Shown: in pieces, positions 1 to 64,000 of the stretch
Layout: every line of letters starts with the position of its first letter
Position numbering within the stretch: position 1 is the first letter of the stretch
Source of the DNA: an uncultured Gammaproteobacteria bacterium
GTDB taxonomy: Bacteria > Patescibacteriota > Microgenomatia > UBA8517 > JACQJR01
DNA: 64,000 nt
Assembly (NCBI GenBank): GCA_964442455.1
Contig: CAYTZB010000001.1
Coordinates: 85,910 to 149,909, forward strand
Reading direction: 5' to 3'
Program-made: the position numbers and the translations under genes
The notes under the pieces: model-generated
Database searches by the model: none
What the model saw: the letters and a program-made list of their open reading frames with translations, nothing else
What the model was told of the DNA's origin: nothing

Positions 1-302
1 CGATTAAAGCTGATTTTCAGTGGGTAGATGTTGGTGACTGGGATGTGGTATGGCAATTAACACACAAGGATAATACTGGTAATGCCATAATCCACTTAAA
101 TAGAAAGGGCGACTGGATTGGTATTGAAACAAGCGAGACGCTCGTACAAACAGAAAAGCTTCTTATTGCAACAATTGGTGTTAAGGACTTGATAATTATT
201 GAAACACACGATGCACTTTTAGTAGCCGATAAAAACAAATCCCAATTAGTGAAAGAATTAGTGAATACCTTAAAAGATGAAAGAAAAGATAAATTTCTGT
301 GA
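1..302 (+). CDS. mannose-1-phosphate guanylyltransferase / mannose-6-phosphate isomerase, C-terminal portion (5' end outside window)
   Basis: Open frame from position 3 with no stop. The motif FQWVDVGDWDVVWQ matches the FDWSDVGSWSSLWE region of ManC/GMP enzymes. It is followed by a cupin-like C-terminus (LIIIETHDALLVADKNKSQLVKELV). Confidence 0.6.
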   Translation, partial: IKADFQWVDVGDWDVVWQLTHKDNTGNAIIHLNRKGDWIGIETSETLVQTEKLLIATIGVKDLIIIETHDALLVADKNKSQLVKELVNTLKDERKDKFL

Positions 303-320
303 CTAAAAAATAGTGAAAGG

Positions 321-974
321 TTGGGTATTATGAAAGATGATTACGATACCATTAAACGAGCTATGGATATTTTTTTTGCCATTTTTCTAGGCATCATCTT
401 TTTGCCGGTTATGGCTGTGGTAGCCGTTGCAATAAAACTTACGTCCCTTGGTCCAATTTTAGCTCAAACACCAATGAGGATGGGTAAAGATGGGAAACTT
501 TTTCGTTTGTATAAGTTTCGTTCAATGGTTGCAAATGCACACGAGTTGTTGACGAATGACCCAAAATTTAGGAAACTGTATGAAGAGTACAAAAAGTCGG
601 GGTATAAATTGAGGGAAGATCCGAGAGTTACGTCGGTTGGTCGCATTATCCGCCGCCATTCTCTTGATGAGTTGCCGCAACTTTTTAATGTATTGAGGGG
701 CGAGATGAGTATTGTGGGTCCGAGACCTTATTACCTTGATGAATTGCGCGAGCAACAAAAGCGCTATTCAGGAACGCACGAGTTAGTTCGCGAGGTACTG
801 TCCGTTCGACCGGGTATCACAGGGCTCTGGCAAGTATCTGGTCGTTCAGAGATTAATTTTGAGAAACGGATTACACTGGATGCGGAGTACGCTCGCCGTA
901 AATCGCTGTTACTTGACTTGAGTATCTTAATTAAAAGCCCGTGGGTGATGATAACCGGAAAAGGAGCGGTATAA
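321..974 (+). CDS. polyprenyl-phosphate sugar transferase (bacterial sugar transferase family, short WbaP/WcaJ-like form)
   Basis: One N-terminal TM helix. Motifs YKFRSM, ELPQLFNVLRGEMSIVGPRP and GLWQVSGR are typical of Bac_transf. Confidence 0.85.
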   Translation: MGIMKDDYDTIKRAMDIFFAIFLGIIFLPVMAVVAVAIKLTSLGPILAQTPMRMGKDGKLFRLYKFRSMVANAHELLTNDPKFRKLYEEYKKSGYKLREDPRVTSVGRIIRRHSLDELPQLFNVLRGEMSIVGPRPYYLDELREQQKRYSGTHELVREVLSVRPGITGLWQVSGRSEINFEKRITLDAEYARRKSLLLDLSILIKSPWVMITGKGAV

Positions 975-980
975 TGAAGT

Positions 981-3002
981 ATGAAAAAACAAGAAGAAAT
1001 AATCGGTGAAAATTTGTTAGCAAAGGAAGAGGTCAACCAACCACAGAATTCTACGGGAGAAAGTTCCAAACCCGTTTTGCAACAACTTCCAACCATTGGA
1101 AAGAAACTGTCCATCAGCGCTCTTGCCGGAACTCTAGGGGTTGGCCAAAACAAAAAGGTATGGATAATAACAAGTGCAATAGTTCTTATCCTGCTCTTCT
1201 TTGCTATGCTCCCATTGTTTGGTGTGGTACGCGCGGTGGGTAAACTCTCGCGAACAGTCAAACAAGTTCAGGATGGTTTCCGTGCACAAGATTTAGGGTT
1301 AGTGAAGCAGGGTTTAACACAGCTTGACAGTGATCTTACTGGGTTTGAGAGAAGTTTAACGCCACTGGTGTGGGTGAGAGTTCTCCCTTGGGTTGGTCTC
1401 TATTGGCGTGATGCAAAACAAGCTACTGTCGCAGCAAGAGAGGGCATTGAGGCTGCACAGATTCTTATTCCCGCAGTTGAGCCATTTGCTGATATTTTAG
1501 GATTTGGAGGAGCTGCTCCGCCATCTGGTGAAGCGGACGGTGCAAAAACAGCGGAGGAACGTATTGACTTTATTGTTGCTTCTTTGCCCTCAGTTTTGCC
1601 AAAAATTGACGAGGTAAAAGGAAAACTTATTACTGCGCGAGATGCCATTAATACTATTGATGCTTCCCGCTACCCCGCTACATTCCGTGGGAAACAGATA
1701 CGTTCAACAGTGCTCACCTTACAAACGTTTATTAGTCAAGCGAGCTCGCTTTTGGTGGATGGTAAGCCACTCTTGGAACGTCTTCCTTACCTTCTCGGTA
1801 TGGAGGCGGAGCGCACCTACTTAGTGATATTTCAAAATGACAAAGAATTGCGTCCGACAGGCGGTTTTATGACTGCATACTCCTTAATGAAAGTCAAAAG
1901 CGGCAAAATTCAGCCGGTAAACTCAGATGATATTTACAACCTCGACAAGCGATACCGTGCCCATATCACCGCACCCAAACCCTTCCTTACCCATATTAAG
2001 CAGCCCTACGGTGCCAATCCTAATTGGCGGCTGCGGGATATGAACTGGTCGCCTGATTTTAAGACGGCAATAAGCTTATTTATTGAGGAAGCAAAGACAG
2101 CTGGGCTCAAGGAAGTAGATGGAGTTATTGCGGTTGATACTAATATACTCGTGTCACTCCTTGAGGTGACGGGCCGAATTGGTGTGCCAGAACAAGGGAA
2201 TTTCTCAGCAGAAAAAGACCCTCGCTGTGATTGCCCTCTGGTGATTTATGAGCTTGAGTCATATGCTGATGTTGAGAAACCGATTGTGTGGGATCCAAAC
2301 ACCGGTAAAATTGTGTATGGAGAAATTGTTGATAACAGAAAAGCGATACTTGGACCACTGGTTAATTCCGTTATCGCCAATTCCCTCGCGCAACCAAAAG
2401 AAAAAGTTCCTGTCCTTGCCCAAGCAGTTCTTTCGAATTTAATGGACAAGCACGTACTGTTCTACATGTTTGATGAGGATACGCAGAAAGCAATAGAGAC
2501 ATTTAACGTGGGAGGAAGAGTGAAAGATACGAAGGGAGATTATCTTCAAATTGTTGATGCAAATATTGGTGGTCGCAAAGCCAACTTGTATGTTCAGCAA
2601 GAGGTGGTAGATAAAGTTACGAAAAAGGGTGATAAAGTCGTACATGAGCTTGAAATTACCTATAAAAATCCACAAAAACATGACGGATGGCTCAATTCGG
2701 TGCTTCCTAACTTTATGCGTGTGTATGTCACACCTGGAGCAAAACTCATTTCTTCCTCTGGTGCTGGAGATATAGAGACTTCAGAGGAATTTGGTAAAAC
2801 CGTATTTAATGGATTCTTTGAACTTCGACCCGAAGGAGTAGTAAAAGTGATGCTTGAGTACGAAGTGCCCAAGGTGGGAGAGCCTTATACATATCTTGTT
2901 CAACAACAACCGGGTAAACCTGTATCACGCTATACCATTACTGTCGGAAAGGACAGCGAGGAGTTTGAACTGAAGAATGACCGGCAACTTCGTTTTCATT
3001 GA
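981..3002 (+). CDS. DUF4012-domain membrane-anchored protein
   Basis: N-terminal TM segment. Central motif RTYLVIFQNDKELRPTGGFMTAYSLMKV matches the DUF4012 family signature. Confidence 0.6.
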   Translation: MKKQEEIIGENLLAKEEVNQPQNSTGESSKPVLQQLPTIGKKLSISALAGTLGVGQNKKVWIITSAIVLILLFFAMLPLFGVVRAVGKLSRTVKQVQDGFRAQDLGLVKQGLTQLDSDLTGFERSLTPLVWVRVLPWVGLYWRDAKQATVAAREGIEAAQILIPAVEPFADILGFGGAAPPSGEADGAKTAEERIDFIVASLPSVLPKIDEVKGKLITARDAINTIDASRYPATFRGKQIRSTVLTLQTFISQASSLLVDGKPLLERLPYLLGMEAERTYLVIFQNDKELRPTGGFMTAYSLMKVKSGKIQPVNSDDIYNLDKRYRAHITAPKPFLTHIKQPYGANPNWRLRDMNWSPDFKTAISLFIEEAKTAGLKEVDGVIAVDTNILVSLLEVTGRIGVPEQGNFSAEKDPRCDCPLVIYELESYADVEKPIVWDPNTGKIVYGEIVDNRKAILGPLVNSVIANSLAQPKEKVPVLAQAVLSNLMDKHVLFYMFDEDTQKAIETFNVGGRVKDTKGDYLQIVDANIGGRKANLYVQQEVVDKVTKKGDKVVHELEITYKNPQKHDGWLNSVLPNFMRVYVTPGAKLISSSGAGDIETSEEFGKTVFNGFFELRPEGVVKVMLEYEVPKVGEPYTYLVQQQPGKPVSRYTITVGKDSEEFELKNDRQLRFH

Positions 3003-3046
3003 GGCGAATAGTTTTCATCTTCCTTGGGTTTTAATTGTCCATAACG

Positions 3047-3595
3047 ATGAGAGAGAAAACATACAAGGCTGAGGCGATTATCTTGGCCCGTCGTAATATA
3101 GGGGAGGCGGACAGGCTTCTTACGGTCTTTTCGAAGCATAATGGAAAGTTACGGATCATTGCAAAAGGAGTAAGGCGACCGACGAGTAGAAAACGAGGGT
3201 CTTTAGAGCTCTTTGCCTGCGTGCGACTTTTTCTGGTAAAAGGAAAAACGTTTGATATTGTGACCGAAGTAGAATTAAAAGAGAATTTTAATTCGTGGAG
3301 GGAGAGTTTGGTGCGTGTGGGTGTTGCCTACCATCTTGCAGAGGTGGTTAGTAAATTGACCAGAGAAGATCAAGAAAATAAAGTTGTTTATGGTATCCTC
3401 TTTAACGCTTTCTCACGATTGCACATAATAAATTATTGGCAATTGCATCATTTTATTTCGGAATTTAAGCGCCAGATTTTAGTCGAGCTTGGGTTTTTAG
3501 GAAGAAGTAAGGAGGAGAAAGAGCTTGATGACTATATCGAAGAGCTAACTCAGAGTAAACTCCGCACAAAGAGATTTTTACGCTCCCTTTCCTAA
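3047..3595 (+). CDS. recO: DNA repair protein RecO (short form)
   Basis: N-terminus KAEAIILARRNIGEADRLLTVFSKHNGKLRIIAKGVRRPTSRKRGSLELF matches the RecO N-terminal OB-fold. The ORF caller used TTG 3035; ATG 3047 is taken as the start. Confidence 0.7.
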   Translation: MREKTYKAEAIILARRNIGEADRLLTVFSKHNGKLRIIAKGVRRPTSRKRGSLELFACVRLFLVKGKTFDIVTEVELKENFNSWRESLVRVGVAYHLAEVVSKLTREDQENKVVYGILFNAFSRLHIINYWQLHHFISEFKRQILVELGFLGRSKEEKELDDYIEELTQSKLRTKRFLRSLS

Positions 3596-3676
3596 GTTTG
3601 TCTAACTTCTATATGAGAACAGAATTTGTCATCCTTCTATTTTTTTAATTTCTTTTCTGATATCATAAACTCAGGT

Positions 3677-4978
3677 ATGGTTACCATGGAAAAAATTGTG
3701 GCTCTTTGTAAGCGGCGAGGATTTGTATATCCGGGGAGTGAAATTTATGGAGGAGTGGGAGGATTTTGGGACTTTGGGCCGTTAGGTGTAGTCCTCAAAA
3801 ACAATATTAAAAAAGCATGGTGGAAGGCAATTGTAAAACAGCGAGAAGATGTCTATGGACTTGATTCTTCAATTATTCATAATCCTAAGGTATGGGAAGC
3901 CTCGGGGCATACACTTTCATTTACTGACCCTCTTGTCGAGTGTAAATCATGCCATCAAAGGTTTAGAGCTGACAAGATTAAAACAAACCCCGAAGGGGTG
4001 CCTTCGGCATGTCCAGAGTGTGGTGGAAAATTAACAGAAGTAAAGCAGTTTAACCTCATGCTTCAAACGCATGTTGGACCGGTTGAGGATTCGTCGACGT
4101 TGACCTATCTTCGTCCTGAGACAGCCCAAGGAATCTTTATCAATTTTGCGAATGTGGTAGACAGCATGCATCCCAAAATTCCATTTGGTATTGCTCAAGT
4201 GGGAAAAGGGTTCAGAAACGAGATTACCCACGGTGATTTTATTTTTAGAGATAGAGAATTTGAAATGATGGAGCTTGAGTATTTTGTAAGACCAGGAGAA
4301 GACAGCGACTGGCATGACAAATGGATTGAGAATAGAATGGCATGGCACAAAAGTATGGGTCTATCCGAAAAACATCTAAGGCTTTATGAACATCCTAAAC
4401 AGAGTTTATCTCATTATTCAAAACGTACAGTCGATATTGAATATGAATTTCCCTTTGGATGGGCAGAACTTGAGGGGATTGCAAACAGGGCGGATTTTGA
4501 TTTAAAAAATCACGAGTTACACTCGGGTCGTGATTTGTCATTTACAGATGAAGAAGGAAGTAAATTCTACCCCTTTGTTATTGAGCCATCGTTGGGTGTT
4601 GAACGCATGATGCTTGCACTGTTGTCTGAGGCGTATACCGAGGAGAAGGACCGCGTGGTATTACAACTTACCCCAAAACTCGCACCACATAAAGTTGCAG
4701 TATTTCCGTTAGTTGCCAATAAACCTGATTTAGTAAATAAAGCGCATTCTGTCTACTCACAACTTAGAACTCATAACTCATTACCAATTATTTGGGATGA
4801 TCGCGGGAACATTGGAAAGAGATATTACGCCCAAGACGAGATTGGAACACCGTGGTGCGTAACAATTGATTATCAAACTTTGGAAGATGATACCGTAACG
4901 GTGCGCGACAGGGATACAACTAAGCAGGAAAGGGTAAAGTTGGAGCAGTTGAAATCAGTTATTGACAAGAGATTATAA
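3677..4978 (+). CDS. glyQS: glycine--tRNA ligase, single-chain archaeal/eukaryote-type class II
   Basis: MEKIVALCKRRGFVYPGSEIYGGVGGFWDFGPLG is the GlyRS N-terminal signature. Class II motifs FRNE and GxERM are present. A Cys4 zinc ribbon (CKSCH...CPECGG) is inserted. The start could be ATG 3677 or ATG 3686. Confidence 0.9.
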   Translation: MVTMEKIVALCKRRGFVYPGSEIYGGVGGFWDFGPLGVVLKNNIKKAWWKAIVKQREDVYGLDSSIIHNPKVWEASGHTLSFTDPLVECKSCHQRFRADKIKTNPEGVPSACPECGGKLTEVKQFNLMLQTHVGPVEDSSTLTYLRPETAQGIFINFANVVDSMHPKIPFGIAQVGKGFRNEITHGDFIFRDREFEMMELEYFVRPGEDSDWHDKWIENRMAWHKSMGLSEKHLRLYEHPKQSLSHYSKRTVDIEYEFPFGWAELEGIANRADFDLKNHELHSGRDLSFTDEEGSKFYPFVIEPSLGVERMMLALLSEAYTEEKDRVVLQLTPKLAPHKVAVFPLVANKPDLVNKAHSVYSQLRTHNSLPIIWDDRGNIGKRYYAQDEIGTPWCVTIDYQTLEDDTVTVRDRDTTKQERVKLEQLKSVIDKRL

Positions 4979-5006
4979 ATAGTAAATAGTAAATGATACA
5001 TACCTC

Positions 5007-5735
5007 ATGAAATCGTATCTGCCCATTTTTTTATTGGTTGGAGGGTTGCTTGTTATTTCGTTGGTAGGGTTTGCAGTATTTAACCTTCGCTCCAAAGAAA
5101 CTCCAGTTGAGAATGAGGAAGAAATTGTTCCTTCTGTTCCCGCCCCCTTTATAATACTAACTCCTGATAGTGCTGGTCGTGAGCTAACACTCAATGTTTC
5201 AAAGATTGACCAAACTGCTGCGAGCCTTGAATATGAGCTTGTCTATAATACTCAAGCAAATGTCCTCCAAGGGGTGCCAGGAACGGTTGATGTAACCGGA
5301 CAAGCGAGTATTTCTCGTCAATTGACGTTAGGAACCTGCTCATCTGGTGTGTGTCGATATGATAAGGGAGTAAAAGACATCACGCTCACCATTCGTCTTC
5401 GCAATAAAAGTGGAAAACTGCTTAATAAGTTTAGTAGTGGAGTTTCCCTTTCAACGAAAGAAAAGAAGCTTTCAGCAACCGACGGAAAGTTTACGCTTAC
5501 ACTAGATAAAACACCTACGGGATATTATGTCGTTACTCAAACAGGTAGCGCTCCAAGTGGCGCTCCTGGAGAGTTGACCAGCGGTCCTTATGGAGTCTTT
5601 GCCAGCGGAGGCACGTTGCAAAGCGGCACAGTTACACTTACGGGAGTAAAAATTTATCTGTGGGATGGAAAGGCATGGCAAGAACTCAGTTCTGGGAAGA
5701 CAAAGACGTTAGGAGTGTTTATTGCTACACAATAG
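5007..5735 (+). CDS. hypothetical exported protein (N-terminal signal/TM)
   Basis: Hydrophobic N-terminus LPIFLLVGGLLVISLVGFAVF. No recognisable catalytic motif. Confidence 0.45.
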   Translation: MKSYLPIFLLVGGLLVISLVGFAVFNLRSKETPVENEEEIVPSVPAPFIILTPDSAGRELTLNVSKIDQTAASLEYELVYNTQANVLQGVPGTVDVTGQASISRQLTLGTCSSGVCRYDKGVKDITLTIRLRNKSGKLLNKFSSGVSLSTKEKKLSATDGKFTLTLDKTPTGYYVVTQTGSAPSGAPGELTSGPYGVFASGGTLQSGTVTLTGVKIYLWDGKAWQELSSGKTKTLGVFIATQ

Positions 5736-6546
5736 GTCTTGGTGCTGGTGGTCTTGCGACGGCTTCAAATCCTTTTACCCAACAACCTTGTGGGTCTTCT
5801 TGTTTTCCGCAGTAACTATAGAGAGTAAGTAATTCCTGTATAAATTTATCAAGTTTAAGACCCTTAGTTAAGAGACCTGTCTTATTATCGTAGATAATTA
5901 CTTTTTCTATTGTTTCCCTCCATGCTTGTGCCTCAGTGAGGGCAAATATATCTTTTCCATCCATAGAGAGATAGTCTCCAAATGAAATTCCCTGAGCGCG
6001 AGCGTTTTCCGCTTCGCGTTCCAAAAGTTGCCATTGCCGATACGAAGCAAAAAGATGTAGTCCCAGAGCTTCTGGTGATCTCGAACTTATCAGATTTTCA
6101 TTGGTAGTTAAGGAATATTCCCATGACTCCTCTGTCGGGAACTGCACGCCACCCCACAGTGGGCGAGGAAGTGGGGGGTCAAATGTCTGGCCGTTAAATG
6201 CGTTTTCCGTAAAATAAAGATTGAGTTTCCAGCCAAGGGTGGGTATAGTATTTCCTGCTTCTTGTAGTTTTGGGTGCGGCGACTCCATGAGTGTAAGGAT
6301 TGCGATACCCAATTGGGTATTAATTTCTCGCACTGCACTATCTATCCGCCATTCAGCGGGAGCAGGAGAGAAAAATTGAGGAAGTTTTTCTGCAAGGGTA
6401 TACAGTGTGCGAGTGTCTTGAAACTCGTGTTGTGCTGAAAATTTTTCAAATACGGCTCTTATTCCAATAGTCCCCGCAAGGAACGTTAGTCCTGCAAAGA
6501 GAACACGCCATCTTGTGTCAATTTGCCCAAGCCGTTCTCTATTCAT
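5725..6546 (-). CDS. hypothetical membrane-anchored protein
   Basis: 273-aa ORF convergent with the preceding gene. The TM helix LFAGLTFLAGTIGI lies near the N-terminus. Confidence 0.45.
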   Translation of the reverse strand: MNRERLGQIDTRWRVLFAGLTFLAGTIGIRAVFEKFSAQHEFQDTRTLYTLAEKLPQFFSPAPAEWRIDSAVREINTQLGIAILTLMESPHPKLQEAGNTIPTLGWKLNLYFTENAFNGQTFDPPLPRPLWGGVQFPTEESWEYSLTTNENLISSRSPEALGLHLFASYRQWQLLEREAENARAQGISFGDYLSMDGKDIFALTEAQAWRETIEKVIIYDNKTGLLTKGLKLDKFIQELLTLYSYCGKQEDPQGCWVKGFEAVARPPAPRPIV

Positions 6547-6672
6547 GAAAGTGTGAGATACTCACAAAAAAAACCTGGCTGATGCCAGACTTTTACAAAC
6601 CCAAAGTACCTTTTTATATTTATACCACATTTTGTACTAAAAGTCAACACCCCGATAGTGGAATTTCCCCTC

Positions 6673-6701
6673 TTGACAAGTGCGTGAAAACCCTTCAAAA
6701 T
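6673..6701 (+). promoter_or_regulatory. putative dcw/mraZ promoter: TTGACA, 17-nt spacer, CAAAAT
   Basis: Perfect -35 TTGACA at 6673-6678. The 17-nt spacer is followed by the -10-like CAAAAT at 6696-6701. Upstream context is CCCCTCTTGACA. Confidence 0.4.
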
Positions 6702-6723
6702 GGAGAAAAGTGGGGAAAAGTGG
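6697..6723 (+). promoter_or_regulatory. three direct MraZ-box-like repeats (AAAATGG, AAAGTGG, AAAGTGG) with 10-bp phasing
   Basis: Repeats start at 6697, 6707 and 6717 and overlap the -10 and TSS. They resemble the AAAGTG[GT] MraZ box of Firmicutes/Mollicutes and the phased TGGGN repeats of E. coli Pmra. Confidence 0.45.
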
Positions 6724-6762
6724 AGGACGTCAAACGTCCTAAAGGAAATCTGCCCGTATGAA

Positions 6763-7209
6763 GTGCTCATTGGATATTACCTTACCAAACTGGATGAGAA
6801 AGGACGGCTGGCAGTTCCCAAGCGGTTCAGGGGAGAGCTTGGGGAAAAGCTTGTCGCTGCCCGCTGGTATGAGGGCTGTATCCTTTTGGTGGATAGGAAA
6901 GTATGGCAAAGTTTGGTCGCTCGTCTTACCGGGGGTGAACTTGCCACCCTCTCTGCTCGGGATACTGACAGGTTTTTGCTTGCTGGCTCTTTTGAAATTG
7001 ACTTGGACAAACAAGGCAGGTTTGTAGTGCCTGAGTCATTACGAGGGTATGCACAACTCGCCCAAGAGGTTGTATGTGCAGCATTAGGAGATAGGGTAGA
7101 ACTATGGAGCAAGAGTGCATGGGAAGAACGGGAGAAAGTGTTGTTGAAAGAATCAGGTGAGAAGATAGAAAAGTTGTATAGGGAGAGAAAGGGAAATGCG
7201 CGAACATGA
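6763..7209 (+). CDS. mraZ: transcriptional regulator MraZ
   Basis: Two DxxGR(L/F)xVP repeats (LDEKGRLAVP, LDKQGRFVVP). GTG 6763 gives the canonical M-L-I-G-Y N-terminus. The in-frame ATG 6700 lies inside the promoter and operator. Confidence 0.8.
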   Translation: MLIGYYLTKLDEKGRLAVPKRFRGELGEKLVAARWYEGCILLVDRKVWQSLVARLTGGELATLSARDTDRFLLAGSFEIDLDKQGRFVVPESLRGYAQLAQEVVCAALGDRVELWSKSAWEEREKVLLKESGEKIEKLYRERKGNART

Positions 7210-8101
7210 ACCGGTTTTACTTAATGAAGTTCTAGAGTTTTTGAACGTTAAAAATGGTGGTCGCTACATTGATGCGACAGTCGGTGCTGGAGGACATGCA
7301 GGAGAGATTTGTCGTAGAGGTGGTAAAGTTTTGGGAATGGATTGGGACAAGGAGTCATTGGCTATAGCGAAACGACATCTTAAGGACGTCTGCCCTGATG
7401 TCGTTTTAGTACATGCAAATTTCGGCAAGATTGCCGATGTTGCCAAAGTTCATGGGTTTGTCCCGGTAGACGGAGTGCTCTTTGATCTCGGTATTTCGAG
7501 TATGCAATTGAAAGACGAGCGGCGTGGCTTTTCTTTTCAAACTGATGCACCGCTTGACATGCGGATGAATAAAAAAGAGCAAGGTGTAACAGCCGCTGAT
7601 CTGCTAAACGGTTTGCGAGAGGACCAGTTGTATGAATTATTTATTCAAACGACTCAAAAAAACGTTGCTCGGGCAGTTGCTCGTGCTGTTGTTCGCTCCC
7701 GTAGAAATAAGAGAGTTGAGCGGACGAGCGAATTAGTTAATTTAGTGAGTCAAGTTTATTCCGCCAGGAACAAGCTTGCTTACAGAGGGAGAGCAAGAAA
7801 GATTAGCCCGGCAACGACAATTTTTCTGGCACTCCGGATGGCAGTTAATTCGGAGCTTGAAAATTTAGAAAAAGGACTTGAGGGAGCTCTCAATGTACTG
7901 GGTTTTGGGGGAAAACTTGTTGTTATCAGTTTTCATTCCGGAGAGGATAGAATTGTTAAAAATTTCTTAAGAGAAAAACAAAAAAGTGGCATGTTACACA
8001 TTTTGACCAAAAAGCCGCTAACGCCGCAAGACGCGGAAATACAAAAGAATCCAAGAGCCCGGAGCGCAAAACTGCGCACAGGAGAAAAATTAAGAATATG
8101 A
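7196..8101 (+). CDS. rsmH: 16S rRNA (cytosine1402-N4)-methyltransferase RsmH (MraW)
   Basis: Motifs HEPVLLNEVLEFL, IDATVGAGGHA, FDLGISSMQLD and SFHSGEDRIVK. Confidence 0.95.
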   Translation: MREHEPVLLNEVLEFLNVKNGGRYIDATVGAGGHAGEICRRGGKVLGMDWDKESLAIAKRHLKDVCPDVVLVHANFGKIADVAKVHGFVPVDGVLFDLGISSMQLKDERRGFSFQTDAPLDMRMNKKEQGVTAADLLNGLREDQLYELFIQTTQKNVARAVARAVVRSRRNKRVERTSELVNLVSQVYSARNKLAYRGRARKISPATTIFLALRMAVNSELENLEKGLEGALNVLGFGGKLVVISFHSGEDRIVKNFLREKQKSGMLHILTKKPLTPQDAEIQKNPRARSAKLRTGEKLRI

Positions 8102-8394
8102 TGAAATTGCCTACCATTACTCAATATTCAGCCTTGCTTGTTGTTGTTCTTTTAGTCGTACAAATTCTGGTCAGCGTGATCTTTTCAAGTGCAGGTGTGA
8201 CATTAGGCGAGCTTGAAACAAAGGTCTCACAGTTGTCATTTGAAAATCAATTACTGGAAGAGAGGGTGGCGGCATCTGGGTCACTCCAAGAGATTGCGAA
8301 GCGAGCAACTGAGCTTGGATTTATATCTTCAGCCACCGCGTATCTGCCCCCAGAGACACCTCACGCACAGATACTTACCACGCAGAGCCGTTAA
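8098..8394 (+). CDS. ftsL: cell division protein FtsL-like (small bitopic membrane protein)
   Basis: Sits between rsmH and ftsI. Single TM (ALLVVVLLVVQILVSVIF) followed by a coiled-coil. Confidence 0.6.
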   Translation: MMKLPTITQYSALLVVVLLVVQILVSVIFSSAGVTLGELETKVSQLSFENQLLEERVAASGSLQEIAKRATELGFISSATAYLPPETPHAQILTTQSR

Positions 8395-8395
8395 T

Positions 8396-10126
8396 ATGGA
8401 TAATAGAGCTCGTTTTGTGGGAATACTGCTTGGCGCAGGCACACTTTTACTGATAGGACGACTTTTCTTTTGGCAAGTTGTGAAGGGAGCACAACTTGCT
8501 CAATATGCACGTTCTCAATACCTTCGCGCTGAAGAAATTGCAACACAGCGAGGTTCAATACTTGCCAACGATGGGGGGGTACTCGCGACCTCTCAAATTA
8601 CATGGCAAGTGTGGGCAGATCCGACAAAACTCACCAAAACGCCCGTTGATATTGCCCGTCTTTTGGCGCCTATTTTTTCCCGAGAACTACTCCCGGAAGA
8701 TGCTTCGGGAGAAGCTGAGCTTTCTTTTATTGAGAGAAAAGAGGAGCAACTGGAGAAAGCACTTGCCAAGCGTGATATACGGTGGGTGCTTCTTGCCGAT
8801 AAGTTGTCAAATGAGGGAAAACGCGTAGTTGAGAATTTGTCACTTCCCGGAGTGGGATGGACACTGGGGGAAAAACGGTTTTATCCCGAGGGAAGCGCGG
8901 CCGCGCACTTATTGGGATTTGTGGGAAAAGATGAGAGCGGAGAGCGGGGATATTTTGGACTAGAAGGGTTTTATGATATAACGCTTAAAGGTGTGAAAGG
9001 GATACAGAGAGCGGAGCGTGATGTGCGGGGAAATCCTATCCCTTTTGGGTTGTTTAATGAGATTGCCCCAACACAGGGACTTGATATCGTGACGTTTATT
9101 GACCGAACGGTACAGTATATTATAGAGAGGCATTTAGCTTCTGGTATTGAAAAATATGGGGCAAAGGGAGGCAGTGTGGTAGTGATGAAGCCGACAGGAG
9201 AGATACTTGCAAGTGCAACTTTTCCCTCATATGACCACACGCGGTACAGCGAAGCCGACTCATCTCTGTTTAAAAATCCGGCGGTTGCCGACTCATTTGA
9301 GCCGGGGTCTGTATTTAAGATTCTTGTGATGGCAGCGGCACTGGATAGCGGAGCGGTCAAGCCGGATATGCGATGTGACGCATGCAGCGGGCCAGTGACG
9401 ATTGGAAAATATCAAATTCATACGTGGGATGACAAGTATTACCCCGAGACAAGTATGACAGATATAATCAAACATTCAGATAACATTGGGATGGTTTTTG
9501 TAGGTGGGAAATTGGGGGGAGATAAAATGTGGGATTATTTGAATAGGTTTGGGATTGGGCGATTAACCGGTATCGATCTTCAAGAAGAATCAACGTCAGA
9601 GCTTAGGCCAAAGGGTAGGTGGGGTGATATTGATGTGGCAACCGCGTCATTCGGGCAGGGGGTTGCGGTGACCCCCGCTCAGTTACTCCGAGCGGTTGCG
9701 GCGATTGCCAATCATGGTGTTCTTCCGGTACCCCGGGTTGTAGATAAGATGAGAGAAGGTACATGGGAAGAGGAGACTGAGGTAAAAGACGAAGGAAGAG
9801 TAATTAGCGAGGATGCAGCGGTGAAAATTACAGAGATGATGATTGAAGCTGTACGCGCAGGTGAGGCAAAATGGGCAGCACCAAAGGGATTTTTGATTGC
9901 GGGAAAAACCGGAACCGCACAAATTCCTATTGCCGGACACTACGATCCTGAAAAAACAATTGCATCATTTATTGGTTTTGCGCCTGCGGACTCGCCAGAA
10001 TTTGTCATGCTCGTCTCGCTTAGAGAGCCAACATCGTCTCCTTTTGGTTCCGAAACAGCCGCGCCTCTTTGGTTTTCTATTGCCCGTGACCTCTTTCCAT
10101 ATTTCGGCATTGGTCCATCTCAATAA
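8396..10126 (+). CDS. ftsI: peptidoglycan D,D-transpeptidase FtsI (class B PBP)
   Basis: N-terminal TM, dimerisation domain, SxxK (SVFK), SxN (SDN) and KTG(T) motifs. ATG 8396 directly follows the ftsL stop. The longer caller ORF from 8213 is an upstream extension. Confidence 0.9.
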   Translation: MDNRARFVGILLGAGTLLLIGRLFFWQVVKGAQLAQYARSQYLRAEEIATQRGSILANDGGVLATSQITWQVWADPTKLTKTPVDIARLLAPIFSRELLPEDASGEAELSFIERKEEQLEKALAKRDIRWVLLADKLSNEGKRVVENLSLPGVGWTLGEKRFYPEGSAAAHLLGFVGKDESGERGYFGLEGFYDITLKGVKGIQRAERDVRGNPIPFGLFNEIAPTQGLDIVTFIDRTVQYIIERHLASGIEKYGAKGGSVVVMKPTGEILASATFPSYDHTRYSEADSSLFKNPAVADSFEPGSVFKILVMAAALDSGAVKPDMRCDACSGPVTIGKYQIHTWDDKYYPETSMTDIIKHSDNIGMVFVGGKLGGDKMWDYLNRFGIGRLTGIDLQEESTSELRPKGRWGDIDVATASFGQGVAVTPAQLLRAVAAIANHGVLPVPRVVDKMREGTWEEETEVKDEGRVISEDAAVKITEMMIEAVRAGEAKWAAPKGFLIAGKTGTAQIPIAGHYDPEKTIASFIGFAPADSPEFVMLVSLREPTSSPFGSETAAPLWFSIARDLFPYFGIGPSQ

Positions 10127-10268
10127 ATATCTTGACAACAGCCGAAAATATGTAATACCCTTTACGTAGGACATAAAACCTGTTTCAAAACTTGCGCATC
10201 AGCTTTACTGGTTTGCTTAAGGTAGGTTTTGTGAAGCCGTTTTGAAACGACTTCATAGTAATTAATTT

Positions 10269-10646
10269 ATGTCAGCAGAACTGCCCCGCTGGACGTTTGA
10301 TGCTGCTGGGAGACCCCAAGACTTAATTCATAATGGAAAAATTGTGCTTCAAGACGGAAGACCAGTATTTGCGGAGAATAATTGTATTACTTTCGAGGAA
10401 GGCAAAAGTGGTGCACTTTTAGTAATCCGTGAACCAGAGAGTTCCGTATCATCATCTCTTTACATATTACGGCCAGAAGTAGGTAACTTTAGACTTATTC
10501 AAAATAGTATTGAGAGGAGGTTAAGTCTCGTGCCTTTGAGCGGGCAAATCGATGGAAACGGAAGGTCATTCACAATTCCCGACATGAGTTCAGTTTTGAG
10601 ACAAATAAGACTTCGTTTAGAAAAGCTTCCAAGAACCTCGCAATAA
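10269..10646 (+). CDS. hypothetical protein (accessory insertion in dcw cluster)
   Basis: 125-aa ORF. A TTGACA plus TGTAATAC-like promoter lies upstream. No recognised domain. Confidence 0.45.
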   Translation: MSAELPRWTFDAAGRPQDLIHNGKIVLQDGRPVFAENNCITFEEGKSGALLVIREPESSVSSSLYILRPEVGNFRLIQNSIERRLSLVPLSGQIDGNGRSFTIPDMSSVLRQIRLRLEKLPRTSQ

Positions 10647-10650
10647 CTTC

Positions 10651-10675
10651 TTTTGAACTTAATTGTGGTATAATT
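10651..10675 (+). promoter_or_regulatory. duplicated copy of the murE extended -10 promoter (TTTTGAACTTAATTGTGGTATAATT)
   Basis: About 88% identical to 12441-12466 (one gap, two mismatches), including TGTGGTATAAT. It is followed only by a 3-codon ORF. Confidence 0.4.
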
Positions 10676-10842
10676 CTTTGTTAAATCGTATGAATTGTTA
10701 AACAATTCTTAGCCTTGAATTTTTGAAACTTAGATGTGTAGGCACCTTCGAGGTGTACGCAGGTATGGTACTATTACCACACTACAGAATATGGCAGTTG
10801 TTTAGTAATCTAATGATTTAAATCACTGGATCAGTATGTTGG

Positions 10843-10870
10843 TTGACAAACGGATTACATTTGCTATAGT
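10843..10870 (+). promoter_or_regulatory. promoter TTGACA, 16-nt spacer, TATAGT for the 10883 gene
   Basis: Paralogous to 11844-11871. The shared tail is TATAGTTAAGCTnAATTTAT before the ATG. Confidence 0.45.
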
Positions 10871-10882
10871 TAAGCTAAATTT

Positions 10883-11701
10883 ATGGCAGCTTCAATTGCT
10901 GAACGATTGGGGGTGACTTTAGAGCGTTTAGGTAAGGGGTTACAAGAAAGAGCAAGACCAAAAGAATCAACTTCTCCGGAACTTCTTCGTGATAAAGCAT
11001 TAGAATTATGGAGATTGACTGCTCCTGGACGCAAAGCTGATCCAAGCACCTCTGCTATTTCTTATTTCGTTTTCTCCTCTTCAGAAGGAGTTACTGCAGA
11101 CACTCAGGAAAAACAACTATTTGATGATTTATTAAAACCATATTGGCATGTCCATGATTATGATGGTTTTATGGTTATACTTTCAGTAAATCCGGATAAA
11201 CTTCCTAGTGTTTCATTTAAACTCTCCATTTTAGCTCCAGCTCCACCACAATTACCCTTTGAAGGTAAGTCTGCTGTTTTAGCATTTAGAGAATTTCCTC
11301 CAGATAGGAGTCGAAGGAGAGACTATCCTTATAATTTGCTTATTCAAGGAGAAAATAGAAATTTTTATTCTGATATATTGGATCAAGAAGTTACCGGTTT
11401 TGATCCTACTCAAGGATTACAATGGCAACAATTAGAAAAATACTCTGTTGATTATCAACCAAGAGGTGATATTGAATGGAGAAAAAAATTCACAAGCGAT
11501 GTTCTTGATCTCTTAATCGATATTATTAAAAAAATAGGATACGATGAAGTTGCTCAGGCTAGGATGGATCAATTTTGGAGGAGAAGTAGCATGATTCGGG
11601 GACGGTGGCTTGGTGAAGTTGAAAGTGAAAATCGGGAAGTAGATTATCGCCGACATTTTAATAATACTTCCTTGTCCCGCCGTAACAGGTTTAGTGTTTA
11701 A
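10883..11701 (+). CDS. hypothetical protein (accessory insertion in dcw cluster)
   Basis: 272-aa ORF with a consensus promoter and no recognised domain. Confidence 0.5.
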   Translation: MAASIAERLGVTLERLGKGLQERARPKESTSPELLRDKALELWRLTAPGRKADPSTSAISYFVFSSSEGVTADTQEKQLFDDLLKPYWHVHDYDGFMVILSVNPDKLPSVSFKLSILAPAPPQLPFEGKSAVLAFREFPPDRSRRRDYPYNLLIQGENRNFYSDILDQEVTGFDPTQGLQWQQLEKYSVDYQPRGDIEWRKKFTSDVLDLLIDIIKKIGYDEVAQARMDQFWRRSSMIRGRWLGEVESENREVDYRRHFNNTSLSRRNRFSV

Positions 11702-11843
11702 CTGTAATCGGTATTTTGAGGCTAATTAATGGTGCAGACACACCTTCGAGGTGTACGCAGGTATGGTACTATTACCACACTCGGTGTATGGTAGTTGTAC
11801 AACGACTCTAATGATATGTATTATTAGAGCGATACCTTTTTTA

Positions 11844-11871
11844 TTGACAATTGAATCCTCTCTGATATAGT
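11844..11871 (+). promoter_or_regulatory. promoter TTGACA, 16-nt spacer, TATAGT for the 11894 gene
   Basis: Duplicate of the 10843-10870 architecture. Confidence 0.45.
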
Positions 11872-11893
11872 TAAGCTGAATTTATAAGCTATT

Positions 11894-12445
11894 ATGACTG
11901 AATTAAGTCGCACCGACGGATTAGGAGAACCAGGTGAGCATGAAGCGTTTGAAGAATTAGATCCTCACAGAATTGCCCAACTTTTTGGAACAACAGCGAA
12001 ATTAACTTATTATGAAATTCGTTATGAGCTTGAAACAAATAAAGAAATTAAGAGAATTCCTGTGTGGGTGATTGATATTATAGAAAGGTCAAAATTAAGA
12101 CTTGTACAGCTATTCGTTGCACCAGAGATAAGACAAGTAGGTGTGGTTTCTAGTTTGCTTTTCAGCTCAAATTTACCACCCAACGTTGAGCCTGATCGGT
12201 ACGGTGAGACAAACCATACAGCCCGACTTGAGGGTGTGCAACAAGTTGAAGTTCGAAGATATCCTTTTTCCTCCCCATATACCAACGTAAGTTTTATTAT
12301 AGAAGACGAAAAAACAAAGTCAGTGCTACAAGTTGACTCTCGAGCAACATTCAGATTTGACTTTATGCAGAAAGAAGAATTAGGTAAGTATGCAATAGGT
12401 TTAGAAGAGATAAGGAACTTTTTCCGACGCGTTTCTCATTTTTGA
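11894..12445 (+). CDS. hypothetical protein (accessory insertion in dcw cluster)
   Basis: 183-aa ORF with no recognised domain. Its stop lies inside the murE promoter repeat. Confidence 0.5.
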   Translation: MTELSRTDGLGEPGEHEAFEELDPHRIAQLFGTTAKLTYYEIRYELETNKEIKRIPVWVIDIIERSKLRLVQLFVAPEIRQVGVVSSLLFSSNLPPNVEPDRYGETNHTARLEGVQQVEVRRYPFSSPYTNVSFIIEDEKTKSVLQVDSRATFRFDFMQKEELGKYAIGLEEIRNFFRRVSHF

Positions 12446-12455
12446 ACCTAAATCG

Positions 12456-12464
12456 TGGTATAAT
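12456..12464 (+). promoter_or_regulatory. extended -10 promoter TGgTATAAT for murE (leaderless configuration)
   Basis: TGGTATAAT at 12456-12464. The ATG at 12472 starts 7 nt after the -10. Confidence 0.45.
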
Positions 12465-12471
12465 TTACATA

Positions 12472-13818
12472 ATGGATGTGGTGAAGACGGTATTTGGGAA
12501 GAGTCGTTGGTATGGGCCGATCAGAAACTTCCAACACTTCGTAGAAGCAGTCTTCGCAGTTATTAAAAATGGATATCCTGCGCGAGATTTAACGGTTATT
12601 GGTGTGACAGGAACAGACGGAAAGACAACAACGTCGCACATTATCTCATCAATTCTTCAAGAAGCAGGAATTAAAACTGCGCTTATCTCAAGCGTCGGTG
12701 CATTTATTGGTGATGAGGAGGTCGATACAGGCTTCCATGTAACGACTCCTGATCCAAAATTACTTCAACCACTTCTCGTAAAGATTAAAGAGAAAGGAAT
12801 AACCCATGTTGTTATAGAAGCAACATCTCATGGACTTGACCAACACAGACTTCTTGGATGTAATTTTAAAGTGGGAGTTTTGACAAATATTACTCATGAA
12901 CATTTAGATTACCATCAGACGTTTGAAAGATATAGAGACGCTAAAGTAAAGTTGTTTCGCGGTGTTAAAACTGCTGTTTTAAATAGAGACGATGACTCAT
13001 TTTCCTACATAAAATCAAAAACAAATCCTGGTACTCGTGTCATTGCTTACAGCGTAAAACAAAATGCTACGTTATGGGCAGATAAAGTTTCATTTAATTG
13101 GAAGGGTATGGAATTTCGTGTGAGAGAAGGAAGATCAAGTATTACGCTTACAACAAAACTTATTGGTGAATATAATGTTTCAAATATACTCGCTGCTGTT
13201 GGAGTCGCGCGCGGAATTGGAATTTCATGGGAAGCGATTAAGGAAGGGGTCGAAAGGTTTGGAGGAATTCCAGGAAGGATGGAAAGAGTTGATGAAGGAC
13301 AAACGTTTGCCACCTTTATTGATTTTGCACATACACCAGCGGCTCTTGAGAGCGTATTGACACTTCTTAAGAAATTAAAAACTCGAGATAGTAAACTCAT
13401 CGTTGTATTTGGAGCAGCAGGAGAACGGGATGTTAGCAAGAGGGCTTTGATGGGTGAAATTGCCGCCCGTTTGGCTGATTTTACCGTGTTGACTGCCGAG
13501 GATCCGCGTACCGAGAATCTTAACAGGATTATTGATGATATTACACGGGGGATAAGGCAAAATGCTAAAGTGTGGGATGGTGTTGTGGATTGGAGAAAAG
13601 AAGGAAGCTGGTGTATTCGAGTTCCTGAGCGGGGTGAAGCGATTGCATTTGCCGCTCAAAAGTTGGCGAAAGGTGGGGATATTTTGGTGATTTGCGGAAA
13701 AGGCCATGAGAAATCAATGGCATTTGATCACACCGAATACCCATGGTCAGACCAGGAAGCAGCTAGGGTAGCGCTCAAAGGGAAAATTAAAAGAGTAAAA
13801 AGAGGACAATTAACCTAA
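12472..13818 (+). CDS. murE: UDP-N-acetylmuramoyl-L-alanyl-D-glutamate--2,6-diaminopimelate (or L-lysine) ligase MurE
   Basis: Mur ligase P-loop GVTGTDGKTTT, central and C-terminal Mur ligase domains, DAP/Lys-binding region. Start ATG 12472 (MDVVK) is preferred over ATG 12442, which overlaps the promoter. Confidence 0.9.
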   Translation: MDVVKTVFGKSRWYGPIRNFQHFVEAVFAVIKNGYPARDLTVIGVTGTDGKTTTSHIISSILQEAGIKTALISSVGAFIGDEEVDTGFHVTTPDPKLLQPLLVKIKEKGITHVVIEATSHGLDQHRLLGCNFKVGVLTNITHEHLDYHQTFERYRDAKVKLFRGVKTAVLNRDDDSFSYIKSKTNPGTRVIAYSVKQNATLWADKVSFNWKGMEFRVREGRSSITLTTKLIGEYNVSNILAAVGVARGIGISWEAIKEGVERFGGIPGRMERVDEGQTFATFIDFAHTPAALESVLTLLKKLKTRDSKLIVVFGAAGERDVSKRALMGEIAARLADFTVLTAEDPRTENLNRIIDDITRGIRQNAKVWDGVVDWRKEGSWCIRVPERGEAIAFAAQKLAKGGDILVICGKGHEKSMAFDHTEYPWSDQEAARVALKGKIKRVKRGQLT

Positions 13819-13929
13819 TTGACCTAATTATTCTAATTTCTAAAGAATGTCTAATGACAATTTTAAGAATTTCATATTTGGGATTTCTTTAGGTTAATTA
13901 GAAATTAGTAATTAGAAATTTAAGTTTTT
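13795..13929. repeat. AT-rich intergenic repeat element B (CTAATT / TTAGAAATTAG motifs), copy 1
   Basis: Shares ATTAACCTAATTnACCTAATT, ATTTGGGATTT and AATTAGAAAT modules with 36437-36592. It contains the internal inverted repeat CTAATTTCTAA/TTAGAAATTAG. Confidence 0.5.
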
Positions 13930-15354
13930 ATGGATATAAAAACTTTGAAACATATCCATTTCACCGGCATTAAGGGTGTCGGTATGACAGCGCTTGTCTT
14001 ATGTGCACAGGATTTGGGGATAAAGGTAACCGGTTCTGATGTTGCCGAGGTATTTGTGACGGATGAGACACTAGAAAAGCGTGGGATAAGATGGAATGTG
14101 GGATTTGGTGAAAAGAATTTAGACCCGAGGCCTGATTTAGTTATTACCACCGGTGCTCATGGTGGATTACGCAATCCTGAGGTAGTGGCAGCACAAAAAA
14201 TGGGTATCCGAGTGTTAACACACGCCCAGGCGCTGTATGAATTTACGAAGGGGAAAGAAGTTATCGCGGTATGCGGAGTAGGTGGTAAATCAACGACCTG
14301 CGCAATGATTGCAACGATTTTTGATGAAGCAGGACTTCATCCGTCGTTTGCTATAGGCGTGGGGGACATTCCATCACTTGGTGCTCCGGGAAGATACGAT
14401 AAGAAGGGGAACGTGTTTATTGTTGAGGCGGACGAATATGCAATTTCTCCGGGGGTTGATAACCGGCCGCGGTTTAGTCTACTTTCTCCGCGAGTCATTG
14501 TTGTTACTAATATTGAGCATGACCATCCTGACATTTATAAAACTTTAGAGGATACGAAAAGAGCGTTTCGAGAATTTTTTGAAAAATTACCCAGCGATGG
14601 TTTGCTTGTTGCAAATGGAAACAGTGAGAATGTCCGCACGATAACTAAAAATCTCAAAGTAAGAGTTATAATGTACGATATTGAAAATTTAGAACTTTCT
14701 ATTCCTGGTAAGTTTAATCAGGCAAATGCGACTGCAGCTTCTGCAGTTGCAAAATTTTATAACAGCATTCAAGAATACTCCGCAATTTATTGCGGAGATG
14801 AATTGAACGCTGATATGTCATCCTCCTTTAGAGGGAAACCCAGCTCGTTAGAGCGGGGAGGATGTCATAAAATCCCAGAAGAAATAATTAAAAGAGGACT
14901 CCAAAATTTTAAAGGTGTTAGACGTCGGTTTGAAAAAATGGGTGAAATAAATGGAGTATTGTTTTATGATGATTACGCTCATACCCCAAATGAAATAAGG
15001 GCTACACTAGGAGCCGCTCGTGAATGGTTTAATAACCAACGCATAGTTGCAGTTTTTCAACCTCATACCTATTCTCGAACAAAAGCGTTACTTAGCGAAT
15101 TCGCGAAGAGTTTTAGTGATTCGGACATAGTTGGAGTTATGGATATTTATGCTTCCGCTCGGGAGAATGATACTTTAGGTATGTCGGGAGAGCTACTTGC
15201 AAAAGAAATTTCTCGATACCACAAAAATGTTGCCTATACGGGTAATCATGAACGAACTATTGAGTGGATTAAAAAAAATAGTAAAAGCGGTGATATAGTT
15301 TTGACTTTAGGGGCAGGCGATATTTTTTTATTGCACAGGATAATTAATTCATAA
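13930..15354 (+). CDS. murC: UDP-N-acetylmuramate--L-alanine ligase MurC (carries an in-frame 38-codon repeat-element insertion)
   Basis: N-terminus HIHFTGIKGVGMTAL, P-loop GVGGKSTT, and C-terminal DDYAHTPNEI. An extra 38 aa sit between the conserved AVAKF and IPEEIIKRGLQNFKGVRRRFE. Confidence 0.9.
   Translation: MDIKTLKHIHFTGIKGVGMTALVLCAQDLGIKVTGSDVAEVFVTDETLEKRGIRWNVGFGEKNLDPRPDLVITTGAHGGLRNPEVVAAQKMGIRVLTHAQALYEFTKGKEVIAVCGVGGKSTTCAMIATIFDEAGLHPSFAIGVGDIPSLGAPGRYDKKGNVFIVEADEYAISPGVDNRPRFSLLSPRVIVVTNIEHDHPDIYKTLEDTKRAFREFFEKLPSDGLLVANGNSENVRTITKNLKVRVIMYDIENLELSIPGKFNQANATAASAVAKFYNSIQEYSAIYCGDELNADMSSSFRGKPSSLERGGCHKIPEEIIKRGLQNFKGVRRRFEKMGEINGVLFYDDYAHTPNEIRATLGAAREWFNNQRIVAVFQPHTYSRTKALLSEFAKSFSDSDIVGVMDIYASARENDTLGMSGELLAKEISRYHKNVAYTGNHERTIEWIKKNSKSGDIVLTLGAGDIFLLHRIINS
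14759..14872. mobile_element. 114-bp palindromic MITE/RPE-like element A, copy 1 (inside murC, in frame)
   Basis: Same architecture as 58032-58144 and the truncated 25471-25537. It has a conserved 5' arm (TATAACAGCATTCAAGAA), three hairpins with compensatory changes, and a near-inverted 3' arm (GGAGGATGTCATA). Confidence 0.7.
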
Positions 15355-15362
15355 TATCGATA

Positions 15363-15380
15363 TATTCATATATGAATATC
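15363..15380. promoter_or_regulatory. 18-nt perfect palindrome ATATTCATATATGAATAT overlapping the murB start codon
   Basis: Self-complementary. The same core, ATATTCATATATGAATA, recurs at 52865-52881. Confidence 0.35.
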
Positions 15381-16313
15381 CGCATCACAGAAAACATTTT
15401 ATTCTCTTCCCTTACGACTCTCAGAATTGGTGGGCCCATAAAGTATTTTGCACCTGCAACTACAGAAGAGGAACTATTTCATTTAATTGAAATGGCAAAA
15501 GGGAAGAGCTTGCATTACTTGATTATAGGTGGCGGAAGTAATCTACTCGTATCAGGCGATGGATTTGATGGATTAGTTATTCAAAATCTTATTCAATCAA
15601 TTGAAAAGAAAGACGATGTTTTGGAGGTTGGTGCTGGTACAGATTTGCAAGCCCTTGTATGGTATGCAAATAAAAGTGGAATTTCTGGTTTTGAAAAACT
15701 GGCGGGTATTCCGGGAAGCGTGGGGGGGGCGGTGTATGGGAATGCAGGAGCATATGGACAGGCTATTTCTGACAATGTTTTGTGGATTGAAGTAGGAGAA
15801 CCAAAAGATGGAACAACGAAAAAACTAAAAAGTGAAGAATGTGGATTTGGTTATAGAAAGAGCAAGTTTAAAGAAACAAAAGATTTGATACTACGGATGG
15901 GATTTTCAATTACACCTGGTGACAGTAAGGAGCTTCTCAAAACTTCTCAAGAAATTGTGAAGATGCGAATGCAAAAATATCCTCCGGGTATTGCCTGTCC
16001 GGGAAGCTTTTTTAAGAATGTAGAAGTAGATAAACTTGATAAAGGCATTCTTTCCCGCATTCCAAAAGATAAAATTATGTTTGGGAAAATTCCCGCAGGT
16101 TGGTTGCTTGAAGAAGTTGGGGCAAAGGGAGCAAGAAAAAATGGTGTAGAGATTGCACCGTGGCATGGAAATTTATTTGTGAACCAAGGTGGGGGAAGAG
16201 CAGAAGACTTTTTATATTTAGCAAAAGAATATAGGCAAAAGGTTAAAGAACGGTTTGGTATCGAACTTGAGCCAGAAGTACAGTTGGTTGGATTTAAAGA
16301 GAATATGTTTTAA
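15372..16313 (+). CDS. murB: UDP-N-acetylenolpyruvoylglucosamine reductase MurB
   Basis: FAD-binding PCMH domain (TLRIGGPIKYF, LIIGGGSNLLV) and the MurB C-terminal domain. Confidence 0.9.
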   Translation: MNIRITENILFSSLTTLRIGGPIKYFAPATTEEELFHLIEMAKGKSLHYLIIGGGSNLLVSGDGFDGLVIQNLIQSIEKKDDVLEVGAGTDLQALVWYANKSGISGFEKLAGIPGSVGGAVYGNAGAYGQAISDNVLWIEVGEPKDGTTKKLKSEECGFGYRKSKFKETKDLILRMGFSITPGDSKELLKTSQEIVKMRMQKYPPGIACPGSFFKNVEVDKLDKGILSRIPKDKIMFGKIPAGWLLEEVGAKGARKNGVEIAPWHGNLFVNQGGGRAEDFLYLAKEYRQKVKERFGIELEPEVQLVGFKENMF

Positions 16314-16340
16314 TTCGCTTCATGCTACAATTAACACATC

Positions 16341-16991
16341 GTGGAGGCGGCGTATTTTGAACTTAACCCAAAAGGAAGAAATAAGAACGAACTCAAACAC
16401 ATGCTACTTCTTCACGGATGGGGTGTAACGAAGGAAATGTTGCGGCCCTTAGGAAAGCGGTTAGCGCGGTCAGGATGGCATGTGGTGGGGCTTGATTTGC
16501 CTGGATTTGGGAAGACCCCTACCCTAACCTCTGTATGGAATCCTTCTGATTATGTAAAATTTGTGCGAGTATTTGCAAAAAGAGTGTTTGATACTGCTCC
16601 CTTTATTGTGTTTGGTCATTCTTTCGGAGGTAGAATTGCCATACAGTTGGCTGCTACTCGCCGAAAAGATATTCTAGGAGTGGTTTTGTGCGCTCCTGCC
16701 GGCATTTACCGACCTATGGATGTACGACATCTTATTCGCAGGGTAATGCGCCGCACCCGCTGGGAAGATATGAAGCCGCTTTTACCAAAAATTACCGTCC
16801 CCTCTCTTATTCTGTGGGGTAAACAGGACAAGATAACCCCGGTCAGAGGGGCGTATAGTGCGAAAAACTTATTACCCCGCGCACTTCTTAAAATTTTCCC
16901 TTCTATTGGTCATTCACTTCCGTATCGGCGGCCTGCGGCAATCGCGCGCGAAATCACTTTGTGGAGTAAAACGTTCCATGACCACACATAA
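16341..16991 (+). CDS. alpha/beta-fold hydrolase
   Basis: HGWG oxyanion motif and a GHSFGG nucleophile elbow, with downstream Asp/His. Confidence 0.7.
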   Translation: MEAAYFELNPKGRNKNELKHMLLLHGWGVTKEMLRPLGKRLARSGWHVVGLDLPGFGKTPTLTSVWNPSDYVKFVRVFAKRVFDTAPFIVFGHSFGGRIAIQLAATRRKDILGVVLCAPAGIYRPMDVRHLIRRVMRRTRWEDMKPLLPKITVPSLILWGKQDKITPVRGAYSAKNLLPRALLKIFPSIGHSLPYRRPAAIAREITLWSKTFHDHT

Positions 16992-18246
16992 CCAACCTCT
17001 TCCAAGACTGTTACAGTGGTGGGTTACGCCACAGTTACCCTCCCACTACTTTTTTTCGCTTCCTCGCCCTAAGACTGTTGTGAGTATTGCCCGCCATTAT
17101 TTAGTACAACTCCTCGTTCATCCCATTAAAAGAAGGATTGCGAAATATCATGTGAAGTTTTTGCAAACGGTAGGGAGAACACAAGTCATAGGGATTACGG
17201 GAAGCGTGGGTAAAACAACCACAAAAGAGATGATTGCTTCGGTTCTTTCTCAAAAATACAGAACTGTCTCATCTTTGGGAAACATTGATCCGGTGTATAA
17301 CATTCCTACTACAATTCTTACCGCGACGCTACGTACTCAAATGCTTGTCCTTGAAATGGGTGTTGAGTATCCGGGAGATTTAGATTTCTACCTTTGGATA
17401 GTCCAACCTTCGGTTGGAGTGCTCACTAACATTTATTGGACGCATACAGAGTTTTTAGGAGGGATTGAAGGTGTAGCAGCAGAAAAGAGCAAACTCATTC
17501 TCTCTTTGCCAAAAAACGGGTGGGCGGTACTCTGTGGTGATGATAGAAGGGTCGCTGTGTTAAAAAGCGAAACCCGCGCGCGAGTCATAATGATGTATGG
17601 CCGGGGAGCCAAAGAAGAGATACGTGCGGAAGACGTGCGGATTACTAAAGAGCTGCACACAGAGTTTACATTGCATATAGGGGATGATTCAGAGAAAGTT
17701 CAGATGCCCGTCCTCGGCGAGCATTTTGTCTATAGTGCACTTGCTGCAGCCGCAGTAGGGCATACCCAACAGGTACCCATTACCGCTATTAAGCGGGGGC
17801 TTGAAACGTTTACACCACAACCACATCGCATGGTGCCAGTAAAAACTAAAAGCGGTGCACTTCTTTTGGACGATACCTATAACAGCAATCCGCTGGGGGC
17901 AAAGGCAGCGCTTGAAACACTGGTGCAAGTAGGAAAAGATAAAAAGAAAATTGCAGTTTTGGGGGATATGTTGGAGTTAGGCGCCTACACAGAAAAAGGA
18001 CATAAAGAGGTAGGAAGGTGGGCAGCACAAAAGGGCGTCGATATGCTCTTCTGCGTGGGAGAATATGCAAATTTTTTGGCCGAGGGTGCGCTGGAAGGAG
18101 GGATAAAAAAAGAAAATATTGTGTTGTTTTCCAATGGTCGTAGTGTGCTCAAAACACTCAAATCTCTTTTGTCAAAAAACAGCGTAGTGCTGCTTAAAGC
18201 TTCCCGGAAACTCGGCTTTGAACACCTGGTCGAAATCCTCCTTTAA
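16978..18246 (+). CDS. murF: UDP-N-acetylmuramoyl-tripeptide--D-alanyl-D-alanine ligase MurF
   Basis: P-loop IGITGSVGKTTTKEM, DDTYNSNP and a C-terminal Mur ligase domain. Start ATG 16978 overlaps the hydrolase by 14 nt. The longer caller ORF from 16858 is an upstream extension. Confidence 0.85.
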   Translation: MTTHNQPLPRLLQWWVTPQLPSHYFFSLPRPKTVVSIARHYLVQLLVHPIKRRIAKYHVKFLQTVGRTQVIGITGSVGKTTTKEMIASVLSQKYRTVSSLGNIDPVYNIPTTILTATLRTQMLVLEMGVEYPGDLDFYLWIVQPSVGVLTNIYWTHTEFLGGIEGVAAEKSKLILSLPKNGWAVLCGDDRRVAVLKSETRARVIMMYGRGAKEEIRAEDVRITKELHTEFTLHIGDDSEKVQMPVLGEHFVYSALAAAAVGHTQQVPITAIKRGLETFTPQPHRMVPVKTKSGALLLDDTYNSNPLGAKAALETLVQVGKDKKKIAVLGDMLELGAYTEKGHKEVGRWAAQKGVDMLFCVGEYANFLAEGALEGGIKKENIVLFSNGRSVLKTLKSLLSKNSVVLLKASRKLGFEHLVEILL

Positions 18247-18251
18247 TAGTG

Positions 18252-18260
18252 TGGTATAAT
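18252..18260 (+). promoter_or_regulatory. extended -10 promoter TGgTATAAT upstream of a small ORF (leaderless configuration)
   Basis: TGTGGTATAAT lies 6 nt before ATG 18267. Confidence 0.35.
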
Positions 18261-18266
18261 ACCATA

Positions 18267-18455
18267 ATGGCTCTTGCAATGGACAAAGTTTCAATAAATG
18301 AGCTAATTGCTTTATTCACCCAAAAAGGCGGTCGCATCCATAAGTATTATCTTCAAAACCCACAAAAAAGCAGGCAAACCCTGGTTCATTTAAACGGGTG
18401 GTTTAGTGGACACAATATCCGCGAAGCAATTTTAAGAGCCCTCGCAGGTCAGTAA
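18267..18455 (+). CDS. small hypothetical protein (62 aa)
   Basis: ORF directly downstream of a perfect extended -10. No homology recognised. Confidence 0.3.
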   Translation: MALAMDKVSINELIALFTQKGGRIHKYYLQNPQKSRQTLVHLNGWFSGHNIREAILRALAGQ

Positions 18456-18534
18456 AAAAAGTTTCCAATTTTTGCTTCTTGGTAGGCATTTCGTGTACAA
18501 TAAAAATGTACACTTGTAGTGAGCGTGTCGAACT

Positions 18535-19791
18535 ATGGCTCAGCTGAGAATTACCGGTGGAAAACCCCTCAAAGGGAAAATTCAGGTTGCAGGAAACAAG
18601 AATTCAGTCTTGCCTCTTATGGCTGCCTCTTTGGTTGTTAACGGGCCGGTTACCTTAACCAATGTTCCTCATCTTAGAGATGTTGTGTTGATGGCAGAAA
18701 TAATCAAGGGTTTGGGTGGGGAAGTGAGAGGGGTTGGAACAAGTAAACTTGTGATTGATCCAGCTGGTCTTTCTTCCTGGGAGCCTAACCCAGAACTTGT
18801 ATGTAAATTTAGAGGGTCAGTGCTCCTTATTGCGCCACTCCTTGCTCGCTTTGGAAAAGTGCGTATTGCTACTCCTGGTGGCGATTCAATTGGTGAACGG
18901 CTTCTTGATACTCATTTTGAATTACTCTCTGCATTTGGTGTATCAGTGAAAGAGATAAACGGAAACTATGATTTGAAAGGCAGGGCCAAACAGGCGTCGC
19001 TTTTTTTGGATGAAGCCTCCGTTACCACAACGGAATTGGGGCTTATGATTGCAGCGACATTGCCTGGTAAAACGGTTATAGAGGATGCAGCTGCTGAGCC
19101 CCACGTTCAAGATTTAGCTTTATTTCTCACAAAAGCTGGTGCGACAATTGCCGGTAGCGGGACAAACACGCTTAGTATTCAAGGAAAGAAAAATCTTTCA
19201 AGTGTCACTCACCGTGTGCGTGATGATCACATTGAGGCAGGCACATTTGCAATTGCGACAGCAATTACTGGCGGACACGTGCAGATTGTTGGAGCACACG
19301 AGGAGGATCTTAAAATGACACTTGCTTACCTTTCCCATATGGGGGTGGAGTGGAAAATTAAGGATAACTCGCTTGAAATACTTCCCAGTGAACTTGTTGC
19401 AACTCGCAAAACGTTTCAAACCCGCCCATGGCCTGGTTTTCCTACAGATTTAATGAGCCATTTTATAGTATTAGCAACACAAACAAAAGGAACAGTTCTG
19501 TGCCATGATTGGATGTTTGAATGGCGTATATTTTTCGTTGATCATTTAATTAGGATGGGAGCAAATATTACTATTGCCGATCCCCACAGAATAATTGTGA
19601 CCGGTCCGACCAAACTTCACGCAGAAGTGATTCCTACCACTGACATTAGGGCTGGGGCAGCTCTGGTTTTAGCGGCGCTGGCGGCACGTGGCGAATCAAC
19701 GATTGAACATGCGGAGATTATCGAGCGGGGATATGAGGATTTGGATGGAAGGTTGGCAAAACTAGGAGCGGAAATTAAAAAAGTAGAATAG
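18535..19791 (+). CDS. murA: UDP-N-acetylglucosamine 1-carboxyvinyltransferase MurA (Asp at the fosfomycin-target Cys position)
   Basis: MAQLRITGGKPLKGKIQVAGNKNSVLPLMAASL and LLARFGKVRIATPGGDSIG. The canonical PGGC(115) reads PGGD here. Confidence 0.95.
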   Translation: MAQLRITGGKPLKGKIQVAGNKNSVLPLMAASLVVNGPVTLTNVPHLRDVVLMAEIIKGLGGEVRGVGTSKLVIDPAGLSSWEPNPELVCKFRGSVLLIAPLLARFGKVRIATPGGDSIGERLLDTHFELLSAFGVSVKEINGNYDLKGRAKQASLFLDEASVTTTELGLMIAATLPGKTVIEDAAAEPHVQDLALFLTKAGATIAGSGTNTLSIQGKKNLSSVTHRVRDDHIEAGTFAIATAITGGHVQIVGAHEEDLKMTLAYLSHMGVEWKIKDNSLEILPSELVATRKTFQTRPWPGFPTDLMSHFIVLATQTKGTVLCHDWMFEWRIFFVDHLIRMGANITIADPHRIIVTGPTKLHAEVIPTTDIRAGAALVLAALAARGESTIEHAEIIERGYEDLDGRLAKLGAEIKKVE

Positions 19792-19859
19792 CTAAATGGC
19801 TGGATGGTCAAATGGTTAACAATTAGCCATGTAACCATTTTAACCATTAAATTTTTTTT

Positions 19860-20900
19860 ATGGCTTTATCTCTAGGACTACTTATTTTTTCATTCATTAT
19901 CACCGGGATTCTAATTATCCCGTTTATTAATCTCCTTTATCGGTTGAAATTTACCCGCAAAGTTGAGGCACCGAAAGGAAAAAAGAAAGTCTCCCTTTTC
20001 GACGTGATGCATGATTGGAAGGCGGGAACACCGGTTGGAGGAGGAATTCTCATTATTGGAGTCGTGTCTCTCCTTTTTCTTTTTATTTTTCCTTTCGTTG
20101 TCTACTTTGGCCTTCGGGTAAACAGCGCGTATCCCTTGCCAGACGAATTGCGTATTATTTTTCTCACCTTTGTTGCGTTTGGGATGCTGGGATTTTATGA
20201 TGATTTGATTAAGTTTTTCGGCAAACCAAAAGCAGGGCAACTGGGGCATATTTTTGGTCTTCCCCGACGATGGAAATTTTTTCTTCAATGGATTATCGCC
20301 CTCACTATTGGATTTTTACTCTGGGGTCGGTTGGGGATTGATATCGTATATATCCCCATCGTTGATTTTGTGATACATCTTTCGTGGTGGTATGTTGTAT
20401 TTGCAGCGTTCATAGTTGTGGCATTTACCAACGCGGTGAATATCACAGATGGGTTAGATGGTTTGGTGGGTGGACTTCTTGTTATATGCCTTTTTGCATT
20501 TTGGATTATTGCCTCATCAGTGATTGACACTCCGCTTTCAGTATTTATTCCTCTTTGGATTGGTGCACTTTTTGCGTTTTTGTATTTTAATGTCTGGCCC
20601 GCACGTATTTGGATGGGAGATGCGGGAGCGCTTGCATTTGGTGCAACGCTTGCGGTAATTGGACTTTTAACCGGAAAGATTTTTACACTTCTTGTTATTG
20701 GGGCGATATTTGTGGCTGAAGTTGTCTCAAGTTCGATACAGATTTTTGGATGGAAGGTGTTCAAACGTCCTATTTTTCGAATTGCACCCTTTCATTTATT
20801 ACTCCAGTCAATCGGGTGGGAAGAGCCGAAAATTGTGATGCGGGCGTGGCTTGCTGGAGCAATGCTTGCAATATTTGGATTATGGTTGGCGTTTATATGA
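19860..20900 (+). CDS. mraY: phospho-N-acetylmuramoyl-pentapeptide transferase MraY
   Basis: 10 TM helices. Motifs NAVNITDGLDGL and WMGDAGALAFG. Confidence 0.95.
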   Translation: MALSLGLLIFSFIITGILIIPFINLLYRLKFTRKVEAPKGKKKVSLFDVMHDWKAGTPVGGGILIIGVVSLLFLFIFPFVVYFGLRVNSAYPLPDELRIIFLTFVAFGMLGFYDDLIKFFGKPKAGQLGHIFGLPRRWKFFLQWIIALTIGFLLWGRLGIDIVYIPIVDFVIHLSWWYVVFAAFIVVAFTNAVNITDGLDGLVGGLLVICLFAFWIIASSVIDTPLSVFIPLWIGALFAFLYFNVWPARIWMGDAGALAFGATLAVIGLLTGKIFTLLVIGAIFVAEVVSSSIQIFGWKVFKRPIFRIAPFHLLLQSIGWEEPKIVMRAWLAGAMLAIFGLWLAFI

Positions 20901-21087
20901 TTAATTGGGAAGCTTCGGCAACACTTTTTTCGAAACCGCTCGGCGTACGTGTGGGTGGAATAGTTCGTATGCTCCGAGCGCCTCGCTTGGATCCGCTCAA
21001 GACACCGTACTTACAAGAAAGTGATTGCCTTCTTCATCTGTCTTTCGCTCTACATTTCTCAAAAAGGTTGCCTTCGCTTTCTTAAAC

Positions 21088-22455
21088 ATGGATTTTTCAA
21101 ACAAAAATGTCGCCATCATTGGGGCAGGTTTAGAGGGTAAAGATGTCCTGCGATTTTTGAGTAAGAAGGGCGCAAAAATTACGGTTTTTGATCAAAAAGA
21201 AAAAGAAGAACTGGACTTATCTGACGTAGAAAAAATTCCCGCTCAATTTATAACCGGCCCTGGCTATCTTGATAGAGGACTACGCAACTTCGACTATATT
21301 GTTCGTTCTCCAGGAGTAAGACCTGATTTACCCCAAATAGTAGATGCGGAAAAGGGTGGTACAGAAATAACAAGCGCCATCAACATATTCTTTTCTTTTA
21401 GTCCTGCTTCTGCTATTGGTGTGACCGGAACAAAAGGAAAGGGGACAACGGCAACGCTCGTGGCAAAGTGTCTAGAATCAAACCTGCCTGCGCAGACAGG
21501 TGGCAAGACCGTGTACTTGGCTGGTAATATTGGAACTCCTTATCTTGAACTTTTAGAAAAATTAAAATCTAGCGATACTGTTGTTCTTGAACTTTCTTCT
21601 TTTCAACTCCTCGATATTAAAAAATCTCCTCATATTGCAGTGGTATTAAACATTACGACCGATCACCTTGATTGGCACAAAGACAGAGAGGAGTACGTCC
21701 GAGCAAAAGAGAATATTGTGAGGTTTCAAACGCAAAAAGATTACGCGGTGTTAATCAAAGATTACGAAACGCCTGCCAGTTTTGCTCAAAAAACAAAAGC
21801 TCAAGTTTGCTGGGCGAGTGCAAAAGAGCAGGTGAGGGGAGTGTATGTATTGCATGGAAAAATTGTCGTGAATATTGATAAGAAAGAAGAGGTAGGTTCT
21901 GTAGATAAACTGTTGCTTCGGGGGCGACATAATTGGGAAAATGTGACAGCGGCTGCATGTGCTTCGTACTTGGCTGGGGCAACAGTGGAAGGGATAAGAA
22001 AAGGAGTCTTTTCATTTAAAGGACTCCCCCATCGTCTGGAGTTGGTTGGAACCTATAATGGAATTACTTTCTATAACGACTCGTTTGCTACAAGTCCTGC
22101 TCCAGTTTTAGCAGCTGTTGCCAGCTTTACCGAGCCGGTAATTTTAATTTTGGGTGGCTCAAGTAAAGGGCTCTCATACGACGAATTTGGGAAAGAATTG
22201 GCGAATAAAAAACAAGTAAAAGCGGTTCTTATTATTGGAGAAGTAGGCCCAGAAATACAAAAAGCGCTGGAGGTTGGTGGATTTACTGGAAAAATAGTGG
22301 TCGGTGGAAAGAATATGGTTGAGATTGTACAGAATGCGATTACCCTTGCCCAGACTGGTGACGTGGTACTCCTCTCCCCAGCTGCTGCGTCGTTTGATAT
22401 GTTCCGAGATTACAAAGACAGAGGGGAACAGTTTAAGGAAGTCGTAACCCAATAA
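21088..22455 (+). CDS. murD: UDP-N-acetylmuramoylalanine--D-glutamate ligase MurD
   Basis: N-terminal Rossmann fold (VAIIGAGLEGKDV), P-loop GVTGTKGKGTT and a C-terminal Mur ligase domain. Start ATG 21088. Confidence 0.9.
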   Translation: MDFSNKNVAIIGAGLEGKDVLRFLSKKGAKITVFDQKEKEELDLSDVEKIPAQFITGPGYLDRGLRNFDYIVRSPGVRPDLPQIVDAEKGGTEITSAINIFFSFSPASAIGVTGTKGKGTTATLVAKCLESNLPAQTGGKTVYLAGNIGTPYLELLEKLKSSDTVVLELSSFQLLDIKKSPHIAVVLNITTDHLDWHKDREEYVRAKENIVRFQTQKDYAVLIKDYETPASFAQKTKAQVCWASAKEQVRGVYVLHGKIVVNIDKKEEVGSVDKLLLRGRHNWENVTAAACASYLAGATVEGIRKGVFSFKGLPHRLELVGTYNGITFYNDSFATSPAPVLAAVASFTEPVILILGGSSKGLSYDEFGKELANKKQVKAVLIIGEVGPEIQKALEVGGFTGKIVVGGKNMVEIVQNAITLAQTGDVVLLSPAAASFDMFRDYKDRGEQFKEVVTQ

Positions 22456-22469
22456 CTTAAAGCAGATCA

Positions 22470-23585
22470 ATGAAAAAAAATATTGTTTTGAAAACACAGC
22501 AGAGTAAAGTAGATAAAGTACTTTTAATTTTACCTATAGTCTTGACAATAGTTGGTCTTGTCATGATGACCAACGCGTCAGTTGCCCAAGCGCAAAATTT
22601 ATTCGGTGATAAGTTTTTTTTCGCAAAGCAACAGCTTATGTGGGCGGCCCTTGGCCTCGTAGGTTTTTTTATTGCCGCACGAATTCCCTTTTCTCTCTGG
22701 GAAAAAATTGCAACCCCTCTTTTCTGGCTTACTGTTGTTGCGCTAGCGCTCGTTCTTGTGCCAGCAGTTGGTACCATGGCGCTTGGTGCACGACGCTGGA
22801 TAACACTTGGACAGTTTAGCCTCCAGCCGGCAGAGATTGCAAAACTTACCTCTATTCTTTACTTTTCTCGCTTATTCACGAAACAGCAGGTTTTAGGTTG
22901 GACTCATGTGTTTACTTTTCTTTTCGCAGTAACCCTCGCTGGTGGTCTGATAGTTGTAGAACCTGATTTGGGTACCAGTGTTGTCATTGGTGTGACTTCG
23001 TTTGTACTGTTCTTTGTAAGTGGAGTACCGCTAACCCTTTTTATTGCACTTATCCCTCTCCTTGTGGGAGTTACGTTGCTGCTCTCCCTTTCTTCTTCTT
23101 ATCGAAAACAGCGTCTCCTTTCTTTTCTTTCCGGTGTGTTTGATCCGTTCCAGGCTTCCTATCATGTAAAGCAGGTCCTGCTTGCTGTTGCGTCTGGGGG
23201 CTTATTTGGAGTAGGATTAGGGGAGAGCAGACAAAAGTTTCTCTTCTTGCCAGAGGCAGCAACTGATTCAATTTTTGCAGTTATTGCTGAAGAAACAGGG
23301 TTTGTTGGATCGCTCTTTGTTATCTTCCTGTTCGTTGTTCTTGTCGCACGTATATTTGTTGTTGCACAGGGAGTGGGGGTTGACTTTGCGAAGTTGGTAG
23401 CGGTAGGCATTGGGACATGGATTGGAGTGCAGGCACTGGTTAATATTGCGGCAATGACTGCCACCCTTCCCTTAACCGGTATTCCACTCCCCTTTTTCTC
23501 GTATGGTGGGTCGTCTCTTTTTGTAACCCTTTTCGCACTGGGGATTGTGGTAAATATTTCAAAAATGAGGATGCTCAAGCGATGA
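22470..23585 (+). CDS. ftsW: SEDS-family peptidoglycan glycosyltransferase FtsW
   Basis: Polytopic FtsW/RodA/SpoVE family. Lies between murD and murG. Confidence 0.9.
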   Translation: MKKNIVLKTQQSKVDKVLLILPIVLTIVGLVMMTNASVAQAQNLFGDKFFFAKQQLMWAALGLVGFFIAARIPFSLWEKIATPLFWLTVVALALVLVPAVGTMALGARRWITLGQFSLQPAEIAKLTSILYFSRLFTKQQVLGWTHVFTFLFAVTLAGGLIVVEPDLGTSVVIGVTSFVLFFVSGVPLTLFIALIPLLVGVTLLLSLSSSYRKQRLLSFLSGVFDPFQASYHVKQVLLAVASGGLFGVGLGESRQKFLFLPEAATDSIFAVIAEETGFVGSLFVIFLFVVLVARIFVVAQGVGVDFAKLVAVGIGTWIGVQALVNIAAMTATLPLTGIPLPFFSYGGSSLFVTLFALGIVVNISKMRMLKR

Positions 23586-24661
23586 GAAAGAAAACGTTAC
23601 TCGTTGTCGGAGGACATCTTACACCCGCACTGGCAGTTATTGAGCAAATACGTCGTACCACAGACTGGAATATTTCGTGGGTTGGCCGGAAATTTGCAAT
23701 GGAGGGAATGGAAGTTCATTCTTTGGAATATGAAATCATACCAAAGCTTGGTATTCCCTTTTACACGCTTCACACCGGGCGCCTCCAGAGAAGATGGACC
23801 CGTTGGACTGTCCCCTCATTCGCCCGCATTCCTCTTGGATTTCTTCAAGCTTTCTTTCTTCTTATTAAAGTCAAACCTCGTGTTATCCTTTCATTTGGTG
23901 GATACCTTTCTCCCCCTGTGGTAATTGCGGGATGGGTACTCTCTATTCCTTCGGTGGTGCATGAACAGACGGCAGCTTCAGGTTTAAGTAATCGAATTGT
24001 ATCCCCTTTTGCCCGTGTGATTGCACTCTCCTACCATACTAGTGCTCCCGAGTTTCCCCATGAGAAAACAGTATTGACAGGCAATCCGGTAAGGCGCGAA
24101 ATTCTTGAGATAAAAAGAAGGCGTACCCGCCCCCAGCTTATTTTTATTACCGGAGGAAATCAGGGTTCGCAAACGATTAATCGAGCAGTTGAGCGAATAC
24201 TCCCTAAGCTTGCTGCTCGCTACCGTGTCATTCATCAAACAGGGACACTTGATTACAAAAAATTTGTAACCAAACAGCGGCGCTACTCATCTCGCTACCG
24301 AGTTTATGCAAATTTGGCACCTTCTGAGATTCCTAACATATTGGCTCGTGCATCGCTTGTTGTGGGTAGAGCGGGAGCAAATACGGTCGCTGAGGTTGCA
24401 GCGGTTGGGGTGCCCACAATTTTTATTCCTATTCCGTGGAGTGAGCGAGGGGAACAGGTGAAAAACGCGCAGCTTCTCTCCTCAGCAGGTCTTGCACGCG
24501 TAATTCTTCAAGAACAACTAACACCCGAGCTTTTACTTTCGACCATTGAGGAGATTTTGCACGCTCCTGTCTCACGGAGCGCTGTGCGTGCTGCAAAAAA
24601 ACTGGTCCAAAAAGATGCAGCCGAAAAGCTAGTGGATCTGGTCAAGAAATATATGGAATGA
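23582..24661 (+). CDS. murG: undecaprenyldiphospho-muramoylpentapeptide beta-N-acetylglucosaminyltransferase MurG
   Basis: N-terminus LLVVGGHLTPALAV. GT28 C-terminal domain FITGGNQGSQTIN. Confidence 0.9.
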   Translation: MRKKTLLVVGGHLTPALAVIEQIRRTTDWNISWVGRKFAMEGMEVHSLEYEIIPKLGIPFYTLHTGRLQRRWTRWTVPSFARIPLGFLQAFFLLIKVKPRVILSFGGYLSPPVVIAGWVLSIPSVVHEQTAASGLSNRIVSPFARVIALSYHTSAPEFPHEKTVLTGNPVRREILEIKRRRTRPQLIFITGGNQGSQTINRAVERILPKLAARYRVIHQTGTLDYKKFVTKQRRYSSRYRVYANLAPSEIPNILARASLVVGRAGANTVAEVAAVGVPTIFIPIPWSERGEQVKNAQLLSSAGLARVILQEQLTPELLLSTIEEILHAPVSRSAVRAAKKLVQKDAAEKLVDLVKKYME

Positions 24662-24662
24662 G

Positions 24663-25346
24663 ATGACAAATTTCAAATTCCCCTTAATACTTTTGATGCT
24701 TTTGGTACTTTTGGTACCCTTTTCAGGTTCTATCAAAGTAAAAAAAATTACCTGTAAAACTCAATATGGTCCGTGTACAGCAAGCCTTGAGGAGCAGTTA
24801 TCGCGGCTCATGGGAGCACGTCTTTTGACAGTCTCAACGCACGCGATAGAGGATATTGCATTATCATTACCCTCAGTGCGTGAAGTCCATGTTTATAAGT
24901 ACTTTTACGGGAAATTAGAGGTTGTGCTTAACATCACCAAACCTTATGGTGCCATTCAACTTCGTCTTCCGAATGGCGAACTCTCTCAACAATTATTTCT
25001 TGTTGACCAGGGGGGGCGCAGAGTGGGGACAACAGATGTCACTTCTTTACCAACTCTCGTTATTCCTTCTTCCCTTATGAGTATTTCCGACTACAATCCT
25101 AATTTATCACCTTACCTTGGGGTTGCCGACCTTATGAACAGGGCTCGAGGTATAAAAACAGTTGAGTTGACGGCTGACGCACTCATTTTTCGAGTTGAGA
25201 ACGTCGTCGTGTGGTTCCCGCAAGAAACTATAGACCCTCGTCTTTTAGTCGGCTCTTTACAATTTATCCTTGCCCGTTCTACAATTGAGGGCAAACAACC
25301 TGTGAAAATAGATATGAGATTTAAAAATCCAGTTGTTGTATTTTAA
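24663..25346 (+). CDS. ftsQ: cell division protein FtsQ/DivIB-like (POTRA)
   Basis: Sits between murG and ftsA. Single N-terminal TM followed by a periplasmic domain. Confidence 0.55.
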   Translation: MTNFKFPLILLMLLVLLVPFSGSIKVKKITCKTQYGPCTASLEEQLSRLMGARLLTVSTHAIEDIALSLPSVREVHVYKYFYGKLEVVLNITKPYGAIQLRLPNGELSQQLFLVDQGGRRVGTTDVTSLPTLVIPSSLMSISDYNPNLSPYLGVADLMNRARGIKTVELTADALIFRVENVVVWFPQETIDPRLLVGSLQFILARSTIEGKQPVKIDMRFKNPVVVF

Positions 25347-25470
25347 ATTCGAAGCACGAAGCTCGAAACAATATCTAAATTCAAATACCCAATGTTCAAA
25401 AAGGTTTAGAATTTTGAATTTTACTTATTTGAAATTTGTTTAGGATTTCGAATTTAGAATTTCGGATTTA

Positions 25471-25537
25471 TTATAACAGCATTCAAGAAAACTCCCGACT
25501 TTTAGTCGGGTGATGAATTGAACGCTGATATGTCATA
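25471..25537. mobile_element. element A, copy 2 (truncated: 5' arm and hairpin 1 only), ending 4 nt before the ftsA start
   Basis: Matches copies 1 and 3 up to GATATGTCAT. The internal module between the two ATGTCAT direct repeats is missing. Confidence 0.6.
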
Positions 25538-25541
25538 AGTT

Positions 25542-26810
25542 ATGGCTAAAGGAAAAGTTATTGCCGGAATAGATATTGGTTCTTCCAAAGTTGCGACCGT
25601 CATAGGCAGTGCAAATCCAGAGGAAGAAGTACTACAAGTTTTGGGAGTGGCGTCTGTTCCTGCTCCGCCTGATGGAATTAAGAAGGGGCAAATTGTTGAT
25701 ATTGAGAAAGCCTCTGGGGCGGTTGTAGCTTCGGTTGAGAAAGCAGAACGGATGGCGGGGTTTGCACTCGATAACGTCGTCGTTGTTATTAATGGTGGAC
25801 ATATTCAGGGTCAAAACTCTCATGGGGTTGTTGCAATATCCTCCCCGGAGGGAGAGATAGAAGGAAGTGATGTTGAGCGGGTCATTGATGCCGCGCGTGC
25901 GATATCTCTTCCAGCTGGTCGCGAAGTTATTCATGTGCTCCCTTGTGAGTTTATTGTAGATGGGGAGAAAGGGATAAAGGATCCGGTGGGAATGAGTGGG
26001 GTGCGGCTTGAGGTAGAAGCGCATATTGTAACCGCGTCAACAACTGCCATTCGCAATTTAACCAAGTGTGTAAGTGAGGTGGGAGCGAGAATTTCCGGTG
26101 TGGTGTTCTCGGGGTTTGCCGCCGCCGCATCGGTGCTTTCTGATACCGAACGGGAACTAGGAGTCGTGTTAATTGACCTTGGAGCGGGGACGACCTCAAT
26201 TGCCGTTTTCACCGATGGCGCACTGGTTCACTCGCGAGTGCTTCCTATTGGTTCAAAAAATATTACCAATGATTTAGCTATAGGACTGCGCACCTCGCTT
26301 GAGAGTGCTGAGAAGATTAAAATTTCTCTCTCCGCAGCAAGTAAAAAAGACAAAGAGGAAGACGAGATAGACGTGTCGGGGTTGGGTGTTGATGGAGGGG
26401 AACGGACTGTGTCAAAAAGGACCCTTTCAGAGGGGATTATACGGCCTAGACTCAACGAAATTTGGAGTATGGTAGGGATGGAGCTCAAGGCCACGGGTCT
26501 TGGAGGGAGAACCCCGGCAGGAGTGGTGATTACCGGAGGGGGAGCGTTAACGGTAGGAGCGGTTGAGTCAGCACGGCGAATCTTAGCCCTTCCTGTTCGG
26601 GTGGGAATTCCCACCGGTATTTCGGGATTGGTTGACGATGTCTCAACGCCCGCATTTGCCGCAACGGTTGGGGCGGTTGCGTGGGCAGCACAAAACGTTG
26701 CCCCTCCTTCGGGTTTTCGTATTGGTCAGTTCACCCGTCCCTTCGAAAGCCTCCCTGTAAAAGGAGTGGTAGGCAAGGTGGTTGAGGTTATAAAAGGATT
26801 GCTGCCATAA
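25542..26810 (+). CDS. ftsA: cell division protein FtsA
   Basis: Actin-like ATPase. IAGIDIGSSKVATVIG, GGGHIQG and DLGAGTTSIAVF. Confidence 0.95.
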   Translation: MAKGKVIAGIDIGSSKVATVIGSANPEEEVLQVLGVASVPAPPDGIKKGQIVDIEKASGAVVASVEKAERMAGFALDNVVVVINGGHIQGQNSHGVVAISSPEGEIEGSDVERVIDAARAISLPAGREVIHVLPCEFIVDGEKGIKDPVGMSGVRLEVEAHIVTASTTAIRNLTKCVSEVGARISGVVFSGFAAAASVLSDTERELGVVLIDLGAGTTSIAVFTDGALVHSRVLPIGSKNITNDLAIGLRTSLESAEKIKISLSAASKKDKEEDEIDVSGLGVDGGERTVSKRTLSEGIIRPRLNEIWSMVGMELKATGLGGRTPAGVVITGGGALTVGAVESARRILALPVRVGIPTGISGLVDDVSTPAFAATVGAVAWAAQNVAPPSGFRIGQFTRPFESLPVKGVVGKVVEVIKGLLP

Positions 26811-26822
26811 AAGTTCATGGTT

Positions 26823-26850
26823 GAAGCGCGTCAGAAAACGCCGCTTTTCG
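26823..26850 (+). terminator. weak stem-loop downstream of ftsA (possible intrinsic terminator)
   Basis: GAAGCGCG, then the loop TCAGAAAA, then CGCCGCTTTTCG. The stem is imperfect (1-nt bulge) and the U-tract is short. Confidence 0.25.
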
Positions 26851-26999
26851 ATTAGCATACGAGGAATCAAAATTTTTTACTCCGTTGTCCCCTTGAGAAC
26901 TGCTAAAAATTTATTCACCTAAAACCTGAGGATATTTCTCGACTATAGGCTCATTTTGTGCTAAAATACGCTTGAAATGGTAGAAAAAGAAATCTTTTT

Positions 27000-27008
27000 G
27001 GTATAATT
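27000..27008 (+). promoter_or_regulatory. extended -10 promoter TGgTATAAT for the 590-aa gene
   Basis: Perfect TGnTATAAT lies 13 nt before ATG 27022. Confidence 0.4.
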
Positions 27009-27021
27009 AAGGCAAAATTTT

Positions 27022-28794
27022 ATGATCGCTGAACGTCAAGAAAATAAAGCCGTTCAATTGAACGGTCGAGATTGGTTATCCCCTGAGGTTGATGATATTG
27101 CACGTCAAGCAATTAGAGATATGGTGCCGCAGAGATCTGAGGATGGTAATGGTTTGCATTCACAGGAAGAGTTAAATAATGCATTATCAATTTCTTCCTT
27201 TCGTAGAAATGGTCTCCTTGGAATGTTACATATAAAATTTGATGGCGATATTGAGCAAGCTTTAAGATTTGCATATCCTGAGATTTTTAGAAAACCACTT
27301 TTACATCTTGATGAACCTCATTATGGTGATCCTTTTCAAGAAACATGGAGGGAAAGAGAACGCGAAATTGAAGGCAGAATAATATCGACGATGGAAAGGA
27401 GTAGGTTAGGTCATATCTATTTCTACGATAATGAAGTTATTGATAGTGATCAAAAAGCAAGGAAACTTATGAAATTGGGTAGACGGGTCGAGCGCCATGT
27501 AAACCGAAGAAATACCCGTGAACGTCATCACGAAAAAATAGACGTTGACGAATGGCAGGGAAGAGAAAATGAAGATTTTCAAAGAGCAATAGTTCGTTTT
27601 CTAAAACTTGGTGATAGCGTCGCAGGTTTTCTCGGCAGCAACGATACTGAAATTCCACGTTCTATTTTAAATCGAATTGGACAACAAGGAGTATTTTATA
27701 TGATAGGTCGCAGAAATTATCCTTATAACGAACTCGCCGGTTCATTTCCTAACGCAAATAATAGAGGAATCGAGGACGAACTTTTAGCAAGAGCTCTTGA
27801 GTTGGGAGAGTCTTTAATATTGAACAACTACGATCAAGAACAAATAAAAAAAACACTTAACGGTCATAAAATCTATCCAGTTGTCTACAGACCTCCCAAT
27901 CTTCCTGAAGAAATTTCTCGACATTCTTTAAATGCTTTCATTGTGAGCGATCGAGTAAGGGAAATTTTGGAAGAATTTAGGGAAGATTTCCTATGGGCAA
28001 TAGATTCAGCTTTAAAACAAGGTGGATATTTAATTTTTCGAGAAAACGCCAGGCAACAGACAAATATTGAGTACTATGGCCAAGATCTTTGGTCTAGCAG
28101 ATATCAAAGAGTAGGGACGGGAACGAAATCGGCCCAATTAATGATTTTTCGTAAAGTTGCTACAGGTAATTCTATGGTTAGTATTTCTCAAACAGTTTCA
28201 GAAAGTTCTCAATCGACTGAAAATGAAGAGGAATTTGGAGTGTGTACTATTGAACATAAGTGGGAATTTGAAAACGGAGAAGGGGCTGATAAGCAAATTT
28301 ACGCAGCACTTAAGCATGTTATTGAACAAAAACATAGATTAAACGGGGAAGTTACAGAAGCTCAACAGATAGACGAGTTACTAAAAGGAACGTTGAGCGT
28401 AAGTTGGTTTAGGAAAACTGGGCTTTTGCCAATCTTATTTAGTCGGTTTGGCGGAAGTGTTGAAAAAGCAGCGGAGTTTGTTATAGAACATAACCAAGCA
28501 GGAAGAACTCCTCCAACTATTATCCAAAGATCTCCTGAAGGGGCAAAATCCTCTTATAATCTCTACGATCTTGCCAAAGAATTGGGAGTTAGGATAGATG
28601 TTATTAGAAAAACTCTAAATAATGCTGGTATAAAAGGAGTACAGTCACAAAGAAATAAAGGGAATTTTCACCCCCAAACAAGTAGAATGCAATTTTCTTA
28701 TCAGGAGTTTTTAACATTAAGAGATGTATTACGGAGGGATTTAAATGTAGAAAAGGCTACCAAGGAAAGGAGCGATAATGCAGAGAGAATTTGA
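27022..28794 (+). CDS. hypothetical protein (590 aa) with two copies of a WF[RQ]K-GLL ... FA[YW]PE-F repeat module
   Basis: Long ORF. Its repeats SSFRRNGLLGMLHIKFDGDIEQALRFAYPEIF and SWFRKTGLLPILFSRFGGSVEKAAEFV are shared with the N-terminus of the following giant protein. The C-terminus is HTH-like. Confidence 0.65.
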   Translation: MIAERQENKAVQLNGRDWLSPEVDDIARQAIRDMVPQRSEDGNGLHSQEELNNALSISSFRRNGLLGMLHIKFDGDIEQALRFAYPEIFRKPLLHLDEPHYGDPFQETWREREREIEGRIISTMERSRLGHIYFYDNEVIDSDQKARKLMKLGRRVERHVNRRNTRERHHEKIDVDEWQGRENEDFQRAIVRFLKLGDSVAGFLGSNDTEIPRSILNRIGQQGVFYMIGRRNYPYNELAGSFPNANNRGIEDELLARALELGESLILNNYDQEQIKKTLNGHKIYPVVYRPPNLPEEISRHSLNAFIVSDRVREILEEFREDFLWAIDSALKQGGYLIFRENARQQTNIEYYGQDLWSSRYQRVGTGTKSAQLMIFRKVATGNSMVSISQTVSESSQSTENEEEFGVCTIEHKWEFENGEGADKQIYAALKHVIEQKHRLNGEVTEAQQIDELLKGTLSVSWFRKTGLLPILFSRFGGSVEKAAEFVIEHNQAGRTPPTIIQRSPEGAKSSYNLYDLAKELGVRIDVIRKTLNNAGIKGVQSQRNKGNFHPQTSRMQFSYQEFLTLRDVLRRDLNVEKATKERSDNAERI

Positions 28795-31700
28795 ATCTCA
28801 AAGAACGATAGAAATAACACCGGGCAAATCTCCAACTAATGAAGTTATAGAAAGGGTAGGTAGAGAAATAACTCACTGTGATTTGCTCCATATGTGGAAT
28901 TTTGAGGTGGATGGGAGGAACCAGCAAGAGATAGATGAAGAACTTCAGGAAGCAATAAGGCATGTTGTAACGTATACACATACCATCAATGGTGCAGAGT
29001 ATGGAGGCTACCTACCTGATGAGACACTTGAAGAAAAATTGAATTTAGCGTGGTTTCAGAAAGTGGGACTGTTAAAACCAGTGGCGTTGCAGTTTAAGGG
29101 TGAAATTGCAGATGTTGTTCGGTTTGCGTGGCCTGAAGGATTTCACCAGGAAGAGCAAGAGAGAGTCCAGGCGTTTCGTTTGAGACCAGATACAATTGAA
29201 TTTTGGCAGGAATTAAAGAAAGATCTAGAAGGAATACAAACGCCCAAAAATATGGCACTTTCAACTTTTATGATGTATTACGATCCTCGAACAAAAAGGC
29301 AATCTTATCTTGAGGGAGGTAAATATATATACCTTTACGGCCTCTTTTTTCAGGATACATTAGCTGAAGAGTCGATTCATAACCCGGTTGATTATTTAAG
29401 CTCCCGATTCAATCCACCTCGTGATAATCAAGAATTTATTGATCTAGTCAAGGAAACACGTGAGCTTGCGGAGATAAAGCTTCGTAAACCCTATGGAAGT
29501 GTTATGGACATACAAGAAAGGCTTGCAGATCCTAGTTTTTTGGAAGAGTTTGTAATAGATTTGAACGAATATACTGAAGATTTCACTTTTGCTAACTTTA
29601 TGCAAGGCTGGTTGAATTATACAACTCCCAATGGTGACATCATACGGTGGAGTGCTAGAGGAAAGTACAGAGAGCTTCTCAATGATCTTTTAGCACGAAG
29701 GTGGATTGCACAACTGGGCGAAAATGCCGGTTCTGAATCTACACCAAAAAAACCCGCTGAAATATTTTATGAAGCTGCTCCGCAGAACCTCAAACTTTTA
29801 CTTTTGGCGAAATTTCCGAAGGATTTTTCCCATCTTACACTCGAAAGTTTGGAACAGAGTCAGGTAGTGTCAGATGAAGTTCGTGCAATACTTGAAGAGA
29901 CCAGCTTACTGGGAGTTGATAGTCAAGATCGTATTTTAGAGACGCTTGGGAATTATATCTTAGCTAAACATAAAAATAATGAAAGTCTTAATTATCTTGA
30001 TGGTCAACGAATTAAGACGATTTTACTTCAAGTTTCTCAACAAATTCTTCCCGCAGTTATTAGAAGAGCTGCTTCTTCCAAAACGGAGAGCGTTTTAACC
30101 GATAGTCGCATAGTTCCTACAGTTTTGAGCGAAGCAAACTCAGAGAATCAAGAAGTTGCTGACTCTGCCCAAGAGTTGTTGGAATCTCTTAGGGAGGCGT
30201 ACTACTTTCCCCTGCTTAAAAGTTTACTTTACAAACCAACAGCGCTTTTTTGGACTTCATATTTAACTGAGCACCCCGAAGAGGTAACAGTTCCTCCTGC
30301 CATGTTAATTAATTTCCTTGAAAAGCATTTAAAAGGAAGAGTAGAAGAAATTGCTCTTCAAGGCGATCAAAAAGAGGTTCTTGGTTATTTAAGTCAAGAG
30401 GTACTTCCTAATGTCTATCGCCACTTTGCTGAAGTTGCTACCTTTGCCCAGACAATTGCTCACTTTAGAACAAAGGATATTGAAGGGAAACCTCAACATT
30501 TACTTTTTCACCAAGTAGAAGGAATTAAGAAATTGATCGAAGATAAAGGCGGAATTGTATCAGATGAACCTGGTACTGGCAAAACACTTATACTTGCGCT
30601 TTCTGCACTTAATCTGATGGACAGAAGCGGAATTGTTGGACGAGGTACACCTGGGCGCGCTTTAGTAGTTGGGACAAAATCAGTAATAGATAATTGGGAA
30701 AGTGAACTGGATGCACATATACGAACAGACTATATAGATGTTGTAAATGTCAACTTCACCAATCAGAAAGATAGACAAGTGAGTAGAGATGAGTTACAAG
30801 CCCGGTTACGTGAGCTAGAAAGATTACTTCGAAACCCTAGACATCAGAGACAAATGGTATTGGTCAATTACGATTTGTTCAGACACCCTACATTTAAAAA
30901 GATTTTGGGATCTTATCCGTTTGATTCTGTGATAGTTGATGAGGCACATAACGTTAAATCTCGGTTTCTTGAATCAATTAATACCTATGAGAAAAGCGAT
31001 GATTTACGGAGTAGCACGAGTGTAGCTAAAAGAACAAGGGGTCTTTATAGCTACATCAGAACTAGTCCTGACCTTTCTGTATTTTTTGCCACGAGTACAC
31101 CTTATGTTAAAGAGCTTGTCGAACCTCTTATTATGGCGCATTTAGTTAACGAACAACTTGTACCTAGAGAAAGGGTACAACAACTTATGGAAGATACTGT
31201 TGGAACTCACCAAGTATTAAGACAAGTGATGATTCGCAGAAAGAAAGAGGAGATAGCTGACTTACCACCTAAAGAAACGGTAGTAGTTCCGATTGATCTT
31301 ACTTTGCTTTCCGAGGAGGAGAAGCAAGAGTTTAAAGCAATAGCACAAGAGATTATGGAGAACGAAAATTTTGCTGCACGGTTTTATTCAATGCTTTCGC
31401 TTGAAGGTTTGGCCAAATATCCCTGGTTGACAGAAAAGGTTAAAGAGCTTATTTCAGATGGTCGCAAGGTAATTATCTTCACCCCCTTTGTGGTTGGAGA
31501 AAATCGATATACTGCGCCGATTAGTACCGCACGAATAGCAGCAAAATTAATGGGTGCAGGAATTCCAATCAACTCAGTTGCTGTTTTGGACGGAAGTTTA
31601 GATGAAGGAGAACGAATTAGTGTGCAAGGACGTTTTCGTAACCAGCGAGATCCGAAAGTTTTAGTTGGTAATTACATTACCGCAGGAGAGTCAATAACAC

Positions 31701-34700
31701 TCAACTCACCCACCAATAGAGCTACGGAAGTAATTATCTTTGTGGGGCCAAATACAATTACTCGCTATATTCAAGGGGTTGACCGAAGCCACAGAATTGG
31801 GCAAACAGAAAAAGTTACCATTCACATACCATATGTTACTGGAGATTTGCTTGGACGAGGTGAGACCTACGACGAAGCAGTAATTAAACGACTTATGGAT
31901 GAACTGGTAGTTTTTGGAGCTGTCGTCGACGGGCGATTCTTTATGGAGCCAAAAGATATCTATCAATCAATTATTCAAACAGATAGAGCAAAACCGAGAG
32001 GTAGTGTTGAATTTACACGAGAGCATCGACAACGATCAAGAGAGAGGCGACGTGGTCCTTATACACCTCGGTTGCCCGGAGAACCAACTCCAAGAGTAAT
32101 GATAAGTGAAGATGAGGTTATCGATTTTGGATGGATGCAAAATATTCGTGAGGTTGTTACTCGTGAGAGCGAGTCTGAACAGGATATAGTGAGAATGTAT
32201 CTAGAGCAGATAGGACAATACCCACTATTTAATCCGGATAATCCAAATCACGAAAGATTGGCGTTCGATTATTTTAAAAGTGACAGAACCCTTGATGAAT
32301 TAAAGATAGATTCAGAATTTCTTTCAATGATTAATCCGCGAGATAGAGAAGATTTTGGACGTGTTCTGACTGATAGCCAAAGTATTCAAGATTTAATTAT
32401 TAACTGTAATCTCCGCTTGGTAGTTTCAGTAGCTCGTCAACGTCAAGGTCGCGGCTTACCCCTTTTGGATTTAATACAAGAAGGAACATTTGGCTTAATG
32501 CATGCGGTTGAACTCTTCGAACCCGAGCGAGGAAATAAATTTTCAACATACGCAACGTGGTGGATACGCCAAAGTATAAACAGAGCGATCATGAATTCTT
32601 CGCAGACAATCCGATTGCCAGTTCATATGTATGAAAGAATTGGTTTGGCTCGGAGATTTGCAAGAGAATTTGAAGCTACAAATGGTCGCACCCCAAAAGT
32701 GAGTGAGCTGCGCGAGTTAGTTTTAACTCAAACAAAGTTTTCCGAAAGTGAAGTTGACTCTGTAATCGAAACCATTGCTTCAGGAGTTATGCAAATGGGC
32801 ACTTTGGACTTTGAGATTGGGGAAGATGGAGAAGATACATTATATGATGTCGTTGCCGACAAGAGAATGGATGTTGAAGCAACTGTTTTGGAAGAAACAG
32901 AGGATGATGAGCTGAATACTGAGGTAAAGAGGGCTCTGAAAGAGAATTTGGATGAAAGAGAAAGAAGAATAATAGAGTTAAGATTCGGTTTGGGTGAAAC
33001 AAGAGAGAGAACTCTAGAAGAAGTCGGACAAGAATTTGGATTGACACGAGAACGTGTTAGACAGATTCAGGAAAGAAGTTTAGGCAAACTTAGTAGAGAC
33101 AAACAATTACGCGCTCGGTGGGAAGGCGATGCTCCGAGTTTTGTGTATCATACGAGTGCAGAGCAAGCAGCCATCAGGTTAGGATTATTCAATAAGAAGC
33201 AAAGTTATGTCGAGAAAGTTGTCGCAGAGTTACCTCCCCATCTTCAGAGTGTGCTTAATCAACGTATTCTCAAAGCAGCATCTTTGATAAATGGAGATGC
33301 ACAAAATGGGACTTCCGAAGTGGATCAAAGTTATCAATTTACACTTGCACGACTTGCAGTATGGGAGAAGTTAGGGACACTTTATCCAGACGATTTAACT
33401 GACTCACGGCAACGTCGTGAAATATATGGAAAAGATTTTGGGCCATATTTTGACCTATCGCTTATGAAACGGTTGTATGAGCGAAGGGATGGTAGAGTTA
33501 GACTGTTAGATAATCGAGTGTTATCGCACTTTTTTGGATTTGGCGATGGTCAGAAACCCCTCTTAAGTGTAGAGAAAGTTACTCAAGAGCTAGGAATTCC
33601 ACAGGATACAGTTACCGCGGGTCTTCATAAGGGGTTGCAGGTACTTGAAGCTCCACCAGAGAAGAAAACCAGAGCAGAAGAGCTCAGCAGAGAACACAGC
33701 ATTGTTGCACAGGCGTTTCGCAATCAAGAGATTTGGGATCAAATTCCTGATAGAGAAAAAAGCATATTAACACTCTATTTCATACGTGGTGGCGATCAAC
33801 AAGTATTAAAAGAGAATTTTTCGAGAATTTTCGGGATTTCTCTGCCTGAAGTAGATGCACGAATAAACGCTGCAGTAGAGTTAACTGAACGACTTTTAAC
33901 AGAAATTCAGGCTAAACCAGAACGTCAACGAAGGGTAACAAGAGGAGAACTTAGAGATATGGTTGAAGGATTATTGAAAGAGTATCCTTGGTTGAGCAAT
34001 AGCGAAGTAACAGAGCATCTTTCAACAAAACTAAAACAAGATTTAAGCAAAGCTCGTGTTGACCAAGCGAGGAAGAGCTTGGTTGCCCTTGAGAGAGTAG
34101 AGTCACGGCGTGGAAAATTAGATATACTTGACTCAAGAGTCGAAGCATTACTACTCCAAGGATTAAAACCCCAGCAAATTGCTGAGAGTTTGGTTCAATC
34201 AGAAAAAAGAGTTATTGCTTCTATAAGAAGATTGATTAGCACAGGAAATCTTGATACCCAACTTATTCAGTGGAGAAACGATGGCCTTTCAAAGGAAGAA
34301 ATTGCTGAAAGAATAGGAAGTTCAGCTGTTACCATAGGGAGAAGGCTCCGGGTACATGTTGAATCTGGTGCTCTACCTTTCCATCCTCGTGATCCTCGGA
34401 CAGTTGATGATTCTGGAGTTACCGAGCACGTCAGAAACCTAGACGGTATGGTTGAGTCATTGATTCTTCAAGATCCAAAAATAAAAACTAAAGAAATTAT
34501 TGCTGCATTGGAACCTACAGTAGGAAAATACATGGCGGAATTAACAATCCGGAGAGCAAAGAAGCGGCTGGTAGCTGCAGGGAGAATACCTTCTCATTTA
34601 TTTAATCTTACCCATGAGGAAGCAGTAGCTTTAGATCAACAAGTAGAAGAATTGGTAAAAAACGGAAATCTCTCTTATAAAGAGATAGCTGCTGCATTGA

Positions 34701-34951
34701 ATCAGCCAATCAGCAGAATTAGAAATTCTAAAGAAAGACTTGTCAAGACTCGCAGAATTGAGCCTAATCCAAAGTATGTTGACAAAGGAGCTAGTGCAGC
34801 TCTAGAGGAGTACTTATCAACACATCATGGTGATGAAATTAATTTATCAGAGTTTGCGCGCTCTATTGGTATTAGCCGCGAACGCGCAAGCCAACTCTAC
34901 AAGCGGTTAACCAATTCGCAGCTTAAGGAATTAATGACGCGGAGGAAGTAA
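28778..34951 (+). CDS. giant multidomain protein (2057 aa): N-terminal unknown region, SNF2-family ATPase/helicase, complete sigma-70 (regions 1.2, 2, 3, 4) and a C-terminal array of HTH repeats
   Basis: SNF2 motifs: LLFHQVEGIKKL, DEPGTGKTL, VIVDEAHNVK, and helicase-C QGVDRSHRIGQ. Sigma motifs: VRMYLEQIGQ, DLIQEGTFGLMHAVELFEPERGNKFSTYATWWIRQSINRAI, RLPVHMYERI, and LRFGLGETRERTLEEVGQEFGLTRERVRQIQERSLGKL. A strong RBS (GGAAAGGAG) sits 6 nt upstream, with a 17-nt overlap onto the preceding gene. Confidence 0.85.
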   Translation: MQREFESQRTIEITPGKSPTNEVIERVGREITHCDLLHMWNFEVDGRNQQEIDEELQEAIRHVVTYTHTINGAEYGGYLPDETLEEKLNLAWFQKVGLLKPVALQFKGEIADVVRFAWPEGFHQEEQERVQAFRLRPDTIEFWQELKKDLEGIQTPKNMALSTFMMYYDPRTKRQSYLEGGKYIYLYGLFFQDTLAEESIHNPVDYLSSRFNPPRDNQEFIDLVKETRELAEIKLRKPYGSVMDIQERLADPSFLEEFVIDLNEYTEDFTFANFMQGWLNYTTPNGDIIRWSARGKYRELLNDLLARRWIAQLGENAGSESTPKKPAEIFYEAAPQNLKLLLLAKFPKDFSHLTLESLEQSQVVSDEVRAILEETSLLGVDSQDRILETLGNYILAKHKNNESLNYLDGQRIKTILLQVSQQILPAVIRRAASSKTESVLTDSRIVPTVLSEANSENQEVADSAQELLESLREAYYFPLLKSLLYKPTALFWTSYLTEHPEEVTVPPAMLINFLEKHLKGRVEEIALQGDQKEVLGYLSQEVLPNVYRHFAEVATFAQTIAHFRTKDIEGKPQHLLFHQVEGIKKLIEDKGGIVSDEPGTGKTLILALSALNLMDRSGIVGRGTPGRALVVGTKSVIDNWESELDAHIRTDYIDVVNVNFTNQKDRQVSRDELQARLRELERLLRNPRHQRQMVLVNYDLFRHPTFKKILGSYPFDSVIVDEAHNVKSRFLESINTYEKSDDLRSSTSVAKRTRGLYSYIRTSPDLSVFFATSTPYVKELVEPLIMAHLVNEQLVPRERVQQLMEDTVGTHQVLRQVMIRRKKEEIADLPPKETVVVPIDLTLLSEEEKQEFKAIAQEIMENENFAARFYSMLSLEGLAKYPWLTEKVKELISDGRKVIIFTPFVVGENRYTAPISTARIAAKLMGAGIPINSVAVLDGSLDEGERISVQGRFRNQRDPKVLVGNYITAGESITLNSPTNRATEVIIFVGPNTITRYIQGVDRSHRIGQTEKVTIHIPYVTGDLLGRGETYDEAVIKRLMDELVVFGAVVDGRFFMEPKDIYQSIIQTDRAKPRGSVEFTREHRQRSRERRRGPYTPRLPGEPTPRVMISEDEVIDFGWMQNIREVVTRESESEQDIVRMYLEQIGQYPLFNPDNPNHERLAFDYFKSDRTLDELKIDSEFLSMINPRDREDFGRVLTDSQSIQDLIINCNLRLVVSVARQRQGRGLPLLDLIQEGTFGLMHAVELFEPERGNKFSTYATWWIRQSINRAIMNSSQTIRLPVHMYERIGLARRFAREFEATNGRTPKVSELRELVLTQTKFSESEVDSVIETIASGVMQMGTLDFEIGEDGEDTLYDVVADKRMDVEATVLEETEDDELNTEVKRALKENLDERERRIIELRFGLGETRERTLEEVGQEFGLTRERVRQIQERSLGKLSRDKQLRARWEGDAPSFVYHTSAEQAAIRLGLFNKKQSYVEKVVAELPPHLQSVLNQRILKAASLINGDAQNGTSEVDQSYQFTLARLAVWEKLGTLYPDDLTDSRQRREIYGKDFGPYFDLSLMKRLYERRDGRVRLLDNRVLSHFFGFGDGQKPLLSVEKVTQELGIPQDTVTAGLHKGLQVLEAPPEKKTRAEELSREHSIVAQAFRNQEIWDQIPDREKSILTLYFIRGGDQQVLKENFSRIFGISLPEVDARINAAVELTERLLTEIQAKPERQRRVTRGELRDMVEGLLKEYPWLSNSEVTEHLSTKLKQDLSKARVDQARKSLVALERVESRRGKLDILDSRVEALLLQGLKPQQIAESLVQSEKRVIASIRRLISTGNLDTQLIQWRNDGLSKEEIAERIGSSAVTIGRRLRVHVESGALPFHPRDPRTVDDSGVTEHVRNLDGMVESLILQDPKIKTKEIIAALEPTVGKYMAELTIRRAKKRLVAAGRIPSHLFNLTHEEAVALDQQVEELVKNGNLSYKEIAAALNQPISRIRNSKERLVKTRRIEPNPKYVDKGASAALEEYLSTHHGDEINLSEFARSIGISRERASQLYKRLTNSQLKELMTRRK

Positions 34952-34995
34952 GAAAGTTGCTTTTACGCTTCTTGTAAGCTATACTACACACCGAT

Positions 34996-36351
34996 ATGGC
35001 AATAGAGAAACTTTTTTCAAGAATGAGGCAAGATGCCCTCGATAGCGCTTCTGGCCTTTCTGAAGAGCAAGCACATTTATTGCGTGAGGGAAAGGTAGAA
35101 GATGCTGAACAGAGAATGAACCAGGTGAAAATCGAGATAGCTAAAGCAAAAAAGGTTAATAGGATCGTTGCTGATATGTTGGATATTTTACGTGCAGCAG
35201 GTTTTGAACAACCTCCTGCTGAGTATCTTGAGCAAGTAGTAGCAAGAGAAGTATCAACTCCCGAACCCGTTTATGTAAAAGGGCAAAAATCGGGTCTTTT
35301 TAGTTTCCTCGCTCGATTATTTCCTTCAAAACAAGAACAAATATTTATTCCTGGACGACCCATTTCTCCTCTTAATCTTGTCGAAGAAGTTATGGGATCA
35401 AGACCAGTTGTAGAGGAGACAAGCGAAGAAGTGAAAGAGATTGGAGATATAGATAGAGAAGGAGAGGAAGTGGTAGCGGCAGTACCAACTCCTCCAATTG
35501 AAGCCAAAAGAGTGAGAGGTGATTTTGTGGAGCGCGAAGAAAAATTAGTATACGCAGCTCTTGCTGTTAATCCTAATAGAGATGGATTTCAATTTGAATC
35601 ATGGAGGAGTGTGTGGCGCCAGGCGTTTTCTGATGCCTTCGAGAATATTACCGATGAAAGAGAGCGTGACGATAAAGAAAAAAATTCGCAGATAGCCTCA
35701 TATTCTGCCCGCAGTGCTATTATTGTCAAACTTCAAAGAGTCAAAACTAATGCTCAGGACATTCCCCCTAAAGTAGCGAGTTTTCTTGAATGGGTTAAAA
35801 CTCAACCAGAATACGTTAATCTAAGTGTTGATGATATCTCCCTAATTATACAAAGACAAATAACCTTTGATGAAATTCGTCAAAAGGCAAGCCAAGCAGT
35901 AAATATCTTGCAAATAGAATCGCAACCCACAGAAGAGCAAGCGGTTTCTGGGGAACAAACTGAGTCAGTTCCACAACTGCCCTCGATTCAAGCATCAGAA
36001 AGCAGGGCAACAGAGCCACAAACGCTACAGTTAACAGGGCCAGAGCTTCACTTGCTTGCGCAGAAGTTACTTCAGGCAGCGCCAGCAGTATTAGAAAGAA
36101 CAGGAATAAGAATTCACACTGCAGATAGAGAAGAGATAGGTGGAATTATGGGGCGGCTCGCAAGTTCACCAGAAACTCTTCGTGCAAGCGAAACTTCTCT
36201 TGAAAGTCTCACACAGAAACTTGCTGCATATCTAAAAGACAAAGAAAAAGTATTTATGGAAAATGTCAGCAATGAGGATGCTCAGTATTTGATTACGTTT
36301 GTTGCGGGTATCAGTTCTGAAGACCTATTAAAAGAGTTTTTAAGTAGTTGA
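34996..36351 (+). CDS. hypothetical acidic protein (451 aa), co-located with the SNF2-sigma gene
   Basis: Long ORF rich in Glu and Gln. No recognised domain. Confidence 0.6.
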   Translation: MAIEKLFSRMRQDALDSASGLSEEQAHLLREGKVEDAEQRMNQVKIEIAKAKKVNRIVADMLDILRAAGFEQPPAEYLEQVVAREVSTPEPVYVKGQKSGLFSFLARLFPSKQEQIFIPGRPISPLNLVEEVMGSRPVVEETSEEVKEIGDIDREGEEVVAAVPTPPIEAKRVRGDFVEREEKLVYAALAVNPNRDGFQFESWRSVWRQAFSDAFENITDERERDDKEKNSQIASYSARSAIIVKLQRVKTNAQDIPPKVASFLEWVKTQPEYVNLSVDDISLIIQRQITFDEIRQKASQAVNILQIESQPTEEQAVSGEQTESVPQLPSIQASESRATEPQTLQLTGPELHLLAQKLLQAAPAVLERTGIRIHTADREEIGGIMGRLASSPETLRASETSLESLTQKLAAYLKDKEKVFMENVSNEDAQYLITFVAGISSEDLLKEFLSS

Positions 36352-36407
36352 CGCTTCTTTCCTCTCACCCAGAGATTCCCAGATGGCGATACGGCTCACT
36401 CGACCCC

Positions 36408-36436
36408 TTGACAACTCCTGAAAATTTATCCACAAT
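36408..36436 (+). promoter_or_regulatory. putative ftsZ promoter CCCCTTGACA, 17-nt spacer, CACAAT
   Basis: TTGACA at 36408-36413. The 17-nt spacer contains TGAAAATTTATC. The -10-like CACAAT is at 36431-36436. Confidence 0.4.
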
Positions 36437-36592
36437 AGGCCACAAGTGAAATTAACCTAATTAACCTAATTGCTCTAATTGATCTAAATTTTGAAGATTT
36501 GTAGTTTAAAAATTGGGATTTATTTAGAAATTAGAATAATTAGAAATAAGCAGAGCTTGTTTCTCGCAAGCTCGAAATTAGAAATTTTTAAA
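36437..36592. repeat. AT-rich intergenic repeat element B, copy 2 (upstream of ftsZ)
   Basis: Modules ATTAACCTAATTAACCTAATT, ATTGGGATTT and TTAGAAATTAGAATAATTAGAAAT are shared with 13795-13929. Confidence 0.5.
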
Positions 36593-37720
36593 ATGGCTCT
36601 TGTTAAACCAGATACCACGCGGTTGGCAAAAATTCGAGTAATTGGGGTTGGTGGCGGTGGGGGGAACGCAATTAACTCCATGATCTCCCAAGATAAGATT
36701 TCCGGAGTTGAGTTCATTGCCGTTAATACAGATGCACAAGTCCTTCTCTCAAACCTCGCGTCCACAAAAGTTCAAGTTGGTGAAAAATTGACGCGCGGGT
36801 TGGGTGTTGGGGGAAATCATGAGCTTGGGAAACAAGCAGCGGAGGAATCAAGAGAAAAAATTAAAGAACTGCTTCTTGACTCTGATATGGTATTTATTAC
36901 TGCAGGTATGGGTGGAGGGACTGGAACTGGGGCTGCACCGATTATTGCCGAGGTCGCGCGTGAGGTGGGGGCGTTGACGATTGCTATTGTTACCAAACCT
37001 TTTGCCTTTGAAGGTGCACGGCGCGCAGTAGTAGGAGAAGAGGGAATTGAAGCGCTTAAAGGAAAGGTTGATACGCTCATTATCATTCCCAATCAGCGGT
37101 TGATGGATGTCATTGACCGGAAGGTGACGCTACTTGATGCGTTCCGCCTGGCCGACTCGGTGCTCTCGCAAGGTGTACAAGGAATTTCTGAAATTATCAC
37201 CCAACCGGGACTTATTAACGTTGACTTTGCGGATGTAAAAGCAATTATGACCCAAGCAGGCTCAGCGCTTCTTGGCATTGGTACGGGAGTTGGTGAAGCG
37301 CGGGCACAAATGGCAGCACGGGCAGCAATTTCCTCTCCTCTTCTTGACTTATCAATCGAGGGTGCAAAGGGAGTGTTGTTTAATATCTCGGGTGGCCCGG
37401 ACTTGACTATGGCGGAGGTTGATGAGGCAGCGCGAATTATCGCCGAGCATTCCGATGCAGACGCAAACATTATTTTTGGTGCATCAATTGACCAACGGTT
37501 GTCCGATCAAGTACGTATTACAGTTATTGCGACCGGTTTTGATGAGGCGCGGGCACGACTTGCGCAAATAACCCAAACCGCAGTCAAACCTCAACCAACC
37601 CTTGAGTCGACAGAAGAGACTCGTGGGGAAAACGAGGAGGAAGAAAAGGCAGAAGAACCCAAGGATGATGAGTTTGGAGAACGCTTCGAAATACCAGCGT
37701 TTCTAAGACAGGGCCGCTAG
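36593..37720 (+). CDS. ftsZ: cell division protein FtsZ
   Basis: GGGGGNAIN tubulin signature, T7 loop, and the C-terminal conserved peptide DDEFGERFEIPAFLRQGR. Start ATG 36593 (MALVKPDTTRLAKIRVIGVGGGG). The longer caller ORF from 36491 is an upstream extension. Confidence 0.95.
   Translation: MALVKPDTTRLAKIRVIGVGGGGGNAINSMISQDKISGVEFIAVNTDAQVLLSNLASTKVQVGEKLTRGLGVGGNHELGKQAAEESREKIKELLLDSDMVFITAGMGGGTGTGAAPIIAEVAREVGALTIAIVTKPFAFEGARRAVVGEEGIEALKGKVDTLIIIPNQRLMDVIDRKVTLLDAFRLADSVLSQGVQGISEIITQPGLINVDFADVKAIMTQAGSALLGIGTGVGEARAQMAARAAISSPLLDLSIEGAKGVLFNISGGPDLTMAEVDEAARIIAEHSDADANIIFGASIDQRLSDQVRITVIATGFDEARARLAQITQTAVKPQPTLESTEETRGENEEEEKAEEPKDDEFGERFEIPAFLRQGR
37669..37707 (+). repeat. 39-bp direct repeat, left copy (ftsZ 3' coding end)
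   Basis: Identical to 40512-40550: TGAGTTTGGAGAACGCTTCGAAATACCAGCGTTTCTAAG. Confidence 0.9.
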
Positions 37721-37766
37721 CTTCTAGGATAAAACCTATAATATTTCTTCTACTCTTTAGTTGATA

Positions 37767-37775
37767 TGGTATACT
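37767..37775 (+). promoter_or_regulatory. extended -10 promoter TGgTATACT for the helicase gene (leaderless configuration)
   Basis: TGGTATACT lies 6 nt before ATG 37782. Confidence 0.35.
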
Positions 37776-37781
37776 ATCGGC

Positions 37782-40514
37782 ATGATTGCAACAACCGAAA
37801 GAGCTATACCAATAGGATTGACTGGCGATATCTCAAAGGATGGAATTCTTTCTCCAGGAACACAAATAGAGCTTGATCGTCTCCAAACTAATGCGGCTGA
37901 TGCTTGCATGGAATATCTAGATAGAATGGCACCAGATGCACCATTTCCTCTAGTTTTTATGGCAACTGGCGTCGGTAAGGGAAAAATTATTCACGAACTG
38001 ATTAAAAGGCAAAAAGCTCGAAAACAAGACTCGAAGATTTTGTTAGTTACAGGTACAAAAATTGTTTTAGTTGATCAGACTGATCAAGCTTTAACTGCTT
38101 ATCAGCAAGAACAAAATGATTTTGATATGGATGAGGATCTTGAACTGGACCAGATGGATTTTGAAAAAGAAGCGTTTGGAGAATACACATTTGATAAGTA
38201 TGGTAATCCGGATGTGGATGTTCAACTGGCAACAATTCAAAGAATTCAAAGGCAGCATAAAGAGGGGAAACTTAATGCGAATGATTTCGATCTACTAATA
38301 GTAGATGAAGTACATAATGTAGGAACCCAGAATAGGTTTAATGCAATTGATAACTTTCAAAGGGTTGTTGGTTTTACTGCTACTCCATATCGCTACACTG
38401 GCCCAATGAAAACACCACAAAGTTATGGATTTGAAATAATTACTTCGCTGTCCCTTCCCGAAGCACAAGAAAGGAAAATTCTTCCGCCTCTTTATGCACT
38501 GCAGATTAATACATCAGAATTACTAAAAGACGAACAAATACCTACCACGAGAACTGGAAAGATCGATTATTCGAAACTCGAGAAAGTTCTCAAGGCACAT
38601 CCGGAATTAAGGGAATTCATTGCGAATAGAGTTGCACCAATTATCAATTTTGAAGGGAGAAGTTATAAAACTGTTGTAACTGTTAACTTTGTGTGGGAAG
38701 CCCTGGAACTTGCCTGGTTATTTAGGGATAAAGGAATTAAGGTTGGTTTAGCAGTTAATCAATATGCCGCAAAGAATATTGATACCAAAGAAATACCAGC
38801 ATTGGACACGATTAGGAGATATAAACTGCCGGAAGGCGATCCAGAAAGCCTCCAGGTTTTAATTTCTCCTTATGTTATTTCGGAAGGTTTTGATGCTCCG
38901 GCAACAGAGATTTTAGTTTGGGCGTCTCCAACTGATTCATATCTGCGATACACGCAATATACTGGACGGCTGGCCAGAAGACATTTTGGTAAAGCTTATG
39001 GACTAGTTGTTGATTGTTTATACCAAACAAGCCAGTATGGTTGGACCTACAACTTTGCAATGTGGATGAAGGGATATGTACAAGAGTTAGAACCTGGACT
39101 TTTATATCTTGGCCCGATGTCAGAAATCAAAGATGTTGAAGTACTTAGACGCATACACGAGATTTCGGATAATATCCATATTCGTGAATTACAAAGGGAA
39201 GGAATACTACCTATTCAAGAAAACGACTTGCCGCTTTCACAAAATTGGATTCGACCTCTTTTCCAGGGAGATTGGCTTAGATTAACTTCTTTAATCGATG
39301 AGATTAAAGAAGAGTATAGAATCACTGGTGAGGAGGTATTTAATCAACTATTCACAACCAGGCTTAGTGGTAATCAACTTGTGCTCGTATGTACAAATAG
39401 AGATATTTTTATTCAACGGCTAATAGACAAAGGTGCTAAACCAAAGGTTGAAAAACCACGAGAGGGAGAGATTCCTTTGACTCAGATTAATCTACCCAAA
39501 CTCTTTGTTGGTAATTTTGAAGATACTTTGAGACCTATGCTTAATTCAATAATGGCGCGTATTAAAAATGAAGATCCAGAGGAATACCAGCGACTCTTTG
39601 CCAAACGAATGCAGGGTAGGGAAATCTATGTTTGCACAAATAAGGATAGACTTATTCAACTTATGGTTGAAGCTGGCGCAAAACTCAGGCCAGGGACTAA
39701 GGTAGCAAAAGAGAAAATGCAAACTAGCGATTTTGCTCTTACAGCAGATAATCTCGGAGAAACTTTTATTACTGGAAGAACAAAGAAGATAAGAGAAGTA
39801 ATAAGGAAAATAAAAGAAAGTTTGCCAGAAGGGGACTCTTTATTTACTTTTAGAGAATACAAGTATGCCGATGTTGAGGTAGTAACTGATTTCGATAGAT
39901 TTGTGCAATTAATGCTACAAACTGGAGTCAAACTCAGACCAAAAAATTTTATTCCAATTCAACCAAATGATATACAATTAAGTAGGGATTTATTAAAAAC
40001 ATTTTTAGGGCAATGGCGTGAAATTTCTACAACAGCGCAGCGAGCTAAAGAAAGACTTGAAAGACAATTCCCCGATGACTGTGATACTCTTTTTGTAGTT
40101 AGGACAACGAGAGTCCAAAATAAACCTCTTTGGATTGATGTATGTACAGACAGGTCTAAATTTATAAAAGCAATGGTAGAGGAAGGAGCTCGATTGAGAG
40201 ATCAGGCAGATATTAACCTTCTACCTATTCAAGAAAATGATATTGTTTTGAGCTTTGAATCTTTCTATTCGATTTCTACTACAAACTGGAGTAAATTAAA
40301 AGTTGTAATTAGACGAATTAAAGATAGGATAAAAGAGGAAATGCCAGAGGAATTCGAAAAGTTATTTGTAAAAAGGAAAAACCGTCGGGGGAAAAGTGAG
40401 GTCTGTACAGATAGAGGTTTATTTATTAAGTGGCTTGAAGAAGAGGGTGTTAAGCTAAGGCAAATTCCGCTAGTTGTGCGACATAGAAGTAGTAACTCTA
40501 ATCGTAACTCTTGA
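37782..40514 (+). CDS. superfamily-2 helicase (DEAH-type, restriction-enzyme-res/UvsW-like core) with five C-terminal tandem repeats of about 100 aa
   Basis: Motif I ATGVGKGK, motif II LLIVDEVHNV, motif III GFTATPY, and helicase-C EGFDAP and QYTGRLARR. The repeats each end with xTxR..FI..(L/M)...G(A/V)KLR. The start is ATG 37782 or the upstream TTG 37761. Confidence 0.8.
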   Translation: MIATTERAIPIGLTGDISKDGILSPGTQIELDRLQTNAADACMEYLDRMAPDAPFPLVFMATGVGKGKIIHELIKRQKARKQDSKILLVTGTKIVLVDQTDQALTAYQQEQNDFDMDEDLELDQMDFEKEAFGEYTFDKYGNPDVDVQLATIQRIQRQHKEGKLNANDFDLLIVDEVHNVGTQNRFNAIDNFQRVVGFTATPYRYTGPMKTPQSYGFEIITSLSLPEAQERKILPPLYALQINTSELLKDEQIPTTRTGKIDYSKLEKVLKAHPELREFIANRVAPIINFEGRSYKTVVTVNFVWEALELAWLFRDKGIKVGLAVNQYAAKNIDTKEIPALDTIRRYKLPEGDPESLQVLISPYVISEGFDAPATEILVWASPTDSYLRYTQYTGRLARRHFGKAYGLVVDCLYQTSQYGWTYNFAMWMKGYVQELEPGLLYLGPMSEIKDVEVLRRIHEISDNIHIRELQREGILPIQENDLPLSQNWIRPLFQGDWLRLTSLIDEIKEEYRITGEEVFNQLFTTRLSGNQLVLVCTNRDIFIQRLIDKGAKPKVEKPREGEIPLTQINLPKLFVGNFEDTLRPMLNSIMARIKNEDPEEYQRLFAKRMQGREIYVCTNKDRLIQLMVEAGAKLRPGTKVAKEKMQTSDFALTADNLGETFITGRTKKIREVIRKIKESLPEGDSLFTFREYKYADVEVVTDFDRFVQLMLQTGVKLRPKNFIPIQPNDIQLSRDLLKTFLGQWREISTTAQRAKERLERQFPDDCDTLFVVRTTRVQNKPLWIDVCTDRSKFIKAMVEEGARLRDQADINLLPIQENDIVLSFESFYSISTTNWSKLKVVIRRIKDRIKEEMPEEFEKLFVKRKNRRGKSEVCTDRGLFIKWLEEEGVKLRQIPLVVRHRSSNSNRNS

Positions 40515-40550
40515 GTTTGGAGAACGCTTCGAAATACCAGCGTTTCTAAG
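40512..40550 (+). repeat. 39-bp direct repeat, right copy (displaced remnant of the ftsZ 3' end encoding ..EFGERFEIPAFLRQGR*)
   Basis: Identical core. It is followed by AGGCAAGGAAGATGA, whereas ftsZ itself has AGACAGGGCCGCTAG. Both encode RQGR-stop. Confidence 0.9.
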
Positions 40551-40571
40551 GCAAGGAAGATGAGGGTAACA

Positions 40572-41147
40572 CTACCTTCTCGGGAGTATGATTGAAGTTG
40601 GCGGCTCAAGCGAAAGGTTTCCCATCTTCAAAAACATACACGCAAGTGCAAACCCATAATCATCTTTTAATGACTCGGGTACTGTTAATGCTTCTCTGAA
40701 TCTGCGTGGCCATAATACCTTTATTACTCTCTCCCCGTTTTCTCGCTTGGAACTTTCAAGACCGGCTACGACTTCTACATGAGGCAAAAGCGACAAGATA
40801 AGTTGTCGAGCCAACGGATCGCGAGTGTTAGGGAATGGTTGTCTCGGAAGTGATTCAATAATCCCATTAACCAGATTAAGTTCTTGTTTCACTTCTTCTT
40901 GTGTGGTTGCGGTGAAATCAAATTCCATAAAACGGATAGTCCCTGAAATTTCATCAAAATAGACGATATAGACACTCTGTAGATGTCTTGTCTGGTCAGG
41001 TCCTATTTGTGCTCGGGTAGGTCGGACAATTCTATGACGGAATTCTTCTGACATGTAGAGTTGTTCAAGAAGATCTGCAACACGTGCCTGATCGCTTGAT
41101 TTAAGCTGTTCTATTATTGGGGCAATACCAGTACGTTCCTGCCGCAT
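40572..41147 (-). CDS. hypothetical protein (191 aa)
   Basis: ORF with no recognised domain. Confidence 0.5.
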   Translation of the reverse strand: MRQERTGIAPIIEQLKSSDQARVADLLEQLYMSEEFRHRIVRPTRAQIGPDQTRHLQSVYIVYFDEISGTIRFMEFDFTATTQEEVKQELNLVNGIIESLPRQPFPNTRDPLARQLILSLLPHVEVVAGLESSKRENGERVIKVLWPRRFREALTVPESLKDDYGFALACMFLKMGNLSLEPPTSIILPRR

Positions 41148-41229
41148 ATAGGGTGTCAGTATAGCACTTGCCCGATACCTCCTTCAATTTCTGTCCGAGT
41201 TTTAGTATAATACCTCGAGAAGAACAAGT

Positions 41230-41883
41230 ATGAGACCAGAACAGGGAAGGGGTATTACTCCTTCACAAATTATTACACAAGCAGAGATGACGACGTTGCT
41301 ATCCGAGAGAAGTGGACATCCCTTTTCTCTGTTGCGAACGCGTGCACTCGCACTTAATTATGTCGGGAGGGAAGCGGTTAATTCGGTATTAGATAGGTTG
41401 GGCACAAGAGGGAATATAATTGCAGCAATTTCACCAGATACTCGTTTCTATGCACGGCGATTACAAGGAACACAACAAGAGCAGATATTTGACGAAGGAG
41501 TTGGGTGTATTATTCTTGGAACAACCATTCTTTCTCTTGAAGATGCTATTTTAGACTGGGAGTGGAAGGACAAACTGCTTGAGGATAATTTCAACCGCGT
41601 GGTTAGTGGTACTCCTCTGCCAAAACTGCCTTTAGAAGCGATTGTCCGAAAAACTCCGGCAAATAAAAGAGATATATCTCCCAAACAAGTCTTCGATCGG
41701 ATATTACGGGAGGCGGCGCGCGATACAAGTTTTCAAGGATTTTTTACGTCCGAAGGCATGGAAGTTAACCCTCCGGCGGTGGTTAGTACGTTCCTTCGTG
41801 CGAATGAACGGTCAGTCAGAGCAGCATTACTTCTCTATCGTGAAGTCGTTGCTGCGGGTTTAAAGCAGCATCTTCAATTTTGA
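41230..41883 (+). CDS. hypothetical protein (217 aa)
   Basis: ORF with a TATAAT at 41208-41213 upstream. Confidence 0.5.
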   Translation: MRPEQGRGITPSQIITQAEMTTLLSERSGHPFSLLRTRALALNYVGREAVNSVLDRLGTRGNIIAAISPDTRFYARRLQGTQQEQIFDEGVGCIILGTTILSLEDAILDWEWKDKLLEDNFNRVVSGTPLPKLPLEAIVRKTPANKRDISPKQVFDRILREAARDTSFQGFFTSEGMEVNPPAVVSTFLRANERSVRAALLLYREVVAAGLKQHLQF

Positions 41884-41907
41884 TTCCTTTTTATGTACAA
41901 TTGAGGC

Positions 41908-44877
41908 ATGGCAAAGCGAACAGAAGGACCTTTCTTTAAGCCGGTATCCTCTCACCCTGACTTTCCAAAGATGGAGAAGGAGCTGCTTTCCCATTGGTAT
42001 AGAGCGGGAATTGTCAAGAAATATCTCACAAAAAATAATAAAAGCAGAAAACTGTTTCGTTTCTTAGACGGGCCAATTACCGCCAACAATCCCATGGGAG
42101 TTCATCATGCGTGGGGACGAACGTACAAAGACCTATGGCAACGCTATAAAAATATGCAAGGGTATAGGCAGCGGTTTCAAAACGGATTTGACGCGCAAGG
42201 ATTGTGGGTTGAGGTGAATGTGGAGCGGGAGTTGAAACTTAAAAGTAAACACGATATTGAGAATTTGGTCCCAGGGGACAAATTCCGCTCTATTGCCCGC
42301 TTTGTTGAGGCGTGTAAAGAAAGAGTGAACCACTTTGTCAAAGTCCAAACCTTGCAATCAAAACGCCTGGGATATTTTATGGATTGGGATAACTCATACA
42401 TTACATACTCCCCCGAGAACAACTATATGATTTGGAACTTCTTGAAAAGGTGTCATGAGCGGGGTTTAGTTTATGAGGGGTTGGATGCGGTGCCGTGGTG
42501 TCCGAGATGTGCGACTGCCATATCAAACCACGAGATTTTGACCGAAGGGTATCGGGAACTTACCCATACCGCAGTCACGCTCAAATATCCTATTGCAGGC
42601 AGAGTTAGGGAGTATTTGCTGGTGTGGACTACCACACCATGGACCCTTCCCGCAAACGTGGCAATTGCGGTAAATCCGAAGATTATTTATAGCAGAGTGA
42701 AAGTTGGGCGAGACCTGCCTGCGCAGGCAGGTATCTACTATATTGCACGTGATAGGATAGTGCCGGTTCTTGGAAGAGATGTAGAAGTGCTCGAGGAATT
42801 AACTGGCGACCGACTGCTCAATATTTCTTATAAAGGTCCTTTTGATAACTTACCTGCAGTAGATAGTGCTCGGCGCGAAAACCCACGCACATTTCATAAA
42901 ACAATTGATGGGGGAGAGCTGGTAACAAGTGAGGAGGGGACAGGACTCGTACACATTGCGCCAGGTGCCGGTCATGAGGATTTTGTGCTCGGCCGCAAAT
43001 TCGAACTTCCCACAATTATGGTTATCGATGAGCAGGCGCATTTTATAGACGGATTTGCCTTTCTCACCGGTCGCCGAGCAGCGGACGCCCGTCCGATAAT
43101 TAACTATTTAAAGAAAGAAAAACCCGAAGGTTCAAAAATGGGGTGGTTGGTGAAGCAGGAGGAGTATTCACATCGCTACCCTGTATGCTGGAGATGCGAG
43201 ACGGAACTTGTATTTCGGGCAGTACCTGAATGGTATATTGCAATGGATCCAATTCGCGAAAAAATGGCAGAAATGGCGAAGAAGATTACTTGGATTCCTG
43301 AATTTGCTAAAGAAAGGGAGCTTGACTGGATTCGCAATATGGGTGATTGGCTGATTTCAAAGAAGCGATATTGGGGTCTTGCGTTGCCTATTTGGAGATG
43401 CAGCGCGTGTGGGTGGTTTACGGTAATAGCAGGGAAAGAGGAATTAAAAGAGAGAGCAGTTGAAGGTTGGGAAAAGTTTTCAGGACATTCCCCTCACCGA
43501 CCCTGGATTGATGAGGTAAAAGTCACTTGTGAGCGGTGTAGTGAGCGGGCTTCCCGCATTCCTGATGTCGGCAATCCATGGCTTGACGCTGGTATTGTGC
43601 CATTTTCAACCCTAATAGATCCGAGGTCTAAGAAAGTTTCATACATGACGGACAAGAAATATTGGCAAGAGTGGTTTCCGGCGGACTTTATTACTGAAAG
43701 TTTTCCGGGCCAGTTTAAAGGTTGGTTTTATAGTCTTTTGGCAATGAGCGCGGTACTGGAAAACGTTCAACCTTTTAAAACGGTGCTTGGGTTTGCGACC
43801 TTGTTTGGTGAGGATGGACGACCAATGCACAAAAGTTGGGGAAATGCCGTCGAATTCGGGGAGGGGGCAGACAAAATTGGAGTTGATGTGATGCGCTGGA
43901 TGTACGCAAAAGCCTCCCCGGCCCAAAACCTATTGTTCGGCTACACACTGGCTGATGAGACTCGCAGGAATTTCCACCTCCCACTGTGGAATGTATACAA
44001 CTTTTTTGTAACATATGCTAACTTCGACAAATGGTCTCCGAGGGGGGCACGAGTACCAAAGGTACCACGAGTATCAAGCATTTTAGATAAATGGATTCTG
44101 GCACGGCTCAAAGAGATGGCGTACAATGTTGGGCAGTCTCTTGATAAATATGATGCTCAAACAGCATCAAGTGAAATAGAAAGATTTGTTGATGATTTAT
44201 CGACGTGGTATATCAGGCGTTCTCGTTCACGAGTAGGGCCAAGCAATACCGATACAACGGATAAAGAAGAGTTTTATCCTACGACTTATTTTGTATTGGT
44301 GACGCTTTCCCAACTTCTTGCACCCTTTTTGCCGTATTTGTCCGAGTTTATCTTTACTTACCTGACCCATGAAGAATCGGTACATTTGACACAATGGCCC
44401 GACACTCCCGCACCTGATACGCGGGAGATTGAACTTATTGCTACAATGCACGAGCTGCGAGAAGCGGCCCAAGTAGGACACGCTATGAGAAAAACTGCGG
44501 GCATCAAAGTGCGCCAACCATTAAATCGTGCCACAGTCGGCGCACCGAGTAAATCTCCCACACGTCCCTTTCTAACTCTTCTGGGAGAAGAGTTGAATGT
44601 TAAAGAAGTTGTTTGGAAAAAGAAACGGGTACAAAAAGCGGTTGTAACTCTCAATACACGTATTACTCCAGTTCTGGTTGAGGAGGGAGAGGCACGAGAA
44701 TTGGTGCGCAGAATTCAAGAGGAGCGGCGACGGCTTGGTTTGGGTCTAACTGAGCGCGTGCGCGTCACTGTACCTCACATACCGACGGACAAAAAGCTTT
44801 TTAATTGGATAAAAGCGAAAACGCTGGCGCAAGATTTAAGTCAGGGAGACGAATTTATTGTTACAAAAATGGAATGA
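41908..44877 (+). CDS. ileS: class Ia aminoacyl-tRNA synthetase with editing domain, most likely isoleucine--tRNA ligase
   Basis: HIGH-region DGPITANNPMGVHHAWG with KD...GY spacing as in IleRS. WCPRCATAISNHE, DWLISKKRYWG and a KMSKS variant PMHKSWGN. Cys zinc-binding clusters. 989 aa. LeuRS or ValRS cannot be excluded by eye. Confidence 0.65.
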   Translation: MAKRTEGPFFKPVSSHPDFPKMEKELLSHWYRAGIVKKYLTKNNKSRKLFRFLDGPITANNPMGVHHAWGRTYKDLWQRYKNMQGYRQRFQNGFDAQGLWVEVNVERELKLKSKHDIENLVPGDKFRSIARFVEACKERVNHFVKVQTLQSKRLGYFMDWDNSYITYSPENNYMIWNFLKRCHERGLVYEGLDAVPWCPRCATAISNHEILTEGYRELTHTAVTLKYPIAGRVREYLLVWTTTPWTLPANVAIAVNPKIIYSRVKVGRDLPAQAGIYYIARDRIVPVLGRDVEVLEELTGDRLLNISYKGPFDNLPAVDSARRENPRTFHKTIDGGELVTSEEGTGLVHIAPGAGHEDFVLGRKFELPTIMVIDEQAHFIDGFAFLTGRRAADARPIINYLKKEKPEGSKMGWLVKQEEYSHRYPVCWRCETELVFRAVPEWYIAMDPIREKMAEMAKKITWIPEFAKERELDWIRNMGDWLISKKRYWGLALPIWRCSACGWFTVIAGKEELKERAVEGWEKFSGHSPHRPWIDEVKVTCERCSERASRIPDVGNPWLDAGIVPFSTLIDPRSKKVSYMTDKKYWQEWFPADFITESFPGQFKGWFYSLLAMSAVLENVQPFKTVLGFATLFGEDGRPMHKSWGNAVEFGEGADKIGVDVMRWMYAKASPAQNLLFGYTLADETRRNFHLPLWNVYNFFVTYANFDKWSPRGARVPKVPRVSSILDKWILARLKEMAYNVGQSLDKYDAQTASSEIERFVDDLSTWYIRRSRSRVGPSNTDTTDKEEFYPTTYFVLVTLSQLLAPFLPYLSEFIFTYLTHEESVHLTQWPDTPAPDTREIELIATMHELREAAQVGHAMRKTAGIKVRQPLNRATVGAPSKSPTRPFLTLLGEELNVKEVVWKKKRVQKAVVTLNTRITPVLVEEGEARELVRRIQEERRRLGLGLTERVRVTVPHIPTDKKLFNWIKAKTLAQDLSQGDEFIVTKME

Positions 44878-45901
44878 CATGCGTATTGATGGTGCATTAT
44901 TGGGTGCGGTAATACTCCTTCTTGTAGTGGGCAATACTATTCTTCTCTCTGTTGAGCCGCGGCTTTTTCCGCTCCAATTTTTGTATATCGGTGCGGCCGT
45001 AGTTGTATTTTTCCTTGTTGCTAGAGTGGACGCTGCCGTATTGCGTGCCTTTGCACCCCTTGGGTATTGGCTAGTGATAATTTTTTTGGCAGTTACGTTA
45101 GTTATTGGAGTAATAAGTCATGGAGCAGTGAGATGGTTACCAATAGGACCTGTTACGGTGCAACCGTCTGAATTTGCAAAACCCGCTATTGCTTTAATGA
45201 CTGCGTGGCTCCTATCAGGAAATATTAAAAATAGCTTTTTAGCTTCTTTGTTGGTCAGCTTTTTAGCTTCTTTGTTGGTATTTATTCAACCAGATTTCGG
45301 AACCGCTGTGATTCTGGGTGTATCATGGTTGGGAGCTGTCTTAGCAAGCGGAGTATCGTTTAAAACTGTTTTTAGGTTTTTAATTTTTTTCATTCTTTTA
45401 ATTCCTTTAGGTTGGTTTATTCTAGCACCGTACCAGCGAGAAAGAATAACTTCATTTTTAAACCCGACGAGCGACCCCGCAGGTGCTGCGTACCAAGGAC
45501 GACAAGCAATGATTGCTGCCGGTTCGGGAGGACTCCTTGGCCGAGGGTTGGGACAGGGAAGTCAAACACAGCTTGCATTTTTACCAGCGCGCTCAACTGA
45601 CTTTGCATTCGCAAGCGTGGGAGAGGAGCTTGGATTCGTGGGGATGGCGCTCGTTTTGGTAGGATTTTTTGTGGTTTTTTTGAGGATTGTAGGGGTGTTA
45701 AGGGAAGCGCGCGAGCCGTTTGTGAAAGCTGCACTTGGTGGAATTTTTCTTTTTCTTTTCGCCCAAACAACGGTGAATATTGCCATGAATCTTGGTATGC
45801 TTCCCATCGCCGGTGTGCCGCTACCCCTTATTTCTGCCGGCGGCTCGGCGCTTGTCTCAACGATGTTAAGCTTAGGGATTGTCGTGGCTCTTCGGAAGTA
45901 G
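44858..45901 (+). CDS. rodA: SEDS-family protein RodA/FtsW paralogue
   Basis: Polytopic FtsW/RodA family. C-terminal LPIAGVPLPLISAGGSALVSTMLSLGIVV. Contains a 24-nt perfect tandem duplication. Confidence 0.8.
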   Translation: MLQKWNDMRIDGALLGAVILLLVVGNTILLSVEPRLFPLQFLYIGAAVVVFFLVARVDAAVLRAFAPLGYWLVIIFLAVTLVIGVISHGAVRWLPIGPVTVQPSEFAKPAIALMTAWLLSGNIKNSFLASLLVSFLASLLVFIQPDFGTAVILGVSWLGAVLASGVSFKTVFRFLIFFILLIPLGWFILAPYQRERITSFLNPTSDPAGAAYQGRQAMIAAGSGGLLGRGLGQGSQTQLAFLPARSTDFAFASVGEELGFVGMALVLVGFFVVFLRIVGVLREAREPFVKAALGGIFLFLFAQTTVNIAMNLGMLPIAGVPLPLISAGGSALVSTMLSLGIVVALRK

Positions 45902-45908
45902 TATAATT
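45879..45908 (+). promoter_or_regulatory. putative promoter TTGTCG, 18-nt spacer, TATAAT immediately upstream of rplU (leaderless configuration)
   Basis: TATAAT at 45903-45908, 6 nt before ATG 45915. There is no Shine-Dalgarno. Confidence 0.35.
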
Positions 45909-45914
45909 GCCCCT

Positions 45915-46235
45915 ATGGAACTATTTGCAATTGTACAAATTGGCAGCAAACAGTATAAGGTTGCTGAAGGGAGTGAGCTGCTTGTAGATAAGCTCAACGC
46001 GGAGAGTGGTGAGGTTACTTTAGATAAGGTTTTACTCTTTGCTCGCGGGGGGGAAGTGAAAATTGGTACCCCCACCGTTTCGGGTGTTCAGGTTGTTGCA
46101 AAAGTATTAGGACAAGAAAAGGGTGAAAAAGTGACCGTGCTCAAGTTTAAAGCCAAATCGCGATATCGAAGAAAACTTGGTTTCCGCGCTGCGTTAACAA
46201 GAATTAAAATTGAAAAGGTACTTCAAAAGAGGTAA
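45915..46235 (+). CDS. rplU: 50S ribosomal protein L21
   Basis: MELFAIVQIGSKQYKVAEGSELLVDKL is the bL21 signature. Confidence 0.9.
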   Translation: MELFAIVQIGSKQYKVAEGSELLVDKLNAESGEVTLDKVLLFARGGEVKIGTPTVSGVQVVAKVLGQEKGEKVTVLKFKAKSRYRRKLGFRAALTRIKIEKVLQKR

Positions 46236-46255
46236 AACTATATCAAACCACCCTC

Positions 46256-46284
46256 TTGACATTTGTGAAAATTTACCGTAAATT
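46256..46284 (+). promoter_or_regulatory. putative rpmA promoter CCCTCTTGACA, 17-nt spacer (TGAAAATTTACC), TAAATT
   Basis: Perfect -35. Shares the CCCyTTGACA and spacer TGAAAA architecture with the dcw and ftsZ promoters. Confidence 0.4.
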
Positions 46285-46308
46285 AAATTTTAGGGAAATA
46301 GGTTAATT

Positions 46309-46557
46309 ATGGCTCATACAAAAGCAGGCGGCGCAAAAGCTGCACAAGGAAGTGAACGGCGAGGAAAGCGCTTGGGCGTGAAGATTTTTGGTGGCCAAAA
46401 GGTTCAACCGGGAGATATTTTAGTAAGGCAGCGAGGCACGAAGTTTCACCCGGGAATAAATGTAGGGATGGGACGGGATTTTACATTGTTTGCTAAGAGA
46501 GAAGGCAAAGTTACTTATAAGGTAAGGCACGGAAAGCAAATATTAACAGTAATTTAG
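46309..46557 (+). CDS. rpmA: 50S ribosomal protein L27
   Basis: [30 protein letters not shown] is the bL27 signature. There is no Firmicutes-type N-terminal propeptide. Confidence 0.95.
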
Positions 46558-46581
46558 GTTGTTAGGTGGCTAAGCCCAATT

Positions 46582-47448
46582 ATGGCTGAAGAAATAGCTC
46601 AATTACCAGTAGATGAGTTGCAACCCAATCCGCTTCAACCCCGTGGTGTTATCAGCCCCGAAAGTTTGGTTGATTTAATTGACTCAATTCGAGAGCATGG
46701 AGTGCTTGAGCCGCTTGTGGTAGCCAAGACCCCTGCGGGCCACCAGATTATTGCGGGTGAGCGGCGTTGGAGGGCCGCGAAGTTATCGGGTCTTACCCAT
46801 GTACCGTGTATTATTCGCGAGACGACACCTCAAGGGATGCTTGAGATGGCATTGGTAGAGAATGTCCAGAGAATTGATTTAAATCCGATTGACCGAGCGA
46901 AAGGATTTAAACGCTTGATGGATGAATTTAGCCTCCACAACACTCAAATTGCTCAAAGAATAGGCAAAAGTAGCGCTTATGTGTCCAATACCCTTAGACT
47001 TCTTGAACTACCGGATGCACTAAAAGATGGATTGCTCCAAGGGCTCGTTACAGAAGGACACGCCAGAGCGCTCGCTGCCATTGAAGATTCCTCCCTTATG
47101 ATTGAGGCATACAAGATTGTGTTACGAGAGGCGGCGTCGGTGCGGCGTGCAGAAGACCTTGCTCGACGTATGAAAACTCGGCTTGGTCAAGCACCCAGCA
47201 CCCCCGCTACCCCCATTGTGAGCGATGAAATTGATGAAATGGAAAAAGAACTTGAGTCCTCGCTTGGAGGAAAGGTTAAGGCCCAGGTGAAACTCCGTCG
47301 CTCACGAGTACAAACACGGCTGCTTTTTATCTTGAAAGGAGATTTAAATGAGACGGACGAGTCGCTCCAGCAAATTTATAAGGGAATTGCGCAAAACAAA
47401 GAAACCAAACGAGAGAAACAAGAATCCTCTGCCGCTGCTACTGCTTAG
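46582..47448 (+). CDS. parB: chromosome partitioning protein ParB/Spo0J
   Basis: ParB box GERRWRAAKLSG and an HTH (IAQRIGKSSAYVSNTLRLLELP). Confidence 0.9.
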   Translation: MAEEIAQLPVDELQPNPLQPRGVISPESLVDLIDSIREHGVLEPLVVAKTPAGHQIIAGERRWRAAKLSGLTHVPCIIRETTPQGMLEMALVENVQRIDLNPIDRAKGFKRLMDEFSLHNTQIAQRIGKSSAYVSNTLRLLELPDALKDGLLQGLVTEGHARALAAIEDSSLMIEAYKIVLREAASVRRAEDLARRMKTRLGQAPSTPATPIVSDEIDEMEKELESSLGGKVKAQVKLRRSRVQTRLLFILKGDLNETDESLQQIYKGIAQNKETKREKQESSAAATA

Positions 47449-48029
47449 AAATTCGCAAAGCTTACTCGCGGGATAATTCCAATTTTGTTTGGTGGCCAAT
47501 AGACAATCCATGCTCTCCCAATGATATCCTCTTTTTTAATAGGTCCCCAAAATCGTGAATCGGAAGAATGACCGCGGTTATCTCCAAACATAAAATATTC
47601 GTCTTGACCTAATGTGAATATCTTTTCTTCGGATAGGAATGGCCCTCCAAACGTCAGTATGGTTGCAGGAAGATAATTTTCTTGGAGCTCTTTATCGTTG
47701 AGCCACACTTTCCCCGCTTTTATTGCAATAGTATCACCAGGCAATCCTACTATCCGTTTTATAAAGTCCTCATTTCTAGTTGGCGGTGCGGCAAATACTA
47801 CTACGTCCCCTCTTTTTGGTTCGCCTATCCGATACGAGAGTTTATCGGTAAGCAAATATTCTCCATCATAAAAGTTCGGATCCATAGAATGACCACGTAC
47901 CTGGTGTGGTTGAAGGAGGAACAGGTATACAATCGCAAAAATTCCAAGTGCGAGCGCAACCGTTTGGAGAACTTCGAATAGAAAACTTCGGAGTTGTGAC
48001 ATATATCTATTATCATTATAGTAAAGCAA
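47445..48029 (-). CDS. lepB: signal peptidase I
   Basis: Catalytic motifs GHSMDPNF (Ser), KRIVGLPGD (Lys) and GDNRGHSSDSRFWG. Confidence 0.9.
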   Translation of the reverse strand: MLYYNDNRYMSQLRSFLFEVLQTVALALGIFAIVYLFLLQPHQVRGHSMDPNFYDGEYLLTDKLSYRIGEPKRGDVVVFAAPPTRNEDFIKRIVGLPGDTIAIKAGKVWLNDKELQENYLPATILTFGGPFLSEEKIFTLGQDEYFMFGDNRGHSSDSRFWGPIKKEDIIGRAWIVYWPPNKIGIIPRVSFANF

Positions 48030-48039
48030 AAAGATATTT

Positions 48040-48048
48040 GCTATAATA
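48040..48048 (+). promoter_or_regulatory. extended -10 TGcTATAAT upstream of tRNA-Val
   Basis: Lies 13 nt before the tRNA 5' end. Confidence 0.35.
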
Positions 48049-48061
48049 AGTTTGTCAAGAT

Positions 48062-48135
48062 GGACCCGTAGCTCAGCTGGTTAGAGCGTTCGATTCACAT
48101 TCGAGAGGTCGATGGTTCGAGTCCATCCGGGTCCA
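48062..48135 (+). tRNA. tRNA-Val (anticodon CAC)
   Basis: Cloverleaf: acceptor GGACCCG/CGGGTCC, D-arm GCTC..GAGC, anticodon loop TTCACAT, T-arm GATGG TTCGAGT CCATC. CCA is not encoded. Confidence 0.85.
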
Positions 48136-48139
48136 CTAA

Positions 48140-48781
48140 ATGTTCATCATTAAAGTAATCCTTGTTTCGCTTTATATCATCCTTCTTTTTATTCCCGGTT
48201 ACACCATCGCACGGAGTTCTGACGTACTTCAGGATACATTTTCGTTAAATAATCCAACAATTGTTTACTTTTTTCTGCGCTTGGCAGCATTATACGGTAT
48301 TACCTTGCTTTTCATTCAATTAATACTGGGGGCGTTTATGCAACCATTGACGAGAGTTTTCCCAGGACTTTTGCGATGGCACATTGTTGAGGGAACAATA
48401 ACTTATGGGATAATTTTAGCTCACCCAATGCTCTATACGATTTATACTTACGAAACAATTGGAATTTTCAATCCGCTACTTACACTTTGGCCCAATTTTT
48501 CGGTGCAAAACGAATTCTACATAAGTTTTGGCAGAGTTGCCCTATATCTGCTAACTATAGGTATTATTGCGGGACTTTTTCGACGGAGTACTTTCCTTTC
48601 CCGCCATTGGCGAAAATTTCATATCTTAAACTACTTTGCATTTGCGGCAGTCCTTTGGCATTCGTGGAACATTGGCTCCGACACCCACTCAACTCCATTT
48701 ATATTTCTATATCCGCTCTTTGTTGTTGGTCTCATTGTTTCTCTCTCTTATCGCCGCATCTATCGTGTCTTAAAGAGATAA
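48140..48781 (+). CDS. polytopic membrane protein, possibly a ferric-reductase-like bis-His transmembrane domain
   Basis: Six predicted TM helices with paired histidines (HIVEG..H, HWRKFHILN..H). Confidence 0.4.
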   Translation: MFIIKVILVSLYIILLFIPGYTIARSSDVLQDTFSLNNPTIVYFFLRLAALYGITLLFIQLILGAFMQPLTRVFPGLLRWHIVEGTITYGIILAHPMLYTIYTYETIGIFNPLLTLWPNFSVQNEFYISFGRVALYLLTIGIIAGLFRRSTFLSRHWRKFHILNYFAFAAVLWHSWNIGSDTHSTPFIFLYPLFVVGLIVSLSYRRIYRVLKR

Positions 48782-48823
48782 GATTAGGACGTATCAATTA
48801 ATTGAAATAGGTGAATATGCTTT

Positions 48824-49996
48824 TTAAGCAAGACCATCTAATAAGAAATTAACCTCTTCAAGGAGAAGATTGTAGCCATTGAGATTTATGTGATTTTCTT
48901 TTTGCGCTTCAAGTTGATTAAGAAATGCGTTGAGAATATTGCGTGCAGATTTAGTTTTTCCACTGTCTGCTTGTTGTTGCGCCGCAATGAGTTTGTCGCG
49001 TAGACCCACATAGACATCCTCATCATCAATCCATCCAAGCAACCACAGAATCTGAAGGTCTTGAAGAGAAGATTCCAACGTCGGTTCATTTTCTTCAAGA
49101 GATGGAGTGTTTGAGTCCTGGTCGTAATTAATGTGCAGTGTCTCCGGCATTCCTTCTAATGCGAGACCATTAAGAGTAGAAGGAAGATTATCTATAAGGT
49201 TTCCTTGTTTGTCATAAAGATATGCATCAAGTTGAAACGGTCCATCTCCACCTTCTATTTCAACTGTATACTCGCTCTGCGGTGGTTCTTGGAAAATAAG
49301 GACACGTAATGTCTCGCCACTTGTTGTTGTTCCATCAATGTCGTCCTCCAATGGTTCCTGAAGATAAGAAATTGCGTCAATAGGACTACCAGAGGAGTCA
49401 AAAAGAGAAATATTTGTATCCCCATCAACAACTAGCATGATTGCGGAAAGATCGGTTGAGGTAATTGTATATCTACCAAACGAAGTGAATGTGTTTCCAT
49501 ACGACTCGAGGGTTGGGCGGTCAGTATACCCTGGGTCATTGATTGCAAACGTACTATCCTGCTCTCCTTTTGCGACAACAAAATGGCTGGGTTCGCCAAG
49601 GATAATCGGATGTCCGGCATCAAGTTCGCTCGCGAGAGTGGTCATATCTGCATTTTGGATTTTTCTATACTGGAGAATTGGGTAGGCACCGTTTGCGGCA
49701 TTTTGTGCTCGTGTGTATCGTGAGATAGCAAGCCAATTTGTAACACCATTACGGATATAACCGTCGGGTTGACTCTTAAGCCATGCATTTAGTCCGCCGG
49801 GATCTGTAGGATGTCCATAAAATTGTAATATCATCGCTGCAGATGTTACCGCACATCCCCACCGCGCCATTGAAGGATCAGTTGGGTACCAACGATTTGC
49901 ATCATTGTATACATCATCTCCCCAGGGTAGTGAAAATTGCTTAAGGTCTGGGACAGGGAGAAAGGTGGGTGGCGGAACGCTTTCAACTTCTGCCAC
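48824..49996 (-). CDS. hypothetical protein with a papain-like (C39-like) cysteine peptidase domain
   Basis: ARWGCAVTSAAMILQFYGH resembles the catalytic Cys region of peptidase_C39-like domains. Confidence 0.45.
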   Translation of the reverse strand: MAEVESVPPPTFLPVPDLKQFSLPWGDDVYNDANRWYPTDPSMARWGCAVTSAAMILQFYGHPTDPGGLNAWLKSQPDGYIRNGVTNWLAISRYTRAQNAANGAYPILQYRKIQNADMTTLASELDAGHPIILGEPSHFVVAKGEQDSTFAINDPGYTDRPTLESYGNTFTSFGRYTITSTDLSAIMLVVDGDTNISLFDSSGSPIDAISYLQEPLEDDIDGTTTSGETLRVLIFQEPPQSEYTVEIEGGDGPFQLDAYLYDKQGNLIDNLPSTLNGLALEGMPETLHINYDQDSNTPSLEENEPTLESSLQDLQILWLLGWIDDEDVYVGLRDKLIAAQQQADSGKTKSARNILNAFLNQLEAQKENHINLNGYNLLLEEVNFLLDGLA

Positions 49997-50006
49997 AAAT
50001 ACACTA

Positions 50007-51056
50007 CTAAAATATAAAATATCCGCCTGGAAGACCGTTATGGCCGCCGGTCAAATAAACTTTATTGCCCCATGCAACCAGAGGAGAACAACAATTTACT
50101 CTTGGTAAATTATTTGGGCTTGTTGACCATTCACTAATACTTCCGTCTGGATTAATATGTGCAGAGAAAACAAGGTTTAAATAACTACTACCGTAGATTC
50201 CACCGGCGGAAATCAAAGTATTTCCTGCTCGTGTTATGCTTGCTCGGAGTACGGGATATGGTAAGGGAGGTAACTCTGTCCAACTTCCAAGGGTTCCATC
50301 AGGATTAATTTCTGCACTTCGAACATTTGCGAAAGATCCCGAACTTAGACCTCGACCACCAATTATGACAATATGGTTATTAATTTCAACCATTCCAAAA
50401 CCTATCATTGAGTCAGGTAGCAATCCTGCTTCAGTCCAGTCTCCAATAGTCCCATCGAGATTGATGTCTGCTTTATATACCTTTTGTTTTGCGCCAGACA
50501 CTTCTTGTCCTGAAGTGCTTCCTCCAGCAAAGTAGAGTCTGTTACCTATCACCACTGCTGCTCCTAATGCCAAACTTTGTGGGAGAGGATGAGTTAATGT
50601 CTGCCAGGATCCGATATTTCCACTTTCCTCAATTATTCCCATAAATACATTGCTAGTATTTACGAGTGGAGGGTAGGTTACTCCACCCAAAATGTAAACA
50701 AAGTTATCTTTTAAAGCAGTTGCATGCCAAAATACAGGAGGAGATGGTACAGAGGATGATATCCACTCCGATAATAAACCATCAGGTTGCACTGTGGAGA
50801 ATATAGAGAGTGGAACAACAGTTGTATTTGCACCTCCTATCACATAAATTTTTCCGTTGTGAGCAAAGGAAGTATGGCTTGCAATTGAGGATGGTAAACT
50901 TGTAGTACTAGACCAACTACCTACTATATCGGAAGCAAGCAGTTTGAGTGGTATTAAAAAGAGCCCTACAAAGAGGGCTGAAGCAATTAAGCCAAAAGAA
51001 CTTAAAATTCTATTCACTACTTTTAAATATAATTTAAAGTGACTTTTAGTTGTCAA
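50007..51056 (-). CDS. secreted beta-propeller (Kelch-like repeat) protein
   Basis: N-terminal TM/signal. Repeats of the form INPDG(T/S)(L/I)(G/S)xW. Confidence 0.5.
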   Translation of the reverse strand: MTTKSHFKLYLKVVNRILSSFGLIASALFVGLFLIPLKLLASDIVGSWSSTTSLPSSIASHTSFAHNGKIYVIGGANTTVVPLSIFSTVQPDGLLSEWISSSVPSPPVFWHATALKDNFVYILGGVTYPPLVNTSNVFMGIIEESGNIGSWQTLTHPLPQSLALGAAVVIGNRLYFAGGSTSGQEVSGAKQKVYKADINLDGTIGDWTEAGLLPDSMIGFGMVEINNHIVIIGGRGLSSGSFANVRSAEINPDGTLGSWTELPPLPYPVLRASITRAGNTLISAGGIYGSSYLNLVFSAHINPDGSISEWSTSPNNLPRVNCCSPLVAWGNKVYLTGGHNGLPGGYFIF

Positions 51057-51069
51057 GTACCAATTTTAA

Positions 51070-51846
51070 ATGAGAAAGCAAAATGATCCATTCAAAGTTG
51101 AGAAAATAAGAGCAGAATTAGCCGCGCAACTTCGATTTTCTGAGTTATTTAAGACTTATTCTGAATCTTATCCTGAAATAAAGGATTTCAATACATCGAA
51201 ACTCTGGGATAAGCTTAATTTTCAAAAGTTAATCTCAAGAGAAAACAATCCTATGATGAGGGATAGAGTGGATACTGTGGCCAGTTTAATTAAAGGAAAT
51301 AACATAAAAGTACTAAATATTGGATTTGGATCTGCAATTTTAGAACAAATCATTTTTGAGAACTTGGGTAATTTTAAATGGTATGGCATTGACATCTCAC
51401 CACGATCTGTTAGAGACGCTTGCAAGAAGTATTCACAAGGAATATTTAAGATTGGTATTATTACCAACATTAAACACAAACCGAGTTATTTTGACTATGT
51501 TGTCATATTAGAAGTGCTAGAACATATTAGACCAAGCCAGACCTTCAAGGCCTTAAAAGAGATATATCGCGTTCTTAAGAGAGGTGGAAAAGCTATAGTT
51601 TCTGTTCCTTTAAATGAGAAACTTAAAGAAATGGTGGCAAAAGGAGAGAATCCGAATGCTCACGTTCGGACATATACCCATAATCTTATAAAAGCTGAGT
51701 TAAGAATTGCGGGATTTAAAATCTTAAAAGAAAAAACCCTTTTTGCTTTTAATAAAAATTACAAAATTAAAACAATTATTGCTAAATATATATTCCATGG
51801 AATAAGAGAACCAAATAACATTATTGTGCTTGCTCAAAAACCATGA
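51070..51846 (+). CDS. class I SAM-dependent methyltransferase
   Basis: Motif I VLNIGFGSA. Post-I acidic residue. VVILEVLEHI and LKRGGKAIVSVP. Confidence 0.8.
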   Translation: MRKQNDPFKVEKIRAELAAQLRFSELFKTYSESYPEIKDFNTSKLWDKLNFQKLISRENNPMMRDRVDTVASLIKGNNIKVLNIGFGSAILEQIIFENLGNFKWYGIDISPRSVRDACKKYSQGIFKIGIITNIKHKPSYFDYVVILEVLEHIRPSQTFKALKEIYRVLKRGGKAIVSVPLNEKLKEMVAKGENPNAHVRTYTHNLIKAELRIAGFKILKEKTLFAFNKNYKIKTIIAKYIFHGIREPNNIIVLAQKP

Positions 51847-52850
51847 ATATTCTTTTCTTAACTCGTTTATATTATCCTCATATTGGGGGAGTGGAGAAGC
51901 ATGTTGGGGAAGTGGGAAAAAGATTAATTAAGAAAGGGTATAAAGTTACCATAGTTACTGAGTTGCTAGGTGAAACAAAGAGAGAAGAAATAAGAGATGG
52001 AATAAAAATAATAAGATTTGCTTATCCGAAAGTAAAGTTTTTGGGACTGATTTTTATCTGGCTACAGCTTTTAAGAAGATTTCAATTAATTAAAACGTCT
52101 GATATTTTACATGTACATGATGTATTTGTGTGGTATTTACCTTTTAAATTTTTATTTCCTCAAAAATCAGTGTATGTGACGTTTCATGGATGGGAGGGAA
52201 AGTACCCGGTACCTTGGAGTAATAAATTTTTGCGAAAAGTTGCAGAAAAGCTCTCTTGGGGGAATATCTGTGTTGGTGATTACCTTAAGAAATGGTATGG
52301 AACAAATCCTACCTTTGTTACTTATGGCGGAATTAATATAATTCAAAATTTAAAAGTCCTAGCAAAATTCAAAATTGTTTTTATTGGGAGGTTAACTGGG
52401 GAATCTGGGCTAGTTACGTATTTAAAAACCCTAAAACTTTTAAAATTCCCTCATGACCAAATTGTTTTTTTAGGGGACGGGCCACTTAGAGATGAGGCTA
52501 ATAAATTCGGGCAAGTTTGTGGGTTTATTGAAAATATAAATCCATACCTATCAAATTCTCGATTTGTGATAGCCTTAGGCTTTCTTTCCATTCTTGAAGG
52601 AATGGCGGCCAGAAAACTTATTTTCTCAGTTTATAATAATCCACTTAGGCAGGATTATTTAAAAATGGCACCATTTGCGAGGTGGATTGTCGCTGAAAGT
52701 TCGCCGAAAAAATTAGCCGAGAAAGTAGAGTATTATTTAAAACACCCTGAAGAAGAAAAAAAACTAGTGGAAGAGGGGTATAACTGGATACAACAACAAA
52801 CATGGGATAAAGTTGTGGAAATATATCTAAGACTTTGGAGGTTTCAATAA
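51843..52850 (+). CDS. glycosyltransferase family 4 (GT-B)
   Basis: N-terminus MNILFLTRLYYPHIGGVEKHV. C-terminal GT1/GT4 domain. Confidence 0.85.
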   Translation: MNILFLTRLYYPHIGGVEKHVGEVGKRLIKKGYKVTIVTELLGETKREEIRDGIKIIRFAYPKVKFLGLIFIWLQLLRRFQLIKTSDILHVHDVFVWYLPFKFLFPQKSVYVTFHGWEGKYPVPWSNKFLRKVAEKLSWGNICVGDYLKKWYGTNPTFVTYGGINIIQNLKVLAKFKIVFIGRLTGESGLVTYLKTLKLLKFPHDQIVFLGDGPLRDEANKFGQVCGFIENINPYLSNSRFVIALGFLSILEGMAARKLIFSVYNNPLRQDYLKMAPFARWIVAESSPKKLAEKVEYYLKHPEEEKKLVEEGYNWIQQQTWDKVVEIYLRLWRFQ

Positions 52851-52883
52851 TCATATATTCATATATGAATAGCAGATTGTGAT

Positions 52884-53795
52884 ATGAAGACTTCGATTGT
52901 AATTACAGTATTAAATGAAGAAAAGACGATTAGAAAACTTATTACATCACTTTTTAATCAAACGAAAAGTCCGGATGAGGTAATTATTGTGGATGGAGGA
53001 TCAACCGATGCTACTACATCGATAGTTTCCAATGAAAATTTAAAACTTAGATTGCTGGTTAAACTTGGGAATAGGGCTATTGGTAGAAATTATGGGATTG
53101 AACAGGCAAAAAATGAGATTATTGTGATAACGGATGCTGGTGGATATCCTAAAAATGATTGGTTGGAAAAGATTGTCTCTCCGTTTAAAAATCCTCGTGT
53201 TAAAGTAGTAAGCGGATATTATGTTTCTCTTGCAAAGACTTCTTTCGAAAAGTGCGTAGCCCCCTATTTTTTGGTTATGCCGGACGCGCTCCCCAAAGAT
53301 GGGGAATTTCTACCTTCTTCCCGCTCCGTTGCATTTCGGAAAAGTGTATGGAAGAAAGCGGGTGGATATCCTGAGAAATTTTCTCATAATGAGGATTTAG
53401 TATTCGATTATAATTTGAAAAAAATGGGAATTTCATTTTTCTTTAATCAAAAAGCAGTGGTGTATTGGTATCCACCCCAGAATCTTTTTTTTGCTGCCAA
53501 GAAATTTTTTAGATTTGCTTATGGCGATGCACAAGCGGGAATAAAACGTCCTAGGGTGCCTTTTATTTTTATGCGGTATGGAGTAGCATTACTGCTTTTG
53601 GCAGCAGGCGCATATCCTCTTCTTTTTTTACTCATTTTTCTTTATGGATTTTGGGTAATAGGGAAACACTTTAAATATGTGAAGCAACCCAGTGCACTTT
53701 TTTGGTTGCCGATTATTCAAGTTACAGCTGATTTTGCTATTATGAGTGGAACTCTTATTGGTAAGATGCGAAAAGTGAGGGTACAAGATAAATGA
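52884..53795 (+). CDS. glycosyltransferase family 2 with C-terminal TM segments
   Basis: SIVITVLNEEKTI, VIIVDGGSTDAT and a DxD-equivalent TDAG. Confidence 0.85.
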   Translation: MKTSIVITVLNEEKTIRKLITSLFNQTKSPDEVIIVDGGSTDATTSIVSNENLKLRLLVKLGNRAIGRNYGIEQAKNEIIVITDAGGYPKNDWLEKIVSPFKNPRVKVVSGYYVSLAKTSFEKCVAPYFLVMPDALPKDGEFLPSSRSVAFRKSVWKKAGGYPEKFSHNEDLVFDYNLKKMGISFFFNQKAVVYWYPPQNLFFAAKKFFRFAYGDAQAGIKRPRVPFIFMRYGVALLLLAAGAYPLLFLLIFLYGFWVIGKHFKYVKQPSALFWLPIIQVTADFAIMSGTLIGKMRKVRVQDK

Positions 53796-54535
53796 AAATT
53801 TCTGTTATAGTTTTGGCCAAAAATGAAGAAAAAAATATTAAGGAGTGTTTAGAAAGCCTTAAATTCTGTGAAGAGATGATTGTTATTGATGACAATTCAG
53901 ATGATAAAACGCGAGAGATTGCAAAAGAGATGGGGGCAAAAGTGTTTATACGCGCACTTGAAGGGAATTTTGCAGCACAAAGAAACTTTGGATTGGAACA
54001 GGTGAGGGGAGAGTGGGTCTTGTTTGTGGATGCGGATGAGATTATTTCACCCACGTTGCGGGATGAAATAAAATCCGAAGTCCGAAGCACGAAATTCGAA
54101 ATTAATGGATATCTCTTTAAAAGAGAAGACATGTTATGGGGAAGAAAATTGAGGTACGGAGAGGTGGGAAACATTCAATTGCTTAGATTGGCACGAAAGG
54201 GCAGTGGTATATGGAAACGGCGGGTGCATGAGTATTGGGATGTGAGAGGAAAAGTTGGTGAGTTAAAAAATCCTTTGCTTCATTTTCCCCATCAAACATT
54301 AAATGAGTTTGTCAAAGATATTGAATTTTATTCTACTCTTCATGCGCAACAAAAAAAGGATGATAATGAGCGCTCAAGTATAGTTAAAATCGTGCTATGG
54401 CCATTGGCTAAATTCACAAAAGATTGGATACTTAAAGGCGGATTCTTGGATGGGGTACCAGGCTTAATACATGCATTACTGATGAGCCTTCATTCGTTTC
54501 TTGCGTGGAGTAAATTATGGTTACTCAAGCATTGA
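53792..54535 (+). CDS. glycosyltransferase family 2
   Basis: ISVIVLAKNEEKNI, IVIDDNSDDKT and LFVDADE. Confidence 0.85.
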   Translation: MKISVIVLAKNEEKNIKECLESLKFCEEMIVIDDNSDDKTREIAKEMGAKVFIRALEGNFAAQRNFGLEQVRGEWVLFVDADEIISPTLRDEIKSEVRSTKFEINGYLFKREDMLWGRKLRYGEVGNIQLLRLARKGSGIWKRRVHEYWDVRGKVGELKNPLLHFPHQTLNEFVKDIEFYSTLHAQQKKDDNERSSIVKIVLWPLAKFTKDWILKGGFLDGVPGLIHALLMSLHSFLAWSKLWLLKH

Positions 54536-55812
54536 GAAAAATTCTTTGGTTTTTAGTTTTTTTATACCTTGTTTCATTTCCCTTTGGGCAATTAACAAAA
54601 CTACCGTTATCTCTTCCCTTTCCAGAAATACGAATTTACGCAACAGACGTACTTGTCGGAGTCGTGGGATGTTTGTGGGCAGTAGGGTGGGTGGTGATAA
54701 GGAAGAAACGAAATACACCGCCATTTACTAAAGAGTTATTGGTATTTCTAGCAGTTGCTCTTTTTTCACTCATCCTGAATAGTCCCCTCTTTGAGGGTAG
54801 GGAAGTACTGGTGTCCTCCTTATATCTTATTCGTGTTATTACGTATGTGCTTTTCTATTTTGCGGTAGGGAGCGTTCTAGAAACAGCACAAGAAAAAAAA
54901 TTATTGCTTTCGTCTCTCATTGCAGTTGGGTCCATGCTCGCGGTGTTTGGGTGGGTTCAATATTTTCTGTTTCCGGACATTCGCCCATTCATTGAGTTTG
55001 GCTGGGATGAACATTTGAGCAGGATTGTCGGTACATTTCTCGACCCTAATTTTAGCGCCCTTATTCTTGTTTTGACATTGGTACCACTAACGTTTTCCGC
55101 CTTCGCCAAAGGCTACGGTGGATCCTCCATAGCCTTCAGCGACGGAGGACAATTAATTAAAAAGAAAAGTTTATCGATTTCTCTTTTATGGATTTTTGTA
55201 TTCGTAACGCTTTTATTTACCTATTCCCGCAGCGGCTATCTTACATTTTTAGTTTCAATGGCGGCTATATCATTTTTAATGAAGAAACCGCAACTTTTAC
55301 TCATTTCAGTACTTCTTTTAGTAGTTGGTATCGCGTTGTTGCCGCGGCCCGGTGGTGAAGGCGTACAGCTTGCCCGCACTGCGAGTAACATCGCTCGATT
55401 AGAGAATTGGAGTGAGGCACTTTCGTTTACATCCGACTCTCCCCTTTTTGGAGTAGGATTTAACAATTTACGGTATGTGAGAGAGCGCAAAGGATTACTC
55501 GAAGAACCATATGGGCCCTCTCACGCGGCGGCTGGAATTGATAATAGTTTTTTGTTTGTGCTGGCAACTACAGGAATTGCTGGATTATTAGTGTTTGCAG
55601 CACTGGTTACACAGCTTTTCAAAGCGGCATGGCAGGTCTACCTGCCCCGCCTGCGCGAGCAGGGCAGGCAGGCACGCACGGACGAAGGAAATGCGCTTTT
55701 CGTATCTTTAGTAGCGGTTGTTGCCCATTCTCTATTTTTAAATAGTATGTTTTATCCGTGGGTTATGGGATGGATGGCCGTTCTTTTGGCTCTAACTACA
55801 AGGAGAAAGTAA
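54517..55812 (+). CDS. O-antigen ligase/polymerase-like (Wzy_C family) membrane protein
   Basis: More than 10 TM helices. Central Wzy_C-like region TYSRSGYLTFLVSMAAI. Confidence 0.7.
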   Translation: MVTQALRKILWFLVFLYLVSFPFGQLTKLPLSLPFPEIRIYATDVLVGVVGCLWAVGWVVIRKKRNTPPFTKELLVFLAVALFSLILNSPLFEGREVLVSSLYLIRVITYVLFYFAVGSVLETAQEKKLLLSSLIAVGSMLAVFGWVQYFLFPDIRPFIEFGWDEHLSRIVGTFLDPNFSALILVLTLVPLTFSAFAKGYGGSSIAFSDGGQLIKKKSLSISLLWIFVFVTLLFTYSRSGYLTFLVSMAAISFLMKKPQLLLISVLLLVVGIALLPRPGGEGVQLARTASNIARLENWSEALSFTSDSPLFGVGFNNLRYVRERKGLLEEPYGPSHAAAGIDNSFLFVLATTGIAGLLVFAALVTQLFKAAWQVYLPRLREQGRQARTDEGNALFVSLVAVVAHSLFLNSMFYPWVMGWMAVLLALTTRRK

Positions 55813-56509
55813 GAATAAGCTCTTTTTCCGTACTATTTCCCGCCTCATCCATAGCTTTAATAATAAATTTGTTTTCTCCGGGAGAAAGTTTTATTTGGGT
55901 TGAAAAATTGTTTTCCGCATCTTGGGTAACGAGACGGTCATTGACCGATATTTGTGCTTCTTCATTCACCCAACCACGGATAGTAACGGTTTCTTGGCTC
56001 TTGCCTGAAAAATTTGTTGTTTGGGGCTCGGTAATAGCAATCTCAGGTGGCGTGGTATCTAGAGTTACGCTGAGAGGTTCTGAATTTTGACTTTCATTTC
56101 CTGCCTCGTCTTTTGCGCGTGCAACAAAAGTATTTTCCCCCTCAAGAAGGGTTATTCCCTTTTGAAAGAGTGCGCTCTCGTCAGCGGTGACTTTTCCTAG
56201 TTCGCCCCCATTTCGGAAAAGTGTAACTTCCGAGTTTGCCTCGCTTGTACCGGAGATAATGAGGGTTGCGCTATTCGTGGCAAGTTCCAACGTTGAGAAG
56301 CGAGGTATGGGTGGAGGTGTGGTGTCGTTCTTGTTTGCTTGAGAGGTGCTATTGCGCAGATCAGAAATAAATGCGCCTAAGCGGGCAACGGTAGGGATAC
56401 CAAAAAAAATAAGGAGAACGAAGAGAGCGATGGTAAGAAATGTGTAGAGCGCTGCTCGCCTACGATGTTTTCGCTCTTCAACGGTAAGTAGTCGTGAGTA
56501 TCTTCGCAT
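55796..56509 (-). CDS. hypothetical membrane-anchored protein with Ig-like (Big-type) beta domains
   Basis: N-terminal TM. Repeated beta-rich segments. Confidence 0.45.
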   Translation of the reverse strand: MRRYSRLLTVEERKHRRRAALYTFLTIALFVLLIFFGIPTVARLGAFISDLRNSTSQANKNDTTPPPIPRFSTLELATNSATLIISGTSEANSEVTLFRNGGELGKVTADESALFQKGITLLEGENTFVARAKDEAGNESQNSEPLSVTLDTTPPEIAITEPQTTNFSGKSQETVTIRGWVNEEAQISVNDRLVTQDAENNFSTQIKLSPGENKFIIKAMDEAGNSTEKELILTFSL

Positions 56510-56525
56510 TTTTAAAAGCCAAATG

Positions 56526-56597
56526 AGCCGGAGGTGGGATTTGAACCCACGACTTGCTCTTTACGAAAGAGCTACTCTACCGCTGAGTTACTCCGGC
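56526..56597 (-). tRNA. tRNA-Thr (anticodon CGT)
   Basis: The reverse complement folds as GCCGGAG TA ACTC..GAGT A GCTCT TTCGTAA AGAGC AAGTC GTGGG TTCAAAT CCCAC CTCCGGC. Confidence 0.85.
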
Positions 56598-56622
56598 ATT
56601 ACTATCTCATTATACCAAAATA

Positions 56623-57189
56623 ATGTGGTACAATAAATTTTTAAACGGCATGTTGCACGAAAGACGACAAGAGATTGAAGACACTGGCAAAAAGCCGGAT
56701 ATTTTTTTAATGGAGCCTGATGAGTACTTAGAACTCATGGGAGATGGCTTATTGAATGGTCACCATGCGTTTGATTTGCTCGATTTAACAAAGTTTAGCG
56801 AGTATTCTCATTTGCGTGTACCTGATTACGTATTAGTTCATAATGCACCAAAAATTCATATTCCTCCTCTACGACATCACGAATCGTCGTCTTTGTATTT
56901 GATAAACGAGTGGTATGAAGGGAATGATAGAATTTTACTCTCAATTTTACCGCCTTATTCTAAAAGTTCAACACACCATCATCCGCAACCGGTGAGAGAG
57001 TTTTATTGGTGTTTATGGGGAGAATTTAGTGTGAATGGGGTATTACTTAGGCGTGGGGATAGACACTTAATACTTCCCGGAGAAGTACATCAGGCAGCGA
57101 CTGAAGGAGAGTTAGCGATAATACTTATTCGGATGGAAAATGCAAAAGGCGTCCCAGAAAGCCAATTGCATACCCGTTCTATTACTTAA
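56623..57189 (+). CDS. hypothetical cupin-fold protein
   Basis: C-terminal double-stranded beta-helix-like region (HPQPVREFYWCLWGEF...GEVHQA). The start could be ATG 56650. Confidence 0.45.
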   Translation: MWYNKFLNGMLHERRQEIEDTGKKPDIFLMEPDEYLELMGDGLLNGHHAFDLLDLTKFSEYSHLRVPDYVLVHNAPKIHIPPLRHHESSSLYLINEWYEGNDRILLSILPPYSKSSTHHHPQPVREFYWCLWGEFSVNGVLLRRGDRHLILPGEVHQAATEGELAIILIRMENAKGVPESQLHTRSIT

Positions 57190-57739
57190 AAGGAGCTTCA
57201 AGCACCTCTTTTGCCCCCGAGATAGCCGTCTTAAGGGAATTCTTGACAGCTTCAGCGGTTTCTGTGCTTATGCTTTCTGCTGCTTCAACAGCTGCTAATA
57301 CCGCCTTTTTTGTTGTTCCGCCTACATCCCCGCCAACTTCTGTCGTAGCATCAATCGCACCTTGCACGGCCCCTACTGCGACTTGTGCAACGTCTCCGCC
57401 GACATCCGCTGTTTGTTTGATAGTTCCTTTTACCGCATTTCCCGTTGCTTCTACAATATCCCCGCCGACATCAGATACTCCTTGGACAATTGCCTTTACG
57501 CCTGTCCGTGCTGCTGAGACCAAAGACACGCCAGTCGTACTTGCCCCTAAAATTACCCCTTGGGCAACGTCAGTTGCAACCTGAACTGTAGTTGTAGCTA
57601 TGTCTCCGCTAGCGCGCAATGAATTAACTACTGTATCACGAACGAGCTTTGTCGCTTCTGCCGTTATTTCGTTTGTTCCTCTGATGGCTGCAACAATGCC
57701 GTCTTTCACCTCGTTTACAATGTTTGCCAATATTGCCAT
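57182..57739 (-). CDS. hypothetical repeat protein (VGGDV/A-rich repeats)
   Basis: Degenerate repeats TEVGGDVGG, ADVGGDVAQ and SDVGGDIVE. N-terminal hydrophobic segment. Confidence 0.45.
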   Translation of the reverse strand: MAILANIVNEVKDGIVAAIRGTNEITAEATKLVRDTVVNSLRASGDIATTTVQVATDVAQGVILGASTTGVSLVSAARTGVKAIVQGVSDVGGDIVEATGNAVKGTIKQTADVGGDVAQVAVGAVQGAIDATTEVGGDVGGTTKKAVLAAVEAAESISTETAEAVKNSLKTAISGAKEVLEAPFK

Positions 57740-57821
57740 AATTTCTCACCTCCTCCTGTTTAACTGTATGAGGTATAAAGGCACTTGTCAAGAATTGAAA
57801 GAATTTACATTGACACCTATT

Positions 57822-58007
57822 TCAAGTGAAGAAATAAATATAGACTACTAAGGAATCGATTATCAAACCACCAATGCCTATGATAAGCAAGGCTATTGTT
57901 GCCCATTGAGGGATAAAATGACCAGTTTTCAGGGACCACGCTGATAACACAGTAATGAAACCGAAGACACCTACTCCTAGGATATCAAAAACCTCTGGTC
58001 TGAACAT
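57822..58007 (-). CDS. small membrane protein (61 aa, two TM helices)
   Basis: Hydrophobic ORF. Confidence is limited by its small size. Confidence 0.3.
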   Translation of the reverse strand: MFRPEVFDILGVGVFGFITVLSAWSLKTGHFIPQWATIALLIIGIGGLIIDSLVVYIYFFT

Positions 58008-58031
58008 AGCAGTGAGTTTATTATAACAGCA

Positions 58032-58144
58032 TTCAAGAAAACTCCCGACTTTCAGTCGGGAGATGAATTGAACGCTGATATGTCATCCTCCTTTAGAGGA
58101 AACCCCGCTTTTCAAAGCGGGGAGGATGTCATAGTATAATTCTT
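58032..58144. mobile_element. element A, copy 3 (full length, intergenic)
   Basis: About 85% identical to copy 1. Hairpins 1 and 3 differ from copy 1 by compensatory changes (CGCAATTTATTGCG vs CGACTTTCAGTCG; GCTCGTTAGAGC vs CCCGCTTTTCAAAGCGGG). Confidence 0.7.
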
Positions 58145-58675
58145 TTGACATGAAATTTGCGGTTGGGAGCGATGAGAAGACTAAGATAACGGACTTTGTG
58201 GTCGATTATCTTAAAACACGTACAAAAACTCTATATTGACGTTTATTAAAAACTAATTTCATAATAAAAGATAGAAAGGGGGTAAGATGACTGCAACAGG
58301 TGAAAAACATTGGCACGCAAGCTATTACTTTCCTGCATTTATTTTATGGACACGTCATGATGAAGAAGGGAATGTAACTTTGGAGATTCTTGCCGCACTT
58401 GGTATAATTCCAATTGCGGTTAAGTTAAACTTCTAAAGGTATAAAGTACACGTACGGGTCCTATCTAATGGTCAATTCTTTTCTTTCGCGCTCGACCCGC
58501 ACCCGAGCGCGCAACGCGGATTCTTCTTGTGAGCTCTTGAACGTATTTTACAGCTTAAAGCACTGAAAGACCACTTTCTCCAATCTTCTGGAATTAAGTT
58601 CTATCATTCTCTGTTAATTCCTGTTATACTATGGAGTAGACCGCTAACGTCTGACCAAAGGCGGTTTTTTGTTTT

Positions 58676-60514
58676 ATGAATATACGAAACGTTGCCATTA
58701 TTGCTCATGTTGACCACGGAAAAACCACTCTCGTGGATGCTTTGCTGCGCCAAAGCCACACCCAATTAAATAAAGAACAATCTGAGGAAAACCAAATAAT
58801 GGACAGTAATGAGCTTGAACGTGAGCGCGGCATAACGATTTTCTCCAAAAACGCTTCTGTTGAATACAAAGGCACAAAAATTAATATTATCGATACTCCA
58901 GGACATGCCGATTTTGGCGGAGAGGTCGAACGTGTTCTTTCCATGGCTGATGGAGCTTTGCTTCTAGTTGATGCAACAGAGGGGCCCATGCCCCAAACGA
59001 GATTTGTCCTTAAGCAGGCCTTAAAAATGGGCCTTAAAGTTATTGTCATTATAAATAAAATTGACGCTAAAAATGCTAAGCCCGAACATGCTCTTGGTAA
59101 AACATTTGATTTATTTGTAGAGCTGGGGGCAGACGAAGAAACCGCATTTTTCCCAACTGTTTATGCTTCAGGACGCGACGGTAAAGCAGGAATAGGGACC
59201 GATTTAGGAAAAATGACAGACATTATTCCCATTTTTGATGCAATTTTGAAATATGTACCGGAACCGCGTGTTCATGGCCTAAAACCACTTCAGATGAGAG
59301 TTTCGACTATCGGCAAGGATAACTATAAAGGCAGAATTGCCATTGGGAAGATTTATTCGGGAATAATTAAAAACGGCCAAGATGTTGCACACATTAACCG
59401 CGAAGGAATAATTTCTAAATATAAAATTACGTCTCTTTCTACATTTAAGGGACTCGGGAAAACTGATGTGGAAGAAGCCCAAGCAGGAGATATTGTTGCC
59501 GTTGCAGGAATTGCCGATGTAAATATTGGGGAAACCATTGCAGATCCGGTTACACCGGTTGCCTTACCGCTTTTATCAATTGAAGAACCAACCGTAAAAA
59601 TGATTTTTATGGTTAATAATTCTCCGTTTGGAGGACATGAGGGAGAATTTAAAACCTCACGTCAAATAAGCGCCAGGCTTCATAAAGAGCTTGAAACTGA
59701 CGTTGCCTTGAGGGTTGAAGACAATTCGGACGGTACCTGGACAGTTTCGGGGCGTGGTGAACTTCACTTGGCAATCTTAATTGAGAGAATGAGAAGGGAA
59801 GGATACGAGTTTCAGGTAAGCCGTCCCCACGTTATTAACAAAACTATTAATGGAGTGAAGATGACGCCTTTCGAAAAAGTGTATATAGAAGTCCCTCAAG
59901 AGTATTCCGGAACTGTTATTCAAAAAATGGGCCAGAGACACGCCAAAATGGACACTATGGAAACCCGTGAGGGAGTAATTTACTTGGTGTTTACGGTTGC
60001 AACGAAGGAGCTCATCGGATTTAGAAGCGAGTTTATTACGGATACAAAAGGACTTGGAGTTATTAACGCTGCATTTTTTGAATTTCAACCGGACGACAGT
60101 TTTCAAAGGGAAAGGGAAAGAGGGTCCTTGGTTGCGTATGAAAGTGGAGAGACAAGACTTTACGGCTTAACCGGAGTCCAGGACAGAGGTGGGCTTTTTG
60201 TCGGCCCGGGGATATTAGTTTATAAAGGCCAGATTATTGGCCAAAATTCACGATCGGGGGATATGAGAGTTAACGTTTGTAAAGAAAAGAAACTCAGTAA
60301 CATGCGCTCAAAAGGTGACGGAACAAGGGAGCATTTTAATGCCCCAAAAATAATGGGTCTTGAGGATGCGCTTGAATATATCGACGACACGGAACTAGTT
60401 GAAGTTACTCCCAAAAGCATTAGGATTCGCAAAATGATTTTGGATGAAGTGGAAGAGCGCAAAAACCAAAAACTTCGTCAGGTTTCAGACGAATCACCTG
60501 TCTTGAGCGGGTGA
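58676..60514 (+). CDS. typA: ribosome-associated translational GTPase TypA/BipA
   Basis: NVAIIAHVDHGKTTLVDALL G-domain and an EF-G-like domain order. 612 aa. Confidence 0.95.
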   Translation: MNIRNVAIIAHVDHGKTTLVDALLRQSHTQLNKEQSEENQIMDSNELERERGITIFSKNASVEYKGTKINIIDTPGHADFGGEVERVLSMADGALLLVDATEGPMPQTRFVLKQALKMGLKVIVIINKIDAKNAKPEHALGKTFDLFVELGADEETAFFPTVYASGRDGKAGIGTDLGKMTDIIPIFDAILKYVPEPRVHGLKPLQMRVSTIGKDNYKGRIAIGKIYSGIIKNGQDVAHINREGIISKYKITSLSTFKGLGKTDVEEAQAGDIVAVAGIADVNIGETIADPVTPVALPLLSIEEPTVKMIFMVNNSPFGGHEGEFKTSRQISARLHKELETDVALRVEDNSDGTWTVSGRGELHLAILIERMRREGYEFQVSRPHVINKTINGVKMTPFEKVYIEVPQEYSGTVIQKMGQRHAKMDTMETREGVIYLVFTVATKELIGFRSEFITDTKGLGVINAAFFEFQPDDSFQRERERGSLVAYESGETRLYGLTGVQDRGGLFVGPGILVYKGQIIGQNSRSGDMRVNVCKEKKLSNMRSKGDGTREHFNAPKIMGLEDALEYIDDTELVEVTPKSIRIRKMILDEVEERKNQKLRQVSDESPVLSG

Positions 60515-60518
60515 AACG

Positions 60519-61280
60519 CTATCGATCCTCCCTTAAGGATGGGGTTGCTCTTTTTATGAAGTCAGCTTTTGTTTGATAAACCAAGACTTGGTTTTTGTAT
60601 GCCTCCAATGATTCCCGCATTTGCGCATCCATACGATTTATTGGATCGCTTAATCCCAAATCAAACAGTCTATAAAGTTCAGAGGGAAATGGATGTCCTT
60701 CTATATTAAATCCCCATCTTCGAGCGGCAATAGTTCCCATGCGGGGATGGGTCAACCCAACAACAAAATCTCCTCTCATACTGTTCAATATAATTGAATC
60801 AGCCACGAGTTCAAACGATCTTGTTAGCATCGCTGGTGTTACGACCGTACCAGCAGGACTGTCTTCGAAATTAACTTTGGGAATTTGGAGATCAATGGTC
60901 TGGGTTCCTCGAGGAATGATAGTTTCACCGTTCTCATTAACGAAATCCCAATCAGTAGTATCTTCTCTGAAATAAAGGATACCTAATCGTTTGTACTGAC
61001 GAGGGTCATACTCATGCGGTTTTTCTATGAAACGGTGAATAGTGCTAAAAGGAACAGTGAGTATTCCTCCTCCTTTAAGACTATTACGTAAATGATTAAA
61101 TAAACCCGTGATATTTTCTTCTGCTCCCCTCGTTTTTTCTTCTTCACTAAGAGTTTCTTTAACTGTATCCTCAATTGTATCCACATAATCTAATGCGTCG
61201 GCTATGTCAAGATCATCTATATAGTAATCTCTACCGACTTTTTTATTAGATTCGGCTCCTGTGAATTCGGCTTTACTCAT
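60519..61280 (-). CDS. hypothetical protein (253 aa)
   Basis: ORF convergent with typA. No recognised domain. Confidence 0.5.
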   Translation of the reverse strand: MSKAEFTGAESNKKVGRDYYIDDLDIADALDYVDTIEDTVKETLSEEEKTRGAEENITGLFNHLRNSLKGGGILTVPFSTIHRFIEKPHEYDPRQYKRLGILYFREDTTDWDFVNENGETIIPRGTQTIDLQIPKVNFEDSPAGTVVTPAMLTRSFELVADSIILNSMRGDFVVGLTHPRMGTIAARRWGFNIEGHPFPSELYRLFDLGLSDPINRMDAQMRESLEAYKNQVLVYQTKADFIKRATPSLREDR

Positions 61281-61398
61281 ACTAGGTGAAATTACTTTTG
61301 TGAGCGGGTGACCGTACTTTGCTCGAACCTGTACGATTCAATCACCCCTGACTTGATGTTACAACTTAATATATTGAAAAGCCATTTAGGACACGAGT

Positions 61399-61761
61399 TT
61401 AGTTATTGAATTCAGTAACTGGTTTTGATTCAACGACTCCATTCTTAAAACAAGTTTGGACAAGGTAGTAAGAAAAGTCAGCGTATGGCCATAATTTACC
61501 ATCTGTTGAATATCTCCAACAAATGTAATTAGGATTATTACTTCCATAGTTATGCTTATCAAGTGGTTTACCCAGTATAGCCTCTACTTGTTCTTGAGTC
61601 ATTCCAAGTTCAACTCTGTTAAATTTTTCCCACGCAAAATCTTTAGCAAAAATGGTATCGACATAAGGATTAAATGGAAAATGCATTTCTAAAGAAGAAT
61701 ATAGTTTTAAACCTAGAAGTAAAACGAGGATAGCAAGGACAATCTTAACTTTTTTGTTCAT
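61399..61761 (-). CDS. small secreted hypothetical protein
   Basis: N-terminal signal-like VKIVLAILVLLLGLKLYSS. Confidence 0.45.
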   Translation of the reverse strand: MNKKVKIVLAILVLLLGLKLYSSLEMHFPFNPYVDTIFAKDFAWEKFNRVELGMTQEQVEAILGKPLDKHNYGSNNPNYICWRYSTDGKLWPYADFSYYLVQTCFKNGVVESKPVTEFNN

Positions 61762-61800
61762 AAATCTAACTTTCTGTGTATTTTTGTAGATAACTGTTGA

Positions 61801-61855
61801 TTGGAGCGGGTGATGGGATTTGAACCCACGGCCTCTTCCTTGGCCCTGCCATTTC
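61801..61855 (-). pseudogene. tRNA 3' fragment (possible variable-arm hairpin, T-arm, acceptor 3' strand and CCA) without a 5' half
   Basis: The reverse complement is ..GGCCAAGGAAGAGGCC GTGGG TTCAAAT CCCAT CACCCGC T CCA. It directly abuts the 3' end of tRNA-Gly. Confidence 0.4.
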
Positions 61856-61929
61856 TGGAGCGGGATACGGGAGTCGAACCCGTCTTTCTACCATGGGAAG
61901 GTAGTGTTGAGCCGCTCAACTAATCCCGC
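61856..61929 (-). tRNA. tRNA-Gly (anticodon CCC), CCA encoded
   Basis: The reverse complement is GCGGGAT TA GTTG AGCGGCT CAAC A CTACC TTCCCAT GGTAG AAAG ACGGG TTCGACT CCCGT ATCCCGC T CCA. Discriminator U as expected for Gly. Confidence 0.85.
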
Positions 61930-62035
61930 ATAGGATATGGCGGGGTACCGCTGAACTACGTCCGCACTTCATCTTTCTTTTCATTTTACCACAACCACAA
62001 AGACAGGCTTTTAATTAAATGAAACCTATGCGAAA

Positions 62036-62665
62036 TTAGCGGGGTAGGTTCAAAATGTTCCCTGCGTGAATAAGGTCGGGATTTGCTAATTCATTCGCTT
62101 GGGCTATTTTTACCCACTGATACCCATCTCCATACGCTCGAACCGCAATATTCCAGAGATTATCATCTCGCACAACAGTATAAGAGTCACCAGTGATAGC
62201 ATTACCTGATATATCAGCAGAAACAGTGGGAGATGTCGCTGCCTGTACTACTTTCGGTTCAACTTTAGGAATTATTAATGTTTGTCCTACTGCGAGTAAA
62301 TTTGCATTCAAAAGATTATTTTCACGCGCTATATCCACCCAGTTGTAACCTGAATTGTAATATTTTTCGGCAATTCCCCACAGGTTTTCACCAGCGCTTA
62401 CCGTATGTTCTGTAGGCAAGGTGGGTGTTAGTCTTTCCTCTGTTGTTATAGATCCGGGAGTTGTAGTGGTTCGTAGTCCTCGGAAATAGTTGATAACTAG
62501 GATACCGACGACTACCACCACAATTGCACCAAGTAGCATGCTTATTGTTCCTTCATTAAGCTTAACTGCCTTGAGTATATTTTTAAGGTCCATTATGTGA
62601 CTTTTCACCTCCTTCCTTGATATAGGCAGGCCTGCCTGCGCAGACAGGAGTTTGTGAGCAGTCAA
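62036..62665 (-). CDS. LysM-domain peptidoglycan-binding protein (two LysM repeats, N-terminal TM)
   Basis: YTVSAGENLWGIAEKYY and YTVVRDDNLWNIAVRAYG LysM motifs. Confidence 0.8.
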   Translation of the reverse strand: MTAHKLLSAQAGLPISRKEVKSHIMDLKNILKAVKLNEGTISMLLGAIVVVVVGILVINYFRGLRTTTTPGSITTEERLTPTLPTEHTVSAGENLWGIAEKYYNSGYNWVDIARENNLLNANLLAVGQTLIIPKVEPKVVQAATSPTVSADISGNAITGDSYTVVRDDNLWNIAVRAYGDGYQWVKIAQANELANPDLIHAGNILNLPR

Positions 62666-62684
62666 TAAAAGTTTAGCTGTTCTG

Positions 62685-62757
62685 CGGACCCGACCGGAAT
62701 CGAACCGGCGATCTTCCGCGTGACAGGCGGATGTGTTAACCGCTACACCACGGGTCC
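62685..62757 (-). tRNA. tRNA-Asp (anticodon GTC)
   Basis: The reverse complement is GGACCCG TG GTGT AGCGGTTA ACAC A TCCGC CTGTCAC GCGGA AGATC GCCGG TTCGATT CCGGT CGGGTCC G. Discriminator G. Confidence 0.85.
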
Positions 62758-62833
62758 ATTTTGCTTACTATATCATAAGCTTCTTGGTCTCGTCAACAAG
62801 AGGTGATATTATTAAAGTGCCAACCTTTGTAGG

Positions 62834-64000
62834 ATGAAAATGCATCGTAACATGACTAATCAGGAGGTTGCTCAGCTTCTTCAAGCTGTTGCTGCGGCAC
62901 ACCAGTTAAAACCTGGCGGGGCAAATACCCGTTTCCGAGTAGTAGCCTATGAGCGAGCTGCAGATGCCGCTGAACACGCAACAAGTGAACTCAAAGACGT
63001 TTGGGAAGAAGGGAAGCTTGATACCATTCCTGGTTTTGGTTCAAATATTACTGGGTACTTAGACGAGCTTTTTAAAACCGGCAAAGTTTCGCACTTTAAA
63101 ACAATCTTTGCCGGGCTGCCTCCTGCTCTTTTTGAACTTATCCGGGTTCCGGGAGTAGGAGTGAAAACAGCATTCAAATTGACTAAAAAACTTGGAATCA
63201 AAGATGAAAGCCGTGCTATTGAGTTACTCGAGCGTGCCGCTAGGGAGGGGAAAATCCGCACAATTCCAGGTTTTGGGGAAGATTCCGAGGCTGATATCAT
63301 ACGCAGTATTGAGGAAATTAAAGGACGGACGGGAAGAATGCTTCTGCCCTATGCAACCCAAATTGCTGAGGATGTGGTCGGTTGGTTGCGGAAACACCCA
63401 GCAGTAGTGCGTGCTGACCCTCTAGGAAGCCTCAGGCGTCAAGTTGCGACCGTAGGTGATGTTGACGTTGCTGTTGCCTCTAAAAAGCCCCGAGAAGTCA
63501 TTGAACACTTCACAAAGTATCCTAAAAAGGCACGGGTACTTGAGGCAGGAGAACGCACGTCTTCTATTGTTCTACCTGGGGGTTCACAGGTTGATCTGAT
63601 GGTTCAGCCTCCAGAGTCTTACGGCTCACTTCTTCAACATTTCACAGGCTCAAAACATCATAATATTGCTCTTCGTGAGTTTGCTCTGAAACACGGGATG
63701 AGCCTATCGGAGTATGGGATTAAGATTCATGGGAAACTTCGTAACTTTAAGACTGAAGAAGAGTTTTATAAGGCACTAGGCCTTGACTGGATTCCACCAG
63801 AATTACGGGAAGATACAGGAGAGATTGAGGCTGCCCTTGAGGGAAAATTACCAAAATTAATTGATATAGATGACATTAAAGGCGACCTCCATTTACATTC
63901 AAGTTTTCCAATAAAGACCAGCCATGACGAGGGGACTGCAAATTTTGAGGAAATGATTAGAAGAGGAGAAGAGCTTGGATATCAGTATCTTGGTTTTAGC
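62834..64000 (+). CDS. polX: DNA polymerase X family protein with PHP domain (3' end outside window)
   Basis: N-terminal HhH motifs (IPGFGSNITGYL, VPGVGVKTAFKL), the nucleotidyltransferase motif GSLRRQVATVGDVDV, and PHP-domain onset DLHLHSSF. The start could be ATG 62834 or ATG 62852. Confidence 0.8.
   Translation, partial: MKMHRNMTNQEVAQLLQAVAAAHQLKPGGANTRFRVVAYERAADAAEHATSELKDVWEEGKLDTIPGFGSNITGYLDELFKTGKVSHFKTIFAGLPPALFELIRVPGVGVKTAFKLTKKLGIKDESRAIELLERAAREGKIRTIPGFGEDSEADIIRSIEEIKGRTGRMLLPYATQIAEDVVGWLRKHPAVVRADPLGSLRRQVATVGDVDVAVASKKPREVIEHFTKYPKKARVLEAGERTSSIVLPGGSQVDLMVQPPESYGSLLQHFTGSKHHNIALREFALKHGMSLSEYGIKIHGKLRNFKTEEEFYKALGLDWIPPELREDTGEIEAALEGKLPKLIDIDDIKGDLHLHSSFPIKTSHDEGTANFEEMIRRGEELGYQYLGFS

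Follow-up and report, generated by a model that had tools for sequence, protein, structure and literature searches.

We know of no described sigma-70 factor with extra copies of region 4, an HTH array past region 4 or a fused SNF2 ATPase, and a literature search for sigma-70 factors with any of these features found none. Extra domains past region 4 that modulate sigma activity are described for ECF41, ECF42 and ECF56 (PMC3426412, PMC8999054); these ECF sigmas consist of sigma-2 and sigma-4 only, with extensions that are SnoaL-like or similar and not HTH. Tandem three-helix HTH units with short basic or conserved linkers are found in Cbp1/Cbp2, in paired domains and in Tc1/IS630 transposases, all of which have 2–3 units and are either small proteins standing alone or the N-termini of transposases. 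Among these, Cbp2 has a bipartite HTH and is a binder of direct DNA repeats (PMC3597662). An SNF2 ATPase physically tied to the transcription machinery is represented by RapA/HepA (PMC8501970), which is attached via binding and is not fused to sigma. Finally, the sigma-like MzaA of the MZA anti-phage system (NF041931, PDLC02203) is a long protein with a sigma-70 module in its C-terminal part.

Architecture and genomic context of the giant protein

The window, the whole 64-kb stretch of DNA that was analysed, stems from an uncultured Patescibacteria (CPR) bacterium. The ORF listing shows a single ORF (28778..34951, + strand, as for all features below) for a 2057-aa protein, here called the giant, which carries all parts including the HTH tail. 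An uncharacterized N-terminal region is followed by an SNF2 ATPase, then by a complete sigma-70 module and finally by a tail of 614 aa. The acidic N-terminal region (aa 1–560; 28778..30457) gave no match and no known domain in a Pfam scan; it is kept in other giants (alignment A3), and residues 29–161 are homologous to two stretches of a 590-aa ORF located upstream. The SNF2-family ATPase (aa 578–1008; 30509..31801) is matched by Pfam SNF2-rel_dom (59 bits), ResIII and Helicase_C, and its PDB sequence matches are HELLS, ISWI and INO80. RapA resembles the giant in linking such an ATPase to transcription, which in the giant would be achieved by covalent fusion to sigma, but the RapA model scores the giant with 25.6 bits versus a cutoff of 576, and the N-terminal regions are unrelated.

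The sigma-70 module (aa 1136–1438; 32183..33091) contains regions 1.2, 2, 3 and 4 (Pfam r1_2, r2, r3, r4), and its translation shows the motifs DLIQEG, YATWWIRQ and TRERVRQI. NCBIfam scores were 241 bits for cyano-RpoD, 227 for RpoS and 220 for RpoD. Canonical region 4 (Pfam Sigma70_r4; aa 1390–1438, within 32183..33091) is referred to as U0, and the units of the tail as U1 to U9. Like sigma-70 factors of group 1/2 (RpoD/RpoS-type) the giant has regions 1.2, 2, 3 and 4 with canonical motifs, and it differs from ECF sigmas by regions 1.2 and 3 and by an extension of HTH units. Unlike group 1/2 it lacks region 1.1, in whose place about 1100 residues are present, and the sigma-4-like units U2 and U3 lack DNA-contact residues. 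We are highly confident that the giant combines an SNF2 ATPase, a group-1/2-type sigma-70 and at least eight further HTH units after the canonical sigma-4; no paper found in the literature search describes this architecture of an SNF2-sigma fusion with an extra HTH array.

The best NCBIfam/PADLOC match of the sigma part is MzaA (243 bits; 160 bits), and the SNF2 part matches the ZorD and DpdE models. Together with the long stretch in place of region 1.1, these matches would suit a protein that is no initiation sigma, in which sigma module and HTH array serve only to target the SNF2 motor to DNA, for example as a nucleoid remodeller or MzaA-like defence protein, without a holoenzyme. We regard this as very improbable. 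The MzaA score is far under the cutoff of 800, covers the sigma part only (profile positions 470–705) and is on a level with the scores of RpoD and RpoS, and the ZorD and DpdE matches are generic and at the domain level. Furthermore, the core-binding and promoter-reading motifs of regions 2.2–2.4 and 4.2 are all intact. Mza partner genes are absent, the neighbourhood is of housekeeping type (dcw cluster, uvrAB, enolase, prfA, ftsEX), and no second sigma gene is found within the 64-kb window.

Two conserved partner genes adjoin the giant. The 590-aa ORF upstream (27022..28794) overlaps the start of the giant with its 3′ end. Its homologues lie directly 5′ of giants in loci L001, L004, L007 and L009 and, in L012, 5′ of P0007, a sigma without helicase; in L014 this position is taken by a 612-aa ORF. 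The 451-aa ORF downstream (34996..36351) has homologues directly 3′ of giants in L001, L007, L008 and L009. Domain scans of both ORFs gave no matches. As a separate observation, 9-bp CTAATT arrays occur in two gene leaders, a circumstantial lead for the idea in the earlier note that tandem upstream elements might be read.

HTH units of the tail

The earlier note had proposed an array of HTH repeats after region 4.2 and remarked that several −35 readers on one sigma would be highly unusual. The array is real and unusual, and the literature search yielded no comparable sigma-70. Its start had been set at 32100, which includes the sigma module itself; the tail proper corresponds to 33095..34948 and is divided into two blocks. 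CT1 (aa 1446–1720) has a net charge of 0 and holds U2 and U3, and is followed by CT2 (aa 1721–2057), a basic block (net +11, pI 9.7) of six units, U4–U9. The six peptides quoted in that note are all present exactly in this one ORF downstream of canonical region 4 (segments 1 to 6: aa 1656–1696, 1796–1820, 1837–1859, 1903–1931, 1965–1988 and 2023–2044). Its count of at least six HTH-like segments was confirmed; at least eight are supported by Pfam, shuffles, profile-profile comparison and the AlphaFold2 (AF2) model, U2 (aa 1576–1623) and U4 (aa 1724–1771) having been overlooked.

Right behind region 4 lies the junction motif ARWEGDAPSFVYHTSAEQAAIRLGLFN (aa 1446–1472; 33113..33193), which has low pLDDT in the AF2 model and is matched in all sigma-bearing relatives keeping canonical region 4, with or without helicase (alignment A6). 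U1 (aa 1484–1533; 33227..33376) is a doubtful, degenerate unit without profile support (HHalign probability <1%) and is modelled as two helices with a disordered middle; the orthologous stretch in the related giant P0001 is LSSEEIASAEGLSEGEV. U2 (33503..33646) is a full sigma-4-like domain (4.1 + 4.2) without basic recognition residues, its recognition helix being PQDTVTAGLHKG. It is the best sigma-4 copy in the tail (HHalign 96.2% over 47 columns against the family sigma-4 profile; family sigma-4 HMM 8.9 bits, i-E 7e-5) and forms an HTH in the AF2 model (pLDDT 85–94). The acidic (net −4) sigma-4-like U3 (aa 1655–1707; 33740..33898; segment 1) is kept in 6 giants, scores 13.9 bits with Pfam Sigma70_r4 and 71% over 51 columns in HHalign against sigma-4, and is likewise an HTH in the model (pLDDT 80–86). 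Both align over the whole of sigma-70 region 4 (PF04545).

CT2 begins with U4 (33947..34090), an extended-turn unit and paralogue of U7 (HHalign 99.2%), which appears as one long low-confidence helix in the AF2 model because the alignment is shallow there. U5 (aa 1783–1823; 34124..34246; segment 2) is a 38-aa LuxR/sigma-4_2-type unit (GerE 13.8 bits, family unit HMM 31.6 bits) with an HHalign probability of 99.6% to U8, probabilities among U5, U6 and U8 being inflated because some profiles share paralogous member sequences. The 38-aa unit U6 (aa 1826–1864; 34253..34369; segment 3) opens a conserved four-HTH cassette (U6–U9), matches HTH_38 (17.5 bits) and 12 other HTH families in Pfam, scores 27.2 bits with the unit HMM and is modelled as an HTH with pLDDT 87–89. 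It is followed by the linker ALPFHPRDPRTVDDSGVTEHVRN (aa 1865–1887; 34370..34438), which contains a small beta-bridge ('wing'). No other part of the cassette is as strongly conserved as this linker (consensus LPxHPRDPRTVDxxGxTEHTRxLD; alignments A2, A4); a search with it as pattern found a Daviesbacteria locus. U7 (aa 1888–1935; 34439..34582; segment 4) is a basic (net +5) three-helix unit with a 5-residue turn (pLDDT 82–92; HHalign 99% to U4, 96% to U5 and U8). The basic (net +3) 38-aa unit U8 (aa 1952–1992; 34631..34753; segment 5) matches HTH_24 (18.2 bits), Sigma70_r4 (16.6 bits) and the unit HMM (38 bits). The terminal U9 (aa 2008–2044; 34799..34909; segment 6) is a second copy of sigma region 4.2 that repeats its helix (SRER..Q) as SRERASQL (Sigma70_r4 20.3 bits, E 3.8e-4; HHalign 93.4% to sigma-4).

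The description as region-4/LuxR repeats thus holds in part: U2, U3 and U9 are sigma-4-like and U5, U6 and U8 LuxR/sigma-4_2-like, but the array is not uniform, the extended-turn variants U4 and U7 being without Pfam match. U5, U6 and U8 represent a generic 38-aa HTH repeat type present in up to 12 copies in relatives. They share with LuxR/GerE (PF00196) and Sigma70_r4_2 (PF08281) a helix, the motif G-L-S-x-x-E-I-A, a turn and a recognition helix, in this order; unlike LuxR/GerE, they are about 38 aa long with three helices and lack the fourth dimerisation helix and a receiver or ligand domain.

When the tail alone (aa 1440–2057) was scanned against Pfam, Sigma70_r4 reached a sum of 45.2 bits (E 6.5e-12) and Sigma70_r4_2 27.1 bits, with weaker matches to HTH_24, HTH_23, HTH_38 and GerE. 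The profile check suggested earlier was thus positive for Sigma70_r4; GerE remained below its gathering score in all units (13.8–16.4 vs 23.5 bits). Indeed, every unit by itself is below the Pfam gathering score, and the six segments scanned singly were weak (13.8–20.3 bits, E 4e-4 to 0.05), segment 4 giving no match. Low single-unit scores and a poor single-sequence AF2 model (pLDDT 42) might indicate chance resemblance, the tail being a generic helical region with amphipathic helices that merely look like HTHs. The probability of this is negligible, and we consider it refuted by the summed Sigma70_r4 score, the shuffle control, the matches among library representatives and the HTH geometry of the AF2 model from aligned sequences. 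A sigma-4 HMM built from family members gave 14.5 bits for the tail versus a maximum of 9.4 in 1000 shuffles, none of which reached the real score, and the tail has matches in 43 library representatives, unit HMM scores ranging from 27 to 38 bits. HHalign between units gave 96% for U0–U2, 93% for U0–U9 and 71% for U0–U3. The structure prediction also bore out the HTH fold: in the AF2 model from 12 aligned sequences (mean pLDDT 74.8), U2, U3, U6, U8 and U9 show the canonical geometry of helix, 8-residue helix, 3-residue turn and helix; the turn of U7 has 5 residues, and U4 and U5 are not built as HTH, the alignment having 12 rows only. Foldseek matched SigA domain 4 (4g6d_A; TM 0.76, rmsd 2.4 Å over 64 columns).

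Relatives and recognition residues

The tail is kept in a small Patescibacteria family that includes seven SNF2-sigma giants, helicase-less sigmas with up to 12 HTH units and stand-alone HTH arrays. The giant architecture is also found in P0001 (49% identity, full length), P0003, P0015, P0021, P0024 and the L014 giant. CT1 is kept in giants and P0007. In the short sigmas P0004, P0005 and P0010, regions 1.2 to 3.2 are followed by the U6–U9 cassette in the place of region 4. The summed repeats of relatives score strongly (GerE 72–118 bits). The array is modular and evolves through gain, loss and swapping of units.

The sigma-4.2 recognition signature is kept only in U0 (TRERVRQI, aa 1423) and U9 (SRERASQL, aa 2033), and it occurs twice per protein in this giant, P0001, P0003 and the L014 giant. 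Four of the five RER.RQ recognition residues are preserved in U9, whose net charge is −1 and which has S in place of the family's R. The recognition helices of U2 and U3 are neutral or acidic (PQDTVTAG, LPEVDARI), also in orthologues, and these units are therefore unlikely to read a −35 element. The proposal of several −35 readers on one sigma is only partly supported, since the reading residues are kept in U0 and U9 but not in U2 and U3, and the other units are generic or of the extended-turn type. In helicase-less sigmas canonical region 4 is without the RER.RQ signature, which is compatible with a handover of upstream recognition to the array. None of the units of these relatives carries the sigma-4.2 signature, and therefore −35-type reading by the array cannot be general.

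Possible roles of the two blocks

At 41–43% overall identity, S, T, R, K and Q residues of the cassette recognition helices are invariant (including S24, T27, R30, T98, R101, R105, Q151, R155, R162, K165, R209, E210 and Q214). The best natural PDB match of family profile A2, ranked after one de novo design, is Cbp2 (2LVS, E 5e-6), both HTHs of which align with the U8-to-U9 columns, and NCBIfam weakly matched the bipartite HTH at the N-terminus of IS630, IS481 and IS21 transposases. Multi-HTH proteins of paired, psq and homeodomain-like type are among the BFVD matches. The giant shares with the linked-HTH binders the tandem three-helix units and their short linkers, but its 6–8 units sit on a sigma factor, relatives have up to 12, and the window lacks an evident CRISPR or transposon context. 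We infer, tentatively and at somewhat less than even confidence, that CT2 is a tethered multi-HTH nucleic-acid-binding arm that adds DNA contacts to promoter recognition. Its DNA contacts in the holoenzyme would lie at the −35 element or upstream, comparable to those of the linked HTH pairs of Cbp1/Cbp2, paired domains and Tc1/IS630 transposases, and might raise promoter affinity or specificity like a built-in activator or UP-element reader. A second −35-like hexamer is a possible target of U9, and CT1 would be a folded spacer or protein-contact module and no DNA reader.

Nevertheless, the net charge of U9 and its S in place of R speak against this role, and the invariant polar residues of CT2 could serve a conserved protein or RNA partner just as well. 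Instead of reading DNA, the HTH/winged-helix units might form a scaffold onto which nascent RNA, further RNAP-associated factors or the products of the two flanking genes (590-aa and 451-aa families) dock. The module of 590-aa family, tailed sigma and 451-aa family is indeed kept, complete or with one partner, in seven loci whose other neighbours differ, and relatives match protein-binding winged-helix families, e.g. PCI, RPA_C and DNA_pol3_delta_C. For the whole model, the best Foldseek matches are the tandem winged-helix arrays of UFL1-DDRGK1 and SelB WH2-4, whose ligands are protein or RNA (SECIS RNA in the case of SelB) and not DNA, but the scores are weak (E 3e-3, TM 0.15–0.26). Such a scaffold is unlikely, as CT2 is basic and has conserved Arg, Lys, Ser and Thr on third helices, both typical of nucleic-acid readers, U9 retains the sigma-4.2 DNA-contact signature, and the nearest natural solved relative by sequence profile binds DNA repeats.

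The earlier note had also considered decoys of an anti-sigma type. Copies of sigma-4 type, in particular U2 and U3 and maybe also U9, might compete with canonical sigma-4 for the beta-flap tip or fold back on sigma-2/sigma-4. They would then serve as an anti-sigma or regulatory extension built into the protein, like the C-terminal extensions of ECF41, ECF42 and ECF56. The alignment of U2 covers all of sigma-4, 4.1 included, and yet U2 lacks DNA-contact residues, CT1 is conserved, and in ECF sigmas the fusion of regulatory C-terminal domains is an established principle (PMC3426412, PMC8999054). However, sigma-4 copies are not among the known regulatory extensions, which have SnoaL-like, Cys-rich or similar domains, and a fold-back is not seen in the AF2 model, in which relative domain positions are not fixed and confident inter-domain contacts are lacking (pTM 0.36). 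Moreover, autoinhibition leaves the basic six-unit distal block and the 12-unit relatives unexplained, and in the short sigmas the cassette substitutes for sigma-4, with no sigma-4 accompanying it. We therefore judge it distinctly unlikely. If the array acts as the DNA-binding arm favoured here, the sigma factor may gain extra DNA contacts.

Domain architecture and genomic setting

A single uninterrupted ORF (28778..34951, plus strand), the 3′ part of which is the interval 32100-34951, encodes a protein of 2057 aa, referred to here as the giant. No known domain was found by Pfam or NCBIfam in its N-terminal region (aa 1-560). This region is followed by an SNF2-family ATPase (aa 578-1008; SNF2-rel_dom, ResIII and Helicase_C in Pfam) with both lobes detected (SNF2-rel_dom 59.2 bits, Helicase_C 29 bits), by a sigma-70 module comprising regions 1.2, 2, 3 and 4 (aa 1136-1438; Pfam, NCBIfam) and by a tail of 618 aa (aa 1440-2057). 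The sigma regions are matched in order by Sigma70_r1_2 (aa 1136-1154, weak), r2 (65.9 bits), r3 (23.8 bits) and r4 (83.2 bits) of Pfam. With NCBIfam models the module scores RpoD/RpoS-like (220-241 bits); the TIGR02997 match spans profile positions 1-297 of 298, its 241 bits falling short of the subfamily cutoff (384.5). Motifs for core binding and for reading of the -10 and -35 elements (DLIQEG, YATWWIRQ, TRERVRQI) are all present in the translation (aa 1231-1430). Judged by these profile matches, the giant is a member of both the sigma-70 family (group 1/2 type) and the SNF2 family; the presence of regions 1.2 and 3 excludes it from the ECF sigma factors. One could picture the sigma part and the tail as a DNA-targeting device for the SNF2 motor, having no sigma function, a reading that appears improbable to us.

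The giant gene sits within the dcw cluster of a bacterial chromosome, in the order PBP, Mur ligases, murB, mraY-like, murD, ftsW, murG, ftsA, a 590-aa ORF (27022..28794), giant, a 451-aa ORF (34996..36351) and ftsZ; IleRS and four tRNAs lie near the cluster. A phage origin was rejected in view of the dcw cluster, IleRS and the tRNAs in the window. FtsA clusters with a sequence annotated "Patescibacteria group bacterium", and a relative of the cassette (units U6-U9, see below) is encoded in a Candidatus Daviesbacteria MAG, which places the organism among the CPR bacteria. The three central genes form a module (27022-36351) consisting of a 590-aa-family gene, the sigma gene with its tail and a 451-aa-family gene. 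This module is kept, either whole or with one partner, at all giants examined (loci L001, L004, L007, L008, L009 and L014), and the flanking housekeeping genes vary between loci. A 590-aa-family partner is also found upstream of P0007 (locus L012), a relative that lacks the helicase. Neither partner protein had a match in Pfam, PADLOC or PHROGs.

Several further observations were made around the module. Residues 29-161 of the giant (window 28778-29260) have two homologous segments, at separate places, in the 590-aa ORF (aa 25-134 and aa 408-491), so that the giant and this partner share a repeated domain of no known family. The giant gene begins 17 nt before the 590-aa ORF ends. The gap between the giant gene and the 451-aa ORF (34952-34995) contains a good sigma-70-type promoter-like sequence (TTGCTT, 17-nt spacer, TATACT), so the 451-aa ORF may be transcribed separately too. 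Directly past ftsZ a 917-aa ResIII/DEAD helicase is encoded (37761-40514), the C-terminal half of which carries about five or six repeats of ~90 aa ending in ...LF..R.....V(C)T(N/D)R..FI..L...GAK(L)R; its exact sequence is absent from the protein collection searched.

Two kinds of candidate DNA element were noticed in the window. A 28-nt promoter-like element, CCTTGA[G/C]AACT[G/C]CT[A/G]AAAATTTAT[T/C]CAC, occurs in exactly two copies where chance would give 0. The first (26891-26918) lies upstream of the 590-aa ORF, the opening gene of the module, and the second (36406-36433) upstream of ftsZ, where it reads TTGACA, 17-nt spacer, CACAAT. As the module lies between ftsA and ftsZ, its insertion may have duplicated the ftsZ promoter, or the promoter may have been duplicated to serve the insertion. 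In addition, 9-bp tandem arrays of CTAATTNNN (3-5 copies), followed about 40-70 nt on by inverted AATTAG arrays, are located in two dcw-cluster leaders, ahead of a murC-like Mur ligase gene (13808-13838 with 13890-13920) and ahead of ftsZ (36450-36490 with 36522-36550); the pattern CTAATTNNNCTAATT has 9 matches versus 0.9 expected. These CTAATT/AATTAG arrays could be a structured leader or the binding site of a tandem-HTH protein. Neither the promoter element nor the CTAATT arrays recurred in any of the related loci compared, so comparison lends no weight to them as a DNA target.

HTH units of the tail

An earlier note had described at least six HTH-like segments after region 4.2, and the six peptides that it quotes are found exactly in the ORF, at aa 1656-1696, 1796-1820, 1837-1859, 1903-1931, 1965-1988 and 2023-2044. 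The array itself was confirmed and raised to eight supported units by profile searches, shuffled controls, structure prediction (AF2) and HHalign. In the following, U0 denotes the canonical region 4 and U1-U9 the numbered units of the tail. Sigma70_r4 (PF04545, gathering score 24.1 bits) matches the tail, scanned alone, with a summed 45.2 bits (E 6.5e-12), and further Pfam families matching in that scan are Sigma70_r4_2, HTH_24, HTH_23, HTH_38 and GerE. Scanned one by one, the units give weak Pfam scores of 13.8-20.3 bits, Sigma70_r4 reaching 13.9 bits for U3, 16.6 for U8 and 20.3 for U9; the fourth of the six segments (aa 1903-1931) had no Pfam match. When a sigma-4 HMM was made from the canonical region 4 in 13 family members, the real tail scored 14.5 bits and the best of 1000 shuffles 9.4 bits. 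Word-indexed homologue searches with the tail alone or with the family alignment returned no relatives, though true ones exist, so exhaustive HMMER searching was needed to reach them; it yielded 43 representatives at E ≤ 1e-3. Nothing was found in a scan of a genome collection with an N-terminal pattern. With a unit HMM derived from the relatives, three units of the giant score 27-38 bits. Taken together, the summed Pfam match and the single-unit scores, the shuffles, and the 43 relatives with their unit HMM place the repeats beyond chance, and a merely fortuitous HTH likeness of the tail is extremely improbable.

AlphaFold was uninformative from the single sequence (pLDDT 42) and gave an all-helical model of the tail with a 12-row alignment (pLDDT 74.8). 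In this AF2 model an HTH fold is predicted for U2, U3, U6, U8 and U9 (pLDDT about 80-94), each with a 3-residue turn between an 8-residue helix and a long one; the turn of U7 has 5 residues. Foldseek against the PDB retrieved many sigma factors, and the domain-sized matches to SigA domain 4 (4g6d_A, TM 0.76, rmsd 2.4 Å; 6onu_H, TM 0.65) come without indication of the matching unit. The best matches of the whole model are UFL1-DDRGK1 and SelB WH2-4, which point towards a tail that serves as a scaffold for proteins or RNA, the products of the two partner genes perhaps among them; we regard such a scaffold as unlikely.

Profile-profile comparison by HHalign, run on per-unit family alignments, pairs U0 with U2 (96%, 47 columns, regions 4.1 plus 4.2), with U9 (93%, 27 columns, the HTH) and with U3 (71%, 51 columns). 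U4 pairs with U7 (99.2%, 46 columns) and U5 with U8 (99.6%, 43 columns) and U6 (99.2%, 41 columns), the values for U5, U6 and U8 being inflated by paralogous members that their profiles share; U1 stays below 1% with any unit. According to these pairings there are four kinds of tail unit, namely whole sigma-4-like domains (U2, aa 1576-1623, overlooked in the earlier note, and U3), extended-turn units (U4 and U7), a 38-aa unit in three copies (U5, U6 and U8; consensus AQVKELRNQGLSNKEIAERLGVSKSTVRRSISRLIKAG) and a sigma-4.2 copy at the terminus (U9). Pairwise identity between units is only 23-45% (alignments of 30 or more residues), and tandem repeats were not found in the coding DNA of the giant. 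The array is thus old and not recently expanded, and recent duplication at the DNA level was ruled out.

Recognition residues, charge and family architectures

The two blocks of the tail differ in charge. The proximal block CT1 (aa 1446-1720) has a net charge of 0, with an acidic U3 (net -4), and for the distal block CT2 (aa 1721-2057) the net charge is +11 and the pI 9.7, U7 standing at +5 and U8 at +3. Where U0 has TRERVRQI in the recognition helix of region 4.2, U2 has PQDTVTAG and U3 has LPEVDARI; their orthologues show the same loss. U2 and U3 thus keep the predicted fold and lack the -35-contact residues. Among the extra units only U9 (SRERASQL; family consensus SRERVRQLY) has those residues (R-E-R-x-R-Q), which are absent from U2, U3 and U5-U8. 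The pattern [ST]RER.[RS]Q[IL] occurs exactly twice, in U0 and U9, in the giant, in its relatives P0001 and P0003 and in one more giant, which is encoded on a metagenome contig. Polar and basic residues are conserved on the recognition helices of U6-U9, termed the cassette. The idea that the tail holds several -35 readers of sigma region-4 or LuxR type is partly supported: the HTH array and an RER signature in U9 stand; the signature is gone from U2, U3 and U5-U8, and GerE (PF00196) stays below its gathering score of 23.5 bits (tail 16.4 bits, U5 alone 13.8 bits). Sigma-4 copies of this kind, one with the signature and two stripped of it, might also act as an autoinhibitor or decoy, a role that we consider rather doubtful.

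A module map of the 43 relatives revealed four architectures. SNF2-sigma giants (n=7, 1587-2057 aa; six library representatives and the giant of locus L014) all have the N-terminal region, SNF2, the sigma module and CT1 in common, and vary in the number of distal units. Helicase-less sigmas (570-1444 aa) have the same post-region-4 junction motif, W-x-x-D-x-P-S-F-x-Y-x-x-S-A-E. Eight of them (P0007, P0014, P0016, P0019, P0022, P0025, P0037 and P0040) carry 2-12 extra HTH units and a canonical region 4 without RER.RQ (e.g. GLMQDTIDII), which hints that -35 reading by sigma-4 was given up in this branch. Short sigmas of about 490 aa (P0004, P0005, P0010) run from region 1.2 to 3.2 and then have U6-U9 in the place of region 4; in P0004, P0005 and the short sigma of a Candidatus Daviesbacteria MAG (locus L005, 5489-6976, JACPZA010000035.1) the sole Sigma70_r4 match lies at the extreme C-terminus. 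In the fourth architecture, 96-849 aa in length, cassettes or arrays stand alone. The linker within the cassette is strikingly conserved (LPxHPRDPRTVDxxGxTEHTRxLD). In sequence the cassette of the giant resembles the short-sigma cassettes (45% identity, 151 bits) more than it does the orthologous giants' tails (32%), which indicates module swapping.

Known systems and a possible role of the tail

RapA (NF003426) is matched with 25.6 bits over profile positions 243-297 only, missing the equivalog cutoff of 576, and MzaA (NF041931) with 243 bits in the sigma part only, missing the cutoff of 800. The MZA gene neighbourhood is absent, the neighbours being dcw genes and two ORFs of no known family without PADLOC hits. 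A defence system (MzaA, Zorya, Dpd) was rejected, the matches being generic, at domain level and far under the cutoffs, in a housekeeping context. LuxR/GerE proteins have a four-helix domain with a C-terminal dimerisation helix and a regulatory domain, whereas the tail units have three helices in about 38-48 aa, and no receiver or ligand-binding domain was found in the giant by Pfam. For an addition after sigma-4, the nearest precedent is found in those ECF sigma factors that bear a regulatory extension at the C-terminus (PMC3426412, PMC8999054); they contain sigma-2 and sigma-4 only and a non-sigma regulatory domain, whereas the extension of the giant consists of HTH units.

With the family profile, the top PDB sequence match was 8VD6, a "CAP repeat" designed protein that appears solely in a de novo design paper (PMC12339374), which was set aside as biologically uninformative. 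The best natural match, after this one de novo design, is Cbp2 (2LVS, E 5.2e-6, both HTHs), a bipartite HTH protein with two HTHs on a basic tether that binds direct DNA repeats (PMC3597662). Binders of the Cbp1/Cbp2 type have two or three imperfect HTH repeats with a basic linker and bind CRISPR DNA repeats; Tandem Repeats Finder detected no CRISPR-like array in the window. The CT1 profile matched only ribosomal L23 in the PDB, which was judged spurious. The tail also weakly matches the bipartite HTHs of IS630, IS481 and IS21 transposases (NCBIfam), and a BFVD search returned phage multi-HTH proteins of paired, psq and homeodomain-like type.

By analogy with Cbp2, the transposase HTHs and the multi-HTH proteins of BFVD, the basic distal block CT2 would be a tethered DNA-binding arm touching DNA near or upstream of the -35 element, and CT1 would serve as a folded spacer or protein-contact module. 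This is the reading that we tentatively favour, at a little under an even chance. In the literature searched (full text, incomplete coverage), no paper describes a sigma factor that is fused to SNF2, has region 4 repeated or carries an HTH array; with such coverage this is absence of evidence only. As far as the domain assignments go, the giant is composed of known domain types in a so far undescribed architecture that is conserved in a small CPR family.

More speculatively, a lineage of Patescibacteria may have made sigma-70 a modular promoter reader, in which recognition at or upstream of -35 would pass from a single sigma-4 to an expandable C-terminal HTH array (3-12 units), sometimes ending in a second sigma-4.2 and sometimes replacing sigma-4. 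In the giants a covalent link would tie this array to an SNF2 DNA translocase, so that a single polypeptide would locate promoters, remodel the DNA there or clear it, and bring in RNAP, offsetting the few classical transcription factors of tiny genomes. We give this broader proposal a small chance of being correct.

In the usual view a sigma factor reads its promoters through a single sigma-2 and a single sigma-4. One that bears extra copies of sigma-4 together with a long HTH arm would solve promoter recognition in a different way, and the case for it is strengthened by relatives that swap sigma-4 for the arm or keep a sigma-4 stripped of its DNA-contact residues. As the family is small and well defined, the idea is testable with recombinant fragments. 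The SNF2 fusion would be a bacterial remodeller wired directly to an initiation factor, and the finding bears on regulation in CPR/Patescibacteria, bacteria of small genomes.

Follow-up and report, generated by a model that had tools for sequence, protein, structure and literature searches.

The 3′ end of ftsZ in the window, the 64,000-nucleotide stretch of DNA analyzed here, has been displaced by a helicase gene that arrived with an ftsZ end of its own. The incoming DNA recombined within the ~30-54 nt coding for the FtsZ C-terminal peptide: imported codons now close the live ftsZ, and the original end survives as a 51-nt relic 2.8 kb further downstream. As the peptide specified by the incoming end is unchanged, the essential gene remained intact. 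Displacement of a 3′ coding end is already known from e14 at icd, and the ftsZ case is a variant of it. As to how the scar formed, homologous recombination rather than a self-encoded integrase is tentatively favored, at somewhat below even confidence.

The Repeat and the Two ftsZ Ends

The live ftsZ (36593-37720, + strand) is an intact gene of 375 aa with Pfam Tubulin and FtsZ_C domains, preceded by a TTGACA-17-CACAAT promoter (36408-36436, +) that is kept in all relatives; the NCBI record annotates the product as 409 aa, compared with the 375-aa ORF. The protein shares 97-98% aa identity, and the gene 91-92% nt identity, with the relatives L013 and L010. A 39-mer direct repeat, TGAGTTTGGAGAACGCTTCGAAATACCAGCGTTTCTAAG, is present in exactly two copies with no mismatches and sharp edges, where 100 shuffles give a chance expectation of zero matches. 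Copy 1 (37669-37707, +) lies within ftsZ and encodes the conserved C-terminal peptide EFGERFEIPAFL(R); copy 2 (40512-40550, +) lies at the end of the helicase gene. The earlier note placed copy 2 right after the helicase stop; the adjacency holds, but the wording does not, as the repeat itself opens with the TGA stop (40512-40514). Copy 1 continues with AGACAGGGCCGCTAG and copy 2 with AGGCAAGGAAGATGA, and both copies with their continuations translate to EFGERFEIPAFLRQGR-stop, that is, through RQGR-stop. The two 15-nt ends beyond the repeat differ at 7 of 15 bases, all of them silent; the probability that seven random substitutions would leave this peptide unchanged is P = 7.5e-6. The description of a perfect repeat that brackets the helicase, with one peptide encoded in silently diverged codons, is thereby confirmed. 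The DNA 3′ of the live ftsZ stop is unrelated to that 3′ of the relic stop.

The relic (40513-40563, +) comprises 16 codons and a stop, and is a mosaic: 24 nt as in relatives are followed by 15 nt of atypical alleles (ATA CCA GCG TTT CTA) and then by the clade-typical AGG CAA GGA AGA TGA. The ftsZ genes of relatives terminate in CAA GGN AGR (L010, L013, L002 and L129), whereas the live gene terminates in CAG GGC CGC TAG, which is matched by no relative; the view that the insert brought its own ftsZ end is thus upheld. In the atypical tract of the live gene (37693-37720, +), 12 silent differences specific to the window fall within 28 nt, where the background is 6.3% and the 35 nt before the tract have none; the tract starts at gene position 1101 (37693), within the 39-nt repeat. 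Since the downstream copy is clade-typical and the live end is atypical, the native tail is, judging from its codons, the one that was displaced, and the live gene bears the foreign-type end. The native/atypical/native order of the relic and the start of the tract inside the repeat point to homologous recombination with gene conversion. The atypical end AGACAGGGCCGCTAG and the 24 nt after it are absent from every sampled genome. The ftsZ end of the L129 lineage differs too; its FtsZ is ~98% identical to the partial FtsZ of L094. The relic is probably untranslated: its only ORF, of 29 codons, starts with TTG and lacks a ribosome-binding site, and the surrounding sequence is unfavorable to a +1 frameshift out of the helicase gene.

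The Helicase Cargo and Neighboring Genes

The cargo (37782-40514, +) encodes a 910-aa SF2 (ResIII/DEAD) helicase (ResIII E = 4e-19), in which a RadD/Hef/HsdR-like motor (residues ~1-440) precedes five C-terminal repeats, each of ~85 aa and of uncharacterized fold. The earlier suggestion of a stand-alone defense-type gene is not supported by comparison with models, all of which score far under their cutoffs: PADLOC defense models give partial motor-domain matches only (PbeA, 56 bits; type IV REase, 36 bits), NCBIfam models score 33-49 bits where cutoffs are 550-720, and neither a nuclease nor partner genes accompany the helicase, which is not recognizable as a defense or mobile gene. Its family occupies stable chromosomal positions in CPR genomes and is absent from IMG/VR, which holds only generic helicases at 22-26% identity; a viral or plasmid-like origin was considered and set aside on this result, and scans of the junction and of the L014 arm (described below) gave no matches or chance matches. 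Low GC was likewise rejected as a mark of foreign origin: syntenic homologs are equally AT-rich relative to their own ftsZ, and the low GC is intrinsic to the helicase family. Flanking repeats are not a trait of the family either, as none occur at six other helicase loci (L002-L006 and L094), and no ftsZ tail was found at the other helicase loci checked; a free or circular form, or a recurrence of the helicase-plus-tail element, was found neither in IMG/VR nor at these loci.

The nearest helicase homologs, from L094 (61% aa) and L002 (53%), both lie immediately upstream of ftsZ, their stop codons falling within the ftsZ promoter; a donor-like layout therefore exists. The helicases of the window and L094, both of 910 aa, align as far as their stops; the L094 stop is the TGA within TTGACA, the −35 box of the ftsZ promoter, and the helicase-tail junction of the window is derivable from the L094/L002 layout by a deletion at TGA microhomology. 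Because the closest homologs sit upstream of ftsZ, the adjacency of helicase and ftsZ tail is explicable as inherited synteny, without recourse to an attP. Nucleotide identity is 69.3% for the helicase and 75.7% for ftsZ between the window and L094, and 75.8% and 83.1% between L094 and L002. In the spacer between ftsZ and the helicase (37721-37781, +), about the last 37 nt are homologous to the DNA that natively precedes the helicase in L094 and L002, and the first 24 nt occur in no sampled genome. The likeness of the live-tail end to a helicase-upstream motif, CAATTCCGC, or to helicase codons at 40454-40473 was judged to be chance.

Very close relatives differ in whether they have the helicase at ftsZ: it is present in the window but not in L010 or L013, and in L094 but not in L129. 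The exact empty site, ftsZ joined directly to the 40551 flank, was not found: in L010 and L013 ftsZ is followed by gene A rather than gene B, and a search with the exact gene B protein turned up no contig with an empty site. Gene B (40572-41147, − strand; 191 aa, with no assigned function) is a native neighbor that follows gene A in relatives. Its 73-75% identity was considered as a sign of a larger foreign block and rejected, because gene B evolves fast and is only 87.6% identical even between two close relatives. Gene A (41230-41883; 217 aa), directly 3′ of ftsZ in relatives, has been relocated in the window to the spacer between gene B and ileS, in a segment (41182-41880, +) flanked by copies of a 9-bp direct repeat, CTTCAATTT, at 41182-41190 and 41872-41880; short-homology rearrangement therefore operates in the region. 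No displaced ends of ftsA or of a ~105-aa gene were found at upstream insertions, and the known RNA families in the window are four tRNAs only.

A Second Case in Gottesmanbacteria

The genome L014 (Gottesmanbacteria) came from an FtsZ search of genome contigs, among whose listed matches were only relatives at ≤66% identity. It bears two displaced copies of the last 30 nt of its own ftsZ, and every pairwise difference among the three tails is silent (P = 2.5e-6 to 1.7e-3). A conserved ~83-nt arm precedes each displaced tail, the units being identical at 91 of 113 positions, and a third, truncated arm is also present; the arm occurs neither in the window nor in 130 other loci. The extra DNA in L014 is missing from relatives, and its cassette genes encode a deformylase, an AlkD-like protein and unknown products, with no integrase, serine recombinase or transposase among them. 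In L014 and in the window alike, homology starts at the Ile codon of IPAFLRQ. Two CPR lineages acquired the scar independently, one of them on two occasions; its double appearance in an unrelated genome marks it as a recurrent way of adding genes beside ftsZ. The arms suggest elements whose ends are defined and which have a recombinase of their own, and a trans-acting site-specific system is possible.

Proposed Mechanism and Alternatives

The locus displays a conserved 5′ anchor, a new 3′ end with cargo and an old 3′ fragment downstream, as in homology-driven displacement. The relic is a mosaic, as a crossover with adjacent gene conversion would leave it; this clade offers a single instance, however, and in L014 the homology begins at the same codon, where homologous exchange would predict a variable point. 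The donor DNA would have been the ftsZ neighborhood of a related Microgenomates genome, with the helicase directly upstream of ftsZ. One Campbell-type crossover close to the ftsZ 3′ end, accompanied by a short tract of conversion, may have brought in a circularized helicase-promoter-ftsZ fragment. Either earlier or later than this integration, a deletion running from the −35 box TGA to the TGA of ...GATGAGTTT would have removed the redundant promoter and the body of ftsZ, so that the helicase abuts the ftsZ tail only. Recombination between the 39-nt repeats could still excise the helicase and restore a normal ftsZ. RecO is present in the window. Several observations count against this model: it is a multistep scheme that involves circle formation, a crossover plus conversion, and a deletion, the donor end occurs in none of the sampled genomes, with the ftsZ end of the L129 lineage different as well, and 39 nt of perfect identity is short for RecA-type exchange; the ~83-nt arms of L014, and homology there from the same Ile codon as in the window, also weigh against it.

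Those last features count in favor of a site-specific cassette or integrative element whose att site is the FtsZ C-terminal peptide coding sequence and whose recombinase acts in trans or has since been lost, each integration giving a new ftsZ end and displacing the previous one; this explanation, the model of the earlier note, is considered doubtful, if possible. In its favor are also the perfect 39-nt identity with sharp edges, the rebuilding of the ftsZ end with silent differences, the two displaced L014 tails with silent differences only, and the absence of the extra L014 DNA from relatives. However, Pfam scans of ~50 ORFs across the whole 64-kb window detected no tyrosine or serine recombinase, resolvase or transposase, where the earlier note had looked to a related recombinase and had correctly reported no integrase between the repeats; the L014 cassettes likewise lack a recombinase or transposase. 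Since the helicase reading frame runs on into the repeat, no non-coding arm is present in the window; the L014 arm is absent both there and from the 130 other loci. No free form is known from IMG/VR, and neither the window repeat nor the L014 units have an attC-like or other single-strand structure (fold z-scores of −1 to +1). The mosaic relic alleles are unexpected from a simple att exchange, and the relatives of the helicase are syntenic chromosomal genes. Of the integrative element originally proposed, what stands is an insertion in the ftsZ 3′ end that carries its own copy of that end; the missing recombinase, the chromosomal cargo and the mosaic relic argue against the rest. An extension of the idea, that Microgenomates-group CPR harbor a cassette system with an integrase in trans that acts on the FtsZ C-terminal peptide codons and inserts serially at the last ~30 nt, is unlikely; if it were true, each cassette would give a fresh synonymous ftsZ end and shift older ends downstream, as an integron-like system with its att site inside an essential gene.

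Two further explanations dispense with import or with the insertion itself. Tandem duplication of a resident helicase-ftsZ pair with loss of the redundant parts, the relic being the remnant of a second ftsZ, would agree with the adjacency in L094 and L002, the TGA junction, helicase/ftsZ divergence ratios that fit vertical descent and a low GC intrinsic to the family. It is nonetheless improbable: copies made in this way begin identical, and 0 changes in 39 nt beside 7 silent changes in 15 nt could not have arisen by mutation in place, with the ancestral form retained by the untranslated relic and the atypical silent sites, 12 across 28 nt, by contrast in the live gene (P ~2e-4 over its last 15 nt); the DNA past the two stops is unrelated. 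An assembly artefact at the repeats is unlikely because both junctions are reproduced at 100% identity in independent Logan assemblies from two other runs (L001 equals window 37678-40541 and L008 equals window 40521-48098). An uninterrupted ftsZ with a separate 2.84-kb circle would yield the same de Bruijn graph as the integrated copy, and the L001 and L008 unitigs end after 30 nt of the repeat, the point at which a k=31 graph has to break, leaving topology undecided by them. However, L009, from another run, passes unbranched from the helicase end through the full repeat and the clade-typical tail into the right flank and gene B, the assembly of the window itself resolves the integrated form, and the sequence is found in at least three data sets; such a topology error, or a chimeric join of strains, is therefore highly improbable.

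Relation to Known Systems and Implications

At icd of E. coli, e14 inserts at the 3′ coding end, supplies a replacement end and leaves the fragment icdC; differences between the ends are conservative or silent, and the insert is lost when the ends recombine with each other (PMC13626634). As with e14 (and phage 21) at icd, the housekeeping gene at the window locus is kept functional and its old 3′ end becomes a distal pseudogene fragment. However, e14, a prophage of 15 kb, encodes its own system for site-specific recombination and has SOS-induced excision, whereas the ftsZ insertion is a single 2.8-kb helicase gene with a duplicated segment of 51-54 nt and a relic that is an allelic mosaic, and its target is ftsZ in a CPR bacterium. 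For C-terminal displacement in Rhs, CDI and T6SS proteins, homology-facilitated illegitimate recombination that leaves orphan 3′ fragments has been proposed (PMC5361080). These systems share with ftsZ the conserved 5′ anchor, the new 3′ end with cargo, the old ends downstream, serial arrays and no need for an integrase (PMC5361080), and the two displaced tails of L014 resemble an Rhs/T6SS orphan array; toxin ends diversify the protein, however, while here the end peptide is identical and the novelty is the cargo gene.

Islands at tRNA and tmRNA genes also have flanking direct repeats, a target 3′ end rebuilt from element DNA and possible tandem accretion, but they target RNA genes and carry a tyrosine integrase beside the att site, which was searched for here and not found. 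The L014 arrangement is reminiscent of integron cassettes in that small, promoter-poor gene groups follow one another, with a conserved ~110-nt unit at the end of each; unlike an integron it has no intI, its units are not attC-structured, and in place of attI the end of an essential coding sequence serves as the anchor.

CPR bacteria have tiny genomes and few recognized mobile elements. The last codons of an essential and universally conserved division gene can act as a landing pad if the incoming DNA rebuilds the FtsA-binding peptide, and a recombination route that places single genes next to core genes, with no integrase encoded by an element, would help to account for the turnover of accessory genes in this group. 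Displaced, silently diverged gene ends are furthermore a practical marker; scanning 3′ of ftsZ and other core genes for additional copies of their final codons would reveal, date and order such events genome-wide.

The repeated ftsZ end

The window contains exactly two copies of the 39-nt direct repeat TGAGTTTGGAGAACGCTTCGAAATACCAGCGTTTCTAAG, identical at every position and placed at 37669-37707 and 40512-40550; by chance none would be expected. The live ftsZ gene (36593-37720; Tubulin and FtsZ_C domains) has copy 1 at its end. An ORF of 910 aa (37782-40514), with an SF2 ResIII/DEAD helicase as its N-terminal half, takes its TGA stop from the first bases of copy 2. Live ftsZ ends ...CTA AGA CAG GGC CGC TAG, the codons from AGA onward lying past the repeat, and continues into CTTCTAGGATAAAACC; copy 2, carried by a displaced ftsZ tail (the relic, 40513-40563), is followed by AGG CAA GGA AGA TGA. 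Both ends encode EFGERFEIPAFLRQGR-stop, and all of the differences between them after the repeat (7 of 15 bases) are silent; the probability that seven random substitutions would preserve the peptide is 7.5e-6, and both ends therefore evolved as functional FtsZ C-termini. The earlier note had described a perfect repeat flanking the helicase and a single C-terminal peptide written in two sets of synonymous codons, and both descriptions hold. Its concern that the two copies might be an assembly artefact is unlikely to be justified, as the region is reproduced at 100% identity by three independent Logan contigs, one of which (L009) spans the complete repeat, with the helicase end on one side and the right flank on the other. 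At k=31, the graph of the integrated form could not be told apart from that of an empty-site ftsZ accompanied by a free circle; L009 and the window assembly count against the latter arrangement.

The source organism is a Microgenomates-group CPR bacterium, as taken from the source names of protein matches. Two close relatives were recovered: in L010 FtsZ is 98% identical to the window protein at the amino-acid level and in L013 97%, and the flanking genes of both share ~90% nt identity with the window. CAA GGN AGR closes ftsZ in all relatives examined (L010, L013, and the related genomes L002 and L129); this pattern is kept by the relic and not by live ftsZ. Compared with L010 and L013, 12 silent differences specific to the window fall in the final 28 nt of live ftsZ (gene positions 1101-1128, window 37693-37720) and none in the 35 nt before them, against a background of 6.3%; the imported tract thus appears, from this alignment, to start at an Ile codon within the 39-nt repeat. 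The relic is a mosaic, with 24 nt as in the relatives, 15 nt of atypical alleles (ATA CCA GCG TTT CTA), and a clade-typical last 15 nt. It is firmly established that two distinct functional ftsZ alleles supplied the two ends, and equally that the live end was imported, contiguous with the helicase, while the clade-typical end was displaced. A donor search found neither the atypical ftsZ end nor the 24 nt after it in any retrieved locus. The extreme C-terminus of FtsZ is variable in the clade (RQGR, RQGRFGS, RQGRN, and RQR; L129:10114-10152; proteins P0095, P0096, P0103, P0104, and P0097), which may be a trace of earlier end-replacement events.

Gene order around ftsZ

The gene order shared by L010 and L013 is murD-ftsW-murG-(ftsQ-like)-ftsA-ftsZ-A-B-ileS-ftsW, and the helicase is absent. 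The window differs in three ways: the helicase and relic follow ftsZ, ~9.6 kb with three large ORFs (26811-36401) separates ftsA from the ftsZ promoter, and the native neighbours A and B are swapped. Because of these differences, including the A/B swap, the exact empty site anticipated by the earlier note (ftsZ directly before the 40551 flank) was not found; L010 and L013 are arranged otherwise there. Gene A (41182-41880; 217 aa, no assigned function), which directly follows ftsZ in the relatives, is cleanly missing from that ancestral place and now sits in the B-ileS spacer between 9-bp direct repeats, CTTCAATTT, at 41182-41190 and 41872-41880. In its new place the gene has acquired an upstream segment with a TATAAT motif, and its product is 7 residues longer at the C-terminus. 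Gene B is 73-75% identical between the window and the relatives; this low value reflects fast evolution of the gene, for which L010 and L013 themselves share only 87.6% identity, and was rejected as a sign of a larger foreign import.

Between ftsA and the ftsZ promoter there is a hypervariable slot, with different cargo in each lineage examined: it is empty in L010 and L013, and holds two genes (105 and 133 aa) in L129, the helicase and a 106-aa gene in the related genome L094, a HepT/MNT toxin-antitoxin pair (5047-5899) and the helicase in L002, and the 9.6 kb in the window. The window segment has low GC3 (0.25-0.30) and contains ORFs of 590, 2057, and 451 aa, the second being a fusion in which an SNF2 helicase with a ZorD-like motor is joined to an MzaA-like part (E = 2e-47 to PADLOC MzaA; sigma-70-like regions by eye); the borders of the segment showed no second copy of the ftsA end. 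The conserved ftsZ promoter is set off from the start codon by a ~150-nt AT-rich insert (36439-36591) of AATTAACCTAATT-like repeats, also seen at 13808-13846; the relatives have ~14 nt there. A ~70-nt conserved intergenic element with a CCCGACT...AGTCGGG hairpin occurs at 14752-14821, 25467-25536, and 58017-58086 (two copies 97% identical, the third 60%), one copy directly 5' of ftsA; it matched no Rfam family at the gathering threshold. Elsewhere, a direct repeat of 41 nt without mismatches, CACCTTCGAGGTGTACGCAGGTATGGTACTATTACCACACT, opens with a 13-nt palindrome and is followed by a 76%-identical promoter-like segment (10743-10884 and 11741-11885). It stands before two adjacent genes of 272 and 183 aa with no assigned function; it looks as though a ~1-kb unit was duplicated or inserted together with its leader.

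The helicase and its junction

The helicase is present in the window and not in L010 or L013, and present in L094 and absent from L129 although their FtsZ proteins are ~98% identical. Its closest homologs, from L094 (61% aa) and L002 (53%), are encoded immediately 5' of ftsZ, in the slot. The window and L094 proteins are 910 aa each and align to the last residue; in L094 the stop falls in the conserved ftsZ promoter, whose TTGACA -35 box supplies the TGA (CCT TGA CAT), and at the same position the window reads TCT TGA GTT, running on into the ftsZ tail. The helicase-relic junction is therefore the product expected from a helicase-promoter-ftsZ unit losing ~1.2 kb between two TGA microhomologies.

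The family comprises ~90 proteins, essentially all from CPR/Patescibacteria. The motor resembles RadD, Hef, and restriction-enzyme translocase modules, every specific family match being far below cutoff, and no nuclease or recombinase domain was found in the protein. The C-terminal half (residues ~476-895, window 39207-40466) consists of five tandem ~85-aa repeats (helix, long helix, beta-hairpin, helix), with a confident predicted fold for the repeat unit (pLDDT 87) whose model had no significant match among solved structures in the PDB; repeat number is apparently variable among homologs, as family members range over ~650-1150 aa. In ~35 genomic contexts the family occupies ordinary chromosomal neighbourhoods, e.g. 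beside tpiA, LytR, and uvrD in two lineages; it is absent from IMG/VR, and no flanking direct repeats were found at the six other helicase loci checked (L002-L006 and L094). Low GC was rejected as a sign of foreign origin, homologs at the syntenic position being equally low.

A second case in Gottesmanbacteria

A further, independent case was met during the donor search in L014 (Candidatus Gottesmanbacteria, JAZDOQ010000024.1), whose FtsZ is 66% identical. This locus has three copies of its own ftsZ end, IPAFLRQRN-stop, one live and two located 1.36 and 3.5 kb downstream; the displaced tails (the last 30 nt of ftsZ) lie at 11479-11511 and 13614-13646 within L014:10150-13650. Pairwise, the ends differ at 8, 6, and 4 nt, all silent (P = 2.5e-6, 5e-5, and 1.7e-3), and the homology to ftsZ begins with the Ile codon that also opens the atypical tract of the window. 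Both displaced tails belong to ~113-nt units, in which a conserved ~83-nt arm is followed by the tail at the 3' end; the two units agree at 91 of 113 positions, and a third, truncated arm lies between them near 12320-12370. The inter-unit gene groups contain def (deformylase) with a 173-aa ORF, a frameshifted AlkD-like gene, and unknowns of 61, 85, and 221 aa, with no integrase among them; relatives have no such DNA after ftsZ. Extra ftsZ tails were confined to the window and L014 among the 85 loci whose FtsZ ORF is complete to the stop codon.

Origin of the displaced end

The pattern is 3'-end displacement with reconstitution, the same as that known from e14 at icd/icdC (PMC13626634); it is also seen in the orphan 3' fragments of Rhs and T6SS loci, which have been attributed to homology-facilitated illegitimate recombination (PMC5361080). 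The earlier note had proposed an integrative element bounded by attL and attR: the displacement signature was correctly recognised, and the label of an integrative element is supported only in part. The search for a recombinase detected none in the 64-kb window, and the cargo is chromosomal. Purely internal duplication and loss cannot yield zero changes in 39 nt beside seven silent changes in 15 nt with an untranslated relic as the ancestral sequence; the relic is probably untranslated, as its reading frame is a 29-codon TTG ORF with no ribosome-binding site.

As to the enzymology, homologous recombination is tentatively favoured, because no recombinase was detected in the 64 kb, RecO is present, the helicase-relic junction has no non-coding arm, the cargo is chromosomal, and a second short-repeat relocation lies next door. 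A helicase-promoter-ftsZ fragment from a related genome would have circularised and integrated by a single crossover near the ftsZ 3' end with a short conversion tract, which would account for the mosaic structure of the relic. Deletion at the TGA microhomology, whether it preceded integration or followed it, would have removed the redundant promoter and ftsZ body. The weak points of this model are its many steps, the short homology, and the lack of a donor among the retrieved loci. A trans-acting site-specific system is the less likely agent, and is a serious rival because the conserved L014 arms argue for elements with defined ends; on that reading, a cassette system would be anchored on the FtsZ C-terminal coding sequence. 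Against it, the L014 arm has no match beyond chance in the window, other loci, or viral contigs, and neither the window repeat nor the L014 units form an attC-like structure.

On the best-supported reading, recombination placed a chromosomal helicase gene on the 3' side of ftsZ and left the locus as its scar, with the essential C-terminal peptide rebuilt. The most interesting result is that 3'-end displacement at ftsZ recurs in a second lineage, twice in L014 and with conserved arms.
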